17,409 nucleotides of DNA from a virus. Lineage: Duplodnaviria > Heunggongvirae > Uroviricota > Caudoviricetes. Positions within the stretch are counted from its first letter, which is position 1, and every line of letters begins with the position of its first letter. The DNA lies in IMG/VR virus record IMGVR_UViG_2585427784_000004, positions 1 to 17,409 of that record. The stretch is one strand, 5' to 3'. The notes beneath the pieces were generated by a model. It did no database searches. It was not told the origin of the DNA and was given only the letters and a program-made list of their open reading frames with translations. Of this stretch, positions 1 through 17,409 are shown piece by piece. A program made the translations under genes and the position numbers.

Positions 1-1053
1 TTACGGGGTAATGCCACCCGCTGCCGCCACTTTGTCGCCACTTGGCAGCGTTGCCAGAGGATTGAAACGGAGCGCCGTTTCCAGATGATCCGGTGCCAGA
101 TGTGCGTAACGCATAGTCATTTTTATATCGTGGTGTCCGAGAATTTTTTGTAAGGCCAGAATGTTTCCACCCGACATCATGAAGTGCGCCGCAAACGTAT
201 GGCGCAGAACGTGTGTGAGTTGACCGCGAGGGAGCACGATAGACGTTTTTTCCATCACGGATAAAAATTGAAAATAGCAGTCTGTGAAGAAATTGAACCC
301 ATCAAGCGCCATGATCTCTTCGTAAAGCTCTTTACTGATAGGGATGCTTCTGTTTTTCTTCCCCTTCGTTCTTACAAAGGTAATTCGGTATTTGGTCACC
401 TGTGAACGAGTAAGATTTACGGCTTCTCGCCAGCGTGCGCCTGTGCTTAAGCATATCTTAACTACCAGTGCCAGAATTGGGTCCTGACGTTTGCAATCAG
501 CCAGTAATTCAACAATCTGCTCATGGGTAAGCCATGCCATCTCTTTTTCTGCGATGGTGAATTTTCGCATGTTCTCCAGTGGGTTCGGATACGACCATTC
601 GCCCAGGCGGGATAGTTCGCTAAAAACACTACTTAGATAGCTTTGCTCCAGGTTAATGGTGACCGGGCTTGCTCCTTTCTTCCATTTCTCGCTGAAGTAG
701 ATCTCACCTGTCAGGCGTTTATCTCGATAGTGGGCAAACATTTTAGAGGTTAGATCAGTTGCAAGGGGATTGCCCAGAGCGTCAACCATCAGCAGCAATT
801 TGTCATAGACATGCTGCCCAGCAGTCAGTGATTTACCATGTAGTTTGAACCATAGCTCAACCACGTCTTTCAGTGTTCGACGATCCACTGATTCACCTAG
901 CCAGGGCTTTGCTTCGGTTTCTTCCATCGTGTGACGCTCAAAAGCCAGTGCTTCGCCTTTGGTGGCGAATTGTTTACGCACACGACGCCCACTACGTCCG
1001 GCGGGGTAACATTCGCAAAGCCATTTTCCTGTGGTGAGTTTTCGTACAGCCAT
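1..1053 (-). CDS. int: Tyrosine integrase, P2-Int family (site-specific recombinase)
   Basis: Minus-strand ORF ending with TAA (reverse complement of 1-3). Likely start is ATG (rc of 1051-1053) preceded by GGAGGG. Translation MAVRKLTTGKWLCECYPAGRSGRRVRKQF... with LSTGARWREA and HVLRHTFAAHFMMSGGNILALQKILGHHDIKMTMRYAHL (catalytic R-H-R-Y region) resembles P2 Int as I recall it. The 26 codons upstream of MAVRK in the ORF track are probably not translated. Confidence 0.9.
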   Translation of the reverse strand: MAVRKLTTGKWLCECYPAGRSGRRVRKQFATKGEALAFERHTMEETEAKPWLGESVDRRTLKDVVELWFKLHGKSLTAGQHVYDKLLLMVDALGNPLATDLTSKMFAHYRDKRLTGEIYFSEKWKKGASPVTINLEQSYLSSVFSELSRLGEWSYPNPLENMRKFTIAEKEMAWLTHEQIVELLADCKRQDPILALVVKICLSTGARWREAVNLTRSQVTKYRITFVRTKGKKNRSIPISKELYEEIMALDGFNFFTDCYFQFLSVMEKTSIVLPRGQLTHVLRHTFAAHFMMSGGNILALQKILGHHDIKMTMRYAHLAPDHLETALRFNPLATLPSGDKVAAAGGITP

Positions 1054-1241
1054 AAAAAATGCCCTCCAATAGAGAGCATTTTTACTGTATGTATAACCAG
1101 TGTCAATGTATGAAATCCTGCGACCATACATCTCACTGAAGCCATAATGAAGTAGGCTATTCTTTTTGCTATGTGATCATGTAACTTTTGCGGTTAACCT
1201 GTGGCTCATTTTTATTTTAGGCGCAGATATAAAAGCAAAAG

Positions 1242-1433
1242 TTATCGTGAGTTTTTAGTACAGATTTTTTTGGATTTACTAATAGTTCCATCATTGCAAA
1301 CGAATTTGCCATCAGAGGTACAGTGAGAAACACCTCCCTTTTTCCCTGAGCAGGGATAATTTCTAGCATAGGTAGCTAGTGGGTTTAATAACAAAGAACA
1401 TGACAAAACCACAAAAAATACCTTACCAAGCAT
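1242..1433 (-). CDS. Small (63 aa) predicted secreted, Cys- and Lys-rich protein of unknown function, sitting between cI and int
   Basis: ATG (rc of 1431-1433) preceded by GGGAGG with about 5 nt spacing. N-terminal hydrophobic signal-like segment [23 protein letters not shown], then [40 protein letters not shown]. Local DNA is AT-rich relative to int and cI. Confidence 0.5.
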
Positions 1434-1448
1434 AATTTCCTCCCGGTA

Positions 1449-2018
1449 CTATTTAACATACTTGACTGTTAAACTTATAATTTTACCAATTATTTCAATG
1501 TCTTCTATCTTACATTCAAAGGCTCTGTTTCCACCCTCGACGAAGATTCTTCCACCGGGTAAACGAGTAATGTCACGGATCGTTATTTCGCCATCAATAC
1601 TTATTACCCATTTACCATCACGTATATCATCAAATTCCTTATCACAAATAAATTCAGAATTATTATCTGTGATTACAAAAAGATTCTTGAATGCCGACGG
1701 TAGAAATTCTCTATCGAAAATATAAAAACCGTCTTCACACAAGGCCCCATCAGATAATACATATTTAGCAACTTCCATAGTATTTGTATTACCTGAAGTT
1801 TGCTTTGAACCATGCCCGGTTGTGAGCCAATTAAGCGAGGTGCCTGTTTCAAGGGCGCACTGGATTACCCATTCTGCTGGGAATGAGTCACGCATGTAGC
1901 GTGTGGCGAGTGTACTTTTAGAGATTCCTAAATGATCGCACAACGCCTGTCGAGTCTTGAATCCATAAGCTTCTACCATGCGCTCTATGGCGCCTCGTCC
2001 GCCTTTCTCCAAATTCAT
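1449..2018 (-). CDS. cI: Phage 186-type CI immunity repressor (N-terminal HTH, C-terminal oligomerisation domain)
   Basis: 189 aa from ATG (rc of 2016-2018) with GGAG upstream. Sequence ...AYGFKTRQALCDHLGISKSTLATRYMR...CALETGTSLNWLTTGHG... fits the Phage_CI_repr family pattern. Divergent from the cox/apl-cII operon. Confidence 0.85.
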   Translation of the reverse strand: MNLEKGGRGAIERMVEAYGFKTRQALCDHLGISKSTLATRYMRDSFPAEWVIQCALETGTSLNWLTTGHGSKQTSGNTNTMEVAKYVLSDGALCEDGFYIFDREFLPSAFKNLFVITDNNSEFICDKEFDDIRDGKWVISIDGEITIRDITRLPGGRIFVEGGNRAFECKIEDIEIIGKIISLTVKYVK

Positions 2019-2042
2019 GGTCACTCCAAGTGAACTTTTATC

Positions 2043-2071
2043 TTGACGATTTCACTGTGCGATCGTATGTT
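2043..2071 (+). promoter_or_regulatory. Candidate rightward lytic promoter (pR-like): TTGACG - 17 nt - TATGTT, in the cI / apl switch region
   Basis: -35 TTGACG at 2043-2048 and -10 TATGTT at 2066-2071. Flanked by inverted hexamers GTGAAC (2030-2035) and GTTCAC (2078-2083) that could be operator half-sites. Position is upstream of apl/cII. Confidence 0.35.
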
Positions 2072-2143
2072 TATGGTGTTCACAAAATACAAACGATCCG
2101 TATTCGTCCTGATTAATCATCATTAAACGAGGAATGTTGCATC

Positions 2144-2365
2144 ATGAGACCTAACATTTCAATCACTCTTACCACGCCTCATGTGACTATTGAACGCTAT
2201 AGCGAGCTGACAGGGCTATCCATCGATACCATCAATGACATGTTGGCTGATGGACGCCTTATCCGTCACCGTCTGCGCAAAGATAAAAAACGCGAAAAAG
2301 TGATGATCAACATAGCAGCAATGACCGTTGATGCGCTTTCAGAATGCAATCTAAACCTTAATTAG
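2144..2365 (+). CDS. Cox/Apl-type excisionase and transcriptional regulator (small DNA-binding protein)
   Basis: 73-aa ORF, first gene of the rightward operon immediately opposite cI. GAGGAA 9 nt upstream of ATG 2144. Basic C-terminal half ([15 protein letters not shown]). Assignment rests on position and size in the 186/P2 switch, not on a verified alignment. Confidence 0.65.
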
Positions 2366-2397
2366 TTCGATTCTGAAATACATCAGAGGCATTGACC

Positions 2398-2907
2398 ATG
2401 TTTGATTACCAAGTTTCCAAACATCCACATTTTGATGAAGCCTGTCGTGCATTTGCACTGCGCCACAATCTGGTGCAACTGGCAGAACGTGCAGGCATGA
2501 ATGTGCAGATTCTGCGGAACAAGCTGAACCCAGCTCAGCCTCATTTATTAACCGCACCAGAAATCTGGCTGCTTACCGATCTGACTGAAGATTCAACGCT
2601 GGTAGATGGTTTTCTGGCACAGATTCATTGTCTGCCATGTGTACCGATTAATGAGGTGGCAAAAGAGAAACTGCCACATTACGTCATGAGTGCAACCGCA
2701 GAGATCGGGCGTGTTGCTGCAGGTGCGGTGTCTGGCGATGTAAAAACCTGTGCCGGTCGTCGTGATGCTATCAGCAGCATTAACTCTGTAACACGACTGA
2801 TGGCGCTGGCGGCTGTTTCATTGCAGGCCCGTTTACAGGCTAATCCTGCGATGGCGAGTGCAGTTGATACCGTGACTGGCCTCGGTGCTTCATTTGGTTT
2901 GCTGTGA
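2398..2907 (+). CDS. cII: Phage 186-type CII (lysogeny-establishment transcription activator)
   Basis: 169 aa from ATG 2398 (GAGG 9 nt upstream). Sequence [49 protein letters not shown]...[26 protein letters not shown]... matches my recollection of the 186/Fels-2 CII family. Same size as 186 CII. Confidence 0.8.
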
Positions 2908-2914
2908 GGTGCTT

Positions 2915-3115
2915 ATGCTGACGAAAGAACCATCATTTGCATCGCTGCTGGTTAAACAAAGCCCGGCAATGCATTACGGTCACGGCTGGATCATGGGGGA
3001 GGATGGTAAACGCTGGCATCCGTGCCGTTCACAAGATGAATTGCTGGCAGAACTATCTACGAAAAAACGGGGGAACAAATGGCTATTGAAGGCACTGCGG
3101 CGACTGTTCCATTAA
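2915..3115 (+). CDS. Small early-region protein (66 aa); position corresponds to 186 fil (host cell-division inhibitor), identity not verified
   Basis: ATG 2915 preceded by GAGG (2906-2909). The ORF-track start at 2885 is a GTG and less likely. Immediately downstream of cII. Confidence 0.5.
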   Translation: MLTKEPSFASLLVKQSPAMHYGHGWIMGEDGKRWHPCRSQDELLAELSTKKRGNKWLLKALRRLFH

Positions 3116-3420
3116 GCCCCGGTGAACGCCTGAATGGACTTAATCACATTGCGGAGTTAAGGGCGAAAGTTTTTGGCCTGAATATTGAGTCAGAGCTTGA
3201 GCGGTTTATTAAAGATATGCGTGATTCACGGGATATTAATAGCGAACAAAATAAACGGGCACTGGCTGCCATATTCTTTATGGCAAAAATTCCAGCTGAA
3301 CGTCATAGCATCAGCATTAATGAGCTGACCACTGACGAAAAGCGGGAGTTGATTAAAGCAATGAATCATTTTCGTGCAGTGGTGAGCTTATTTCCCAGAC
3401 GGCTAACCATGCCGAATTAA
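3079..3420 (+). CDS. Hypothetical early-region protein (113 aa)
   Basis: ATG 3079 with GGGGGA upstream. Overlaps the 3' end of the preceding ORF by 37 nt in another frame. Protein-like composition (ELTTDEKRELIKAMNHF). No family recognised. Confidence 0.5.
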   Translation: MAIEGTAATVPLSPGERLNGLNHIAELRAKVFGLNIESELERFIKDMRDSRDINSEQNKRALAAIFFMAKIPAERHSISINELTTDEKRELIKAMNHFRAVVSLFPRRLTMPN

Positions 3421-3487
3421 CCAACTAATGAAATTAATGGCGTAAACCCGCCGGGCATCCCTTTATCTAAATTCAGGAGAATTGATT

Positions 3488-3721
3488 ATGCGTAATATTG
3501 AAACCCTCTCGACCAAAACCGGACCGGATGACGCAGGGCTTAATATTTTACTGACAGAGGCTCGTCTGGAAGAACGCCGGGCAAGGGCTGAAGCAATGGC
3601 AGCTCGCCTTGATAGCCTGGCGTGTCATATCACATCCCGCCAGCTAACCCACGTCGAAGCGGCAGAACTGCTTCGTGTGACTGCTGAAGCAATCCAGAAC
3701 GAAGCGCAGGAGATCCACTAA
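3488..3721 (+). CDS. Hypothetical early-region protein (77 aa), predicted helical
   Basis: ATG 3488 with AGGAGA 7 nt upstream. The TTG at 3482 in the ORF track is less likely. Stop TAA overlaps the next start (TAATG). Confidence 0.55.
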   Translation: MRNIETLSTKTGPDDAGLNILLTEARLEERRARAEAMAARLDSLACHITSRQLTHVEAAELLRVTAEAIQNEAQEIH

Positions 3722-3948
3722 TGGCTGATGCAATGGATCTCGTACAGCAGCGCGTTGAAGAAGAACGCCAACGCCATATCCGTGCTGCCCGTGCCAAAAC
3801 GCCGGGCGTGTCCCGCGTGCTTTGCATTGAGTGTGAAGCGCCAATTCCGCCAGCACGCCGCCGTGCCATTCCGGGTGTGCAGCTTTGCATTACCTGTCAG
3901 GAAATCGCAGAGCTGAAAGGCAAACATTACAACGGAGGTGCTGTATGA
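3721..3948 (+). CDS. TraR/DksA-family C4 zinc-finger protein
   Basis: 75 aa with CIEC...16 residues...CITC spacing (CxxC-N17-CxxC-like) typical of the TraR/DksA zinc finger. Start overlaps the upstream stop and the stop overlaps the dam start (ATGA), implying translational coupling. Confidence 0.75.
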   Translation: MADAMDLVQQRVEEERQRHIRAARAKTPGVSRVLCIECEAPIPPARRRAIPGVQLCITCQEIAELKGKHYNGGAV

Positions 3949-4802
3949 GCACCATCCTGAAATGGGCGGGAAATAAAACTGCCATAATGTCCGAACTAAA
4001 AAAACATCTTCCTGCTGGCCCGCGACTGGTTGAACCTTTCGCGGGTTCCTGTGCTGTGATGATGGAGACGGATTATCCCAGCTATCTGGTTGCGGATATT
4101 AATCCTGATTTAATCAACCTCTATAAAAAGGTTGCCGCTGATTGTGAATCGTTTATATCTCGCGCCAGAGTTTTATTTGAGATCGCAAACAGGGAGGTGG
4201 CTTATTACAACATAAGGCAGGAGTTTAATTACTCAACTGAAATTACTGATTTCATGAAAGCGGTATATTTCCTGTATCTCAATCGTCACGGTTACCGTGG
4301 TTTATGTCGCTATAACAAGAGCGGGCATTTCAACATTCCCTACGGTAATTATAAAAATCCATATTTCCCTGAAAAAGAAATTCGCGCATTTGCAGAAAAG
4401 GCCCAGCGAGCAACGTTTATCTGCGCCAGCTTTGATGAAACGCTGGCGATGTTGAAGGCGGGGGATGTGGTGTATTGCGATCCGCCGTATGACGGTACGT
4501 TTTCCGGCTATCACACTGACGGCTTCACTGAAGATGACCAGTATCACCTGGCATCTGTTCTTGAACATCGGTCATCAGAAGGACATCCGGTCATTGTTTC
4601 TAACAGTGACACATCCCTGATCCGTTCGCTGTATCGCAATTTTACTCACCACTACATCAAGGCAAAACGCAGCATCGGTGTGGCAGCTGGCGAGGGTAAA
4701 TCAGCAACAGAAATCATTGCTGTTTCCGGGCCGCGCTGCTGGGTGGGATTTGATTATTCGCGTGGCGTGGATAGTTCTGCCGTGTACGGAGTACGTGCAT
4801 GA
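3945..4802 (+). CDS. dam: DNA adenine (N6) methyltransferase, Dam-like (GATC class presumed)
   Basis: From ATG 3945 (GGAGG upstream): [11 protein letters not shown]... N-terminal motif, catalytic DPPY ([12 protein letters not shown]), and [20 protein letters not shown]. About 285 aa. The 20-codon upstream extension in the ORF track overlaps the TraR gene and is probably untranslated. Confidence 0.85.
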
Positions 4803-7213
4803 GTCATGCCGATATGAACAACTGCTGCGGCTTTAACGAAGCTGCCGCATCGTTCTCATGGAACAGCTCGAAAAAGGCCATTAACCCTTATCTGGACCCG
4901 GTGGAAGTTGCGCCGGTTTCTACGCTTTCAAACCTGATCACTCTGTACGCTGCCGATAACGAGCAGGAACAGCTGCGCCGTGAGGCGCTGAGTGATCAGG
5001 TCTGGGAGCGTTATTTCTTTAATGAATCCCGTGATCCTGTCCAGCGCGAAATGGAACAGGATAAGCTCATTAGTCGGGCAAAGCTGGCGCATGAGCAGCA
5101 GCGTTTTAATCCGGATATGGTCATTCTGGCGGACGTCAACGCCCAGCCTTCCCATATCAGCAAGCCGCTGATGCAACGTATTGAATACTTCAGCAGCCTG
5201 GGCAGGCCAAAGGCTTATTCCCGCTATTTACGTGAGACGATTAAGCCATGTCTGGAACGACTGGAGCATGTACGCGACAGTCAGCTATCTGCATCTTTTC
5301 GCTTTATGGCAAGCCATGAAGGGCTGGACGGCCTGCTGATCCTGCCTGAAATGAGTCAGGATCAGGTGAAACGCCTGTCCACCCTGGTAGCTGCGCATAT
5401 GAGTATGTGCCTTGATGCCGCTTGTGGCGATTTGTATGCCACCGATGACGTTAAGCCAGAAGAAATCCGCAATACATGGGAAAGGGTGGCAGCGGAAACC
5501 CTGCGTCTGGATGTCATCCCGCCTGCGTTTGAGCAACTCCGTCGGAAAAGAAACCGCCGTAAACCCGTGCCCTATGAACTCATTCCGGGTTCGCTGGCGC
5601 GTATGTTGTGCGCCGACTGGTGGTATCGGAAATTATGGAAGATGCGTTGCGAATGGCGGGAAGAGCAGTTGCGTGCTGTCTGCCTTGTCAGCAAAAAAGC
5701 ATCTCCCTATGTCAGCTATGAAGCCGTGTTGCATAAACGTGAGCAGCGCCGTAAGTCGCTGGAGTTTTTCCGTTCTCATGAACTGGTGAACGAAGACGGC
5801 GACACGCTAGACATGGAGGATGTGGTAAACGCCAGCAGCAGCAACCCTGCGCATCGCCGCAATGAGATGATGGCCTGTGTTAAAGGTCTGGAGCTTATCG
5901 CGGAAATGCGCGGTGACTGCGCCGTTTTCTACACCATCACCTGTCCGTCACGTTTCCATTCCACGCTAAATAACGGCAGGCCCAACCCGACCTGGACAAA
6001 TGCGACGGTAAGACAAAGCAGCGATTATCTGGTCGGTATGTTTGCTGCATTTCGTAAGGCGATGCACAAAGCCGGGTTGCGCTGGTATGGCGTGCGGGTG
6101 GCTGAGCCGCATCACGACGGCACAGTTCACTGGCACCTGTTGTGTTTCATGCGCAAAAAAGACCGCCGCGCCATTACAGCATTGTTGCGTAAGTTTGCTA
6201 TCCGTGAAGACCGCGAGGAGCTGGGCAATAACACGGGGCCGCGCTTTAAGTCTGAGCTGATTAACCCGCGCAAAGGAACGCCGACAAGCTACATAGCGAA
6301 ATACATCAGTAAGAACATTGACGGGCGTGGTCTGGCTGGCGAGATCAGCAAGGAAACGGGTAAATCTCTGCGTGATAACGCTGAATACGTGAATGCCTGG
6401 GCGTCTTTGCATCGTGTTCAGCAATTCCGCTTCTTTGGCATTCCGGGGCGTCAGGCTTACCGTGAACTGCGATTGCTGGCTGGTCAGGCGGTAAGGCAAA
6501 AGGGGGACAAAAAAGCAGGTGCGCCGGTACTGGATAACCCGCGCCTTGATGCCATCCTGGCTGCTGCTGATGCTGGTTGTTTTGCCACCTACATCATGAA
6601 GCAGGGCGGCGTACTGGTTCCCCGTAAATATCACCTCATCAGAACCGCTTATGAAATCAACGAAGAGCCGACCGCCTATGGCGATCACGGCATTCGTATT
6701 TATGGCATCTGGTCACCCATTGCAGAGGGCAAGATCTGCACTCATGCAGTGAAGTGGAAAATGGTTCGTAAAGCCGTTGACGTTCAGGAGGCGGCAGCCG
6801 ACCAGGGCGCTTGCGCCCCTTGGACTCGTGGCAATAACTGTCCCCTTGCTGAAAATTTGAACCAACAAGGGAAAGACAAATCAGCTGATGGGGACTCCAT
6901 AACGGATATTACCCGTATGAATGACAAGGAGTTGCACGATTACCTGCACAGTATGAGCAAAAAAGAGCGCCGGGAACTGGCTGCAAGGTTACGCCAGGTG
7001 AAACCGAAACGGCGTAAAGACTACAAACAGCGAATTACAGACCATCAGCGACAGCAGCTCGTCTATGAACTGAAGTCCAGGGGATTTGATGGCAGCGAGA
7101 AAGAAGTCGATTTGCTCCTTCGCGGCGGCAGTATTCCGTCAGGAGCAGGCCTGCGTATCTTCTATCGGAACCAGCGTCTGAAGGAAGATGATAAGTGGCG
7201 GAACCTGTATTAA
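4799..7213 (+). CDS. Replication initiation endonuclease gpA (rolling-circle HUH nickase, P2/186 A family)
   Basis: 804-aa ORF. HUH-type motif TVHWHLLCF (H-W-H at 6128-6136) and paired catalytic tyrosines YIAKYISK (Tyr codons 6290-6292 and 6302-6304), as in P2 gpA. ATG overlaps the dam stop. Confidence 0.9.
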
Positions 7214-7307
7214 TTACGCGGGTTAACAATTCGTGCTCTTAATAATACCAGGCATATCAGGCCGATGAACGTAAAAAAACGTTTTACATCAGTAAGATTA
7301 TTATATA

Positions 7308-7323
7308 CTGTAAATATAAACAG
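7308..7323 (+). promoter_or_regulatory. LexA (SOS) box CTGTAAATATAAACAG overlapping the promoter of the tum/dinI-like operon
   Basis: Exact CTGT-N8-ACAG palindrome with an AT-rich centre, 43 bp upstream of the first ORF. -10-like TATACT at 7304-7309 overlaps its 5' edge. Analogous to the LexA-controlled p95-tum arrangement of phage 186. Confidence 0.6.
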
Positions 7324-7365
7324 TGGTTATGCATACAGTATTGTTTTGGTGTCATAGGAGGAAAG

Positions 7366-7554
7366 ATGCAGGACTATTTTTTGGAGTCTTTGAAGCTCCA
7401 GCGCATTGATTTTTTTCTTAAGCTTGTAGCGGCTAGTGAGTGTAGTGATGAAGAGAAGGGGCTGGCTCTGCAGTGGGTTTCTGAACTGACAGATGAACTC
7501 ATGGCAAAAATCAGAAGCCACGAATACAACCGCTCAATGGATGTCATCAGCTGA
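7366..7554 (+). CDS. Small protein (62 aa) in the SOS operon; possibly the N-terminal part of a Tum-like antirepressor
   Basis: ATG 7366 preceded by AGGAGG (7356-7361). Directly downstream of the LexA box. Ends 10 nt before the DinI-like ORF, whose reading frame is already open from 7493. Confidence 0.5.
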   Translation: MQDYFLESLKLQRIDFFLKLVAASECSDEEKGLALQWVSELTDELMAKIRSHEYNRSMDVIS

Positions 7555-7564
7555 GGTGACTTTT

Positions 7565-7798
7565 ATGCGCATTGAAATAATGATCGATAAAGAGCAGAAG
7601 ATTAGCCAGTCTACCCTGGACGCCCTTGAATCCGAGCTTTACCGCAATCTGCGCCCCCTGTATCCCAAAACGGTAATTCGCATTCGCAAAGGTAGCTCTA
7701 ACGGTGTGGAACTAACCGGACTGCAACTGGATGAAGAAAGAAAACAAGTGATGAAAATTATGCAGAAGGTGTGGGAGGACGACAGCTGGCTGCATTAA
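7565..7798 (+). CDS. DinI-family protein (SOS-regulated RecA modulator / Tum C-terminal-like domain)
   Basis: 77 aa from ATG 7565 (GAGGTG 5 nt upstream). MRIEIMIDKEQKISQSTLDALESELYRNL...RKQVMKIMQKVWEDDSWLH aligns by eye with E. coli DinI (MRIEVTIAK...DALAGELSRR...KQRISEILQETWESADDW). Confidence 0.8.
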   Translation: MRIEIMIDKEQKISQSTLDALESELYRNLRPLYPKTVIRIRKGSSNGVELTGLQLDEERKQVMKIMQKVWEDDSWLH

Positions 7799-7806
7799 GA
7801 AACGTT

Positions 7807-7840
7807 GCCCCCAGGAGGATTCATTCTGATGGGGGCTAGT
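7807..7840 (+). terminator. Weak candidate hairpin after the DinI-like gene
   Basis: GCCCCCA (7807-7813) pairs with TGGGGGC (7830-7836) around a 16-nt loop, followed by TAGTTTGG. The loop is long and the U tract poor. Confidence 0.25.
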
Positions 7841-8204
7841 TTGGGTAACGAGTGAAACGAGGCGTAAGGTGGGCGGCCATTTTGATAAGTGATTGTACGA
7901 TTTGTGTTGTGAGTTCAACGGGTCGATGCAACGCTATCCTTAATCAAGGGCACGTTGCTCATACCCATCGATGCAATGAAAATCCATACTCATGGGGAAG
8001 ACCAGAATGTCCCTGCCTTTTTCATTTTGTTCAGCACATGCACTATGGCCATTGCCTTCCCAAGCTAGCTATCGTAATCACTCAGCGTCAGTAAACTACT
8101 GAAAAATTGTTTTACCTTGTATATCAATAATGCCAAATCATACCCAAAAAATAGAAAATAATTAGATCGACAGGCAGAAGGCAATGTGAATAATCTTAAA
8201 AACC

Positions 8205-8234
8205 TTGACTGCCAGTGAGGTTTGGTTCTATAAA
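8205..8234 (+). promoter_or_regulatory. Candidate sigma70 promoter for darT-darG: TTGACT - 18 nt - TATAAA
   Basis: -35 TTGACT at 8205-8210 and -10 TATAAA at 8229-8234, about 30 nt upstream of the darT RBS AAAGGATGAG (8251-8260). Confidence 0.4.
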
Positions 8235-8265
8235 TAGACTTACGACTTTGAAAGGATGAGTTGAA

Positions 8266-8847
8266 ATGAGCGAAAGGAAAAGAATTGAAGATCAGTATCT
8301 TCTCTATCATTTAACATGTATGGATAATCTACCTAGTATTTTAGACACAGGATTAAGATCTCGTGCATCAGTAAAAGGTGAGTTTGTTGATGTGGCCGAC
8401 GGTGAAATAATAACAGGACGCGAAGCATTAAATTTGCAAACAATGGTTCCTTTTCATTTCTTTACTAAGAATCCATTTGATGGAAGAGTCCTGAAAGATC
8501 ATAAGGAAAAATCATTTTGTATTATTTCGGTTTGTCGGGCATTTGCCAAAGAAAATGGTTGGAAAGTTATCCCTAAACATCCATTATCCACCAGTTCTGT
8601 TATAGACCTCTTAGATTATGAACAAGGAATGGCCCAAATTGACTGGGAGCTTATGAATATAAGGGATTATAAAAATGCAGAATGCAAATCTGTATGTATG
8701 GCTGAGTGTTTATCAAGTGTAACGGTCGAGCCGAAAAATTTCCATTGCATCTTTGTCAAAAATGATAACGAAAAAAAATATGTTGAAAGGTTGATAAAAC
8801 AACAAGGATTAAGTATATTGATAACGATCAACACTTATATGTTCTAA
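8266..8847 (+). CDS. darT: DarT-like DNA ADP-ribosyltransferase toxin (DUF4433-type)
   Basis: 193 aa. N-terminal LLYHLTCMDNLPSILDTGL matches the DarT hallmark (..YH.T...NLP.IL..GL) as I remember it from Thermus DarT, and a C-terminal ...CMAECLSSV... Glu-containing motif sits where the catalytic Glu would be. Followed 4 nt later by a macrodomain gene. AT-rich codon usage. Confidence 0.75.
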   Translation: MSERKRIEDQYLLYHLTCMDNLPSILDTGLRSRASVKGEFVDVADGEIITGREALNLQTMVPFHFFTKNPFDGRVLKDHKEKSFCIISVCRAFAKENGWKVIPKHPLSTSSVIDLLDYEQGMAQIDWELMNIRDYKNAECKSVCMAECLSSVTVEPKNFHCIFVKNDNEKKYVERLIKQQGLSILITINTYMF

Positions 8848-8851
8848 TTCT

Positions 8852-9823
8852 ATGATTAAGTATGCAAGCGGAAATCTTCTAAACTCTACATCGCAAGCTC
8901 TTGTGAATGCTGTAAACTGCCAAGGAGTCATGGGAAAGGGTATTGCTTTGGCTTTTAAAGAAACTTTTCCCTATAATTTCGAAGTTTATAAGAGAGCATG
9001 CGCCACTGGTACAATGAAAATTGGACAGGTTTTAATTGTAGAGGAAAAGGGAAAAATAATTGTAAACTTTCCCACTAAAGATAGTTGGAGAAAAAAATCA
9101 ACATATGATTTTATCTCGCAAGGCCTTGAATCTTTAGCAAAAATTATAGACGAAAAAAAAATTACATCAATATCAATACCACCTTTAGGCTGTGGTAATG
9201 GGGGCCTCGATTGGAATAAGGTTGAGGCTCTTATTTTAAAAACTTTTCAAAATTTAGATAATGTTGATGTGGTAATTTATCCGCCTGCAACTAACAATCA
9301 ACTTTCAAAAAATAAAAATGTTATTAATGCTAAGCATCTTTTGGTTCACTACGCCTATGGAAAATTAAAAGTTAAGCAAAAATATTCCCTTTATACAGTT
9401 TTTTATATTTGCGAATGTATTGAGAAAGCAAATCTTTTTTTATTCGATTTTAAACATGGTCGGCCATACTCTTCTGAGTTAGAAAATATTATGAAGGATA
9501 TAGCAAACCTTAAAGTTGAGTTGCAAGGAGATTTTGATGCTTTTATTGAAGATTATATTAATACTCATCAATCCAAAGAGTTACAAACCGAGTTTGGTAA
9601 ACTAATCTCAACTTTAAATCCAAGTATAAGTTTGCTCAATGCTCTTAAAAATAAGATTGATTATACAGATAGCGTACATGTGATTACGAGAATTGCTAAA
9701 GAAAAAGATCATGGCTTGCATATTGACAATTTCAAAGAATATGAAAATATTGTGCAGCATTTAATTAAAAATGGATTGGTAATCGAAGATATTTTTAACG
9801 AACTAAAAATAAAGGGAAGTTAG
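8852..9823 (+). CDS. darG: DarG-like antitoxin: N-terminal macrodomain (ADP-ribosyl hydrolase) plus C-terminal domain
   Basis: 323 aa. The first ~150 aa carry macrodomain signatures (NAVNCQGVMGKGIALAF..., ...ISIPPLGCGNGGLDWNKV...). The C-terminal ~170 aa is helical and K/E-rich, consistent with a DarT-binding domain. Gene order toxin then antitoxin. Confidence 0.8.
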   Translation: MIKYASGNLLNSTSQALVNAVNCQGVMGKGIALAFKETFPYNFEVYKRACATGTMKIGQVLIVEEKGKIIVNFPTKDSWRKKSTYDFISQGLESLAKIIDEKKITSISIPPLGCGNGGLDWNKVEALILKTFQNLDNVDVVIYPPATNNQLSKNKNVINAKHLLVHYAYGKLKVKQKYSLYTVFYICECIEKANLFLFDFKHGRPYSSELENIMKDIANLKVELQGDFDAFIEDYINTHQSKELQTEFGKLISTLNPSISLLNALKNKIDYTDSVHVITRIAKEKDHGLHIDNFKEYENIVQHLIKNGLVIEDIFNELKIKGS

Positions 9824-10375
9824 TAGCGCTATTTTCAATTTTTTTGCTGAAATTGCGCATGCACACTCTCACGCATTATAGATGCGGCGTTAATCCCGCC
9901 AGGAGTGTTGTTTAATAAATTGAACTATTTCTGCATTGAAGGATCAACTTACGCATTCGCTGACAACGCAGGCACTCTCCTGGCTAAGCAGAAATTCAGA
10001 GTAACCAACTGGCACTTTTACAACAATTTTATTATCAGTTGCGGCTCCATGACTTTCTGGTGGGATAACAAAGCAATTAAGGCGTGGTATTGTAAGTATC
10101 CCGCATAATCATGCTAGTAACATTTGTCCCCCATGTAACCTAATTAAGGCAACTTCCGCTCTTCGCTCACAGTGAACCTCCATGTTTGTAAACCCGTATA
10201 TTTCGTTTTTTAAGTGGTCATTCAGATACGGATTTTCACTTCTCTTGGCTGTGCATGACTATGCTGCATGAAATTGCATGATCGTTTGAGGATCGTTTTT
10301 GCTGAGGCCCCCCAGAACTGGCGGGCTTTCGCTTATGTCATGCAGGTGCATGAAAATCACTGCATAAAGCGGGCA

Positions 10376-10394
10376 GGCGTGGCGGGGATACGAG
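10376..10394. other. cos-like motif (possible remnant of the cohesive-end site)
   Basis: GGCGTGGCGGGGA (10376-10388) is identical to the first 13 nt of the 186 cohesive end as I recall it (GGCGTGGCGGGGAAAGCAT; P2 GGCGAGGCGGGGAAAGCAC), then diverges. Upstream are five TGCATGA-like repeats (10252-10370) that could be terminase-recognition elements. Rests on recalled sequences only. Confidence 0.25.
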
Positions 10395-10477
10395 CGCGCG
10401 CTGGAGGGATAAATGGAATTGAAAATGTACCTTCTTAGAGATAACCTTCGCTAAAACTTTATTACTAAGGAGTGATA

Positions 10478-12220
10478 ATGAGTACCTGGAACCAAGCCTA
10501 TTCTGCAAGAGAAGATTTGAAATCGTATGGTGATAATGGACTGGCTTTGTTTGCGTTAGCATTACATTTCAGAATTGATGACATTGATAGTGTCGCAGCA
10601 GAGTCCATTACCGATGGACATGACGATAAGAAATGTGACCTTGTGTATATTAATGAAGAAGAAGAATTTGCTGTACTTGCTCAATGCTATTTCTCAAGCA
10701 AAGATAGACAGGAAGCTCCAGCAAATAAAGCGAGTGATCTTAATATTGCTTTAGCATGGCTTCTGCAAAGAGATTTGCATGATGTACCCGATAGAATAAA
10801 ATCTTCTGCTCAACAGATACGGACATCAATCAAACAAGGGAAAATTAAAACTCTGTACGTTTGGTATGTTCATAACTTACCATCTTCAACAAATGTGGCT
10901 CAAGAGCTAATTACGGTTCAGCAGACAGCAACAACTATTTTAAAACATGATTTTGAAGATGCTAAAATACAAGTGCATGCAATGGAAGTAGGCACTGAAA
11001 AGTTGACGGAATGGTATAGTGAATCACTATCACCAATACTGGTTGATGAGATTTTCAATATTAAAGTCAGTGATGGTGGCTATGAAATAAAAGGAGATAA
11101 TTGGAATGCATTCTGTACTACCATTCAGGGAAGAGATTTAGCTAGAGCGTACAAAAAGCATAAATTAAAAATATTTTCAGCAAATGTTAGAGACTACCTT
11201 GGATCAAGGTCATCTGATTCAAATATCAATAATGGTATCCGTAACAGTGCGGAAAATTCAGCATCAGAATTTTGGGCATACAATAATGGCGTAACTGTTT
11301 TGGTTCATGAATATAAATTCAATGAAGCATCAAAGAATCTTGAAATCAGAGGGATGTCAATAGTTAATGGAGCACAGACAACAGGTGCTTTAGGAACGCT
11401 GCCACGATTACCTCCAGAATCAGTTAAAGTCCAAGCTAGATTTATAAAAGTCAAAGATGCGGATGCTGATCTAATTCAGAATATAATTCAGTATAATAAC
11501 AGTCAGAATAAAGTTGAAGCATCTGATTTCAGAAGCACAGACAAAATTCAAAAACGACTTAAAAATGAATTTGCTTCTATTCCTGATGCTGAATATGATG
11601 GAGGAAGACGAGGAGGTGCTGAAAGTGTCATTCGTCGAAAAACTAATCTACTGCCTTCTTATACTGTTGGTCAAGCTTTGATGAGTTTCCATGGAGAGCC
11701 GACGGTAGCTTATAATCAGCGATCTGCAATTTGGACTAATGACTCTCATTATTCTAAGATTTTTAATGACAGTACAAAAGCTTCACATATTGTTTGTGCG
11801 TATTCTCTCATGCGGTGTATTGAGAACAAGAAAATAGCTTTGGCAAAGAAAGATACTCTTTCAAAAAATGATAGCGCTCAATTGGGATATCTCAGGCATC
11901 GTGGTTCAATACCTTTATTGTGCTCGGCTATTGCCGAATGTTTGGAAAACTTTTTGGGCCGTCCCGTTCCTAATTTATTTAGAGTTTCGTTTGGAAGTAC
12001 GGTTTCTCCTTCTCAGGCTGAAAGTATTTGGGAGCCAATTGTAGATGTGTGTCTGGCTTTAAGTAATCAGTTGCTGCCTGCACTGGTTGAAGGAGGGTTG
12101 AAAAGTCCTACAAAAGTTAAAGATTGTATATCAAATTTTTCACAGCTTATTACTGCAACGGCCCAAATGAACCAGCCTGTATATGAGGCATTTGAGAAAA
12201 AAATCAAATCCGCATTCTAA
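10478..12220 (+). CDS. 580-aa orphan cargo protein; candidate single-gene abortive-infection/defence protein, tentatively AIPR-like
   Basis: ATG 10478 with TAAGGAG upstream. Long, clean ORF with AT-rich codon usage. Internal motifs FWAYNNGVTVLVHEY and MSIVNGAQTTGALG resemble what I recall of AIPR / DGQHR-type Abi proteins; the N-terminal segment is acidic (DGHDDKKCDLVYINEEEEFAVLAQ). Followed by a strong terminator. Family assignment is unverified. Confidence 0.8.
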   Translation: MSTWNQAYSAREDLKSYGDNGLALFALALHFRIDDIDSVAAESITDGHDDKKCDLVYINEEEEFAVLAQCYFSSKDRQEAPANKASDLNIALAWLLQRDLHDVPDRIKSSAQQIRTSIKQGKIKTLYVWYVHNLPSSTNVAQELITVQQTATTILKHDFEDAKIQVHAMEVGTEKLTEWYSESLSPILVDEIFNIKVSDGGYEIKGDNWNAFCTTIQGRDLARAYKKHKLKIFSANVRDYLGSRSSDSNINNGIRNSAENSASEFWAYNNGVTVLVHEYKFNEASKNLEIRGMSIVNGAQTTGALGTLPRLPPESVKVQARFIKVKDADADLIQNIIQYNNSQNKVEASDFRSTDKIQKRLKNEFASIPDAEYDGGRRGGAESVIRRKTNLLPSYTVGQALMSFHGEPTVAYNQRSAIWTNDSHYSKIFNDSTKASHIVCAYSLMRCIENKKIALAKKDTLSKNDSAQLGYLRHRGSIPLLCSAIAECLENFLGRPVPNLFRVSFGSTVSPSQAESIWEPIVDVCLALSNQLLPALVEGGLKSPTKVKDCISNFSQLITATAQMNQPVYEAFEKKIKSAF

Positions 12221-12224
12221 CTAA

Positions 12225-12256
12225 AAGAAGGCCTTGTAAGAGGCCTTCTTGATATT
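12225..12256. terminator. Rho-independent terminator, probably bidirectional, between the 580-aa gene and the convergent portal fragment
   Basis: Perfect 10-bp stem AAGAAGGCCT (12225-12234) / AGGCCTTCTT (12241-12250), 6-nt loop, then GATATTTTA. An A run lies on the opposite side. Confidence 0.6.
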
Positions 12257-12281
12257 TTACTGATCAGCGAACATATTGTCG

Positions 12282-12662
12282 TCATAATGAGTATGTCGCA
12301 AAACGGATAATTTCATCTTTCAACCATCTATTTAGTTCCTGTAGCCGTTTCTGTAGCGGCATCAATTCGTTACGAACAAAAACGCAACTGGCTTTCTCTA
12401 CATCCCCAAACCCTCCAACATTATTAGGCATAATCCCCATCATCTGAGGCGGCACACGGTGTGCCGCCATCATGTCATCGCGGCTGACATTTTTGATATT
12501 CAGAAACTCATCCTTCGCCGCGACTTCTGATATCTGGCGGTATTGCCCGTCTGCGCACAGCAGGCCGGGGGCCAGATTGCTGTGGGACAGGTCGATGTCC
12601 ACCTTATCGGCTTTGTTGCGCCCACGGTTGAACAGCGCACCGGACCAGAACGGATACGACGC
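12282..12662 (-). pseudogene. C-terminal fragment (~125 codons) of the phage portal gene (gpQ-like); N-terminal two thirds deleted
   Basis: Minus-strand frame open through 12282-12746. Protein-like C-terminal sequence ...RVPPQMMGIMPNNVGGFGDVEKASCVFVRNELMPLQKRLQELNRWLKDEIIRFATYSL. The first 28 codons of the tracked ORF are antisense to gpU and not credible. Orientation and position next to cos match P2 Q. Portal identity is from memory. Confidence 0.5.
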
Positions 12663-13148
12663 ATGATGATGGTGCTGGGATTGTACGTGTTTATGCTGCG
12701 CACCGTGCCGTATCAGGAGCTGCAGTATCAACGCAGCTGGCGACATGCGGCAAACAGCCGGGTAAACCGACGTCCGTCCACGCAGTTTCTGGGACCGGAC
12801 AACGACATGCTGACGCTTTCCGGTGTTCTTATGCCGGAGATAACAGGTGGCAGGCTGTCGTTGCTGGCACTGGAGCAGATGGCAGAACAGGGGAAAGCAT
12901 GGCCCCTGATTGAAGGCAGCGGCACGATTTATGGCATGTATGTGATTGAGGGACTGAATCAGACTAAAACGGAGTTTTTCCGCGACGGTATGCCGCGCCG
13001 GATTGAGTTCACCCTGTCGCTCAAAAGGGTGGATGAATCATTGTCCGATATGTTCGGTGATCTCAGTGCGCAACTGAATAATCTGCAGGACACGGCAACG
13101 TCTGCCTTAAGCGATATCAGTAAAACGGTGGGAGGGCTGCTGTCGTGA
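12663..13148 (+). CDS. Tail protein gpU (P2 U family)
   Basis: About 160 aa from the ATG triplet at 12663-12671. Sequence MVLGLYVFMLRTVPYQ...RSWRHAANSRVNRRPSTQFLGPDNDMLTLSGVLMPEITGG...EGSGTIYGMYVIEG... Stop overlaps the gpD start (GTGA). The 40 upstream codons in the ORF track are read-through over the portal fragment. Confidence 0.8.
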   Translation: MMMVLGLYVFMLRTVPYQELQYQRSWRHAANSRVNRRPSTQFLGPDNDMLTLSGVLMPEITGGRLSLLALEQMAEQGKAWPLIEGSGTIYGMYVIEGLNQTKTEFFRDGMPRRIEFTLSLKRVDESLSDMFGDLSAQLNNLQDTATSALSDISKTVGGLLS

Positions 13149-14245
13149 ATTTCAGCTCTGAACTGCTTAACAAAGGCAACAAAACTCCCGCATTCAGCAT
13201 CAGTATTGAGGGCAGGGATATCACCACTGTGCTGGATAACCGCCTGATGAGTCTGACGCTGACGGACAATCGGGGCTTTGAAGCGGACCAGCTTGATCTG
13301 GAGCTGGACGACGCCGATGGAAAAATAGCGCTGCCGCGCCGTGGTGCGGTCATTACGCTGGCGCTGGGCTGGAAGGGGCAGCCGCTTTTCCCGAAAGGGG
13401 CATTCACGGTGGACGAGATTGAACACACTGGCGCACCGGACCGCCTGACTATCCGGGCGCGAAGTGCTGATTTTCGGGAAACGCTGAATCCCCGCCGTGA
13501 AAAGTCGTGGCACAAGACCACTGTCGGGGAAGTGGTGAAGGAAATAGCTGTGCGGCACAAACTGAAGATGGCACTGGGTAAAGACCTGTCAGATAAACCC
13601 GTGGAACATATAGACCAGACCAATGAGAGTGACGGCAGTTTTCTGATGCGGCTGGCGCGCCAGTACGGTGCTATTGCGTCGGTGAAAAATGGCAATCTGT
13701 TATTCATCCGGCAGGGACAGGGTAAAAGCGCCAGCGGTAAACCACTACCGGTGATCACTATCACACGTAAGGACGGCGACAGTCACCGCTTTACCCTGGC
13801 AGATCGCGGAGCCTATACGGGCGTAATTGCCAGTTGGTTGCATACCCGCGAACCCGCGAAGAAAGAAAGCACCACGGTGAAGCGTAAGCGCAGGACTAAG
13901 AAGCAGAAGAAAGAGCCGGAAGCGAAGCAGGGCGATTACCTGGTGGGTACGGATGAAAACGTGCTGGTACTTAATCGCACCTATGCCAACCGGAGCAACG
14001 CCGAACGGGCGGCAAAAATGCAGTGGGAACGCCTGCAACGCGGCGTTGCGTCATTCTCGCTACAACTGGCGGAAGGGCGGGCAGATCTCTACACGGAAAT
14101 GCCAGTGAAAGTCAGTGGCTTTAAACAGCTGATAGATGATGCGGAATGGACCATTACGACTCTGACACATACCGTCAGCCCGGATAACGGTTTTACGACC
14201 AGTCTGGAGCTTGAAGTGAGGATTGATGATTTCGAAATGGAATGA
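13145..14245 (+). CDS. Tail protein gpD (P2 late gene D family)
   Basis: 366-aa ORF directly after U and before ogr, the P2/186 order F-E-T-U-D-ogr. Carries a basic insert KKESTTVKRKRRTKKQKKEPEAKQ. Start is GTG at 13145, overlapping the U stop. Confidence 0.85.
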   Translation: MNFSSELLNKGNKTPAFSISIEGRDITTVLDNRLMSLTLTDNRGFEADQLDLELDDADGKIALPRRGAVITLALGWKGQPLFPKGAFTVDEIEHTGAPDRLTIRARSADFRETLNPRREKSWHKTTVGEVVKEIAVRHKLKMALGKDLSDKPVEHIDQTNESDGSFLMRLARQYGAIASVKNGNLLFIRQGQGKSASGKPLPVITITRKDGDSHRFTLADRGAYTGVIASWLHTREPAKKESTTVKRKRRTKKQKKEPEAKQGDYLVGTDENVLVLNRTYANRSNAERAAKMQWERLQRGVASFSLQLAEGRADLYTEMPVKVSGFKQLIDDAEWTITTLTHTVSPDNGFTTSLELEVRIDDFEME

Positions 14246-14270
14246 TTCTTCGCAATGGAGAACTTTTAAG

Positions 14271-14298
14271 TTTGCAAAATGGAATAATGCGGTATCAT
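14271..14298 (+). promoter_or_regulatory. Candidate ogr promoter: TTTGCA - 16 nt - TATCAT
   Basis: -35-like TTTGCA at 14271-14276 and -10-like TATCAT at 14293-14298, upstream of the ogr RBS GGGGAG (14320-14325). Confidence 0.3.
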
Positions 14299-14335
14299 TA
14301 TTGTGAATTTAGCAAAAATGGGGAGAACTCGAAAA

Positions 14336-14554
14336 ATGATGATTTGCCCACTGTGTGGAAGTGCCGCCCATACTCGCAGCAGTTTTCAGGTATCTTCATT
14401 GACCAAAGAGCGTTACAACCAGTGCCAGAACATTAACTGCAGCCATACTTTTGTTACCCATGAAACTTTTGTTCGTTCGATTGCAACGCCAAAAGAGTCA
14501 AATCCGGTTCAGCCGCATCCAATGAAATCAGGACAGGTAGCGCTCTCTCTTTGA
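14336..14554 (+). CDS. ogr: Ogr/Delta-type zinc-finger late-gene transcription activator
   Basis: 72 aa from ATG 14336: MMICPLCGSAAHTRSS...ERYNQCQNINCSHTF... matches P2 Ogr (MFHCPLCQHAAHARTS...ERYHQCQNVNCSATF) including the C2C2 finger and length. The upstream GTG at 14303 in the ORF track is unlikely. Confidence 0.85.
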   Translation: MMICPLCGSAAHTRSSFQVSSLTKERYNQCQNINCSHTFVTHETFVRSIATPKESNPVQPHPMKSGQVALSL

Positions 14555-14634
14555 CGCTGCCGCCATTTTGTCGCCATCGTTAAAAAACAGTGCTTCTAAC
14601 ATCATGATCTTAAACAGCTTAAATTTCAGGCAAC

Positions 14635-14677
14635 AAAAAACCCATCAACCTTGAACCGAAATGGCGGGGTTGATGGG
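14635..14677 (-). terminator. Rho-independent terminator downstream of ybjL
   Basis: 10-bp perfect inverted repeat CCCATCAACC (14641-14650) / GGTTGATGGG (14668-14677) with a 17-nt loop. On the minus strand it is followed by TTTTTTGTTG (plus-strand A run 14635-14640). Confidence 0.5.
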
Positions 14678-14789
14678 CTCCACAAAATGGGGACATCAAA
14701 GAAAAGCAGTGGCACTAATTAAGACTGATGCCCTGCGGAAAAGTTCTGCGGTTGTGCAAAAAAATTTCATTTTCAGGGCAACTTCAGTT

Positions 14790-16475
14790 TTATCCTAATC
14801 CTGGCCATACCATGACGATGATTGTCCCTGCCAGCGTCAGCAGGACGTTGGCGATTGCATAGGTGCCCGCATAGCCCAGCGCCGGGATGTTACTGCGAGC
14901 TGTATCACTGATGATCTCCATTGCCGGCGCGCAGGTACGTGCGCCCATCATTGCGCCGAACAACAGCGCGCGGTTCATTCGCAATACATAAGCACCGAAC
15001 AAGAAACAGATAACCACGGGCACCAGACTGACAATCAATCCGGCAATCAACATCTGACCGCCAATCGCGCCCAGGCCGTTATTAATACCGCTACCGGCGC
15101 TCAGACCAACGCCTGCCATAAACACCATCAAGCCGAACTCTTTCACCATGCTTAATGCACCCTGCGGAATGTAACCGAAGGTCGGGTGGTTAGCACGCAT
15201 AAAGCCCAGCATAATTCCGGCGAATAACAACCCGGCAGCGTTCCCCATGCCGAAACTGAATGTGCTGAACTGGAAGGTGATCATCCCGATCATCAGCCCA
15301 ATAACAAAGAAGGCGCAGAATGCCAGCAGGTCAGTGACCTGGCTGTGAATCGAGATAAAGCCGATGCGATCGGCGATGGTTTTTACGCGGCGGGCATCGC
15401 CGCTGACTTGTAAAACGTCACCTTTGTTAAGCACGACGTTGTCATCTATCGGCATCTCAATCTGGCTACGAATGACGCGGTTAAGGAAGCAACCGTGATC
15501 GGTCAACTTCAGTTGTGCGAGACGTTTACCTACAGCGTTATGGTTTTTAACGACCACTTCTTCAGTGACGATACGCATGTCGAGAAGGTCACGATCGAAA
15601 ACTTCTTTACCGTTACGGAAGCTGGGATCGAGTCGGGCATGGGCGTCGGGATAGCCTACCAACGCTATTTCATCGCCCATTTGTAGCACGGCATCACCGT
15701 CTGGATTTGCCAGAATCCCGTTACGTCGAATACGTTCAATGTAGCAGCCGGTTTGTCGATAAATACCCAGTTCACGCAGATTTTTGCCGTCGGTCCAGGC
15801 CACCAGTTCCGGGCCGACGCGATAGGCGCGGATCACCGGTAAATAAACCTTACGGTTGGCATCAGTGTCCAGGCCACGTTCGCGGGCGATTTGCTGGGCG
15901 CTGGTCTGTAAGTCCTGATGCTGCAATTTCGGCAAGTAACGCGCACCAACAATCAAACTCACCAGACCGATTAAATAGGTTAAGGCATACCCGAGGCTCA
16001 GATTATCCAGTGCCAGTGAGAGCTGCCTGCTTTCCATGCCGGAATGACGCAGTGTATCGCCAGCACCGACCAGAACCGGTGTCGACGTCATAGAGCCTGC
16101 TAACATACCGGCCGTCAGGCCAATATCCCAGCCAAACAGCTTACCTAACCCTAAGGCGATCACCAGCGCACTGCCAACCATCACCAGTGCTAACATTAGG
16201 TAATTTTTCCCATCGCGAAAAAAAATGGAAAAAAAGTTCGGTCCGGCTTCGACCCCGACGCAGAAAATAAACAGCATAAAGCCAAGATTAAGCGCATCGG
16301 TGTTAATGCTGAAATGTTGTTGGCCTAATAACAGCGATACGACTAAAACGCCAATGGAATTACCCAGTTGGATCGAACCAAGTCGTAACTTTCCGAGACA
16401 TAGCCCAAGCGCGAGGACCACAAATAATAACAGAATGTAATTCCCATTTAACAATTCGGCGACGTTTATATTCAC
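14790..16475 (-). CDS. ybjL: Putative transport protein YbjL (AAE / YidE-YbjL family, duplicated transmembrane and TrkA-C domains)
   Basis: 561 aa, GTG start. Sequence [46 protein letters not shown]... recognised as E. coli YbjL. Gene order ybjL-ybjM-grxA as in E. coli K-12. Confidence 0.9.
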
Positions 16476-16744
16476 GGAGGCTAACTTCTTGTTTACTAGT
16501 AAGCTGTTGAAAGAAATGGTAATTTACGATAATGTTTTTTACCAGAATTCAGGGCGCAGATTCATTCAGCGCACCTAAACGATAGTAAAGTAACAATATA
16601 TTTTACTAGTGTAATCACATTAGGTATCAACGGCTATATGAATTGCGTTGGCCTATATTAGCATGGAATGCGAAGCGGCTTTATCTTACTGAACGCCACA
16701 CTGGCGAAAAATGTGTTCGATAGACGCAGTGTCAGGAGGAACGA

Positions 16745-17122
16745 GTGAAACATAAACAACGTTGGGCGGGGGCAATCTGCTGTTTTGTCCTCTTCATTGT
16801 GGTGTGCCTTTTTCTGGCGACGCACATGAAAGGCGCTTTTCGGGCTGCCGGGCATCCTGAAATCGGCTTGCTATTTTTCATTCTTCCTGGAGCAGTCGCC
16901 AGCTTCTTTTCACAGCGTAGAGAAGTCCTGAAACCTCTGTTTGGCGCAATGCTGGCGGCACCCTGTTCGATGCTCATTATGCGGCTGTTTTTTTCACCGA
17001 CGCGCTCATTCTGGCAAGAGCTGGCATGGTTATTAAGTGCGGTGTTCTGGTGTGCGCTGGGGGCACTGTGTTTCTTATTTATCAGTAGTTTGTTTAAACC
17101 ACAGCACAGAAAAAATCAGTAA
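16745..17122 (+). CDS. ybjM: Inner-membrane protein YbjM
   Basis: 125 aa, GTG start with AGGAGG 9 nt upstream. MKHKQRWAGAICCFVLFIVVCLFLATHMKG..., hydrophobic. Position between ybjL and grxA. Confidence 0.85.
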   Translation: MKHKQRWAGAICCFVLFIVVCLFLATHMKGAFRAAGHPEIGLLFFILPGAVASFFSQRREVLKPLFGAMLAAPCSMLIMRLFFSPTRSFWQELAWLLSAVFWCALGALCFLFISSLFKPQHRKNQ

Positions 17123-17141
17123 AGCCCTCAACGCGAGGGCT
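17123..17141. terminator. Shared hairpin between convergent ybjM and grxA
   Basis: AGCCCTC (17123-17129) / GAGGGCT (17135-17141) with a 5-nt loop immediately after the ybjM stop. T run on the minus strand (plus-strand AAAAA at 17111-17115). U tract imperfect. Confidence 0.4.
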
Positions 17142-17151
17142 TGTCAGACGA

Positions 17152-17409
17152 TCAGGCGTCCAGATTTTCTTTCACCCATGCAGCAAAATCGGTATAGCCG
17201 CCGATATGTTGCTGATCGACAAAAATCTGCGGCACGGTTTCTACGGGTTTACCTGCCTTTTGTTGTAGATCTTCTTTAGTGATCCCTTCCGCACGAATAT
17301 CTACATAGTGATACTGAAAATCATCGTGTTCATTGCTCAATTTCTCAGCCAGATCTTTTGCACGCACACAGTAAGGGCAACCCGGACGACCAAAAATAAC
17401 GGTTTGCAT
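17152..17409 (-). CDS. grxA: Glutaredoxin 1
   Basis: 85 aa: MQTVIFGRPGCPYCVRAKDLAEKLS... with CPYC active site. ATG is the reverse complement of the last three bases of the window. Confidence 0.9.
   Translation of the reverse strand: MQTVIFGRPGCPYCVRAKDLAEKLSNEHDDFQYHYVDIRAEGITKEDLQQKAGKPVETVPQIFVDQQHIGGYTDFAAWVKENLDA

What the first reader, a model, noticed from the sequence alone, without database searches (positions are those of the whole stretch)
1242..1433. Small secreted Cys/Lys-rich peptide encoded inside the lysogenic cI-int operon
Between the repressor and integrase genes on the same strand sits a 63-codon ORF with a strong GGGAGG RBS, an N-terminal signal-like hydrophobic segment, and a mature part rich in Cys (4) and Lys. 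Its DNA is visibly AT-rich compared with the neighbours. Genes at this position are expressed in the lysogen, so this looks like a moron: a lysogenic-conversion or superinfection-exclusion factor exported to the envelope or periplasm.
Basis: seen in the sequence. Interest (0 to 1): 0.5.

Follow-up and report, generated by a model that had tools for sequence, protein, structure and literature searches.

The report
Exported YdcA-family mini-protein in prophage
The small ORF is a real, strongly conserved gene for a 40-residue basic, four-cysteine periplasmic protein of the catalogued but uncharacterised YdcA family, carried as optional cargo just after the repressor gene of a defective 186-like prophage; its function is untested, but relatives fused to secreted nucleases suggest it binds DNA or another polyanion outside the cytoplasm.

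Summary
ORF 1242-1433 (-) has 63 codons, a GGGAGG site 5 nt before the ATG, and starts 15 nt after the cI stop.

It is a YdcA-family protein: NCBIfam NF007463 scores 114.6 bits against a cutoff of 93, and phrog_6000 and Pfam PF27300 also match. It is 57% identical to E. coli K-12 YdcA. The core is under strong purifying selection (dN/dS 0.02-0.13, synonymous sites saturated).

Signal peptides differ between homologues, but all 29 aligned homologues have Ala at -1 of the predicted cleavage site. The mature 40-mer has 4 conserved Cys and a net charge of +7.

Phage 186 has no gene between cI and int. Related prophages carry nothing, a YdcA-like gene, or defence genes (PDC-S20 KAP NTPase, PD-Lambda-1) there. 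YdcA-like genes follow cI in E. coli, Yersinia and Haemophilus P2-like phages. They also occur in tail modules, small plasmids and chromosomes.

Function is unknown. New leads:
- The domain is fused to three unrelated secreted nuclease folds.
- It sits next to a secreted SNase gene in one phage contig.
- It resembles the lobes of Legionella T4SS protein Dis2.

The entity is already catalogued. Interest is moderate because the function now looks testable.

The parts
1242..1433 (-). YdcA-family gene: 63-aa precursor plus stop codon (1242-1244)
   Evidence: ORF list. NCBIfam NF007463 scores 114.6 bits against a cutoff of 93. phrog_6000 E 3e-34. The precomputed Pfam family of the identical protein P0001 is PF27300, YdcA. 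dN/dS is 0.02-0.13.
1365..1433 (-). Signal peptide coding part (residues 1-23, [23 protein letters not shown]); predicted signal peptidase I cleavage after A23
   Evidence: In alignment A1 the N-terminal sequences diverge completely, but all are hydrophobic and end in small-x-Ala, with A23 invariant. AF2 predicts a helix at residues 3-15. SignalP could not be run.
1245..1364 (-). Mature 40-aa peptide [40 protein letters not shown] (4 Cys, net +7, pI 9.7)
   Evidence: Translation. In the mature-only alignment A2 (20 sequences) all four Cys are invariant; in A1 C38 and C46 are invariant and C28 and C58 nearly so. pLDDT is 90-92 over the core.
1439..1444 (-). Shine-Dalgarno GGGAGG, 5 nt upstream of the ATG, inside the 15-nt gap after the cI stop
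   Evidence: Read directly from the sequence.
1449..2024 (-). 186-type CI repressor gene, directly upstream in the same operon
   Evidence: Pfam Phage_CI_repr E 3e-33 and Phage_CI_C E 3e-27.
1054..1241 (-). 188-nt AT-rich spacer between the YdcA-like stop and the int start. No terminator-like site on this strand. Weak promoter-like site at 1106-1078. Positions about 1113-1142 align to the segment that holds the last bases of the KAP NTPase gene and the spacer after it in sister prophages
   Evidence: Promoter and terminator scan. Homology breakpoints from blastn (with gene coordinates).
1..1053 (-). P2/186-type tyrosine integrase gene, downstream in the same operon
   Evidence: Pfam Int_N and Phage_integrase. 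The MAVRKL start matches the Yersinia-type homologue in L151.

Best explanation
**Shown**
- The ORF encodes a YdcA-family pre-protein under strong purifying selection.
- It is optional cargo in the variable cI-int slot of a 186-like, now defective, prophage. Its start lies 15 nt after the cI stop and no terminator-like site follows before int.

**Inferred, high confidence**
- It is co-transcribed with cI from the lysogenic promoter.
- It is exported by Sec, cleaved after A23, and folds in the periplasm into a 40-residue, strongly basic mini-domain held by two disulfides.

**Inferred, moderate to low confidence**
- The domain binds a conserved polyanionic ligand outside the cytoplasm, most likely nucleic acid. 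The same domain has been recruited as the N-terminal module of secreted nucleases of three unrelated folds, and it also occurs as a separate gene next to a secreted SNase gene.
- In the lysogen the free domain would therefore act on DNA that is in or crossing the periplasm (incoming phage, plasmid or transforming DNA). It would act alone or with a resident periplasmic nuclease. That would give the prophage-bearing cell a protective accessory function in a slot that otherwise holds anti-phage systems.
For: **Family membership and selection**
-.

**Export**
- Divergent signal peptides with invariant A23 and an ultra-conserved mature part.
- K-12 YdcA is described as having a signal sequence and being predicted periplasmic (PMC11340327).

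**Operon setting**
- Sequence; no terminator-like site on the minus strand.
- In the 186 record the lysogenic operon is pL-cI-int-orf69-terminator, with no gene between cI and int.

**Variable cargo slot**
-.
- The other cargo matches PADLOC PDC-S20 (E 1e-171) and PD-Lambda-1 (E 3e-120).

**Recurrence behind cI**
- Seen in Haemophilus HP1/HP2-type, Yersinia-type and a second E. coli lineage, although the CI proteins are only 25-39% identical.

**Nuclease link**
- Of the 149 best family representatives, the Pfam domains fused to the YdcA domain are Endonuclease_NS x4, SNase x2 and PLDc_2 x1. All other fused families together give 6 matches.
- In L118 a signal-peptide-bearing SNase gene ends 27 nt before a stand-alone YdcA-like gene.

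**Charge**
- The domain core is positively charged in 131 of 139 cases, mean +3.
Against: - No binding or phenotype data exist. The DNA-binding step rests on domain fusion and neighbourhood only.
- The nuclease fusions are 7 of 149 representatives. Most members are stand-alone.
- The only related solved structure, Dis2, contacts proteins near the outer membrane, not DNA (PMC8486379, PMC12716638).
- Injected phage DNA is usually shielded while it crosses the periplasm.
- The family also sits in core chromosomes, for example K-12 ydcA, where the only reported phenotype is sensitivity to 3-hydroxypropionate (PMC7642389).
- The gene is disrupted by an IS in one genome, and some database variants lack one or two of the conserved Cys, so it is dispensable.
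- PADLOC gives no hit.
Confidence: 0.4

Rival explanations
1. Outer-membrane-proximal protein adaptor. Like the lobes of Legionella Dis2, the mini-domain docks onto periplasmic faces of lipoprotein or OmpA-like complexes. In nuclease fusions it would anchor the enzyme to the envelope. In the lysogen it would modify an envelope machine (a receptor, or a conjugation or secretion apparatus) and so exclude incoming elements.
For: - Dis2 (7muc_AN) is the top PDB hit by Foldseek: probability 0.97, 38% identity over 39 columns.
- It is also the top hit by profile search: E 6.4e-5 with the full profile and 0.067 with the mature part only.
- hhalign of A2 against a Dis2 orthologue fragment gives E 1.2e-4, and that fragment carries a precomputed PF27300 hit.
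- Tandem two- and three-repeat family members exist, matching the two lobes of Dis2.
- Dis2 lies near the outer membrane, has five disulfides and contacts DotK, DotC and DotD (PMC8486379; PMC12716638).
Against: - Residues most conserved in YdcA proteins (GKKGG, SxSKK) are not kept in Dis2.
- No T4SS genes lie near this locus.
- Anchoring does not explain why nucleases in particular are the recurrent fusion partners.
Confidence: 0.25
2. General envelope or stress-physiology factor. The prophage carries an extra copy of a host-type periplasmic protein (a paralogue of ydcA). It improves tolerance to acid, organic acids or envelope stress and has no role in phage-phage conflict.
For: - It is 57% identical to chromosomal K-12 YdcA.
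- In E. coli W, deletion of ydcA severely reduced growth in 300 mM 3-hydroxypropionate, and the authors cite acid induction through YdcI (PMC7642389).
- Chromosomal copies lie among housekeeping genes in Moraxella-like and Herbaspirillum genomes.
- The extreme sequence conservation is unlike arms-race proteins.
Against: - The single reported phenotype has no mechanism behind it.
- It does not explain the nuclease fusions, or the repeated capture by phages at different genome positions and by tiny plasmids.
Confidence: 0.2
3. Secreted cationic antimicrobial or bacteriocin-like peptide used against competitors.
For: It is small, cationic (+7) and has four Cys. A YdcA family protein is mentioned in a genomic study of an antagonistic Pseudomonas strain (the paper was not read in detail).
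Against: - It has a Sec signal peptide only, which delivers it to the periplasm.
- No export, immunity or modification genes are adjacent.
- It occurs as a core chromosomal gene and as a domain of larger proteins.
Confidence: 0.03
4. Lipoprotein, anchored through Cys12 by way of the lipobox-like VLSC.
For: Residues 9-12 (V-L-S-C) loosely fit a lipobox (sequence). One Yersinia homologue is labelled 'Lipoprotein' by a source.
Against: - Cys12 is not conserved. Most homologues have no Cys in the signal peptide, or have residues at -1 that do not fit a lipobox.
- The Cys lies too close to the N-terminus, after only about 7 hydrophobic residues.
- The conserved feature is the Ala at -1 of the downstream site.
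Confidence: 0.03

Closest known systems
E. coli K-12 YdcA (b1419) and the YdcA family (Pfam PF27300; NCBIfam NF007462, NF007463, NF007464; PHROG 6000)
   Same: - Same size class and the same signal peptide plus PCSGxKGG(V/I)SHC...FVCNDGxISxSKKxC core.
- 57% identity overall.
- The window protein passes the curated cutoff of NF007463.
- RefSeq already labels identical copies 'YdcA family protein'.
   Different: - It is prophage-borne and placed in the cI operon, not at the chromosomal cybB-rydC-ydcA-hokB locus.
- It has a different signal peptide.
- No member of the family has a demonstrated function.
Legionella pneumophila Dis2 (Lpg0823), an outer-membrane-cap component of the Dot/Icm T4SS (PDB 7MUC, 7MUD)
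   Same: - It has a signal peptide and small Cys-rich lobes with the pattern C-x-K/R-x-GG-(I/V)...G-x-x-V-C-N-(D/N)-G-x-x-S.
- It is the best PDB match by Foldseek and by profile search.
- All Cys are in disulfides, and it lies in the periplasm near the outer membrane.
   Different: - Dis2 has two lobes and ten Cys, and it lacks the GKKGG and SxSKK signatures.
- It is part of a T4SS, and no T4SS is present here.
- Its own function is unknown and it is dispensable (PMC12716638).
Cargo of P2/186-like prophage hotspots (old, tin and fun in P2; PD-Lambda-1 and PDC-S20 KAP NTPase in the cI-int slot)
   Same: - It occupies a position where related prophages carry alternative accessory genes expressed in the lysogen.
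- Hotspots of this kind are documented (PMC9122126; PMC13586616).
   Different: - It matches no known defence model.
- It is extracytoplasmic and tiny.
- It is highly conserved rather than diversified.
- It is often found together with a defence gene rather than in place of one: cI-ydcA-KAP-int.
Envelope-located superinfection-exclusion proteins of temperate phages (for example Cor, Llp, SieA, Sim; from general knowledge)
   Same: It is prophage-encoded, presumably expressed in the lysogen, and targeted to the envelope.
   Different: No sequence or profile similarity was detected. It is not a lipoprotein or a membrane protein. No exclusion phenotype is known.

Membership tests
YdcA family (PF27300 / NCBIfam NF007463) | Profile score above the curated cutoff | tested here: met
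   NF007463 scores 114.6 bits against a cutoff of 93, E 1.3e-33. The identical protein P0001 carries a precomputed PF27300 hit. The local Pfam copy lacks this model.
YdcA family (PF27300 / NCBIfam NF007463) | Conserved four-Cys core PCSGxKGGxSHC...F(V/I)CxDGxxSxSKxxC in a protein of about 55-65 aa | tested here: met
   Alignments A1 and A2: in the mature-only alignment A2 all four Cys (C28, C38, C46, C58) are invariant, with K32, D48, G49, S52, S54 and K55; in A1 C28 and C58 are nearly invariant.
YdcA family (PF27300 / NCBIfam NF007463) | N-terminal cleavable Sec signal peptide | tested here: inconclusive
   The n/h/c regions and the T-Y-A site fit the -3/-1 rule, and A23 is invariant across divergent signal peptides. 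No SignalP run or experiment was possible.
Moron (autonomous accessory gene of a prophage) | Present in some and absent from other, otherwise related, phage genomes | tested here: met
   Phage 186 has cI abutting int. E2348/69, vB_EcoM-813R9 and 4LV2017 carry other genes in the slot. A Yersinia phage with the same int lacks it.
Moron (autonomous accessory gene of a prophage) | Own promoter and terminator flanking the gene | tested here: not met
   Only 15 nt separate the cI stop from the ATG. No promoter-like site lies upstream and no terminator-like site lies downstream on the minus strand. It is embedded in the cI-int operon.
Moron (autonomous accessory gene of a prophage) | Nucleotide composition different from the flanking phage genes | tested here: inconclusive
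   GC is 0.36 against 0.485 for int and 0.459 for the window. The adjacent 3' half of cI is 0.33.
Known anti-phage defence or superinfection-exclusion proteins | Homology to a described defence or exclusion protein | tested here: not met
   PADLOC gives 0 families. The PHROG family has unknown function. BFVD fold search finds nothing significant.
Known anti-phage defence or superinfection-exclusion proteins | Reduces plating or DNA entry of other phages | not testable with these tools
   This needs efficiency-of-plating and DNA-injection assays.
Bacterial lipoprotein | Conserved lipobox with invariant Cys at +1 | tested here: not met
   Cys12 and its surroundings are not conserved in homologues.
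Dis2-like T4SS outer-membrane-cap protein | Significant sequence and structure similarity to the Dis2 lobes | tested here: inconclusive
   [not shown]
Dis2-like T4SS outer-membrane-cap protein | Two-lobe architecture and association with a type IVB secretion system | tested here: not met
   The window protein has a single domain. The window holds prophage and host genes only, with no T4SS genes.

The most novel reading that the evidence does not exclude
The YdcA domain is a previously unrecognised extracytoplasmic nucleic-acid-binding mini-domain stabilised by disulfides. P2-, 186- and HP1-like prophages, other phages and small plasmids express the free domain in the periplasm to capture DNA entering the cell (phage, conjugative or transforming DNA) or to hand it to nucleases. 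That would make it a new kind of envelope-level barrier to foreign DNA. It would also give a function to E. coli ydcA and to the lobes of Legionella Dis2.
Probability: 0.2. Interest if true: 0.7.

Novelty: already known. Interest (0 to 1): 0.4.

Why it matters
- The gene itself is catalogued. RefSeq labels identical copies 'hypothetical protein' or 'YdcA family protein', and the 1.1-kb cI-ORF-int segment is largely present (at least 80% covered) in 592 of 5426 complete E. coli genomes. Strains B/BL21 and ATCC 8739 carry full-length copies at 94-96% identity.
- The family has no known function, yet it is one of the most conserved small secreted proteins moved around by phages and plasmids. Its core is more conserved than the repressor and integrase beside it.
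- The links to nucleases and to Dis2 found here turn an uncharacterised gene family into a testable hypothesis.
- If that hypothesis is right, it would add a periplasmic layer to prophage-conferred protection, and it would annotate hundreds of protein clusters.

Tried and rejected
- **Local Pfam scan of the ORF.** The only hit was a chance match to GULLO2-like_3rd (E 0.076). The local copy lacks PF27300.
- **Defence and fold searches.**
  - PADLOC gave nothing.
  - BFVD found nothing significant.
  - The afdb50 library was unavailable.
- **Search for a conserved partner gene** next to YdcA-like genes in HP2, Moraxella, Acinetobacter and Psychrobacter elements. There was no common homologue. 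The only signal was a weak similarity between two plasmid membrane proteins, E 2e-8. Many neighbours are envelope proteins.
- **Literature on YdcA.** The papers read say the function is unknown, that it is predicted to be periplasmic, and report one 3-hydroxypropionate phenotype. The 'Conjugal transfer protein' label in UniRef has no traceable basis.
- **First IMG/VR scan.** It returned only near-identical copies and had to be repeated with the HP2 homologue.
- **Readings considered and rejected.**
  - The lipoprotein reading fails on conservation.
  - The chance-ORF reading fails on dN/dS.
  - Metal binding by Cys4/His was judged less likely than disulfides. The compartment is oxidising, and Dis2 shows all its Cys in disulfides.
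- **Recalled resemblance to DUF3761 and SPKK-like motifs.** This was not tested and is not used as evidence.

Full report
**1. Observation**

The minus strand reads cI stop TAG (1451-1449), TACC, GGGAGG (1444-1439), AAATT, ATG (1433-1431). The strong RBS is real, and only 15 nt separate it from the cI stop.

Upstream is a 186-type CI repressor gene (1449-2024; PF07022 E 3e-33, PF16452 E 3e-27). Downstream is a P2/186-type integrase gene (ORF 1-1131, likely start MAVRKL at 1053). On the other strand follow a Cox/Apl-like gene and a CII (CP76) gene.

The precursor has MLGK, a 12-residue hydrophobic stretch and NPLATYA. The remaining 40 residues hold 4 Cys, 7 Lys and 2 Arg, with pI 9.7 and net charge +7.

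The AT-richness is real against int (0.36 versus 0.485) and against the window mean (0.459). It is not peculiar to the ORF: the spacer 1054-1241 (0.36) and the 3' half of cI (0.33) are just as AT-rich.

**2. A real gene of a catalogued family**

- The protein passes the curated cutoff of NCBIfam NF007463 (114.6 bits against 93, E 1.3e-33).
- It matches phrog_6000 (E 3e-34, unknown function).
- The identical database protein carries Pfam PF27300, 'YdcA'. The local Pfam copy lacks that model, which is why one search found nothing.
- It is 57% identical to E. coli K-12 YdcA (b1419), which lies between rydC and hokB.
- RefSeq labels identical copies 'hypothetical protein' or, in newer annotations, 'YdcA family protein'.

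In a 29-sequence alignment the N-terminal 20-30 residues are unrelated in sequence, but all are hydrophobic and end in small-x-Ala, with A23 invariant. The part after A23 is nearly invariant: [34 protein letters not shown], with four conserved Cys.

I compared 27 core codons with copies from another E. coli prophage, HP2, Moraxella, Acinetobacter and Psychrobacter elements. Synonymous sites were saturated or nearly so, while dN was 0.02-0.22, giving dN/dS of 0.02-0.13 where it could be computed. The refutation criterion 'not conserved as an ORF' therefore fails. This is a protein-coding gene under strong purifying selection.

**3. Export**

SignalP could not be run. Three lines of evidence point to Sec export and signal peptidase I cleavage after A23:
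- the n/h/c layout, with Pro at -6, Thr at -3 and Ala at -1;
- the family-wide pattern of a freely varying signal peptide with a fixed cleavage-site Ala and a fixed mature part;
- the published description of K-12 YdcA as having a signal sequence and being predicted periplasmic (PMC11340327).

A lipoprotein reading (V-L-S-C at residues 9-12) is rejected because that Cys is not conserved. The AF2 model built on the alignment has mean pLDDT 79.5, rising to 90-92 over the core, with two short strands.

**4. Genomic setting**

No terminator-like site lies on the minus strand between the ORF and int. In the 186 record the lysogenic operon is annotated as pL-cI-int-orf69-terminator, with the cI stop abutting the int start and nothing between them. 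The window therefore carries about 400 extra bases in that operon: the ORF plus a 188-nt spacer.

The slot is variable among prophages inserted at the same chromosomal site, beside rcdA:

| Element | Content of the cI-int slot |
|---|---|
| E2348/69 | cI, a second CI-like gene, KAP NTPase, int (no YdcA gene) |
| VG38-53E1 and the L085 type | cI, YdcA-like, KAP NTPase, int |
| Phage vB_EcoM-813R9 | cI, 558-aa ATPase, int |
| Klebsiella phage 4LV2017 | 350-aa hypothetical protein |
| Strain 730V1 | the ORF is cut by ISKpn26 |

The KAP NTPase matches PADLOC PDC-S20 (E 1e-171) and the ATPase matches PD-Lambda-1 (E 3e-120). The YdcA-like protein matches nothing in PADLOC. [quoted passage not shown]

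Homology breakpoints lie at about 1111-1142 and about 1250-1265. Positions about 1113-1142 align to the segment that holds the last bases of the KAP NTPase gene and the spacer after it in the sister prophages, so a KAP gene may have been lost here.

The cI-ORF-int segment is at least 80% covered in 592 of 5426 complete E. coli genomes. Strains B/BL21 and ATCC 8739 carry full-length copies at 94-96% identity.

The prophage in the window is defective. After gpA (4799-7213) come:
- a DinI-like gene;
- DarT/DarG (8266-9823);
- an AIPR/AbiU-like gene (10472-12220);
- gpU, gpD and an Ogr-like gene;
- host ybjL-like and ybjM genes.

What survives is the lysogeny module plus accessory and defence cargo.

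**5. Distribution of the family**

A profile search of 1.84 billion representatives finds 453 clusters at E <= 1e-3 and 261 at 1e-10.

YdcA-like genes directly follow cI in several P2-like lineages:
- Haemophilus HP1/HP2-type phages. In HP2 the ORF is unannotated, and its ATG overlaps the last base of the cI gene, as both are annotated or listed.
- A Yersinia-type lineage with the order cI, YdcA-like, int.
- Two E. coli lineages.

In these lineages the CI proteins are only 25-39% identical and Int about 48% identical, while the YdcA core is 70-90% identical.

Among 80 diverse IMG/VR loci:
- 20 have cI within 400 nt upstream;
- 37 are Acinetobacter-type, with a conserved DUF4236 gene immediately downstream;
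- 1 has only a distant match to a Moraxella phage (Mcat17) gene;
- 22 lie in other contexts. Their neighbours include other repressors, a recombination-associated exonuclease, late transcriptional activators and tail genes.

The family is also found in the structural module of Moraxella phages and after the TipJ tail gene of an Acinetobacter phage-plasmid. It occurs on mobilisable or small plasmids of 3.9-5.4 kb and on Rhizobium plasmids. It also sits among housekeeping genes on chromosomes. It is therefore a widely shared cargo gene, not a phage-specific function.

**6. Functional leads**

(a) Domain fusions. Some family members carry a signal peptide and an N-terminal YdcA domain followed by another domain. 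Among the 149 best representatives, the fused Pfam domains are:
- Endonuclease_NS x4, SNase x2 and PLDc_2 x1, which are three unrelated nuclease folds;
- DUF4124 x2, PBCV_basic_adap x2, VasL x1 and TerY_C x1.

Six of the 12 representatives of 180 aa or more are among these nuclease fusions.

(b) Gene neighbourhood. In viral contig L118 a secreted SNase gene (signal peptide present, PF00565 E 2e-19) ends 27 nt before a stand-alone YdcA-like gene. This is the split version of the fusion.

(c) Charge. The core is basic in 131 of 139 domains, mean +3. The most conserved non-Cys residues form Gly/Lys/Ser-rich loops (GKKGG, SxSKK).

(d) Solved structures. The best PDB match is Legionella Dis2 (Lpg0823, 7MUC/7MUD):
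- Foldseek probability 0.97, 38% identity over 39 columns;
- profile E 6.4e-5, or 0.067 with the signal peptide removed;
- hhalign E 1.2e-4 at probability 55% against a Dis2 orthologue fragment that itself carries a precomputed PF27300 hit;

**7. Mechanism**

Confidence differs by step.

- Secure: it is a real, exported YdcA-family mini-protein carried as optional cargo in the cI operon.
- Likely (inferred from operon structure and from Dis2): it is co-expressed with cI in the lysogen and holds two disulfides.
- Hypothesis (about 0.35-0.4): the domain binds a conserved polyanion, most likely nucleic acid, outside the cytoplasm.

Independent recruitment by three nuclease folds, together with the split-gene arrangement, is most simply explained by substrate binding. 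The extreme conservation fits an invariant ligand better than a fast-evolving phage target. In a lysogen this would act on DNA in or crossing the periplasm.

The main rival (about 0.25) is an outer-membrane-proximal protein adaptor or anchor, as in Dis2. A host-physiology or stress role (about 0.2) rests on the chromosomal paralogue and its 3-hydroxypropionate phenotype (PMC7642389). The antimicrobial-peptide and lipoprotein readings are unlikely.

**8. Comparison, novelty and score**

Membership of the YdcA family is met on profile score and core motif. As a 'moron', it meets the presence/absence criterion but lacks its own promoter and terminator. It fails every homology test against known defence or exclusion proteins.

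The entity is already catalogued, so novelty is 'already known'. Three points appear to be new here:
- its recurrent placement behind cI across P2-like lineages;
- the nuclease fusions and the nuclease neighbour;

Interest is moderate (0.4). The gene is ordinary as an annotation, but it is a tractable route to the function of a widespread, highly conserved gene family.

Noticed in passing
window 4799-17122: The prophage is a deletion remnant. gpA is followed by accessory genes, then directly by gpU (12543-13148), gpD (13145-14245) and an Ogr-like zinc-finger ORF (14303-14554). Host ybjL-like permease (14790-16475, minus strand) and ybjM (16745-17122) come next. No head genes and most tail genes are missing.
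   Followed up: partly
window 8266-9823 and 10472-12220: Two defence-type cargoes lie in the known gpA-proximal hotspot. DarT (PADLOC E 1e-36) and DarG (E 3e-80) form a toxin-antitoxin defence pair. A 582-aa AIPR/AbiU-like protein follows (Pfam AIPR E 2e-34, PADLOC AbiU E 1e-34). A DinI-like gene lies at 7493-7798.
   Followed up: partly
window 1113-1264: Homology to sister prophages breaks at about 1111-1142 and about 1250-1265. Positions about 1113-1142 align to the segment holding the last bases of the KAP NTPase gene and the spacer after it in those prophages. A KAP gene may therefore once have sat between the YdcA-like gene and int and been deleted. Positions about 1143-1249 have no match in the loci compared.
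   Followed up: partly
L001 2944-3126 (Haemophilus phage HP2, NC_003315 complement about 2486-2668): A 60-aa YdcA-like ORF is not annotated in the HP2 or S2 records. Its ATG overlaps the last base of the annotated cI gene. A secreted 254-aa orf1 and then int follow it.
   Followed up: yes
L127-L181 (Acinetobacter-type IMG/VR loci); L096 4926-5434: In 37 of 80 diverse viral loci the YdcA-like gene is followed, 110-171 nt after the core start, by a conserved DUF4236 gene (basic and repeat-rich). This suggests a two-gene cassette of unknown function.
   Followed up: partly
L118 2084-2752: A secreted staphylococcal-nuclease homologue (156 aa, with a signal peptide) ends 27 nt before a stand-alone YdcA-like gene. 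This mirrors the SNase fusions P0110 and P0219.
   Followed up: yes
[not shown]
   Followed up: partly
proteins P0056-P0062, P0108, P0109 and others: Long forms (about 100-150 aa; P0056 is from Herbaspirillum) add a C-terminal CxC...C-x-GP(K/R)GG-x-(Y/F)-C...G-x-K-x-Y module. It matches the PBCV-specific basic adaptor domain weakly (best E 1e-4).
   Followed up: partly
L097 3068-3991 (E. coli E2348/69) and L003 2903-3844 (Klebsiella phage 4LV2017): Some relatives carry a longer, roughly 310-aa CI-like protein. In E2348/69 it lies in the slot as a second CI-like gene between the true cI and a KAP NTPase. In 4LV2017 it is the only annotated CI.
   Followed up: no
window 1449-1736: The 3' half of cI (the C-terminal domain) is as AT-rich (GC 0.33) as the YdcA-like gene, while its 5' half is 0.47. 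The low-GC tract therefore spans about 1054-1736 and may mark a mosaic joint inside cI.
   Followed up: no

Follow-up and report, generated by a model that had tools for sequence, protein, structure and literature searches.

Is the SOS locus found here a tum gene broken by mutation, the product of a sequencing error, or a natural pair of genes? Phage 186 encodes its antirepressor Tum as one protein, whereas the corresponding locus of the prophage considered here contains, behind a predicted LexA box, two small ORFs in different frames. The original prediction, which was made from the window (the whole stretch of 17,409 nucleotides analysed here), left these three explanations side by side. The comparative evidence selects the last one: the locus is very probably a natural two-gene SOS operon of a Fels-2-like prophage of the P2/186 family. 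In this operon, transcription would be controlled by LexA, TumA would block the CI repressor and TumB would act on RecA.

The window corresponds to an E. coli prophage of this family adjoining ybjL. It successively carries an integrase gene (1-1131, minus strand), the gene of a 186-type CI immunity repressor (1449..2024, minus strand), a Cox/Apl-like gene, the genes of CII and of a Dam-type methylase, a homologue of the replication gene A (4799-7213; Pfam Phage_GPA, E 3.7e-127) and the tum locus. As is characteristic of Tum and TumA, the locus directly follows gene A and its prophage encodes a 186-type CI. Farther downstream are located genes encoding DarT (8266-8847), a DarG-like macrodomain protein (8852-9823) and an AIPR/Abi protein (10472-12220), then a portal/terminase fragment (12282-12746, minus strand) that abuts gpU and gpD. 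Head, lysis and most tail genes are absent. Since this prophage is a deletion remnant, its induction would lead at most to excision and replication, and would produce no particles. The term remnant, as used in the original prediction, is hence appropriate for the prophage, which lacks these genes, but not for the tum locus itself.

Anatomy of the locus and putative SOS promoter

ORF1 (7366..7554, plus strand; 62 aa) is assigned as a tumA-type gene by homology to the N-terminal part of 186 Tum and is preceded by the Shine-Dalgarno sequence AGGAGG (7356-7361, plus strand). Its TGA stop codon (7552-7554) is followed by a 10-nt spacer, then by ORF2 (7565..7798, plus strand), a tumB-type gene whose frame is offset by +1 and whose 77-aa product belongs to the DinI family according to Pfam. 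The Shine-Dalgarno sequence of tumB, GAGG (7553..7556, plus strand), overlaps the tumA stop codon. The positions originally proposed for the LexA box core (CTGT-N8-ACAG, 7308-7323) and for both ORFs are correct, and a recheck confirmed that the ORF2 frame is already open from 7493. Furthermore, a one-base skip within 7493-7554 does give a fusion near the size of Tum (143 aa versus 146 aa), as had been pointed out.

The predicted LexA operator is the 20-mer TACTGTAAATATAAACAGTG (7306..7325, plus strand), which agrees with the LexA consensus TACTGTATATATATACAGTA at 17 of 20 positions. Its CTGT-N8-ACAG core occurs a single time in the window, for 0.17 expected occurrences. Since at least one match was also found in 33 of 200 shuffled sequences, the box considered alone is merely suggestive. 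It becomes convincing because it is conserved ahead of the ORF1 homologues: of 33 loci from other species, 31 have at the same place upstream of this gene a CTG-N10-CAG box that agrees with the consensus at 15-19 of 20 positions, and in one of the two loci without a box the upstream region is cut by a contig end. An equivalent box is also located ahead of 186 tum and PSP3 tumA, and the box of the window is identical to that of Fels-2.

This operator is associated with a putative p95-like SOS promoter. According to its position and conservation, TTTACA (7283..7288, plus strand) would be the -35 hexamer. It is located 17 nt 5' of TACTGT (7306..7311, plus strand), the left end of the LexA box, which would act as the -10 hexamer, as judged from its position and by analogy with 186 p95. 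The succession of TT(T/C)AC(A), a spacer of about 17-18 nt and TACTGT is common to the aligned loci, 186 p95 and PSP3. In the 186 record, the -10 hexamer of p95 (29044-29049) consists of the first six bases of the LexA site (29044-29063); at the sequence level, the layout of predicted -35 hexamer, -10 hexamer and LexA box matches exactly the one annotated for p95. A generic promoter scan did not call this p95-like promoter since its -10 hexamer, TACTGT, matches only at 3/6 positions. Binding of LexA to this operator would repress transcription of the operon.

A conserved element, ATACAGT (7333..7339, plus strand), is found 7 nt 3' of the LexA box, and 23 of 34 loci have [AG]TACAGT at this position. 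This element may belong to a second, degenerate LexA site (7321-7340, 14/20 agreement), of which it would form the right half; the left half is poor, with GTG in place of CTG. At the other end of the locus, directly 3' of tumB and at the edge of a variable hotspot, a GC-rich hairpin (7807..7836, plus strand; -20.4 kcal/mol, z -2.4) may be a weak terminator. It was not called by a terminator scan and has no proper U tract; 186 has a partial terminator, t95a, at the equivalent place. Nucleotide similarity to Fels-2 stops at about 7796.

Relationship of the two ORFs to 186 Tum

The original prediction described 186 Tum as a single protein with a DinI-like C-terminal part. This agrees with the 186 record and with our alignments, in which Tum is one 146-aa protein whose C-terminal half is DinI-like. 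Each of the two ORFs corresponds to one half of this protein. For ORF1, profile methods were needed to establish this relationship because pairwise BLASTP against 186 Tum gave no match; pairwise BLASTP against PSP3 TumA gave none either. The profile of the ORF1 family, whose alignment comprises 28 diverse members, matches residues 3-44 of 186 Tum (hhalign probability 94.9%, E 4.5e-8). The motif of these 28 members, E-x3-L-Q-R-I-x-L-x2-R-L-V-A-x3-C-x3-[DE]-K-x-L-A-L-x-W-x2-E-L, is evident in the same residues of Tum.

PHROG families point in the same direction. ORF1 matches phrog_698 (E 5.9e-38), and 186 Tum also matches this family (E 2.4e-5), as well as phrog_8554 (E 1.4e-11), which ORF1 matches too, and phrog_1993 (E 1e-22), the family of PSP3 TumA. 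Therefore, on the basis of hhalign and of these cross-matches to the N-terminal module of Tum, ORF1 encodes a TumA-type protein and is presumed to be a CI antirepressor. The relationship between the ORF1 family and PSP3 TumA is marginal (hhalign probability 8.6%, E 0.004). Neither Pfam nor NCBIfam gave a family for ORF1, and families 698, 8554 and 1993 are listed in PHROGs as 'unknown function'. AlphaFold confidently models ORF1 as a hairpin of two helices (2-23 and 28-61; pLDDT 88), the turn of which contains the conserved Cys26; a profile search of PDB sequences found no solved relative.

The assignment of ORF2 is more direct. Its residues 14-76 match the whole of Pfam DinI PF06183 (positions 1-63/63; E 6.6e-23, 81.3 bits for a cut-off of 24.2), and its residues 1-75 match the structure of E. 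coli DinI, 1GHH (E 2.7e-6). Over its full length, it aligns with residues 71-146 of 186 Tum (41% identity), and it is 78% identical to PSP3 TumB. The conserved C-terminal acidic motif W-E-D-D-S-W is kept. However, its score against the NCBIfam DinI equivalog (42.7 bits) is below the cut-off of 111, which indicates a paralogue and not the chromosomal DinI. By analogy with DinI, the ORF2 product may act on RecA filaments.

The two genes differ in their persistence. ORF1 is intact in 32 of 33 species loci and encodes exactly 62 aa in 29 of them. The DinI-like gene gave no tblastn match in 13 of the 33 loci, two of which (L027 and L030) retain a remnant of its start, and it is decayed by a stop codon, a frameshift or a truncation in four more. 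Hence, the DinI-like partner is optional across the surveyed loci. Where it is intact, most loci have a G-rich Shine-Dalgarno sequence (GGGGA, GAGG or AGGG) in the 9-12 nt spacer that precedes it. Moreover, Erwinia phage ENT90 carries the 186-type N-terminal module alone, directly followed by the portal gene.

One gene or two

The two-gene arrangement of the window is carried by many phages. Both ORFs are found at 96-98% nucleotide identity in Fels-2 (STM2728 and STM2726.1), RE2010, vB_EcoM-813R9, 500465-1 and Klebsiella phages, the latter amounting to about 45 carriers. A protein search added Cartapus and SopEPhi (orf10 and orf11); the latter, like Fels-2, is a functional phage that can be induced. 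In the phage collection, the stand-alone ORF1 type is present in 66 records versus 32 for the 186-type N-terminus, and the fused Tum of 186 is the minority form among sequenced phages. The 516-bp locus was also found in 1125 of 5426 complete E. coli genomes (about a fifth), 1083 of which cover at least 80% of it. Furthermore, a survey of one genome per species recovered 33 loci from further Enterobacterales species, belonging to Escherichia, Citrobacter, Kluyvera, Raoultella, Enterobacter, Lelliottia, Leclercia, Klebsiella, Serratia, Pantoea, Erwinia, Tatumella, Buttiauxella and Siccibacter. These sequence surveys indicate that the two-gene arrangement is normal and widespread.

These data bear on the idea that the split results from a sequencing or assembly error in the window, which has nothing in its favour except the frame offset. 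The 516-bp locus is 100% identical in an independent complete genome and at least 99% identical in 116 E. coli records and, among the matches listed, all have two genes. The ORF1/ORF2 junction TGAGGTGACTTTTATG is also present in independent phage genomes. An error can thus be set aside, its probability being practically nil. Among the E. coli matches listed that span both genes, all are annotated as 'hypothetical protein' followed by 'DinI-like family protein'.

A tum gene inactivated by a frameshift mutation, with loss of SOS induction of the prophage, would account for two ORFs that correspond to the halves of Tum, lie one base apart in frame and would give 143 aa, against 146 aa in 186, if one base were skipped; the deletions undergone by the rest of the prophage would also be compatible with such a pseudogene. 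However, functional phages and more than 1000 E. coli genomes share the identical arrangement, and each ORF has its own Shine-Dalgarno sequence and ATG. The presence of the same two ORFs in intact related prophages, which the original prediction had named as evidence against a split tum, is thus observed at the gene level.

The spacer between the two genes is also informative. In the 16 genome loci where the 77-aa DinI-like gene is intact, the ORF1 stop and the ORF2 ATG are separated by 9 nt (two loci), 10 nt (four), 11 nt (seven) or 12 nt (three); tumA and tumB of PSP3 are 3 nt apart. Since spacer length varies by lineage, the relative frames 0, +1 and +2 all occur. The occurrence of all three frames excludes a recent frameshift, and two independently translated genes can explain the pattern. 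Furthermore, ORF1 and ORF2 have median pairwise dN/dS of 0.069 and 0.072, respectively, values of about 0.07 indicating that both ORFs are under strong purifying selection across these loci, although such selection cannot be assumed for the window copy because its prophage lost head, tail and lysis genes.

Fused relatives were also looked for. When 1.84 billion representative proteins were scanned in full with HMMER, no fusion of an N-terminal TumA domain of the ORF1 family with DinI was found. The 67 ORF1 relatives retrieved from these 1.84 billion proteins are nearly all 50-100 aa long. Longer proteins with the ORF1 domain (100-133 aa) were considered as candidate fusions and rejected, being upstream start extensions, read-throughs into unrelated sequence or chimeras. 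The window locus does not have the one reading frame that defines single-polypeptide Tum of 186 type (~146 aa), and no fused relative of its family was detected in the protein libraries searched. A locus that is truly decaying has another appearance: in Siccibacter (L034), the LexA box is degenerate and ORF1 is cut to 20 aa, whereas the window keeps its LexA box and a full-length ORF1. In view of the two-ORF relatives, the variable spacer, the purifying selection and the lack of fused relatives in these libraries, inactivation of tum by a frameshift is very improbable.

Programmed +1 ribosomal frameshifting within 7493-7554 could in principle yield a Tum-like fusion besides the separate proteins, given that, in the window as in Fels-2, the ATG of ORF2 is preceded by 24 open codons in the same frame. 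However, this open extension is not conserved and is limited to 1-4 codons in many loci. For instance, in L006 and L011, whose spacer is also 10 nt long and whose DinI-like protein is 96% identical, the ORF2 frame closes one codon before the ATG. The relative frame also varies between lineages and, by eye only, the peptide encoded by the extension has no obvious resemblance to the 186 linker. A promoter/terminator scan called a weak hairpin at the ORF1/ORF2 junction, which would sequester the Shine-Dalgarno sequence of tumB. This fold is no better than that of shuffled sequence (z -1.19), which also argues against programmed frameshifting, a mechanism that we consider scarcely credible here. 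Translational coupling of the two genes through this hairpin was dropped for the same reason. The preferred reading remains that of two separately translated genes.

Co-variation with the repressor and comparison with known systems

The CI repressor of the window, presumed target of TumA, is identified by its Pfam domains (Phage_CI_repr, E 2.8e-33; Phage_CI_C, E 2.7e-27) and is 31% identical to 186 CI. Comparison of phages shows that TumA type tracks CI clade. Where the Tum N-terminus shares at least 90% identity with that of 186, CI is 63-100% identical to 186 CI, and in ENT90 these values are 62% for the Tum N-terminus and 58% for CI. Where TumA is of the window type, the identity of CI does not exceed 38% with 186 CI and lies at 38-56% with window CI. 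PSP3-type phages display a third TumA/CI pairing. TumB does not track CI, as illustrated by the 78% identity between TumB of PSP3 and of the window. The persistence of ORF1, the isolated module of ENT90, the annotation of the 186 record and the tracking of CI all fit a role of ORF1 as CI antirepressor and of ORF2 as accessory gene.

Within the Fels-2 type, TumA is 97-98% identical among phages whose CI are only 41-56% identical. Such a near-invariant TumA across divergent CI would not be expected if the two proteins formed a highly specific pair. Compared with that of the window, CI of three representative phages is 61-73% identical in its N-terminal DNA-binding domain and only 25-41% identical in its C-terminal domain. 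Since TumA is near-identical where only the N-terminal domain of CI is conserved, recognition of this domain by TumA is suggested. We tentatively propose, as a possibility that is less likely than not to hold, that Fels-2-type TumA is a broad-spectrum antirepressor that may recognise the conserved N-terminal domain of CI. If so, a single SOS-induced tumA copy, even one carried by a defective remnant, could induce heteroimmune P2-like prophages present in the same cell.

The near-invariance of TumA across heteroimmune CI repressors can also be viewed otherwise: the locus would be a two-gene SOS module in which ORF1 has another SOS-linked role, prophage induction depending on something else. Pfam, NCBIfam and PHROGs, which assign no function to ORF1, leave room for this explanation. 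However, ORF1 is homologous at the profile level to the N-terminal part of 186 Tum, and N-terminally truncated Tum products only 'modulate SOS induction' according to the 186 record. Furthermore, TumA type follows CI clade, position and putative LexA control are as in 186, and what Lemire et al. (PMC3121763) relate about PSP3 and Fels-2 designates the upstream gene as the antirepressor. Another role for ORF1 is therefore unlikely, although it deserves more credit than any of the explanations based on a broken or frameshifted tum.

Under the preferred reading of a two-gene operon with a TumA antirepressor, and by analogy with the work on 186, PSP3 and Fels-2, the following sequence of events can be proposed. 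In an undamaged cell, LexA would sit on the operator that overlaps the -10 hexamer of the p95-like promoter and would keep the operon off. After DNA damage, self-cleavage of LexA would allow its transcription. TumA, a 62-aa protein with a predicted two-helix hairpin fold, would then bind the 186-type CI and stop its binding to DNA, which would activate the early lytic promoter. TumB would be made separately, thanks to a ribosome-binding site of its own; it would probably modulate the activity of RecA filaments during the SOS response and would be dispensable for induction.

The closest known relative of the locus is that of Fels-2. It has 97% nucleotide identity with the window, the same 10-nt spacer, a TumA 96.8% identical and a TumB 100% identical. 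However, its CI is only 41% identical to that of the window, and tumB is followed by an ORF of 243 aa instead of the DarTG/AIPR defence hotspot. The Fels-2 record cross-references TumB of PSP3. As in the window, PSP3 (NC_005340; PSP3p39 and PSP3p40) carries downstream of gene A a LexA box, TACTGTATAAATATACAGTA, then tumA (60 aa, versus 62 aa for ORF1) and a DinI-like tumB (77 aa in both). Unlike that of the window, its TumA belongs to phrog_1993 and is marginally similar to ORF1, its two genes are in frame with a 3-nt spacer, and its CI is from a different clade. The PSP3 record describes tumA as 'similar to 5' end 186 tum; UV induction of prophage' and tumB as 'similar to dinI and 3' end of 186 tum'.

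In passages of Lemire et al. (PMC3121763) that cite Bunny et al. 2002, tum is indicated to be split by a stop codon in Fels-2 and PSP3, the upstream gene being the antirepressor; for PSP3, the result goes back, via the same passages, to a personal communication of G. E. Christie in Bunny et al. 2002. The two-gene form of tum is thus already known, from this literature and from GenBank annotation. Our analysis has little weight as a discovery and its practical value lies in annotation. Thousands of genomes list the 62-aa gene as 'hypothetical protein' or, erroneously, as 'levan regulatory protein', although its product is most likely what makes these common prophages SOS-inducible.

Phage 186 shares with the window the genomic position of the locus, the layout of promoter and operator and the correspondence of the N-terminal part of Tum with ORF1 and of its C-terminal part with ORF2. 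In contrast, its two modules are joined in one polypeptide by a linker of about 25 aa, and identity with the window is low (detected by profiles only for ORF1, 41% for ORF2). In addition to Tum, 186 makes the DinI-like part separately, as Tum95.5, from an internal GTG start. According to the GenBank record of 186, full-length Tum 'inhibits CI DNA binding' and N-terminally truncated products 'modulate SOS induction'. p95 is controlled by LexA and Tum reversibly sequesters CI (PMC7708051).

Lemire, Figueroa-Bossi and Bossi (2011, PMC3121763) have also likened Tum to a fusion of an antirepressor with DinI. The dinI-gfoA/gftA operons of the Gifsy prophages resemble the locus of the window in that they are controlled by LexA and associate a DinI homologue with a small antirepressor directed against an uncleavable repressor (PMC3121763). 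Unlike the locus of the window, they have dinI as first gene and belong to lambdoid prophages. Their antirepressors and repressors presumably come from families that are not related to those described here.

Loss of tumB and decay of the locus in other species

The DinI-like gene tumB (7565-7798 in the window) is dispensable, since roughly half of the loci from other species have lost it or retain it as a pseudogene, while tumA, which encodes the presumed CI antirepressor, is kept intact there. It has decayed in L007, L018, L021, L027, L030 and L035 and is absent from L008, L010, L019, L022, L028, L029, L031-L033 and L036. Genuine inactivation of a tum locus is illustrated by Siccibacter turicensis (L034, 1400-1700), the sole locus in which both the LexA box and tumA are degenerate, the latter ORF being truncated at 20 aa.

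An [AG]TACAGT element located 7 nt 3' of the LexA box is conserved in 23 of the 34 loci. In the window, its core, ATACAGT (7333-7339), lies inside a candidate degenerate second LexA site (7321-7340) that scores 14/20 and has GTG rather than CTG as its left half. The element could be the good half of this degenerate site, or something else.

TumA and the CI repressors

TumA proteins share 97-98% identity among the prophage of the window, the Salmonella prophage Fels-2, 813R9 and Klebsiella phages. Despite this, the CI repressors of the same prophages and phages are only 41-56% identical. Comparison of the CI of the window (1449-2024, minus strand) with those of L037, L038 and L039 gives 61-73% identity for the N-terminal domain and 25-41% for the C-terminal domain. 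This pattern suggests either that TumA is a broad-specificity antirepressor or that modules are shuffled frequently.

The CI of Klebsiella phage ST437-OXA245phi4.2 (L039, 235-1170) is annotated as a 311-aa protein, in which the N-terminal helix-turn-helix domain appears to be present in two tandem copies. In several related Klebsiella phages, tblastn finds CI in two pieces or places.

In some records and in UniRef, TumA-type proteins are named 'levan regulatory (domain) protein'. None of our search results supports this name, which is probably a propagated misannotation.

Flanking genes and the prophage remnant

Similarity to Fels-2 stops around 7796, and the variable P2 hotspot lies there, directly 3' of tumB. 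In the window, this hotspot carries three defence-type genes: those encoding DarT (Pfam, E = 1.1e-21) and a DarG-like macrodomain protein (Macro, E = 6.4e-19), both within 8266-9823, and an AIPR/Abi-alpha-like gene (10472-12220; phrog_1841, E = 4.8e-246). A sigma-70-like promoter match (8167-8194) lies upstream of DarT.

The prophage is a deletion remnant, as the genes at 12282-14245 show. There, a 154-aa minus-strand ORF, in which a terminase-like segment is combined with the last 84 aa (C-terminal) of the portal protein, adjoins gpU (12543-13148) and gpD (13145-14245). Genes for the capsid, for lysis and for the rest of the tail are absent ahead of ybjL (14790-16475).

Comparison with known elements

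A D12-class Dam methyltransferase gene (3885-4802) overlaps the start of the replication gene A; in Fels-2, the annotation of the homologous gene notes a similarity to the methylase of retron Ec67. Erwinia phage ENT90 (L041) carries a stand-alone 79-aa gene (859-1098) corresponding to the 186-type Tum N-terminal module, followed directly by the portal gene and without any DinI-like gene. Hence, whereas this module is part of the fused Tum in 186, it also occurs unfused, as a separate gene, in ENT90.

Follow-up and report, generated by a model that had tools for sequence, protein, structure and literature searches.

The window analysed here, a stretch of 17,409 nucleotides in all, contains a P2/Fels-2-like (Peduoviridae) E. 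coli prophage with the gene order int, cI, cII, Fil, dam, A, DinI, island, portal, flanked on the host chromosome by rcdA and ybjL. E. coli 2018-18.25PC has an intact sibling prophage with 99% identity. The island (7799-12281) carries a darT-darG operon, a single AIPR/AbiU-type gene and, between and before them, two long gaps (Table 1). It is very likely the cos-proximal accessory hotspot of these prophages, with two cargo slots split by the cos core and with gaps consisting of the packaging site, leaders or promoters, and dead scraps. RefSeq annotates the DinI-like gene on its left in sibling prophages too, and homology with Klebsiella phage L003 stops at 7796. The pieces of the decayed right flank were identified by blastn against the intact sibling prophage L001, and the Pfam Phage_portal match is partial. 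The open reading frame at 12282-12746, once read as a portal fragment, is a chimera: 251 bp are indeed the portal 3' end, and the rest is the 126-bp terminase piece followed by other sequence.

Table 1. Features of the island and its flanks (positions in the window)
Feature	Position	Strand	Basis or remark
DinI-like gene	7565..7798	+	conserved left flank of hotspot; Pfam DinI E = 1e-22
Mosaic non-coding junction DNA	7799..8011		comparison with relatives
Conserved post-DinI bases GAAACGTTGC	7799-7808		kept after DinI stop codon
A-side slot (replication-gene side)	7809-10250		darT-darG operon
Leader common to other hotspot variants	7809-7907		comparison with relatives
Left-end region of IS30-family element	7886-7959		similarity to JJ1887
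IS903-like (IS5 family) transposase 3' remnant, aa 277-314, in-frame stop	8012..8125	-	blastn, tblastn
darT upstream region: putative sigma-70 promoter and ribosome-binding site	8126..8265	+	consensus match only
darT, putative DNA ADP-ribosyltransferase toxin, 193 aa	8266..8847	+	PADLOC, Pfam
darG, putative macrodomain ADP-ribosylglycohydrolase antitoxin, 323 aa	8852..9823	+	PADLOC, structure alignment
Non-coding stretch downstream of darG	9824..9904		part of ~90% identical unit common with Rahnella
IS903-like left end: terminal inverted-repeat region and transposase aa 8-52	9905..10090	+	blastn, tblastn, phrog_2262
Relic non-coding DNA	10091..10250		comparison with relatives
Conserved cos arm, right end of virion DNA	10251..10375		repeated GCATGA motifs, terminator-like hairpin
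cos cohesive-end 19-mer GGCGTGGCGGGGATACGAG	10376..10394		annotated cos of 186, P2, SEN8
Last conserved bases CGCGCGC(T) (to 10402), then cargo-specific AIPR leader	10395..10477	+	comparison with relatives
Q-side slot (cos to portal gene)	10403-12281		one AIPR/AbiU gene, own leader, hairpin terminator
AIPR/AbiU-type single-gene abortive-infection protein, 580 aa	10478..12220	+	Pfam, PADLOC, PHROG
Hairpin terminator between convergent AIPR and portal genes	12225..12250		11-bp stem
Decayed right flank	12282..12656	-	portal 3' end 12282-12532; 126-bp terminase ATPase fragment 12531-12656

DarT matches its PADLOC profile over the full length (E = 1e-36), scores 78 bits against Pfam PF14487 (cut-off 22.5) and aligns to the solved chain 7omu with 26 bits; its gene has a GC content of 0.34 and a GC3 of 0.28. 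darG starts 4 nt past the darT stop codon, and its product covers positions 1-313 of the 329 in the PADLOC profile (E = 3e-80), with residues 1-148 aligning to the DarG macrodomain structures 5m3i (E = 3e-43) and 5m31 (E = 3e-37). As in the DarTG2 systems of Thermus, M. tuberculosis and E. coli (PMC11825919), a DarT toxin immediately precedes a DarG whose macrodomain is N-terminal and is followed by a C-terminal extension. The operon is of the macrodomain (DarTG2) type, with thymidine specificity suggested by the macrodomain partner only. Unlike those systems, this pair is divergent and falls below the NCBIfam equivalog cut-offs (DarT 54 bits versus 150, DarG 230 versus 250). Going by homology and the literature (PMC11825919), DarG would strip ADP-ribose from DNA in the lysogen and so keep DarT in check, and phage infection would release DarT to ADP-ribosylate single-stranded phage DNA, blocking replication; toxin activity and phage defence of this particular pair are putative. 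The system is rare, occurring in 10 of 5426 complete E. coli genomes. Copies about 90% identical, IS903 scraps included, are found away from any P2 context in Rahnella and Kluyvera and, together with GC and GC3, point to a foreign origin of darTG. The region upstream of darT is kept in these copies; its putative promoter (TTGACT 8205-8210, 18-nt spacer, TATAAA 8229-8234) is read from consensus only, and a promoter-scanning tool picked another, weak site at 8167-8194.

The Q-side gene is found at this same place in Klebsiella phages as well as in many E. coli prophages. Its product matches Pfam AIPR with 120 bits (cut-off 25), PADLOC AbiU with E = 1e-34 and phrog_1841 over the full length with E = 3e-245. 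The most likely start is ATG 10478, with a Shine-Dalgarno sequence AAGGAG at 10467-10472, in keeping with the earlier placement of the end of the second gap just before 10478. The promoter scan of the upstream DNA found no consensus promoter, and the leader contains a weak TTGAAA-17-TAACCT match at 10419. Downstream, the hairpin terminator folds with -20 kcal/mol (z = -3.5; 0 of 200 shuffles fold as well). Lactococcal AbiU (AbiUi) and the AIPR family (PF10592) share with this protein the AIPR domain within a single large polypeptide; here, unlike in that family, only the central 220-350 residues match, and the N- and C-terminal thirds gave no Pfam or PDB match. AbiU is a single, nuclease-like protein and delays phage transcription (PMC13064643), and AbiU-type genes appear among the listed defences of both P2 and P4 (PMC13586616). 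By homology and the literature, the protein would act as a separate abortive-infection effector, probably a nuclease. An identity as MzaE was ruled out, since the score is 67 bits against a cut-off of 1050 and Mza neighbour genes are absent.

Between the two cargoes lies the conserved cos core. Its arm, presumed to be the terminase-binding region, aligns with P2 cosR-proximal sequence and is kept in the 74 relatives (of 80 surveyed) that yielded the core; the record of Salmonella phage SEN8 stops exactly at the base matching 10375. The adjoining 19-mer is identical to SEN8 bases 1-19, annotated as 'putative cos site', and invariant in 66 of the 74 relatives. It shares 15 of 19 bases with the annotated cos of 186 and 14 of 19 with that of P2, the flanks matching in both. 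Cleavage is predicted at 10376-10394. Conservation ends 7 nt past cos in all relatives, and homology with strain S40 ends at 10402. A packaging signal had been among the contents proposed for the gaps from the sequence alone, and the cos site bears this out; recombination scars, likewise proposed, are present as IS903-like and IS30-family remnants and mosaic patches.

The first gap combines junction DNA of mosaic make-up, a scrap from the end of an IS30-family element, a piece of an IS903-like transposase 3' end and a likely darT promoter. Relatives with an empty A-side slot begin to diverge 10 nt past the DinI stop. Positions 7799-7907 are about 90% identical to the post-DinI DNA of Ecol_224, and 7886-7958 are 86% identical to the DNA immediately upstream of an IS30-family transposase pseudogene in JJ1887. 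The IS903-like piece at 8012-8125 corresponds to IS903B positions 1020-907 (75% identity by blastn; 58% by tblastn, E = 2e-9) and is kept together with darTG in Rahnella and Kluyvera. In the second gap lie a scrap of an IS903-like left end, relic DNA, the cos site and its arm, and the leader of the AIPR gene. Its left-end scrap corresponds to IS903B positions 49-235 (73% identity; tblastn E = 4e-13), matches the transposase family phrog_2262 and is called an IS5/IS1182 pseudogene by RefSeq in S40 and TUM2820. In the relic DNA, 10093-10172 is common to the darTG flank of Rahnella and Kluyvera, and 10151-10250 to other P2 hotspot variants. No terminator-like site was found in 9824-9904.

Could the two IS903-like pieces be the decayed ends of a Tn903-type composite transposon, two inverted copies that once carried darTG? 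Such a history is possible but unlikely. The fragments, 73-75% identical to IS903B of the IS5 family, are indeed inverted around the cargo, the transposase 3' end reading leftwards (8012-8125), the left end and the 5' part of the transposase rightwards (9905-10090). Both accompany darTG in Rahnella (about 90% identity; the remnants there are longer, aa 263-322 and 8-55) and partly in Kluyvera. Unlike IS903/Tn903, however, these are dead remnants of 114 and 186 bp, one with an in-frame stop, without an intact transposase or a pair of terminal repeats; no intact IS903-like copy occurs anywhere in the data examined, and no target-site duplication is definable. Moreover, homology between the P2 copy and those of Rahnella and Kluyvera runs past the remnants, to 7952-8024 and 10093-10172, which argues for entry into the P2 hotspot by recombination of a larger segment rather than by transposition. 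The transposon reading bears on the cassette's earlier history and does not conflict with the main explanation, a cos-proximal hotspot.

The AT-richness noticed in the sequence-only reading is borne out by calculation. GC is 0.368 in 7799-12260 versus 0.490 in the rest of the window (z = -14), the lowest-GC 4462-bp stretch of the whole sequence begins at 7881 in a sliding-window scan, and GC3 is 0.24-0.28 in the three island genes versus 0.58-0.61 in A, portal, D and host ybjL. It is not uniform, being a property of two coding units (8091-9904, GC 0.327; 10403-12281, GC 0.371) and not of 7799-8090 (0.479) or the cos core (0.546). Low GC might instead be a selected property, such as H-NS silencing or promoter-rich DNA, rather than a mark of recent foreign origin. 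A shared constraint of this kind could explain why the cargo of relatives is AT-rich in both slots (median GC 0.35 and 0.40), yet it is quite improbable: the depressed GC3 points to the mutational background of a donor, outside Enterobacterales the nearest relatives of DarG come mostly from Bacteroidota of low GC, and the same darTG unit is found in unrelated contexts in other genera. Selection and foreign origin can both hold.

The island is also atypically non-coding, as first noted, with a coding density of 73.5% versus about 92.5% in the early region. Both long gaps exist, the first extending over 7799-8265 rather than ending at 8204; at 467 and 654 bp, they far exceed the longest intergenic gap elsewhere in the prophage (188 bp). 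This excess length might suggest functional regulatory RNAs or small proteins, for instance an antitoxin RNA or a defence-gene regulator, in place of scars and cos. The suggestion of regulatory RNAs finds no support in the Rfam scan and fold z-scores: a permissive scan of 7200-12800 returned nothing credible, and the z-scores are -1.4 for the junction DNA 7799-8011, which is not significant, -0.9 for 9824-9904, and 0.0. An open reading frame at 10268-10438 matches phrog_28685 (E = 1e-27), but it overlies the cos arm, in 36 of 75 relatives it is interrupted at codon 22, and its similarity is lost at the cos boundary. Another, at 7852-8094, has a sub-threshold zinc-finger match; the other gap frames belong to the IS903 remnants or lack homologues. 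Rfam, folding and ORF homology thus gave no evidence of regulatory RNAs or conserved small proteins in the gaps, most of whose DNA is traced to identifiable scraps, and a functional role of this kind is very unlikely. The non-coding DNA is a packaging site with its presumed terminase-binding arm, short cargo-specific leaders or promoters, and dead scraps (two IS903-like pieces, one IS30-family end, mosaic patches), with no new functional element.

That the island holds accessory cargo at a phage hotspot stands, as close relatives share its flanks at 96-99% identity with other cargo between them. The accompanying idea of a single swapped cassette does not: the island is two independently exchanged cargo slots around the conserved 152-bp core 10251-10402. 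Strain S40 is common to the window over 1300-10402 and then carries other genes, and Klebsiella phage ST11-VIM1phi8.4 matches the window up to 7796 and again over 10253-12532. In 74 IMG/VR relatives the portal-to-cos distance ranges from 180 to 3531 bp and exceeds 400 bp in 73, and the DinI-to-cos distance is 'empty' (203-204 bp) in 19 of 59. Clustering yielded 55 Q-side and 22 A-side cargo types, with 55 distinct combinations among 60 loci, and across E. coli genomes the same darTG cassette is accompanied by at least four different Q-side states. One acquisition event spanning DinI to portal is extremely improbable even though the two AT-rich blocks adjoin and occur together, 99-100% identical, in 2018-18.25PC, because darTG occurs without AIPR (S40, TUM2820, IMG/VR loci L061 and L069) and AIPR without darTG (Klebsiella phages, L009, L010), the breakpoints fall on the cos core (10253 and 10402), nearly every A-side type has a different Q-side partner, and so many unrelated partners argue against secondary deletion from a darTG-AIPR ancestor.

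With two slots, the breakpoint positions suggest that each most likely changes hands when P2-like genomes residing in the same host undergo homologous recombination, with DinI/A, the cos core and Q as the three conserved anchors for crossovers. Recombination at these anchors would let the cargoes assort independently, each as AT-rich foreign DNA. As a separate observation, 102 of 104 cos-to-Q cargo ORFs point from cos towards Q, a bias not accounted for by random capture and homologous exchange.

The locus is an ordinary case of something already described. Rousset et al. 2022 (PMC9122126) and NAR 2026 (PMC13586616) report this hotspot of P2-like phages, beside cos and between gpA and gpQ. Like the old/tin locus of P2 described there, the present one follows the replication gene and DinI, lies beside cos and before the portal gene, and has hypervariable, AT-rich content with anti-phage systems. 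Table S5A of Rousset et al. (PMC9122126) includes DarT + Macro + DinI arrangements whose protein accessions are the same (WP_032293991, WP_050491752, WP_016239482), so the novelty of the DarTG finding is low; AIPR arrangements are in that table as well. Those two papers, in the text consulted, treat the locus as a single hotspot, whereas two slots are seen here. In P2 itself all cargo (old, tin) is on the A side, with only 167 bp from cos to Q, whereas cos-to-Q cargo is also present here and in 73 of 74 relatives. This cosL-Q position has already been noted as a pick-up site in P2-like phages, an idea credited to Dodd & Egan 1996 and Nakayama 1999 (PMC5694545). The 'morons' of Ralstonia phiRSY1 and Salmonella SEN8 (PMC5694545) are likewise foreign genes between the left cohesive end and the portal gene, two in SEN8 with its identical cos 19-mer; here, unlike there, a lone AIPR/AbiU gene makes up the cargo.

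In this strain the prophage between rcdA and ybjL is a deletion remnant from which the structural genes are gone. The cos site is therefore a relic here, and the cargo would persist as host-resident defence genes.

The AT-rich island that runs from the end of DinI to the portal fragment (7799-12260) is, on alignment with related loci, two cargo slots that assort independently on either side of the packaging site cos, and not one cassette. The A-side slot, between DinI and cos, holds darT and darG, and the Q-side slot, between cos and portal gene Q, holds an AIPR gene; two long non-coding stretches, gap 1 ahead of darT and gap 2 between darG and the AIPR gene, make up most of the remainder. The host element is a P2/Fels-2-like prophage in an E. 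coli chromosome with rcdA and ybjL on either side. Its genes follow the order integrase, 186-type cI, cII, Fil, dam methylase, A, a 62-aa protein, DinI and the island, to the right of which come a portal remnant, a gpU fragment, gpD, Ogr and ybjL. The setting is that of a P2-type hotspot, lying between A/DinI and portal Q with cos adjacent and with a content that varies between near-identical flanks.

Features of the island and its flanks (window positions; E values and bit scores from profile searches)
Feature	Position	Location	Description and evidence
Replication endonuclease A	4799-7213		
DinI	7565-7798		
Conserved 10 bases	7799-7808	gap 1	
Leader common to other hotspot variants	7809-7907	gap 1	about 90% identity to Ecol_224
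IS30-family element left-end region	7886-7959	gap 1	
IS903-like transposase 3' remnant	8012-8125	gap 1, minus strand	
darT upstream region		end of gap 1	conserved TTGACT-18-TATAAA motif
darT	8266-8847	A side	full-length DarT; PADLOC E = 1e-36; Pfam PF14487 78 bits (gathering score 22.5)
darG	8852-9823	A side	full-length DarG, start 4 nt past darT; PADLOC E = 3e-80
Stretch downstream of darG		start of gap 2	
IS903-like left end	9905-10090	gap 2	with transposase codons 8-52
Relic DNA, 160 bp		gap 2, after the IS903-like left end	piecewise common to other loci
cos arm and cos site, then AIPR leader		end of gap 2	leader of 75 nt
cos 19-mer	10376-10394	gap 2	GGCGTGGCGGGGATACGAG; G+C-rich, homologous to annotated cos sites
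AIPR/AbiU-type gene	10478-12220	Q side	Pfam AIPR (PF10592) 120 bits (gathering cut-off 25); PADLOC AbiU E = 1e-34; phrog_1841 E = 3e-245
Portal 3' end	12282-12532		

By GC content and codon usage the island is readily distinguished from the other prophage DNA. GC is 0.368 against 0.490 in the remaining window (z = -14), the 4462-bp stretch of lowest GC in the whole sequence begins at 7881, and GC3 is 0.24-0.28 in the three island genes against 0.58-0.61 in A, portal, D and host ybjL. Genes fill 73.5% of the island and about 92.5% of the early region. The two gaps, at 467 and 654 bp, are far longer than the next-longest intergenic space of 188 bp. On these measures the sequence-only reading, which described DNA more AT-rich than the flanking prophage genes with two unusually long non-coding gaps, holds with three corrections. 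The bounds of gap 1 are really 7799-8265. The block is AT-rich overall and not uniformly so: in a sliding-window profile the AT-rich stretch from about 8000 to 12400 is broken by a GC bump of 0.41-0.46 at 9800-10600, and neither the opening 290 bp of gap 1 (GC 0.479) nor the centre of gap 2 (GC 0.546) is AT-rich. Lastly, the 'portal fragment' ORF at its right end is chimeric, with 251 bp from the portal 3' end joined to 126 bp from the terminase ATPase gene (12531-12656). Another, shorter AT-rich patch (GC 0.34-0.38) lies at 1001-1800, over the cI gene, the intergenic region between integrase and cI, and an ORF of 63 aa.

Alignment with related P2-like prophages defined the conserved flanks and the cassette borders (7796/7809, about 10250-10253 and 10402). 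E. coli strain S40 follows window 1300-10402 at 99.5% identity and then carries three other genes ahead of the portal gene, and the Klebsiella phage ST11-VIM1phi8.4 matches the window up to 7796 and again over 10253-12532, with a different gene between. In comparison with relatives that have an empty A-side slot, roughly 80 bp are replaced by the A-side cassette, which occupies 7809 to about 10250. Of 59 loci, 19 have the minimal DinI-to-cos distance of 203-204 bp, and in the others it reaches 4.5 kb; the distance from the portal stop to cos is 180-3531 bp in 74 relatives, exceeding 400 bp in 73 of them, and 167 and 176 bp in P2 and 186. Clustering sorted the cargo into 55 Q-side and 22 A-side types. 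The 60 loci show 55 distinct combinations of the two, and every A-side type was found with differing Q-side types. The darTG cassette of the window recurs in two loci with other Q-side cargo (L061, L069) and its AIPR cassette in two with other A-side cargo (L009, L010), while in complete E. coli genomes the Q-side partner of darTG is AIPR, three or five hypothetical genes, or nothing at all. The proposal of swapped accessory DNA at a phage hotspot is supported, in that cargo differs between near-identical flanks, but it sits in two slots rather than one cassette. The breakpoints fall at the DinI stop codon, the cos core (a conserved 152 bp, 10251-10402) and the portal stop codon, which fits a probable exchange of cargo by homologous recombination through three conserved anchors, DinI/A, the cos core and Q. 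A search for direct or inverted repeats at the island borders returned short chance matches only.

The cos 19-mer agrees with the annotated cohesive ends of P2 at 14 of 19 positions and of 186 at 15 of 19, and the flanks match on both sides. The record of Salmonella phage SEN8 ends on a base matching 10375 and opens with the identical 19-mer, annotated there as 'putative cos site'. Invariant in 66 of 74 related IMG/VR loci, the 19-mer is kept in relatives together with a 125-bp A-side arm and just 7 more bases (CGCGCGC), beyond which the sequences are unrelated. These matches point to a P2/186-type cos, the putative terminase cut site for 19-nt cohesive ends, and the packaging signal suspected in the non-coding DNA has in this way been located. 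A terminator-like hairpin also lies in the cos arm of relatives (L011-L078), at the place of window 10305-10330: GCCCGCCA-gaac-TGGCGGGC, with TTTT after it. In the window the stem contains a mismatch and TTTC stands instead of TTTT. This hairpin may be an early-operon terminator. An ORF at 10268-10438 that matches phrog_28685 (function not known) was rejected as a gene, since it overlies the cos arm and 36 of 75 relatives interrupt it with a stop at codon 22. The match covers its amino acids 1-46 and ends at the cos boundary, and phrog_28685 was itself probably built from spurious ORF calls over cos.

DarT in the A-side slot covers positions 5-195 of 196 in the PADLOC profile. The solved DarG macrodomains 5m3i and 5m31 match residues 1-148 of the window's DarG, beginning at its first residue (E = 3e-43 and 3e-37), the proteins matched being those of M. 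tuberculosis and Thermus aquaticus; the antitoxin N-terminus is a DarG-type macrodomain, not NADAR. The C-terminal part, putatively the one that binds DarT, is present as well (PADLOC positions 1-313 of 329; NCBIfam DarG positions 1-255 of 338). A MAECL motif in DarT, a candidate site for the catalytic glutamate of an ADP-ribosyltransferase, stands opposite MAACL in the aligned chain 7omu, whose crystallised protein presumably carries a Glu-to-Ala change at the motif's Glu position. Scores fall short of the NCBIfam equivalog cut-offs (54.2 against 150 for DarT, 230.4 against 250 for DarG), and for this reason the pair is classed, by its profile matches, as a divergent member of the DarTG family and not as an equivalog. 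The DarTG2 type is defined by its macrodomain antitoxin, as against DarTG1; in it DarT attaches ADP-ribose to thymidine in single-stranded DNA, DarG takes the group off again, and the two together serve as a phage defence (PMC11825919). The window pair is divergent and under the equivalog cut-offs; by the type of its partner protein, DarT would be predicted to ADP-ribosylate thymidine and the pair to act in phage defence.

The darTG pair is rare, occurring in 10 of 5426 complete E. coli genomes, all copies being at least 99.5% identical and no more divergent darTG being found in E. coli besides them; in deposited phage genomes and plasmids its DNA gave matches to IS903 only. RefSeq lists the DarG/macro protein at 297 aa (WP_050491752, WP_050488095) versus 323 aa in S40 (WP_016239483), with DNA that is 99.6-100% identical between the two annotations; the start region was compared at window 8852-8929, at 10553-10630 in L001, the intact sibling prophage of E. 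coli 2018-18.25PC, and at 7554-7631 in a further locus, L169. As the alignment to the solved macrodomains begins at the first residue of the 323-aa form, the 297-aa calls are probably too short and lack 26 N-terminal residues.

The AIPR/AbiU-type gene on the Q side is a single-gene system: from cos to the terminator it has no partner. The terminator, a strong hairpin (12225-12250), separates it from the convergent portal gene. Identification of its product as MzaE was rejected at 67 bits against a cut-off of 1050, the neighbouring Mza genes being absent. No PDB match was found for the whole protein and no Pfam match in its N- and C-terminal thirds. Lactococcal AbiU is a single nuclease-like protein that delays phage transcription (PMC13064643). 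By its HMM matches to defence families, the island cargo may protect against phages.

The gaps also hold the recombination scars that had been anticipated there, in the form of IS903-like and IS30-family remnants and mosaic pieces shared with other loci. An intact IS903 (IS5 family) consists of a DDE transposase gene between two terminal inverted repeats and is absent, only amino acids 277-314 (with a stop) and 8-52 plus the left end being left. The darTG unit with both IS903 scraps is found, about 90% identical, outside a P2 prophage in Rahnella inusitata and in a Kluyvera MAG, and the scraps are therefore older than the arrival of the cassette in the hotspot. In the Kluyvera MAG (L089, 1884-7445) the unit adjoins a P4-type integrase and a DUF4365 gene, in R. 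inusitata (L090, 1963-4675) it lies between housekeeping-type genes, and both loci are near a B3_4-domain gene. More speculatively, the inverted IS903 scraps could represent a decayed Tn903-like transposon. Regulatory RNAs, a further suggestion for the gaps, did not emerge: a permissive covariance-model scan of 7200-12800 yielded no credible Rfam family, its sole match (E = 0.5, 26 bits against a gathering score of 229) lying over the terminator, and among single-sequence folds those of the gap DNA were no better than shuffled controls, only the terminator doing better. Scans of all gap ORFs for small proteins with PHROGs, Pfam and PADLOC returned IS-remnant frames or unconserved ORFs.

The sibling prophage L001 has the same gene order as the window and is 98.6-99.2% identical to it over the early region and the whole island. 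Complete portal and terminase genes come after the island in L001; the window prophage is therefore a copy that has lost its structural genes. At 12282-13148 this deletion remnant has the portal 3' end, the terminase piece and the gpU fragment, followed by intact gpD and ogr, and its exact junction occurs in none of the 5426 complete E. coli genomes. The same rcdA/ybjL site in E. coli APEC O78 (NC_020163, 2585-15750) holds a decayed P2-like prophage that is independent of this one and is shared by many O78-type genomes. There a portal fragment is joined to a tape-measure fragment, and int, cI, A, the hotspot (a hypothetical gene and a TIR gene), D and ogr are retained; the two prophages have suffered different deletions and kept the same gene set. 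A further variable spot lies between the dam methylase gene and A (window 4721-4915 versus L001 5637-6616), where L001 and APEC O78 have an extra 273-aa hypothetical gene and a different A 5' end.

Cargo orientation differs between the slots. On the Q side, 102 of 104 ORFs (at least 100 aa, 69 distinct sequences, L009-L088) read from cos towards Q, while the A side is mixed (27 versus 23). The leaders that follow cos are short (median 120 nt, minimum 37), some measuring only 37-70 nt. Given this bias, the short leaders and the end of conservation 7 nt past cos, the cos-Q slot might be seen as something other than a passive landing pad, in which cargo must be transcribed away from cos, a reading that we consider quite improbable. 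One possible cause of the bias is a promoter that overlaps the joined cos and is whole only while the genome is circular or integrated; if true, this would tie cargo expression to lysogeny. Within the cos arm, no conserved sigma-70 promoter was found matching at 9 of 12 positions, and the best candidates were unconserved. Another possible cause is a special role of the cos-side genome end at DNA entry. A related reading, likewise improbable, is that a P2-like helper phage can still mobilise the 14.6-kb remnant (int, cI, A/ori, cos, cargo, D, ogr) in the manner of a satellite, as a defence island.

For P2-like phages, the gpA-gpQ locus beside cos is established as a defence hotspot. It comes in 1,650 arrangements in E. 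coli, and more than one system is present at many of the loci; Table S5A of the survey already has DarT + Macro + DinI arrangements whose protein accessions are those of the sibling prophages, and AIPR arrangements as well (PMC9122126). A second report includes AbiU among the defences of P2 and P4 and also considers defective P2-like elements that carry defence genes (PMC13586616). The cosL-Q region has long been proposed as a pick-up site (PMC5694545). Because the hotspot, the DarT + Macro and AIPR arrangements and the pick-up site are already published, the locus is of a known kind, correctly recognised. An explicit two-slot, cos-centred account with independent assortment is not spelled out in those parts of the prior hotspot literature that were compared; this description refines what is known and does not amount to a new kind of system.

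In annotation, a block poor in genes and rich in AT beside a P2-like portal gene should be taken as cos plus two cargo slots, and 'empty' DNA at such a hotspot is packaging signal plus recombination debris. The two-slot, cos-centred architecture with independent assortment and the near-absolute cos-to-Q orientation of the Q-side cargo are the only points that may merit more work. The locus is a textbook case of temperate phages carrying and shuffling anti-phage systems. Decayed as it is, the prophage would still give its strain two apparently intact defence systems, the rare darTG being one of them.

Follow-up and report, generated by a model that had tools for sequence, protein, structure and literature searches.

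A candidate stand-alone anti-phage gene of the AIPR/AbiU family in the cos-adjacent hotspot of a P2-like prophage remnant

We have analyzed a stretch of viral DNA of 17,409 nucleotides (the window), which contains a 580 amino acid gene of the AIPR/AbiU family. On balance, this is probably a stand-alone anti-phage gene located in the gpA-cos-gpQ hotspot of a P2-like prophage, and its product would work by a ligand-gated nuclease mechanism, which we infer. As a genome feature the gene is routine, it is a member of a catalogued defense family in a catalogued hotspot, and both PGAP and PHROGs already have a name for it. What interest is left lies in the mechanism: AIPR/AbiU is one of the long-known Abi families and occurs very widely.

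A first-pass annotation had presented this protein as an orphan. This is not the case: there is a strong Pfam AIPR match, the homologues number in the thousands and a RefSeq name already exists. The protein matches PF10592 with 120.1 bits, where the curated gathering cut-off is 25 (E=2e-34), and amino acids 233–451 align to positions 1–244 of the 308 in the profile. All 40 close relatives match Pfam AIPR as well. The PADLOC AbiU HMM (PDLC02357) gives E=9.6e-35 and 118.7 bits, the match covering only profile positions 125–451 of 537, while phrog_1841, annotated as 'Abi alpha-like' abortive infection, matches nearly the full length with E=3.4e-245. The name given by PGAP is 'AIPR family protein'. 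Residue for residue, the protein is RefSeq WP_001748167.1, present in two E. coli genomes, and the copy found in Klebsiella P2-like phages differs in two residues. Full-length homologues with 53–60% identity are found in Gamma- and Betaproteobacteria, Bacteroidota and Cyanobacteria. An exhaustive search detected 5,483 clusters (50% identity) at E<=1e-3; at E<=1e-30 the count is 302. Few E. coli strains carry the gene: it appears in 17 of 5,426 complete genomes with a query coverage of at least 80%. Searches of PDB sequences with phmmer and with profiles gave no meaningful match to a solved structure. To our knowledge, the AIPR/AbiU family has neither a solved structure nor known biochemistry. 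The subfamily represented here is suitable for biochemical or structural work: it is unusually conserved (the identity just mentioned holds across phyla), small and single-gene, and copies from intact prophages of E. coli and Klebsiella are a further advantage.

The coordinates of the features discussed here are collected in Table 1. By blastn, the window is collinear at 98.6–99.2% identity with the P2-like prophage, an intact one, that E. coli 2018-18.25PC carries (here called L001). In L001 the order is integrase, C repressor, early genes, the replication endonuclease gpA, a small ORF, a DinI-like gene, DarT, macro/DarG and the AIPR gene, followed on the opposite strand by portal Q and terminase P. 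Collinearity ends at about position 12532, within the portal gene. Beyond this point the window contains a 130-bp terminase fragment, then gpU, gpD, the host sRNA gene rybB, a ybjL-like permease gene and ybjM. This break, together with the gene order downstream, identifies the window prophage as a deletion remnant: the head, lysis and most tail genes are gone, and the hotspot cargo is still intact. The portal remnant noted in the first-pass annotation is thus real, and consists of the 3' end of the gene alone.

The cos-like site proposed to the left of the gene is a P2/P4-type cos region. Sequences next to cos in P4-like clones (Rousset 2022 Table S2) can be aligned with it, including the core AAGCGGGCAGGCGTGGCGGGGA. 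The exact P2 cos 19-mer is absent, even when up to three mismatches are allowed, the site has been assigned by alignment. About 1,250 E. coli genomes have this cos piece, and nothing else of the query, in common with it, with 83–92% identity, and variable cargo starts at about position 10403, which leaves 75 bp to the ATG. Across cos, the DarTG-like module turned out to be a complete pair, with DarT at 8266–8847 and DarG at 8852–9823. The AIPR gene and DarTG are 655 bp apart, with cos between them.

Table 1. Position in the window of the AIPR/AbiU-family gene, its domains, its expression signals and the boundaries of the cargo.
Feature	Position	Strand	Basis
P2/P4-type cos packaging region, left cargo boundary	10251..10402	.	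Core AAGCGGGCAGGCGTGGCGGGGA near 10370-10392
Candidate weak sigma-70 promoter	10419..10445	+	TTGAAA 10419-10424, 15-nt spacer, GATAAC 10440-10445
Shine-Dalgarno AAGGAG	10467..10472	+	Direct reading; kept in related loci
AIPR/AbiU-family gene, 580 aa	10478..12220	+	Identical to WP_001748167.1; Pfam, PADLOC and PHROGs matches
N-terminal domain, aa 1-183	10478..11026	+	Predicted FokI/Mrr-type PD-(D/E)xK nuclease fold
Central AIPR domain, aa 185-470 (Pfam match aa 233-451)	11030..11887	+	Predicted ParB/Srx-like fold
C-terminal all-helical domain, aa 471-580	11888..12217	+	AF2 secondary structure and pLDDT; conservation
Intrinsic-terminator-like hairpin	12225..12260	+	Separates the AIPR and portal genes, which converge
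Portal gene Q 3' remnant, right hotspot boundary	12282..12532	-	blastn against L001; partial Pfam Phage_portal match below cut-off

Most of what had been said about the gene itself is confirmed. The long, clean ORF runs uninterrupted from its ATG to its stop codon; by our own estimate, the chance of finding 580 stop-free codons at 37% GC is about 1e-18. The strong ribosome binding site that had been described is AAGGAG, 5 nt before the ATG. The gene also has its own terminator, as claimed, which consists of an 11-bp GC-rich hairpin and a T-run. Reading of the sequence shows TTTT after the stem on the minus strand too, and the hairpin may be active in both directions. The gene is AT-rich and different from the backbone, with a GC fraction of 0.37 against 0.53–0.56 for gpA, gpU and gpD; its neighbors DarT (34%) and DarG (31%) are also low in GC. 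The motifs that had been quoted, DGHDDKKCDLVYINEEEEFAV, YNNG and NGAQTTG, are all found in the translation. Comparison with an 84%-identical allele gives a dS of about 1.0, a dN of 0.031 and an omega of 0.03. This ratio indicates a functional gene under strong purifying selection, and not a chance ORF. Together with the identity to copies in intact prophages, it also rules out a pseudogene or a decaying gene.

The native promoter is a different matter. A scan for the sigma-70 consensus found none in the 75 bp from cos to the ATG. There is a pair of hexamers, TTGAAA and GATAAC, whose 15-nt spacing is suboptimal, so that we can only consider them as a candidate weak promoter. In the 84%-identical allele both hexamer blocks are kept, the spacer has diverged and the second hexamer is GATAAT. 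The cassette is self-contained, with a weak candidate promoter, a ribosome binding site, the coding sequence and a terminator, all placed directly to the right of cos.

An AlphaFold2 model obtained from an alignment of 40 sequences (mean pLDDT 83, pTM 0.72) suggests three domains: a FokI/Mrr-type PD-(D/E)xK nuclease fold, an AIPR domain whose fold is ParB/Srx-like, and a C-terminal domain made of helices. This last domain combines high model confidence with lower conservation. When the whole model was compared with PDB using Foldseek, nothing was found below E=0.1. Pfam scans of the 40 members at E<=10 did not detect Mrr_cat, DUF262, DndB, ParBc or HEPN; the sole trace of a secondary domain was a faint HSDR_N_2 in 2 of the 40. 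The N-terminal 184 amino acids alone have no match in Pfam.

In the predicted structure, the N-terminal domain has a restriction-endonuclease-like alpha/beta fold, closest to DNA endonucleases, with a match to 2FOK. Its conserved residues are D46, D50, D54, Q69-C70-Y71, K84 and H132-N133. The acidic N-terminal segment of the first-pass annotation, DGHDDKKCDLVYINEEEEFAV, is indeed present, but it is better described as the putative active-site motif of this PD-(D/E)xK domain. The canonical signature, D...(D/E/Q)-x-K, is incomplete: D54 and Q69 are there, and the lysine position is occupied by Y71. Tyrosine is found at this position in 63 of 72 distant members, and K84 is kept in 70 of the same 72. 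In fact, D50, D54, Q69, Y71 and K84, as well as the AIPR motifs, are retained down to 28% identity. The non-canonical Q69-x-Y71 site shows the strict conservation expected of an active site, and the nearby K84 and K51/K52 are candidate substitutes for the missing catalytic lysine. Nuclease activity is not assured, with the canonical lysine replaced by Y71.

The central domain contains many invariant motifs: N236-x-R238, N269-N-G-x-T273, N297-G-A-Q-T301, R321, N341-x-Q-N344, D350-x-R352 and Y373/R377. In the model they are placed in loops with low pLDDT, as expected of segments ordered by a ligand. For example, N297-G-A-Q-T301 lies at the turn from a strand (287–297) to a helix (299–306). When the AIPR domain is searched alone, its top six structural matches are six ParB/Srx proteins. 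NTP binding by this domain would be an analogy with such proteins: NGAQT does not have the Arg/His of GxxR and DGQ(Q/H)R.

Lactococcal AbiU (AbiUi/AbiU1), reportedly described by Dai et al. in 2001, is the protein on which both Pfam AIPR and the AbiU type of PADLOC and DefenseFinder are modelled. AbiUi alone confers a weak, broad phage resistance and delays phage transcription, and a FokI-like N-terminal fold has been reported for it by comparison with 1FOK (review PMC13064643). Both this protein and ours are single proteins of about 580–590 amino acids, with an AIPR core and a FokI-like N-terminal fold (predicted in our case), encoded on a mobile element. On the other hand, the N-terminal catalytic region of the window protein does not align to the AbiU HMM, and the lactococcal host belongs to another phylum. 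A second case is the AbiU of Vibrio (DS34 and relatives, from the Nahant collection), which has been validated in a defense-free Vibrio host and is countered by a phage anti-AbiU protein, 'Surt' (bioRxiv 10.1101/2024.06.14.598830). It is likewise gammaproteobacterial and single-gene, with an N-terminal Mrr-type nuclease motif and the motifs NNGVT/VNGxQT/NSQ. Nevertheless, it has the canonical GGDxAIDG...QTK where the window protein has TDGHDDKKCD...QCY, and BLAST aligns the AIPR core only, with 31% identity over 133 amino acids (E=9e-11). Another example is the AIPR gene of the P4 hotspot of E. coli E1167 (pFR77), the one hotspot AIPR tested in E. coli, which was cloned, gave no protection against eight coliphages and is outside the seven validated systems (Rousset et al. 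2022, PMC9122126). It has the same architecture, its hotspot in the P2/P4 system likewise lies next to cos and it matches the PADLOC AbiU HMM as well; it is, however, only 22% identical to the window protein, with a canonical QSK instead of QCY. Since the similarity is low or limited to the core, and both proteins have a canonical QxK, neither result can be transferred directly to the window subfamily. Defense activity of the WP_001748167.1 subfamily would follow by analogy, and we infer it from family membership.

Other known systems are related to some extent. GmrSD, BrxU, SspE and DndI, which combine a DUF262 NTPase of the ParB/Srx fold with a DUF1524 nuclease, follow a similar logic, a ParB/Srx-fold switch together with a nuclease. 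In the window protein the order of the domains is reversed, the predicted nuclease is PD-(D/E)xK and not His-Me, and NGAQT is found instead of DGQQR. These differences, and the absence of any Pfam match to DUF262 or DUF1524, exclude it from this class. The first-pass annotation had proposed a link between YNNG...NGAQT and AIPR/DGQHR-like Abi proteins, which is correct and agrees both with the PF10592 match and with the published kinship of AIPR and DndB, DndB's N-terminal domain having been placed in the AbiU1/AIPR family (Makarova et al. 2012, PMC3506569). DndB, a DGQHR-domain regulator of DNA phosphorothioation, is the source of this link. Unlike DndB, our protein has its AIPR domain fused to a predicted nuclease fold, there are no dnd genes nearby and Pfam DndB is not matched. 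MzaE, the AIPR protein among the five that make up the MZA candidate system, also shares the AIPR core (PADLOC MzaE 3.8e-16, NF041935 9.6e-19). We have rejected this assignment: NF041935 gives 67.3 bits where its curated cut-off is 1050, only about 150 residues are matched, and the surroundings consist of DarTG, cos and the portal gene, with no MzaA-D among them. Finally, other AIPR proteins have an N-terminal HEPN RNase in place of PD-(D/E)xK (PMC3506569). This architecture does not apply here, the N-terminal domain is modelled as an alpha/beta nuclease fold and no HEPN match is found in Pfam.

The ligand-gated mechanism would operate as follows. The AIPR protein would be made in the lysogen. 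The invariant loops of its AIPR domain, rich in Asn, Gln, Thr and Arg, would bind a nucleotide or nucleic-acid cue which arises in infection, and the domain would act as a switch, by analogy with the ParB/Srx-fold DUF262 domains of GmrSD/BrxU/SspE-type enzymes. Binding of the cue would license the N-terminal nuclease, probably through oligomerization as in FokI. The nuclease would then cut nucleic acid of the phage, possibly also of the host, early in infection, and such early cutting would fit the delay in phage transcription that AbiU is reported to cause in Lactococcus. The lysogen population would be protected, and the prophage with it. A bolder version, which we propose tentatively and consider rather doubtful, is that the AIPR core is an overlooked ParB/Srx-type nucleotide or nucleic-acid switch, gating a lysine-less PD-(D/E)xK nuclease with Q-x-Y and a relocated K84. 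The term AIPR does not appear in a survey that PNAS published in 2025 on the ParB-CTPase fold. It is more speculative still to suggest that the invariant Y71 might be a nucleophile, or reflect some other change in the chemistry of the nuclease. If a ParB/Srx switch does control a lysine-less nuclease, this compact and highly conserved subfamily, which comprises about 300 clusters at E<=1e-30 within a superfamily of more than 5,000, would offer a tractable way to work out the mechanism of AbiU/AIPR.

Two other explanations also make the protein a defense factor. One is a type IV-like, modification-dependent restriction, in which AIPR would read modified or non-self DNA, a FokI/MspJI-type nuclease would cut it and the cell would survive, in contrast to abortive infection. 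We think this is unlikely: MspJI and AspBHI have just the generic catalytic fold in common with the window protein, Pfam scans reveal no SRA-like domain or other known reader of modified bases, and the phenotype of lactococcal AbiU is weak, broad and described as delayed transcription, not as restriction (PMC13064643). That same delay in phage transcription (PMC13064643) may be taken in favor of an Abi toxin directed against RNA or transcription, which would cause growth arrest or death: the N-terminal domain would cut RNA or, being dead after the change from Lys to Tyr, would leave the protein to block transcription by binding. The missing canonical lysine agrees with this idea, and the HEPN RNase present in other AIPR proteins suggests that the effector slot can be RNA-directed (PMC3506569). 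Nevertheless, the closest folds are DNA endonucleases, D50, D54, Q69 and K84 hardly vary, which is what a working metal-dependent site should show, and damage to the template could equally delay transcription, so that such a toxin also seems improbable to us.

The location of the gene allows us to consider two further possibilities, no defense role or a role shared with its neighbors. The gpA-cos-gpQ interval is a defense hotspot of P2-like phages, and AIPR genes have been tabulated in both P2 and P4 loci (Rousset et al. 2022, PMC9122126); AbiU has also been reported in P2 and P4 hotspots (2026 survey, PMC13586616). The AIPR gene of the window is typical cargo of this place: it lies between gene A and portal Q, next to cos, and the content of the interval varies among related prophages. 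About a quarter of P2 hotspots, however, carry plasmid-partition genes and not defense genes (PMC9122126). This fact, the predicted ParB/Srx-like fold and the regulatory nature of DndB (PMC3506569) would be compatible with a role in prophage maintenance or regulation, such as partition, cos-proximal regulation or control of modification, by a DNA-binding domain similar to those of ParB and DndB. We find this very unlikely. An anti-phage phenotype has been demonstrated for members of the family (PMC13064643; bioRxiv 10.1101/2024.06.14.598830), the AIPR domain is fused to a predicted nuclease fold, and the gene has been kept intact in a prophage which has lost its morphogenesis genes. Besides, homologues occupy unrelated mobile islands and positions in the chromosome where there is no prophage, no partition partner and no dnd genes. 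Those with 55–59% identity are located in an integrase/resolvase island in E. coli, in an integrase island in Pseudomonas and beside uvrA in cyanobacteria, and no conserved neighbor gene is found around them. As to a composite system formed with the DarT-DarG module, the two are adjacent across cos and both have a low GC content. Cooperation is largely excluded by the co-occurrence data, and we give it hardly any credit. In all the P2-like prophages examined the AIPR cassette is placed between cos and Q, while the cargo across cos may be DarTG, a 225 amino acid hypothetical protein, or SIR2 with an ATP-binding protein. The identical AIPR protein of E. coli 95-3322 is accompanied by the 225 amino acid protein instead of DarTG, and so is the two-residue variant of the Klebsiella phages. 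An allele which is 94% identical in protein is found with SIR2 and the ATP-binding protein, and the distant homologues have no DarTG. In linear virion DNA, the AIPR gene and DarTG are at opposite ends. These variable neighbors, both in P2-like prophages and in distant genomes, as in the single-gene AbiU type, indicate that the AIPR gene is an independent cassette, outside DarTG. The suggestion of a single-gene factor in a P2-like hotspot fits these data: it has no conserved partner, and what is carried across cos changes independently. Together with DarTG, the AIPR gene would enlarge the set of phage-resistance functions still available in a defective prophage, and retained resistance genes of this kind matter for the prediction of host range in phage therapy.

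The region 12282-14245 shows that the prophage in the window is a deletion derivative. Its collinearity with the intact P2-like prophage stops at about 12532, within portal gene Q, and the genes found beyond this break are listed in the Table. All head and lysis genes are absent, as are the majority of the tail genes. Despite this deletion, the hotspot cargo is intact: It consists of a complete DarT-DarG toxin-antitoxin defence module (8266-9823, 31–34% GC) and the AIPR gene, which are found on opposite sides of cos. Two small ORFs flank the DarTG module, neither of them is matched by PADLOC.

Features of the window
Feature	Position	Strand	Size	Match or location
DarT			193 aa	PADLOC, 1.3e-36
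DarG			323 aa	PADLOC, 2.8e-80
Small ORF	7852-8094		80 aa	flanks DarTG; RING-like zinc finger, sub-threshold
Small ORF	9905-10108		67 aa	flanks DarTG; no match
AIPR segments with pLDDT <50	11183-11218, 11501-11539, 11609-11617
Terminase gene P fragment	12528-12656		130 bp	after the portal Q break
gpU	12543-13148
gpD	13145-14245
Unannotated ORF	14303-14554		83 aa	between gpD and rybB
rybB, host sRNA gene	14632-14710	-		Rfam RF00110, 105 bits

Among the prophages which carry the AIPR gene, the cargo to the left of cos varies independently (L001, the intact reference prophage, 10167-11724; three other prophage loci, L011 4301-4978, L012 1895-4794 and L013 5771-6448). Some carry DarTG there, others the hypothetical protein WP_000700647.1 (225 aa), and others SIR2 with an ATP-binding protein. 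Each side of cos behaves as a cassette slot of its own.

More distant homologues of the AIPR gene are immediately adjoined by a serine resolvase gene, both in an E. coli island (L002-L004, 8172-8729) and in a Pseudomonas integrase island (L005-L007, about 5000-5849). This gene may be the mark of a small mobile unit which carries the AIPR homologue. Shortened close homologues of the protein are found in Salmonella genomes: P0012 has 406 aa (94% identity) and P0106 has 529 aa (58% identity). Since these truncated versions exist, some lineages may contain disrupted copies of the gene.

In the AlphaFold model of the AIPR protein, pLDDT falls below 50 in three segments (aa 236-247, 342-354 and 378-380). 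They overlap the most invariant motifs of the family, NxRDYLGSRS, NSQNKVxAxDFRSTD and GGRRG. Such low values at the most invariant motifs suggest loops which would gain order upon ligand binding.

The methylase-gpA region also differs from that of the intact reference prophage, which has about 0.8 kb more (L001 5836-6817 versus 4720-4916 in the window). The additional DNA is an annotated 273-aa hypothetical gene, with a DNA adenine methylase gene on one side and gpA on the other. In the window, a methylase-like ORF (3885-4802) abuts gpA (4799-7213), and the same arrangement is found in a Klebsiella phage.

At the right end, rybB immediately follows the prophage. The left flank in a related genome is rcdA, which therefore places the prophage between rcdA and rybB/ybjL.

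Follow-up and report, generated by a model that had tools for sequence, protein, structure and literature searches.

The question raised by this locus is what has happened between portal gene Q and tail gene U of a prophage of the P2 family. In the window, by which we mean the whole stretch of 17,409 nucleotides that was analysed, the end of the one gene seems at first sight to run directly into the start of the other, whereas the two are about 21 kb apart in intact relatives, in agreement with the distance of roughly 20 kb that had been stated for P2/186 when the sequence was first inspected. We consider it highly probable, at about 90%, that a 186-type prophage has here undergone two deletions by illegitimate recombination, of which positions 12282-12700 are the scar, and that a defective element of about 14.7 kb was left.

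A cryptic 186-type prophage at the rcdA/ybjL site

The element in the window is a defective (cryptic) prophage of the 186 type within the P2 family, which occupies about 14.7 kb at the rcdA/ybjL site of E. coli. The host genes ybjL, ybjM and grxA, as recognised from the list of open reading frames and from annotated relatives, form the right end of the window, and the prophage lies to their left. The hallmarks of chromosomal integration are present, with the integrase gene and the attR core inside the window and attL outside of it. The attR core, AACAAAAAACCCAT, is found at 14632..14645 on the plus strand and corresponds to the 14-bp direct repeat that flanks the prophage in strain WP2-S18; the attL copy of this 14-bp core is situated outside, some 90 nt to the left of position 1. 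In a BLAST comparison with ST11-OXA245phi3.1, the prophage is collinear with intact family members except for two internal gaps of 1547 bp and about 19.95 kb. In the order of its genes and in its sequence, it agrees with this phage and with 4LV2017, both of them 186-type phages of Klebsiella, as well as with coliphage 186, and the identity to 186-type phages is 95% in the early region, 98.6% over the AIPR gene and the portal end, and about 94% across U, D and ogr. With coliphage 186 and the 186-type phages, the element has in common the CI, CII, Fil and DinI-like genes of the 186 type and the same cos, but 21.5 kb with the genes for morphogenesis and lysis are missing from it, DarTG is present as cargo, and the integration site is rcdA/ybjL.

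The integrase gene (1..1131, minus strand; Pfam Int_N, E 3.4e-32, and Phage_integrase, E 1.1e-21) is a complete reading frame with its stop codon at the window edge, and its homologue is labelled 'phage integrase' in E. coli relatives. The repressor switch comprises a 186-type CI repressor (1449..2024, minus strand; Phage_CI_repr, E 2.8e-33, and Phage_CI_C, E 2.7e-27) and the CII regulator (2392..2907, plus strand; Phage_CP76, E 4.1e-42), and just upstream of CII a small reading frame without a Pfam match (2144-2365) takes the position of Apl/Cox. Pfam searches also revealed genes for Fil, DUF5347, DUF2732 and TraR in the early region, together with a Dam methylase gene beside replication gene A. 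Gene A itself (4799..7213, plus strand; Phage_GPA, E 3.7e-127) encodes the rolling-circle initiator and contains at about 6806-6843 a homologue of the P2 ori nick region, as compared with P2 29850-29940. It is followed by a DinI-like gene (7493..7798, plus strand; Pfam DinI, E 1.2e-22), which is also termed 'DinI-like' in annotated relatives, and by the defence cargo genes for DarT (8266-8847, plus strand; PADLOC, E 1.3e-36; Pfam DarT) and DarG (8852-9823, plus strand; PADLOC, E 2.8e-80; Pfam Macro).

The cos site, with its 19-nt cohesive-end sequence GGCGTGGCGGGGATACGAG and conserved flanks, could be located at 10376..10394 on the plus strand by alignment with P2 cos. It lies in a conserved block in which 10253-10401 corresponds to 7523-7671 of ST11-OXA245phi3.1, and both the cos sequence and its flanks are identical in relatives, be they intact or defective. 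The interval from cos to the portal remnant is occupied by a defence gene of the AIPR family (AbiU-like; 10472..12220, plus strand; Pfam AIPR, E 2.1e-34; PADLOC AbiU, E 1e-34), which is 99.7-99.8% identical to the copies in WP2-S18 and in Klebsiella phage ST11-OXA245phi3.1. In the interval between the AIPR gene and the portal stop codon, a pattern scan detected a terminator-like hairpin (12225..12250, plus strand) with an 11-pair stem that is followed by a T run. This hairpin occupies the position of P2 tQ, which according to the P2 annotation adjoins the Q stop codon.

Two deletions and a terminase island

The window follows ST11-OXA245phi3.1 in three collinear segments, with 10253-12532 corresponding to reference positions 7523-9802, 12531-12656 to 11348-11473 at 100% identity, and 12652-14554 to 31423-33326. 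The portal piece lies at the end of the first segment. It is a C-terminal fragment of gene Q on the minus strand (12282..12532) with about 83 of 341 codons plus the stop codon, so that a full-length portal gene is absent, and it is 98.6% identical to ST11-OXA245phi3.1, in which the match runs up to base 9802. Residues 65-154 of the 154-residue reading frame that contains this fragment align in BLASTP with residues 249-339 of P2 gpQ (57% identity, E 6e-34). Pfam Phage_portal (PF04860) matches the reading frame with E 2.8e-9 and 37 bits, just below the gathering score of 39.1 bits because the gene is only a fragment. The DNA of 12221-12532 shows 97% identity to the 3' ends of portal genes in Klebsiella P2-like phages, and also this match ends at 12532. 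The sequence-only reading was thus right to recognise the C-terminal part of a portal gene on the minus strand from 12282, but the piece that it took to be about 125 codons long has only about 83.

The adjoining DNA belongs to another gene. Positions 12531..12656 on the minus strand are an internal 126-bp island of gene P, the gene for the terminase large subunit, and agree at 100% identity with the corresponding piece of intact terminase genes, which are found in Klebsiella phages and in E. coli prophages by the hundreds. Protein comparison assigns the island to terminase residues 291-332, and these codons, which are in frame with the portal piece, are all that is left in place of a full-length gpP with ATPase and nuclease domains. 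On its other side, the island meets the last 11 nt of tape-measure gene T, whose stop codon overlaps the start of U (12652..12666, plus strand); gene T of phage 4LV2017 reaches 4 nt into U, and the window matches this phage from 11 nt ahead of the U start onwards. Tail gene U is intact (12663..13148, plus strand), with a full-length profile match to Pfam Phage_P2_GpU (PF06995, E 2e-44) and a product that is 48% identical to P2 gpU in BLASTP. It is followed by the likewise intact tail gene D (13145..14245, plus strand; Phage_GPD, E 4.4e-26) and by the late-gene activator gene ogr (14303..14554, plus strand; Ogr_Delta, E 6.7e-22). That gpU comes next in the stretch had therefore been correctly seen, but it is not abutted by the portal fragment, as the terminase island and the end of T intervene.

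As 12531-12656 is terminase DNA, there are two junctions and hence two deletions, not one. The anatomy, both breakpoints and the microhomologies can be read directly from the overlap of the BLAST segments and from three-way comparison with the parental sequences. Junction 1, between portal and terminase, carries the 2-bp microhomology TA (12531..12532) and marks the loss of 1547 bp, and junction 2, between terminase and the T end, carries the 5-bp microhomology GGATA (12652..12656) and marks the loss of about 19.95 kb. Mapping against an intact relative, which had been recommended at the outset for what was then thought to be one breakpoint, thus placed both junctions to the base. A single deletion that fuses the portal gene straight to gpU was a natural first interpretation, since the minus-strand reading frame is unbroken from the U region into the portal piece, so that the stretch looked like one gene. 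Yet the similarity to P2 gpQ begins only at residue 65 of that frame, and the 126 bp at 12531-12656 are perfectly identical to internal terminase DNA and not portal, which refutes the single fusion and leaves it with next to no probability.

The minus-strand frame (12282..12746) encodes a chimera of 154 residues, composed of 30 residues antisense to U, 42 residues of terminase and 82 residues of portal. Deletion 1 leaves the terminase and portal pieces in their native frames, and the reading frame then continues antisense to U as far as an ATG at 12746. The overlapping frames noted in the first inspection are consequently real, as the minus-strand frame covers the U start in antisense, and it is the in-frame fusion together with this run-on that accounts for the earlier description of a portal-like gene of about 125 codons adjoining U. 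The promoter region of gene P lies in the deleted DNA, and a pattern scan gave no promoter-like site near the 5' end of the chimeric frame at about 12746. We think that the chimeric frame is most likely an accidental by-product of the deletions. Nothing that was found contradicts the anatomy as given here.

Deletion 1 connected portal codon 259 or thereabouts with terminase codon 332 via the shared TA, and in deletion 2 the shared GGATA linked terminase codon 291 with the 11 nt that remain of T. Together, they account for the loss of about 21.5 kb, including the N-terminal three quarters of the portal gene and nearly all of gene P. The joining was probably RecA-independent and microhomology-mediated, and slippage or end joining is suggested by the microhomologies of 2-5 bp. 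It may also be that one complex event took the place of two successive deletions.

In comparison with the intact reference, the particle genes O, N, M, L, X, the lysis genes, R, S, V, W, J, I and H are missing, as are G, FI, FII, E and T, and of Q and P only fragments are present. According to the annotation of ST11-OXA245phi3.1, the lost intervals hold every scaffold, capsid, small-terminase, head-completion and lysis gene of the reference, and also all of its tail-completion, baseplate, fibre, sheath, tube and tape-measure genes. Retained are int, the CI/CII switch, gene A, cos, DarTG, the AIPR protein, U, D and ogr. Judging from this gene content, the remnant is probably unable to build particles on its own. 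The core of the sequence-only reading, namely a P2/186-type prophage reduced by large deletion to a remnant without essentially all capsid and tail genes, is borne out by the reference mapping, which adds the lysis genes to the loss, and the retention of int, the repressor switch, gene A, D, ogr and the defence cargo is confirmed by Pfam and PADLOC matches.

An assembly artefact in the form of a collapsed or chimeric contig had to be considered, because the exact junction is absent from all complete E. coli genomes searched (0 of 5,426). Also, the junction sequence has no match in the IMG/VR viral contig collection, and no phage record spans it; an adjacency of Q and U in intact phages, which had been named as an observation that would speak against a deletion, is not seen in these records. 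However, public sequencing runs contain five contigs on which the exact chimeric protein is called (one Logan assembly and four further contigs), and the independent Logan assembly carries the scar within a stretch of 12.6 kb that is 99.98% identical across both junctions (2 mismatches in 12,585 bp). Analogous remnants moreover exist in finished genomes. As the same scar is found in independent assemblies, we reject the artefact, which we regard as extremely improbable. All copies of the scar that were found lie at one chromosomal site in the same gene context.

Decay at the locus and the question of a helper

At least seven other, differently deleted remnants are found at the rcdA/ybjL site in complete E. 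coli genomes, which indicates that decay by internal, microhomology-associated deletion is common at this locus. With the element in the window, they have in common where they are integrated, the early region, cos and ogr, and their late genes have likewise been lost by internal deletion, but each has its own partner breakpoints and its own cargo. In the APEC O78 type, portal' is joined to T', in WP2-S18 O is joined to a D fragment, and in ECCWS199 P' is joined to FII' and then E' to D'. The remnants VE-V11-M and Z1323CEC0018 join P' to T' and P' to D', respectively, TW14425 joins P' to V' and the fibre region to U, and E94 joins S-DUF6216 to T'. Five of these remnants break the terminase gene at most 2 nt from junction 2 of the window, and only in the window is there an additional deletion between portal and terminase and a join to the T end and U.

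P2-like prophages that are defective but have conserved their defence genes are known from the literature, in which the question of domestication is left open (PMC13586616). Likewise known is a hotspot that lies between gene A and the portal gene (PMC9122126, Rousset et al. 2022; PMC13586616, NAR 2026). The elements described in these two papers resemble the one in the window in their P2-family backbone and in the loss of mobility and structural functions, whereas base-resolution breakpoints and a recurrent terminase breakpoint are absent from the sections considered, and the scar is resolved here to its two deletions and the retained terminase island. The core of the sequence-only reading is thus supported but not new, as such prophages are already on record, and the details of its anatomy were wrong. 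The scar represents a known and common kind of decay, and as a finding it is ordinary; its anatomy is corrected here to a terminase island that separates two deletions, and the recurrence of one breakpoint was unexpected. It adds one more decayed P2-like prophage in which DarTG and an AIPR defence gene have acquired a fixed carrier, and thereby supports the published picture in which defence genes are stabilised in bacterial chromosomes by defective elements of the P2-like kind. The remnant may have persisted through the benefit of its defence and immunity genes to the host, or merely through incomplete decay.

Domestication or a satellite-like dependency had been suggested in the first inspection. 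As a satellite, the remnant would be excised after SOS induction, replicated, and packaged from cos by a co-resident or infecting helper phage of the P2/186 type, possibly as a dimer of about 29 kb. Such a mobilisation is conceivable because cos, int, the replication module and the SOS-type DinI-like gene are retained, and if it took place, the DarTG and AIPR cargo would spread via the helper. Indeed, int, the frame in the Apl position, CI/CII, the DinI-like gene, gene A together with the ori homologue, cos in intact form and ogr are all kept, the structural genes are absent, cos and its flanks are by sequence identical to those of intact relatives, and near-identical copies occur in several sequencing runs. 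However, every one of the retained features is equally expected in a recently decayed prophage. Scans of the reading frames and of Pfam gave no Sid-, Psu-, delta- or epsilon-like hijacking gene, and in Pfam and PADLOC all genes are counterparts of helper-type genes or defence cargo, so that genes dedicated to helper exploitation, as for redirection of the capsid size, derepression of the helper, or transactivation that goes beyond ogr, are missing from the element. The absence of the junction from IMG/VR viral contigs and phage records, the confinement of all copies to one chromosomal site and gene context, and a size of 14.7 kb, which is less than half of a P2-size genome, also argue against a helper. 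P4-like satellites are comparable to the remnant in that they are similarly small (11.6 kb versus about 14.7 kb), and have an integrase, their own replication, a P2-family cos, defence cargo and an Ogr/Delta-type activator, but no capsid genes. The backbone in the window, in contrast, is that of the helper phage itself, without alpha primase and sid, psu, delta or epsilon. We therefore regard a satellite-like dependency as possible but unsupported, and as quite unlikely in comparison with the decay of a 186-type prophage by two deletions.

A recurrent breakpoint in the terminase gene

To within 0-4 nt, the terminase breakpoint of junction 2 is found again in at least 12 remnants whose partners differ, which is a raw count and not a number of phylogeny-corrected independent events. 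The lineages concerned are 186-type, P2-type, Erwinia and metagenomic. As junction 2 falls on a recurrent breakpoint, it may not be a random event, and we consider this breakpoint a more useful outcome than the scar itself. On the coding strand, it lies just 5' of the Tyr codon in the motif YPFWSG. The form in the window, with the break directly after ...CCAGAACGGATA, is identical to the base in three other E. coli remnants according to alignment, and across the remnants the break follows ...CCAGAACGG(A/G)TA, with different partners. Where the intact partner sequence is known, the microhomology measures 2-5 nt and is centred on TA or TAC.

In the 186-type E. coli remnants, the partners are V', FII', an internal site of T, and the T end. 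One more remnant, Z1323CEC0018 with partner D and 2 nt off the site, came from a less biased check in which the matches of a 600-bp query were sampled evenly down the ranking. When the C-terminal part of the terminase that is retained was used as query in a protein search, and the contigs of the matches were looked up, truncated terminases of the P2 type were found, which break at P2 coordinate 2117 and have an internal D site, an internal N site, and a second D site as partners. A divergent metagenomic lineage contributes one case, and in Erwinia rhapontici the lysC region is joined 4 nt off the site. A protein search with the N-terminal part of the terminase detected cases in the opposite direction, namely P0152, P0187 and P0231, in which terminase 1-291 is fused to portal. 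Internal deletions that use the site are present in P0067, P0188 and P0193, and P0171 has a 1-nt deletion exactly at it. Two of the breakpoint junction types are also present among IMG/VR contigs.

The flanks of the E. coli remnants differ by 3-7% on both sides, which makes recent common descent of these remnants unlikely, and the P2-type, Erwinia and metagenomic cases are far too divergent for it; common descent was accordingly rejected. When complete E. coli genomes were searched with a site-centred query of 80 bp, 15 records broke off within the query, while with the two control queries of 80 bp, shifted by 150 bp to the left and to the right, no record did so (0 and 0) apart from one borderline case.

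Junction 2 might thus have arisen from a sequence-specific process at a fixed terminase site 5' of the YPFWSG Tyr codon, for example from a nick or double-strand break introduced by the host, a phage or a competing element, or from replication arrest, in each case followed by microhomology joining. The use of one breakpoint with different partners in many lineages, its use in both directions and for internal deletions, the distance of 3-7% between the E. coli flanks, and the break-off counts of the site-centred and control queries are consistent with such a process. On the other hand, the protein survey was biased because its query starts at the site, its raw event count takes no account of phylogeny, and softer breakpoint clusters occur elsewhere in the terminase gene near residues 343 and 388, of which the former contains many cases that look like frameshifts. 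Intact terminase alleles that read GGATAC exist as well, and with an ancestral allele of this kind, the breakpoints of the 186 type would be scattered across about 3 nt and show ordinary microhomologies of 3-7 bp. No fitting enzyme or motif was found, the site is unlike the att core, the P2 ori nick and, beyond GGATA, cos, and it has no unusual DNA hairpin (z about 0). On balance, we put forward a site-specific origin of junction 2 as a tentative reading, with less than even odds.

Several specific candidates were tried and rejected. Action of the integrase at a secondary att site in the terminase gene does not fit, as the 14-bp att core is unlike the breakpoint, and neither does nicking by the gene A protein at a pseudo-origin, given that both the P2 ori nick region and its 186-type homologue are unlike it. 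For cleavage at a pseudo-cos by terminase, the likeness to cos consists of GGATA only. A hairpin or palindrome is not suggested by DNA folding, with z-scores of about 0 on both strands for 186-type and P2 sequences, and the invariant C after GGATA as signature of an enzyme is weakened by the intact GGATAC alleles. When JGI metagenomes and the contigs of bacteria and archaea, with one genome per species, were scanned with exact patterns for further types of junction, intact synonymous alleles were the only result, and the literature search gave no known terminase deletion hot spot. We know of no restriction site (type II, IIS or III), IS target preference (IS5, IS10 or IS630), gyrase cleavage consensus, type I-E PAM or DnaG primer start that fits the breakpoint convincingly.

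A stronger form of the idea, a base-precise hot spot of breakage and rejoining at the TA of the YPFWSG Tyr codon that reflects an unrecognised sequence-specific activity, appears to us rather unlikely, albeit worth stating. Candidates for this activity would be a nuclease or strand transferase of the host or of a rival element, or a programmed replication arrest. If it exists, it would repeatedly disable P2-family prophages at the packaging gene and leave cos-bearing defence islands behind. Should the breakpoint survive a phylogeny-aware survey, the decay of P2-family prophages would be non-random and would involve a specific activity against the packaging gene, and the breakpoint would then bear on the 'grounding' of prophages and on the origin of defence islands.

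One further sequence likeness was encountered in gene A. Some 186-type gene A alleles contain a motif about 95 nt from the ori homologue that matches the breakpoint over 12-13 nt; this match has no counterpart in P2 and is probably a coincidence. In the few loci examined, the gene A alleles with the match are those of the breakpoint-bearing remnants.

Recurrent deletion endpoints in the terminase gene

In at least 12 remnants of P2-family prophages, the terminase large-subunit gene is interrupted at the same position, within a tolerance of 0-4 nt. This breakpoint lies 5' of the Tyr codon in YPFWSG, corresponding to P2 coordinate 2117, and is found at 12645-12656 in the window, at 9115, 7115 and 7115 in the compared loci L005, L006 and L007, respectively, and furthermore in L017, L021, L022, L018, L019 and L024. 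The remnants that share it belong to diverged lineages and have different partner sequences, and deletions extend from it in both directions.

Deletion endpoints also form looser clusters elsewhere in this gene, at |SWEVWTDF (approximately residue 388) and at |NLFDLDQL (residue 344), and endpoints at Tyr470 and Tyr498 were seen repeatedly among internal deletions of the terminase. The proteins behind these clusters and endpoints are P0034, P0035, P0041, P0050 and P0080; P0014 and P0015.

Junction 1, the chimeric reading frame and tape-measure breaks

At junction 1 (window 12530-12534), the portal breakpoint separates Leu from Ser in ...PL|SEVAAKDEF. The fusion protein P0199, which is unrelated and joins terminase residues 1-186 to the portal, apparently has the same portal codon boundary, as judged at the protein level only. 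The two deletions of the window together produced an in-frame chimeric ORF of 154 aa (12282-12746, minus strand), which is composed of antisense-U, terminase and portal sequence and is labeled as portal-like protein by gene callers. A search for a promoter of this ORF yielded no evidence for one.

The tape-measure gene is broken approximately 140 codons before its end in both the APEC O78-type locus (L003, position 12431) and E94 (L008, position 10733), and the left partners differ. These two breaks are at most about 8 nt apart, and at least 17 complete genomes carry the APEC O78-type junction.

A gene A motif resembling the hot spot

Approximately 95 nt from the homologue of the ori nick, gene A contains the motif (A/T)CCAGAACGGATA (window 6897-6909; L005 2291, L006 2784, L007 1325, L024 976), which is identical to the terminase hot spot over 12-13 nt. 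Gene A reads ...AACGGATA in all five hot-spot remnants examined; ...GGACA is found in the three remaining remnants and in the intact Klebsiella phage ST11-OXA245phi3.1. In the window, the match comprises only the 8 nt AACGGATA, which adjoin the breakpoint. This repeat has no counterpart in P2.

Cargo at cos and the end of gene T

As cos (window 10376-10394) is situated between DarG and the AIPR gene, variable defence cargo flanks it on both sides; divergence among the sequences starts directly after a conserved 'cgcgcgc' 3' of the cohesive end. The approximately 430 bp from DarG to the conserved cos block (9824-10250) contain a single ORF of 67 aa (9905-10108), for which PADLOC gave no match.

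In intact relatives, gene T ends with GGGGGATACGAC (compare window 12646-12662 with 10385-10394), and 10 nt of it (GGGGATACGA) also occur in the right-hand portion of GGCGTGGCGGGGATACGAG, the cohesive-end sequence, a resemblance in sequence that may be coincidental.
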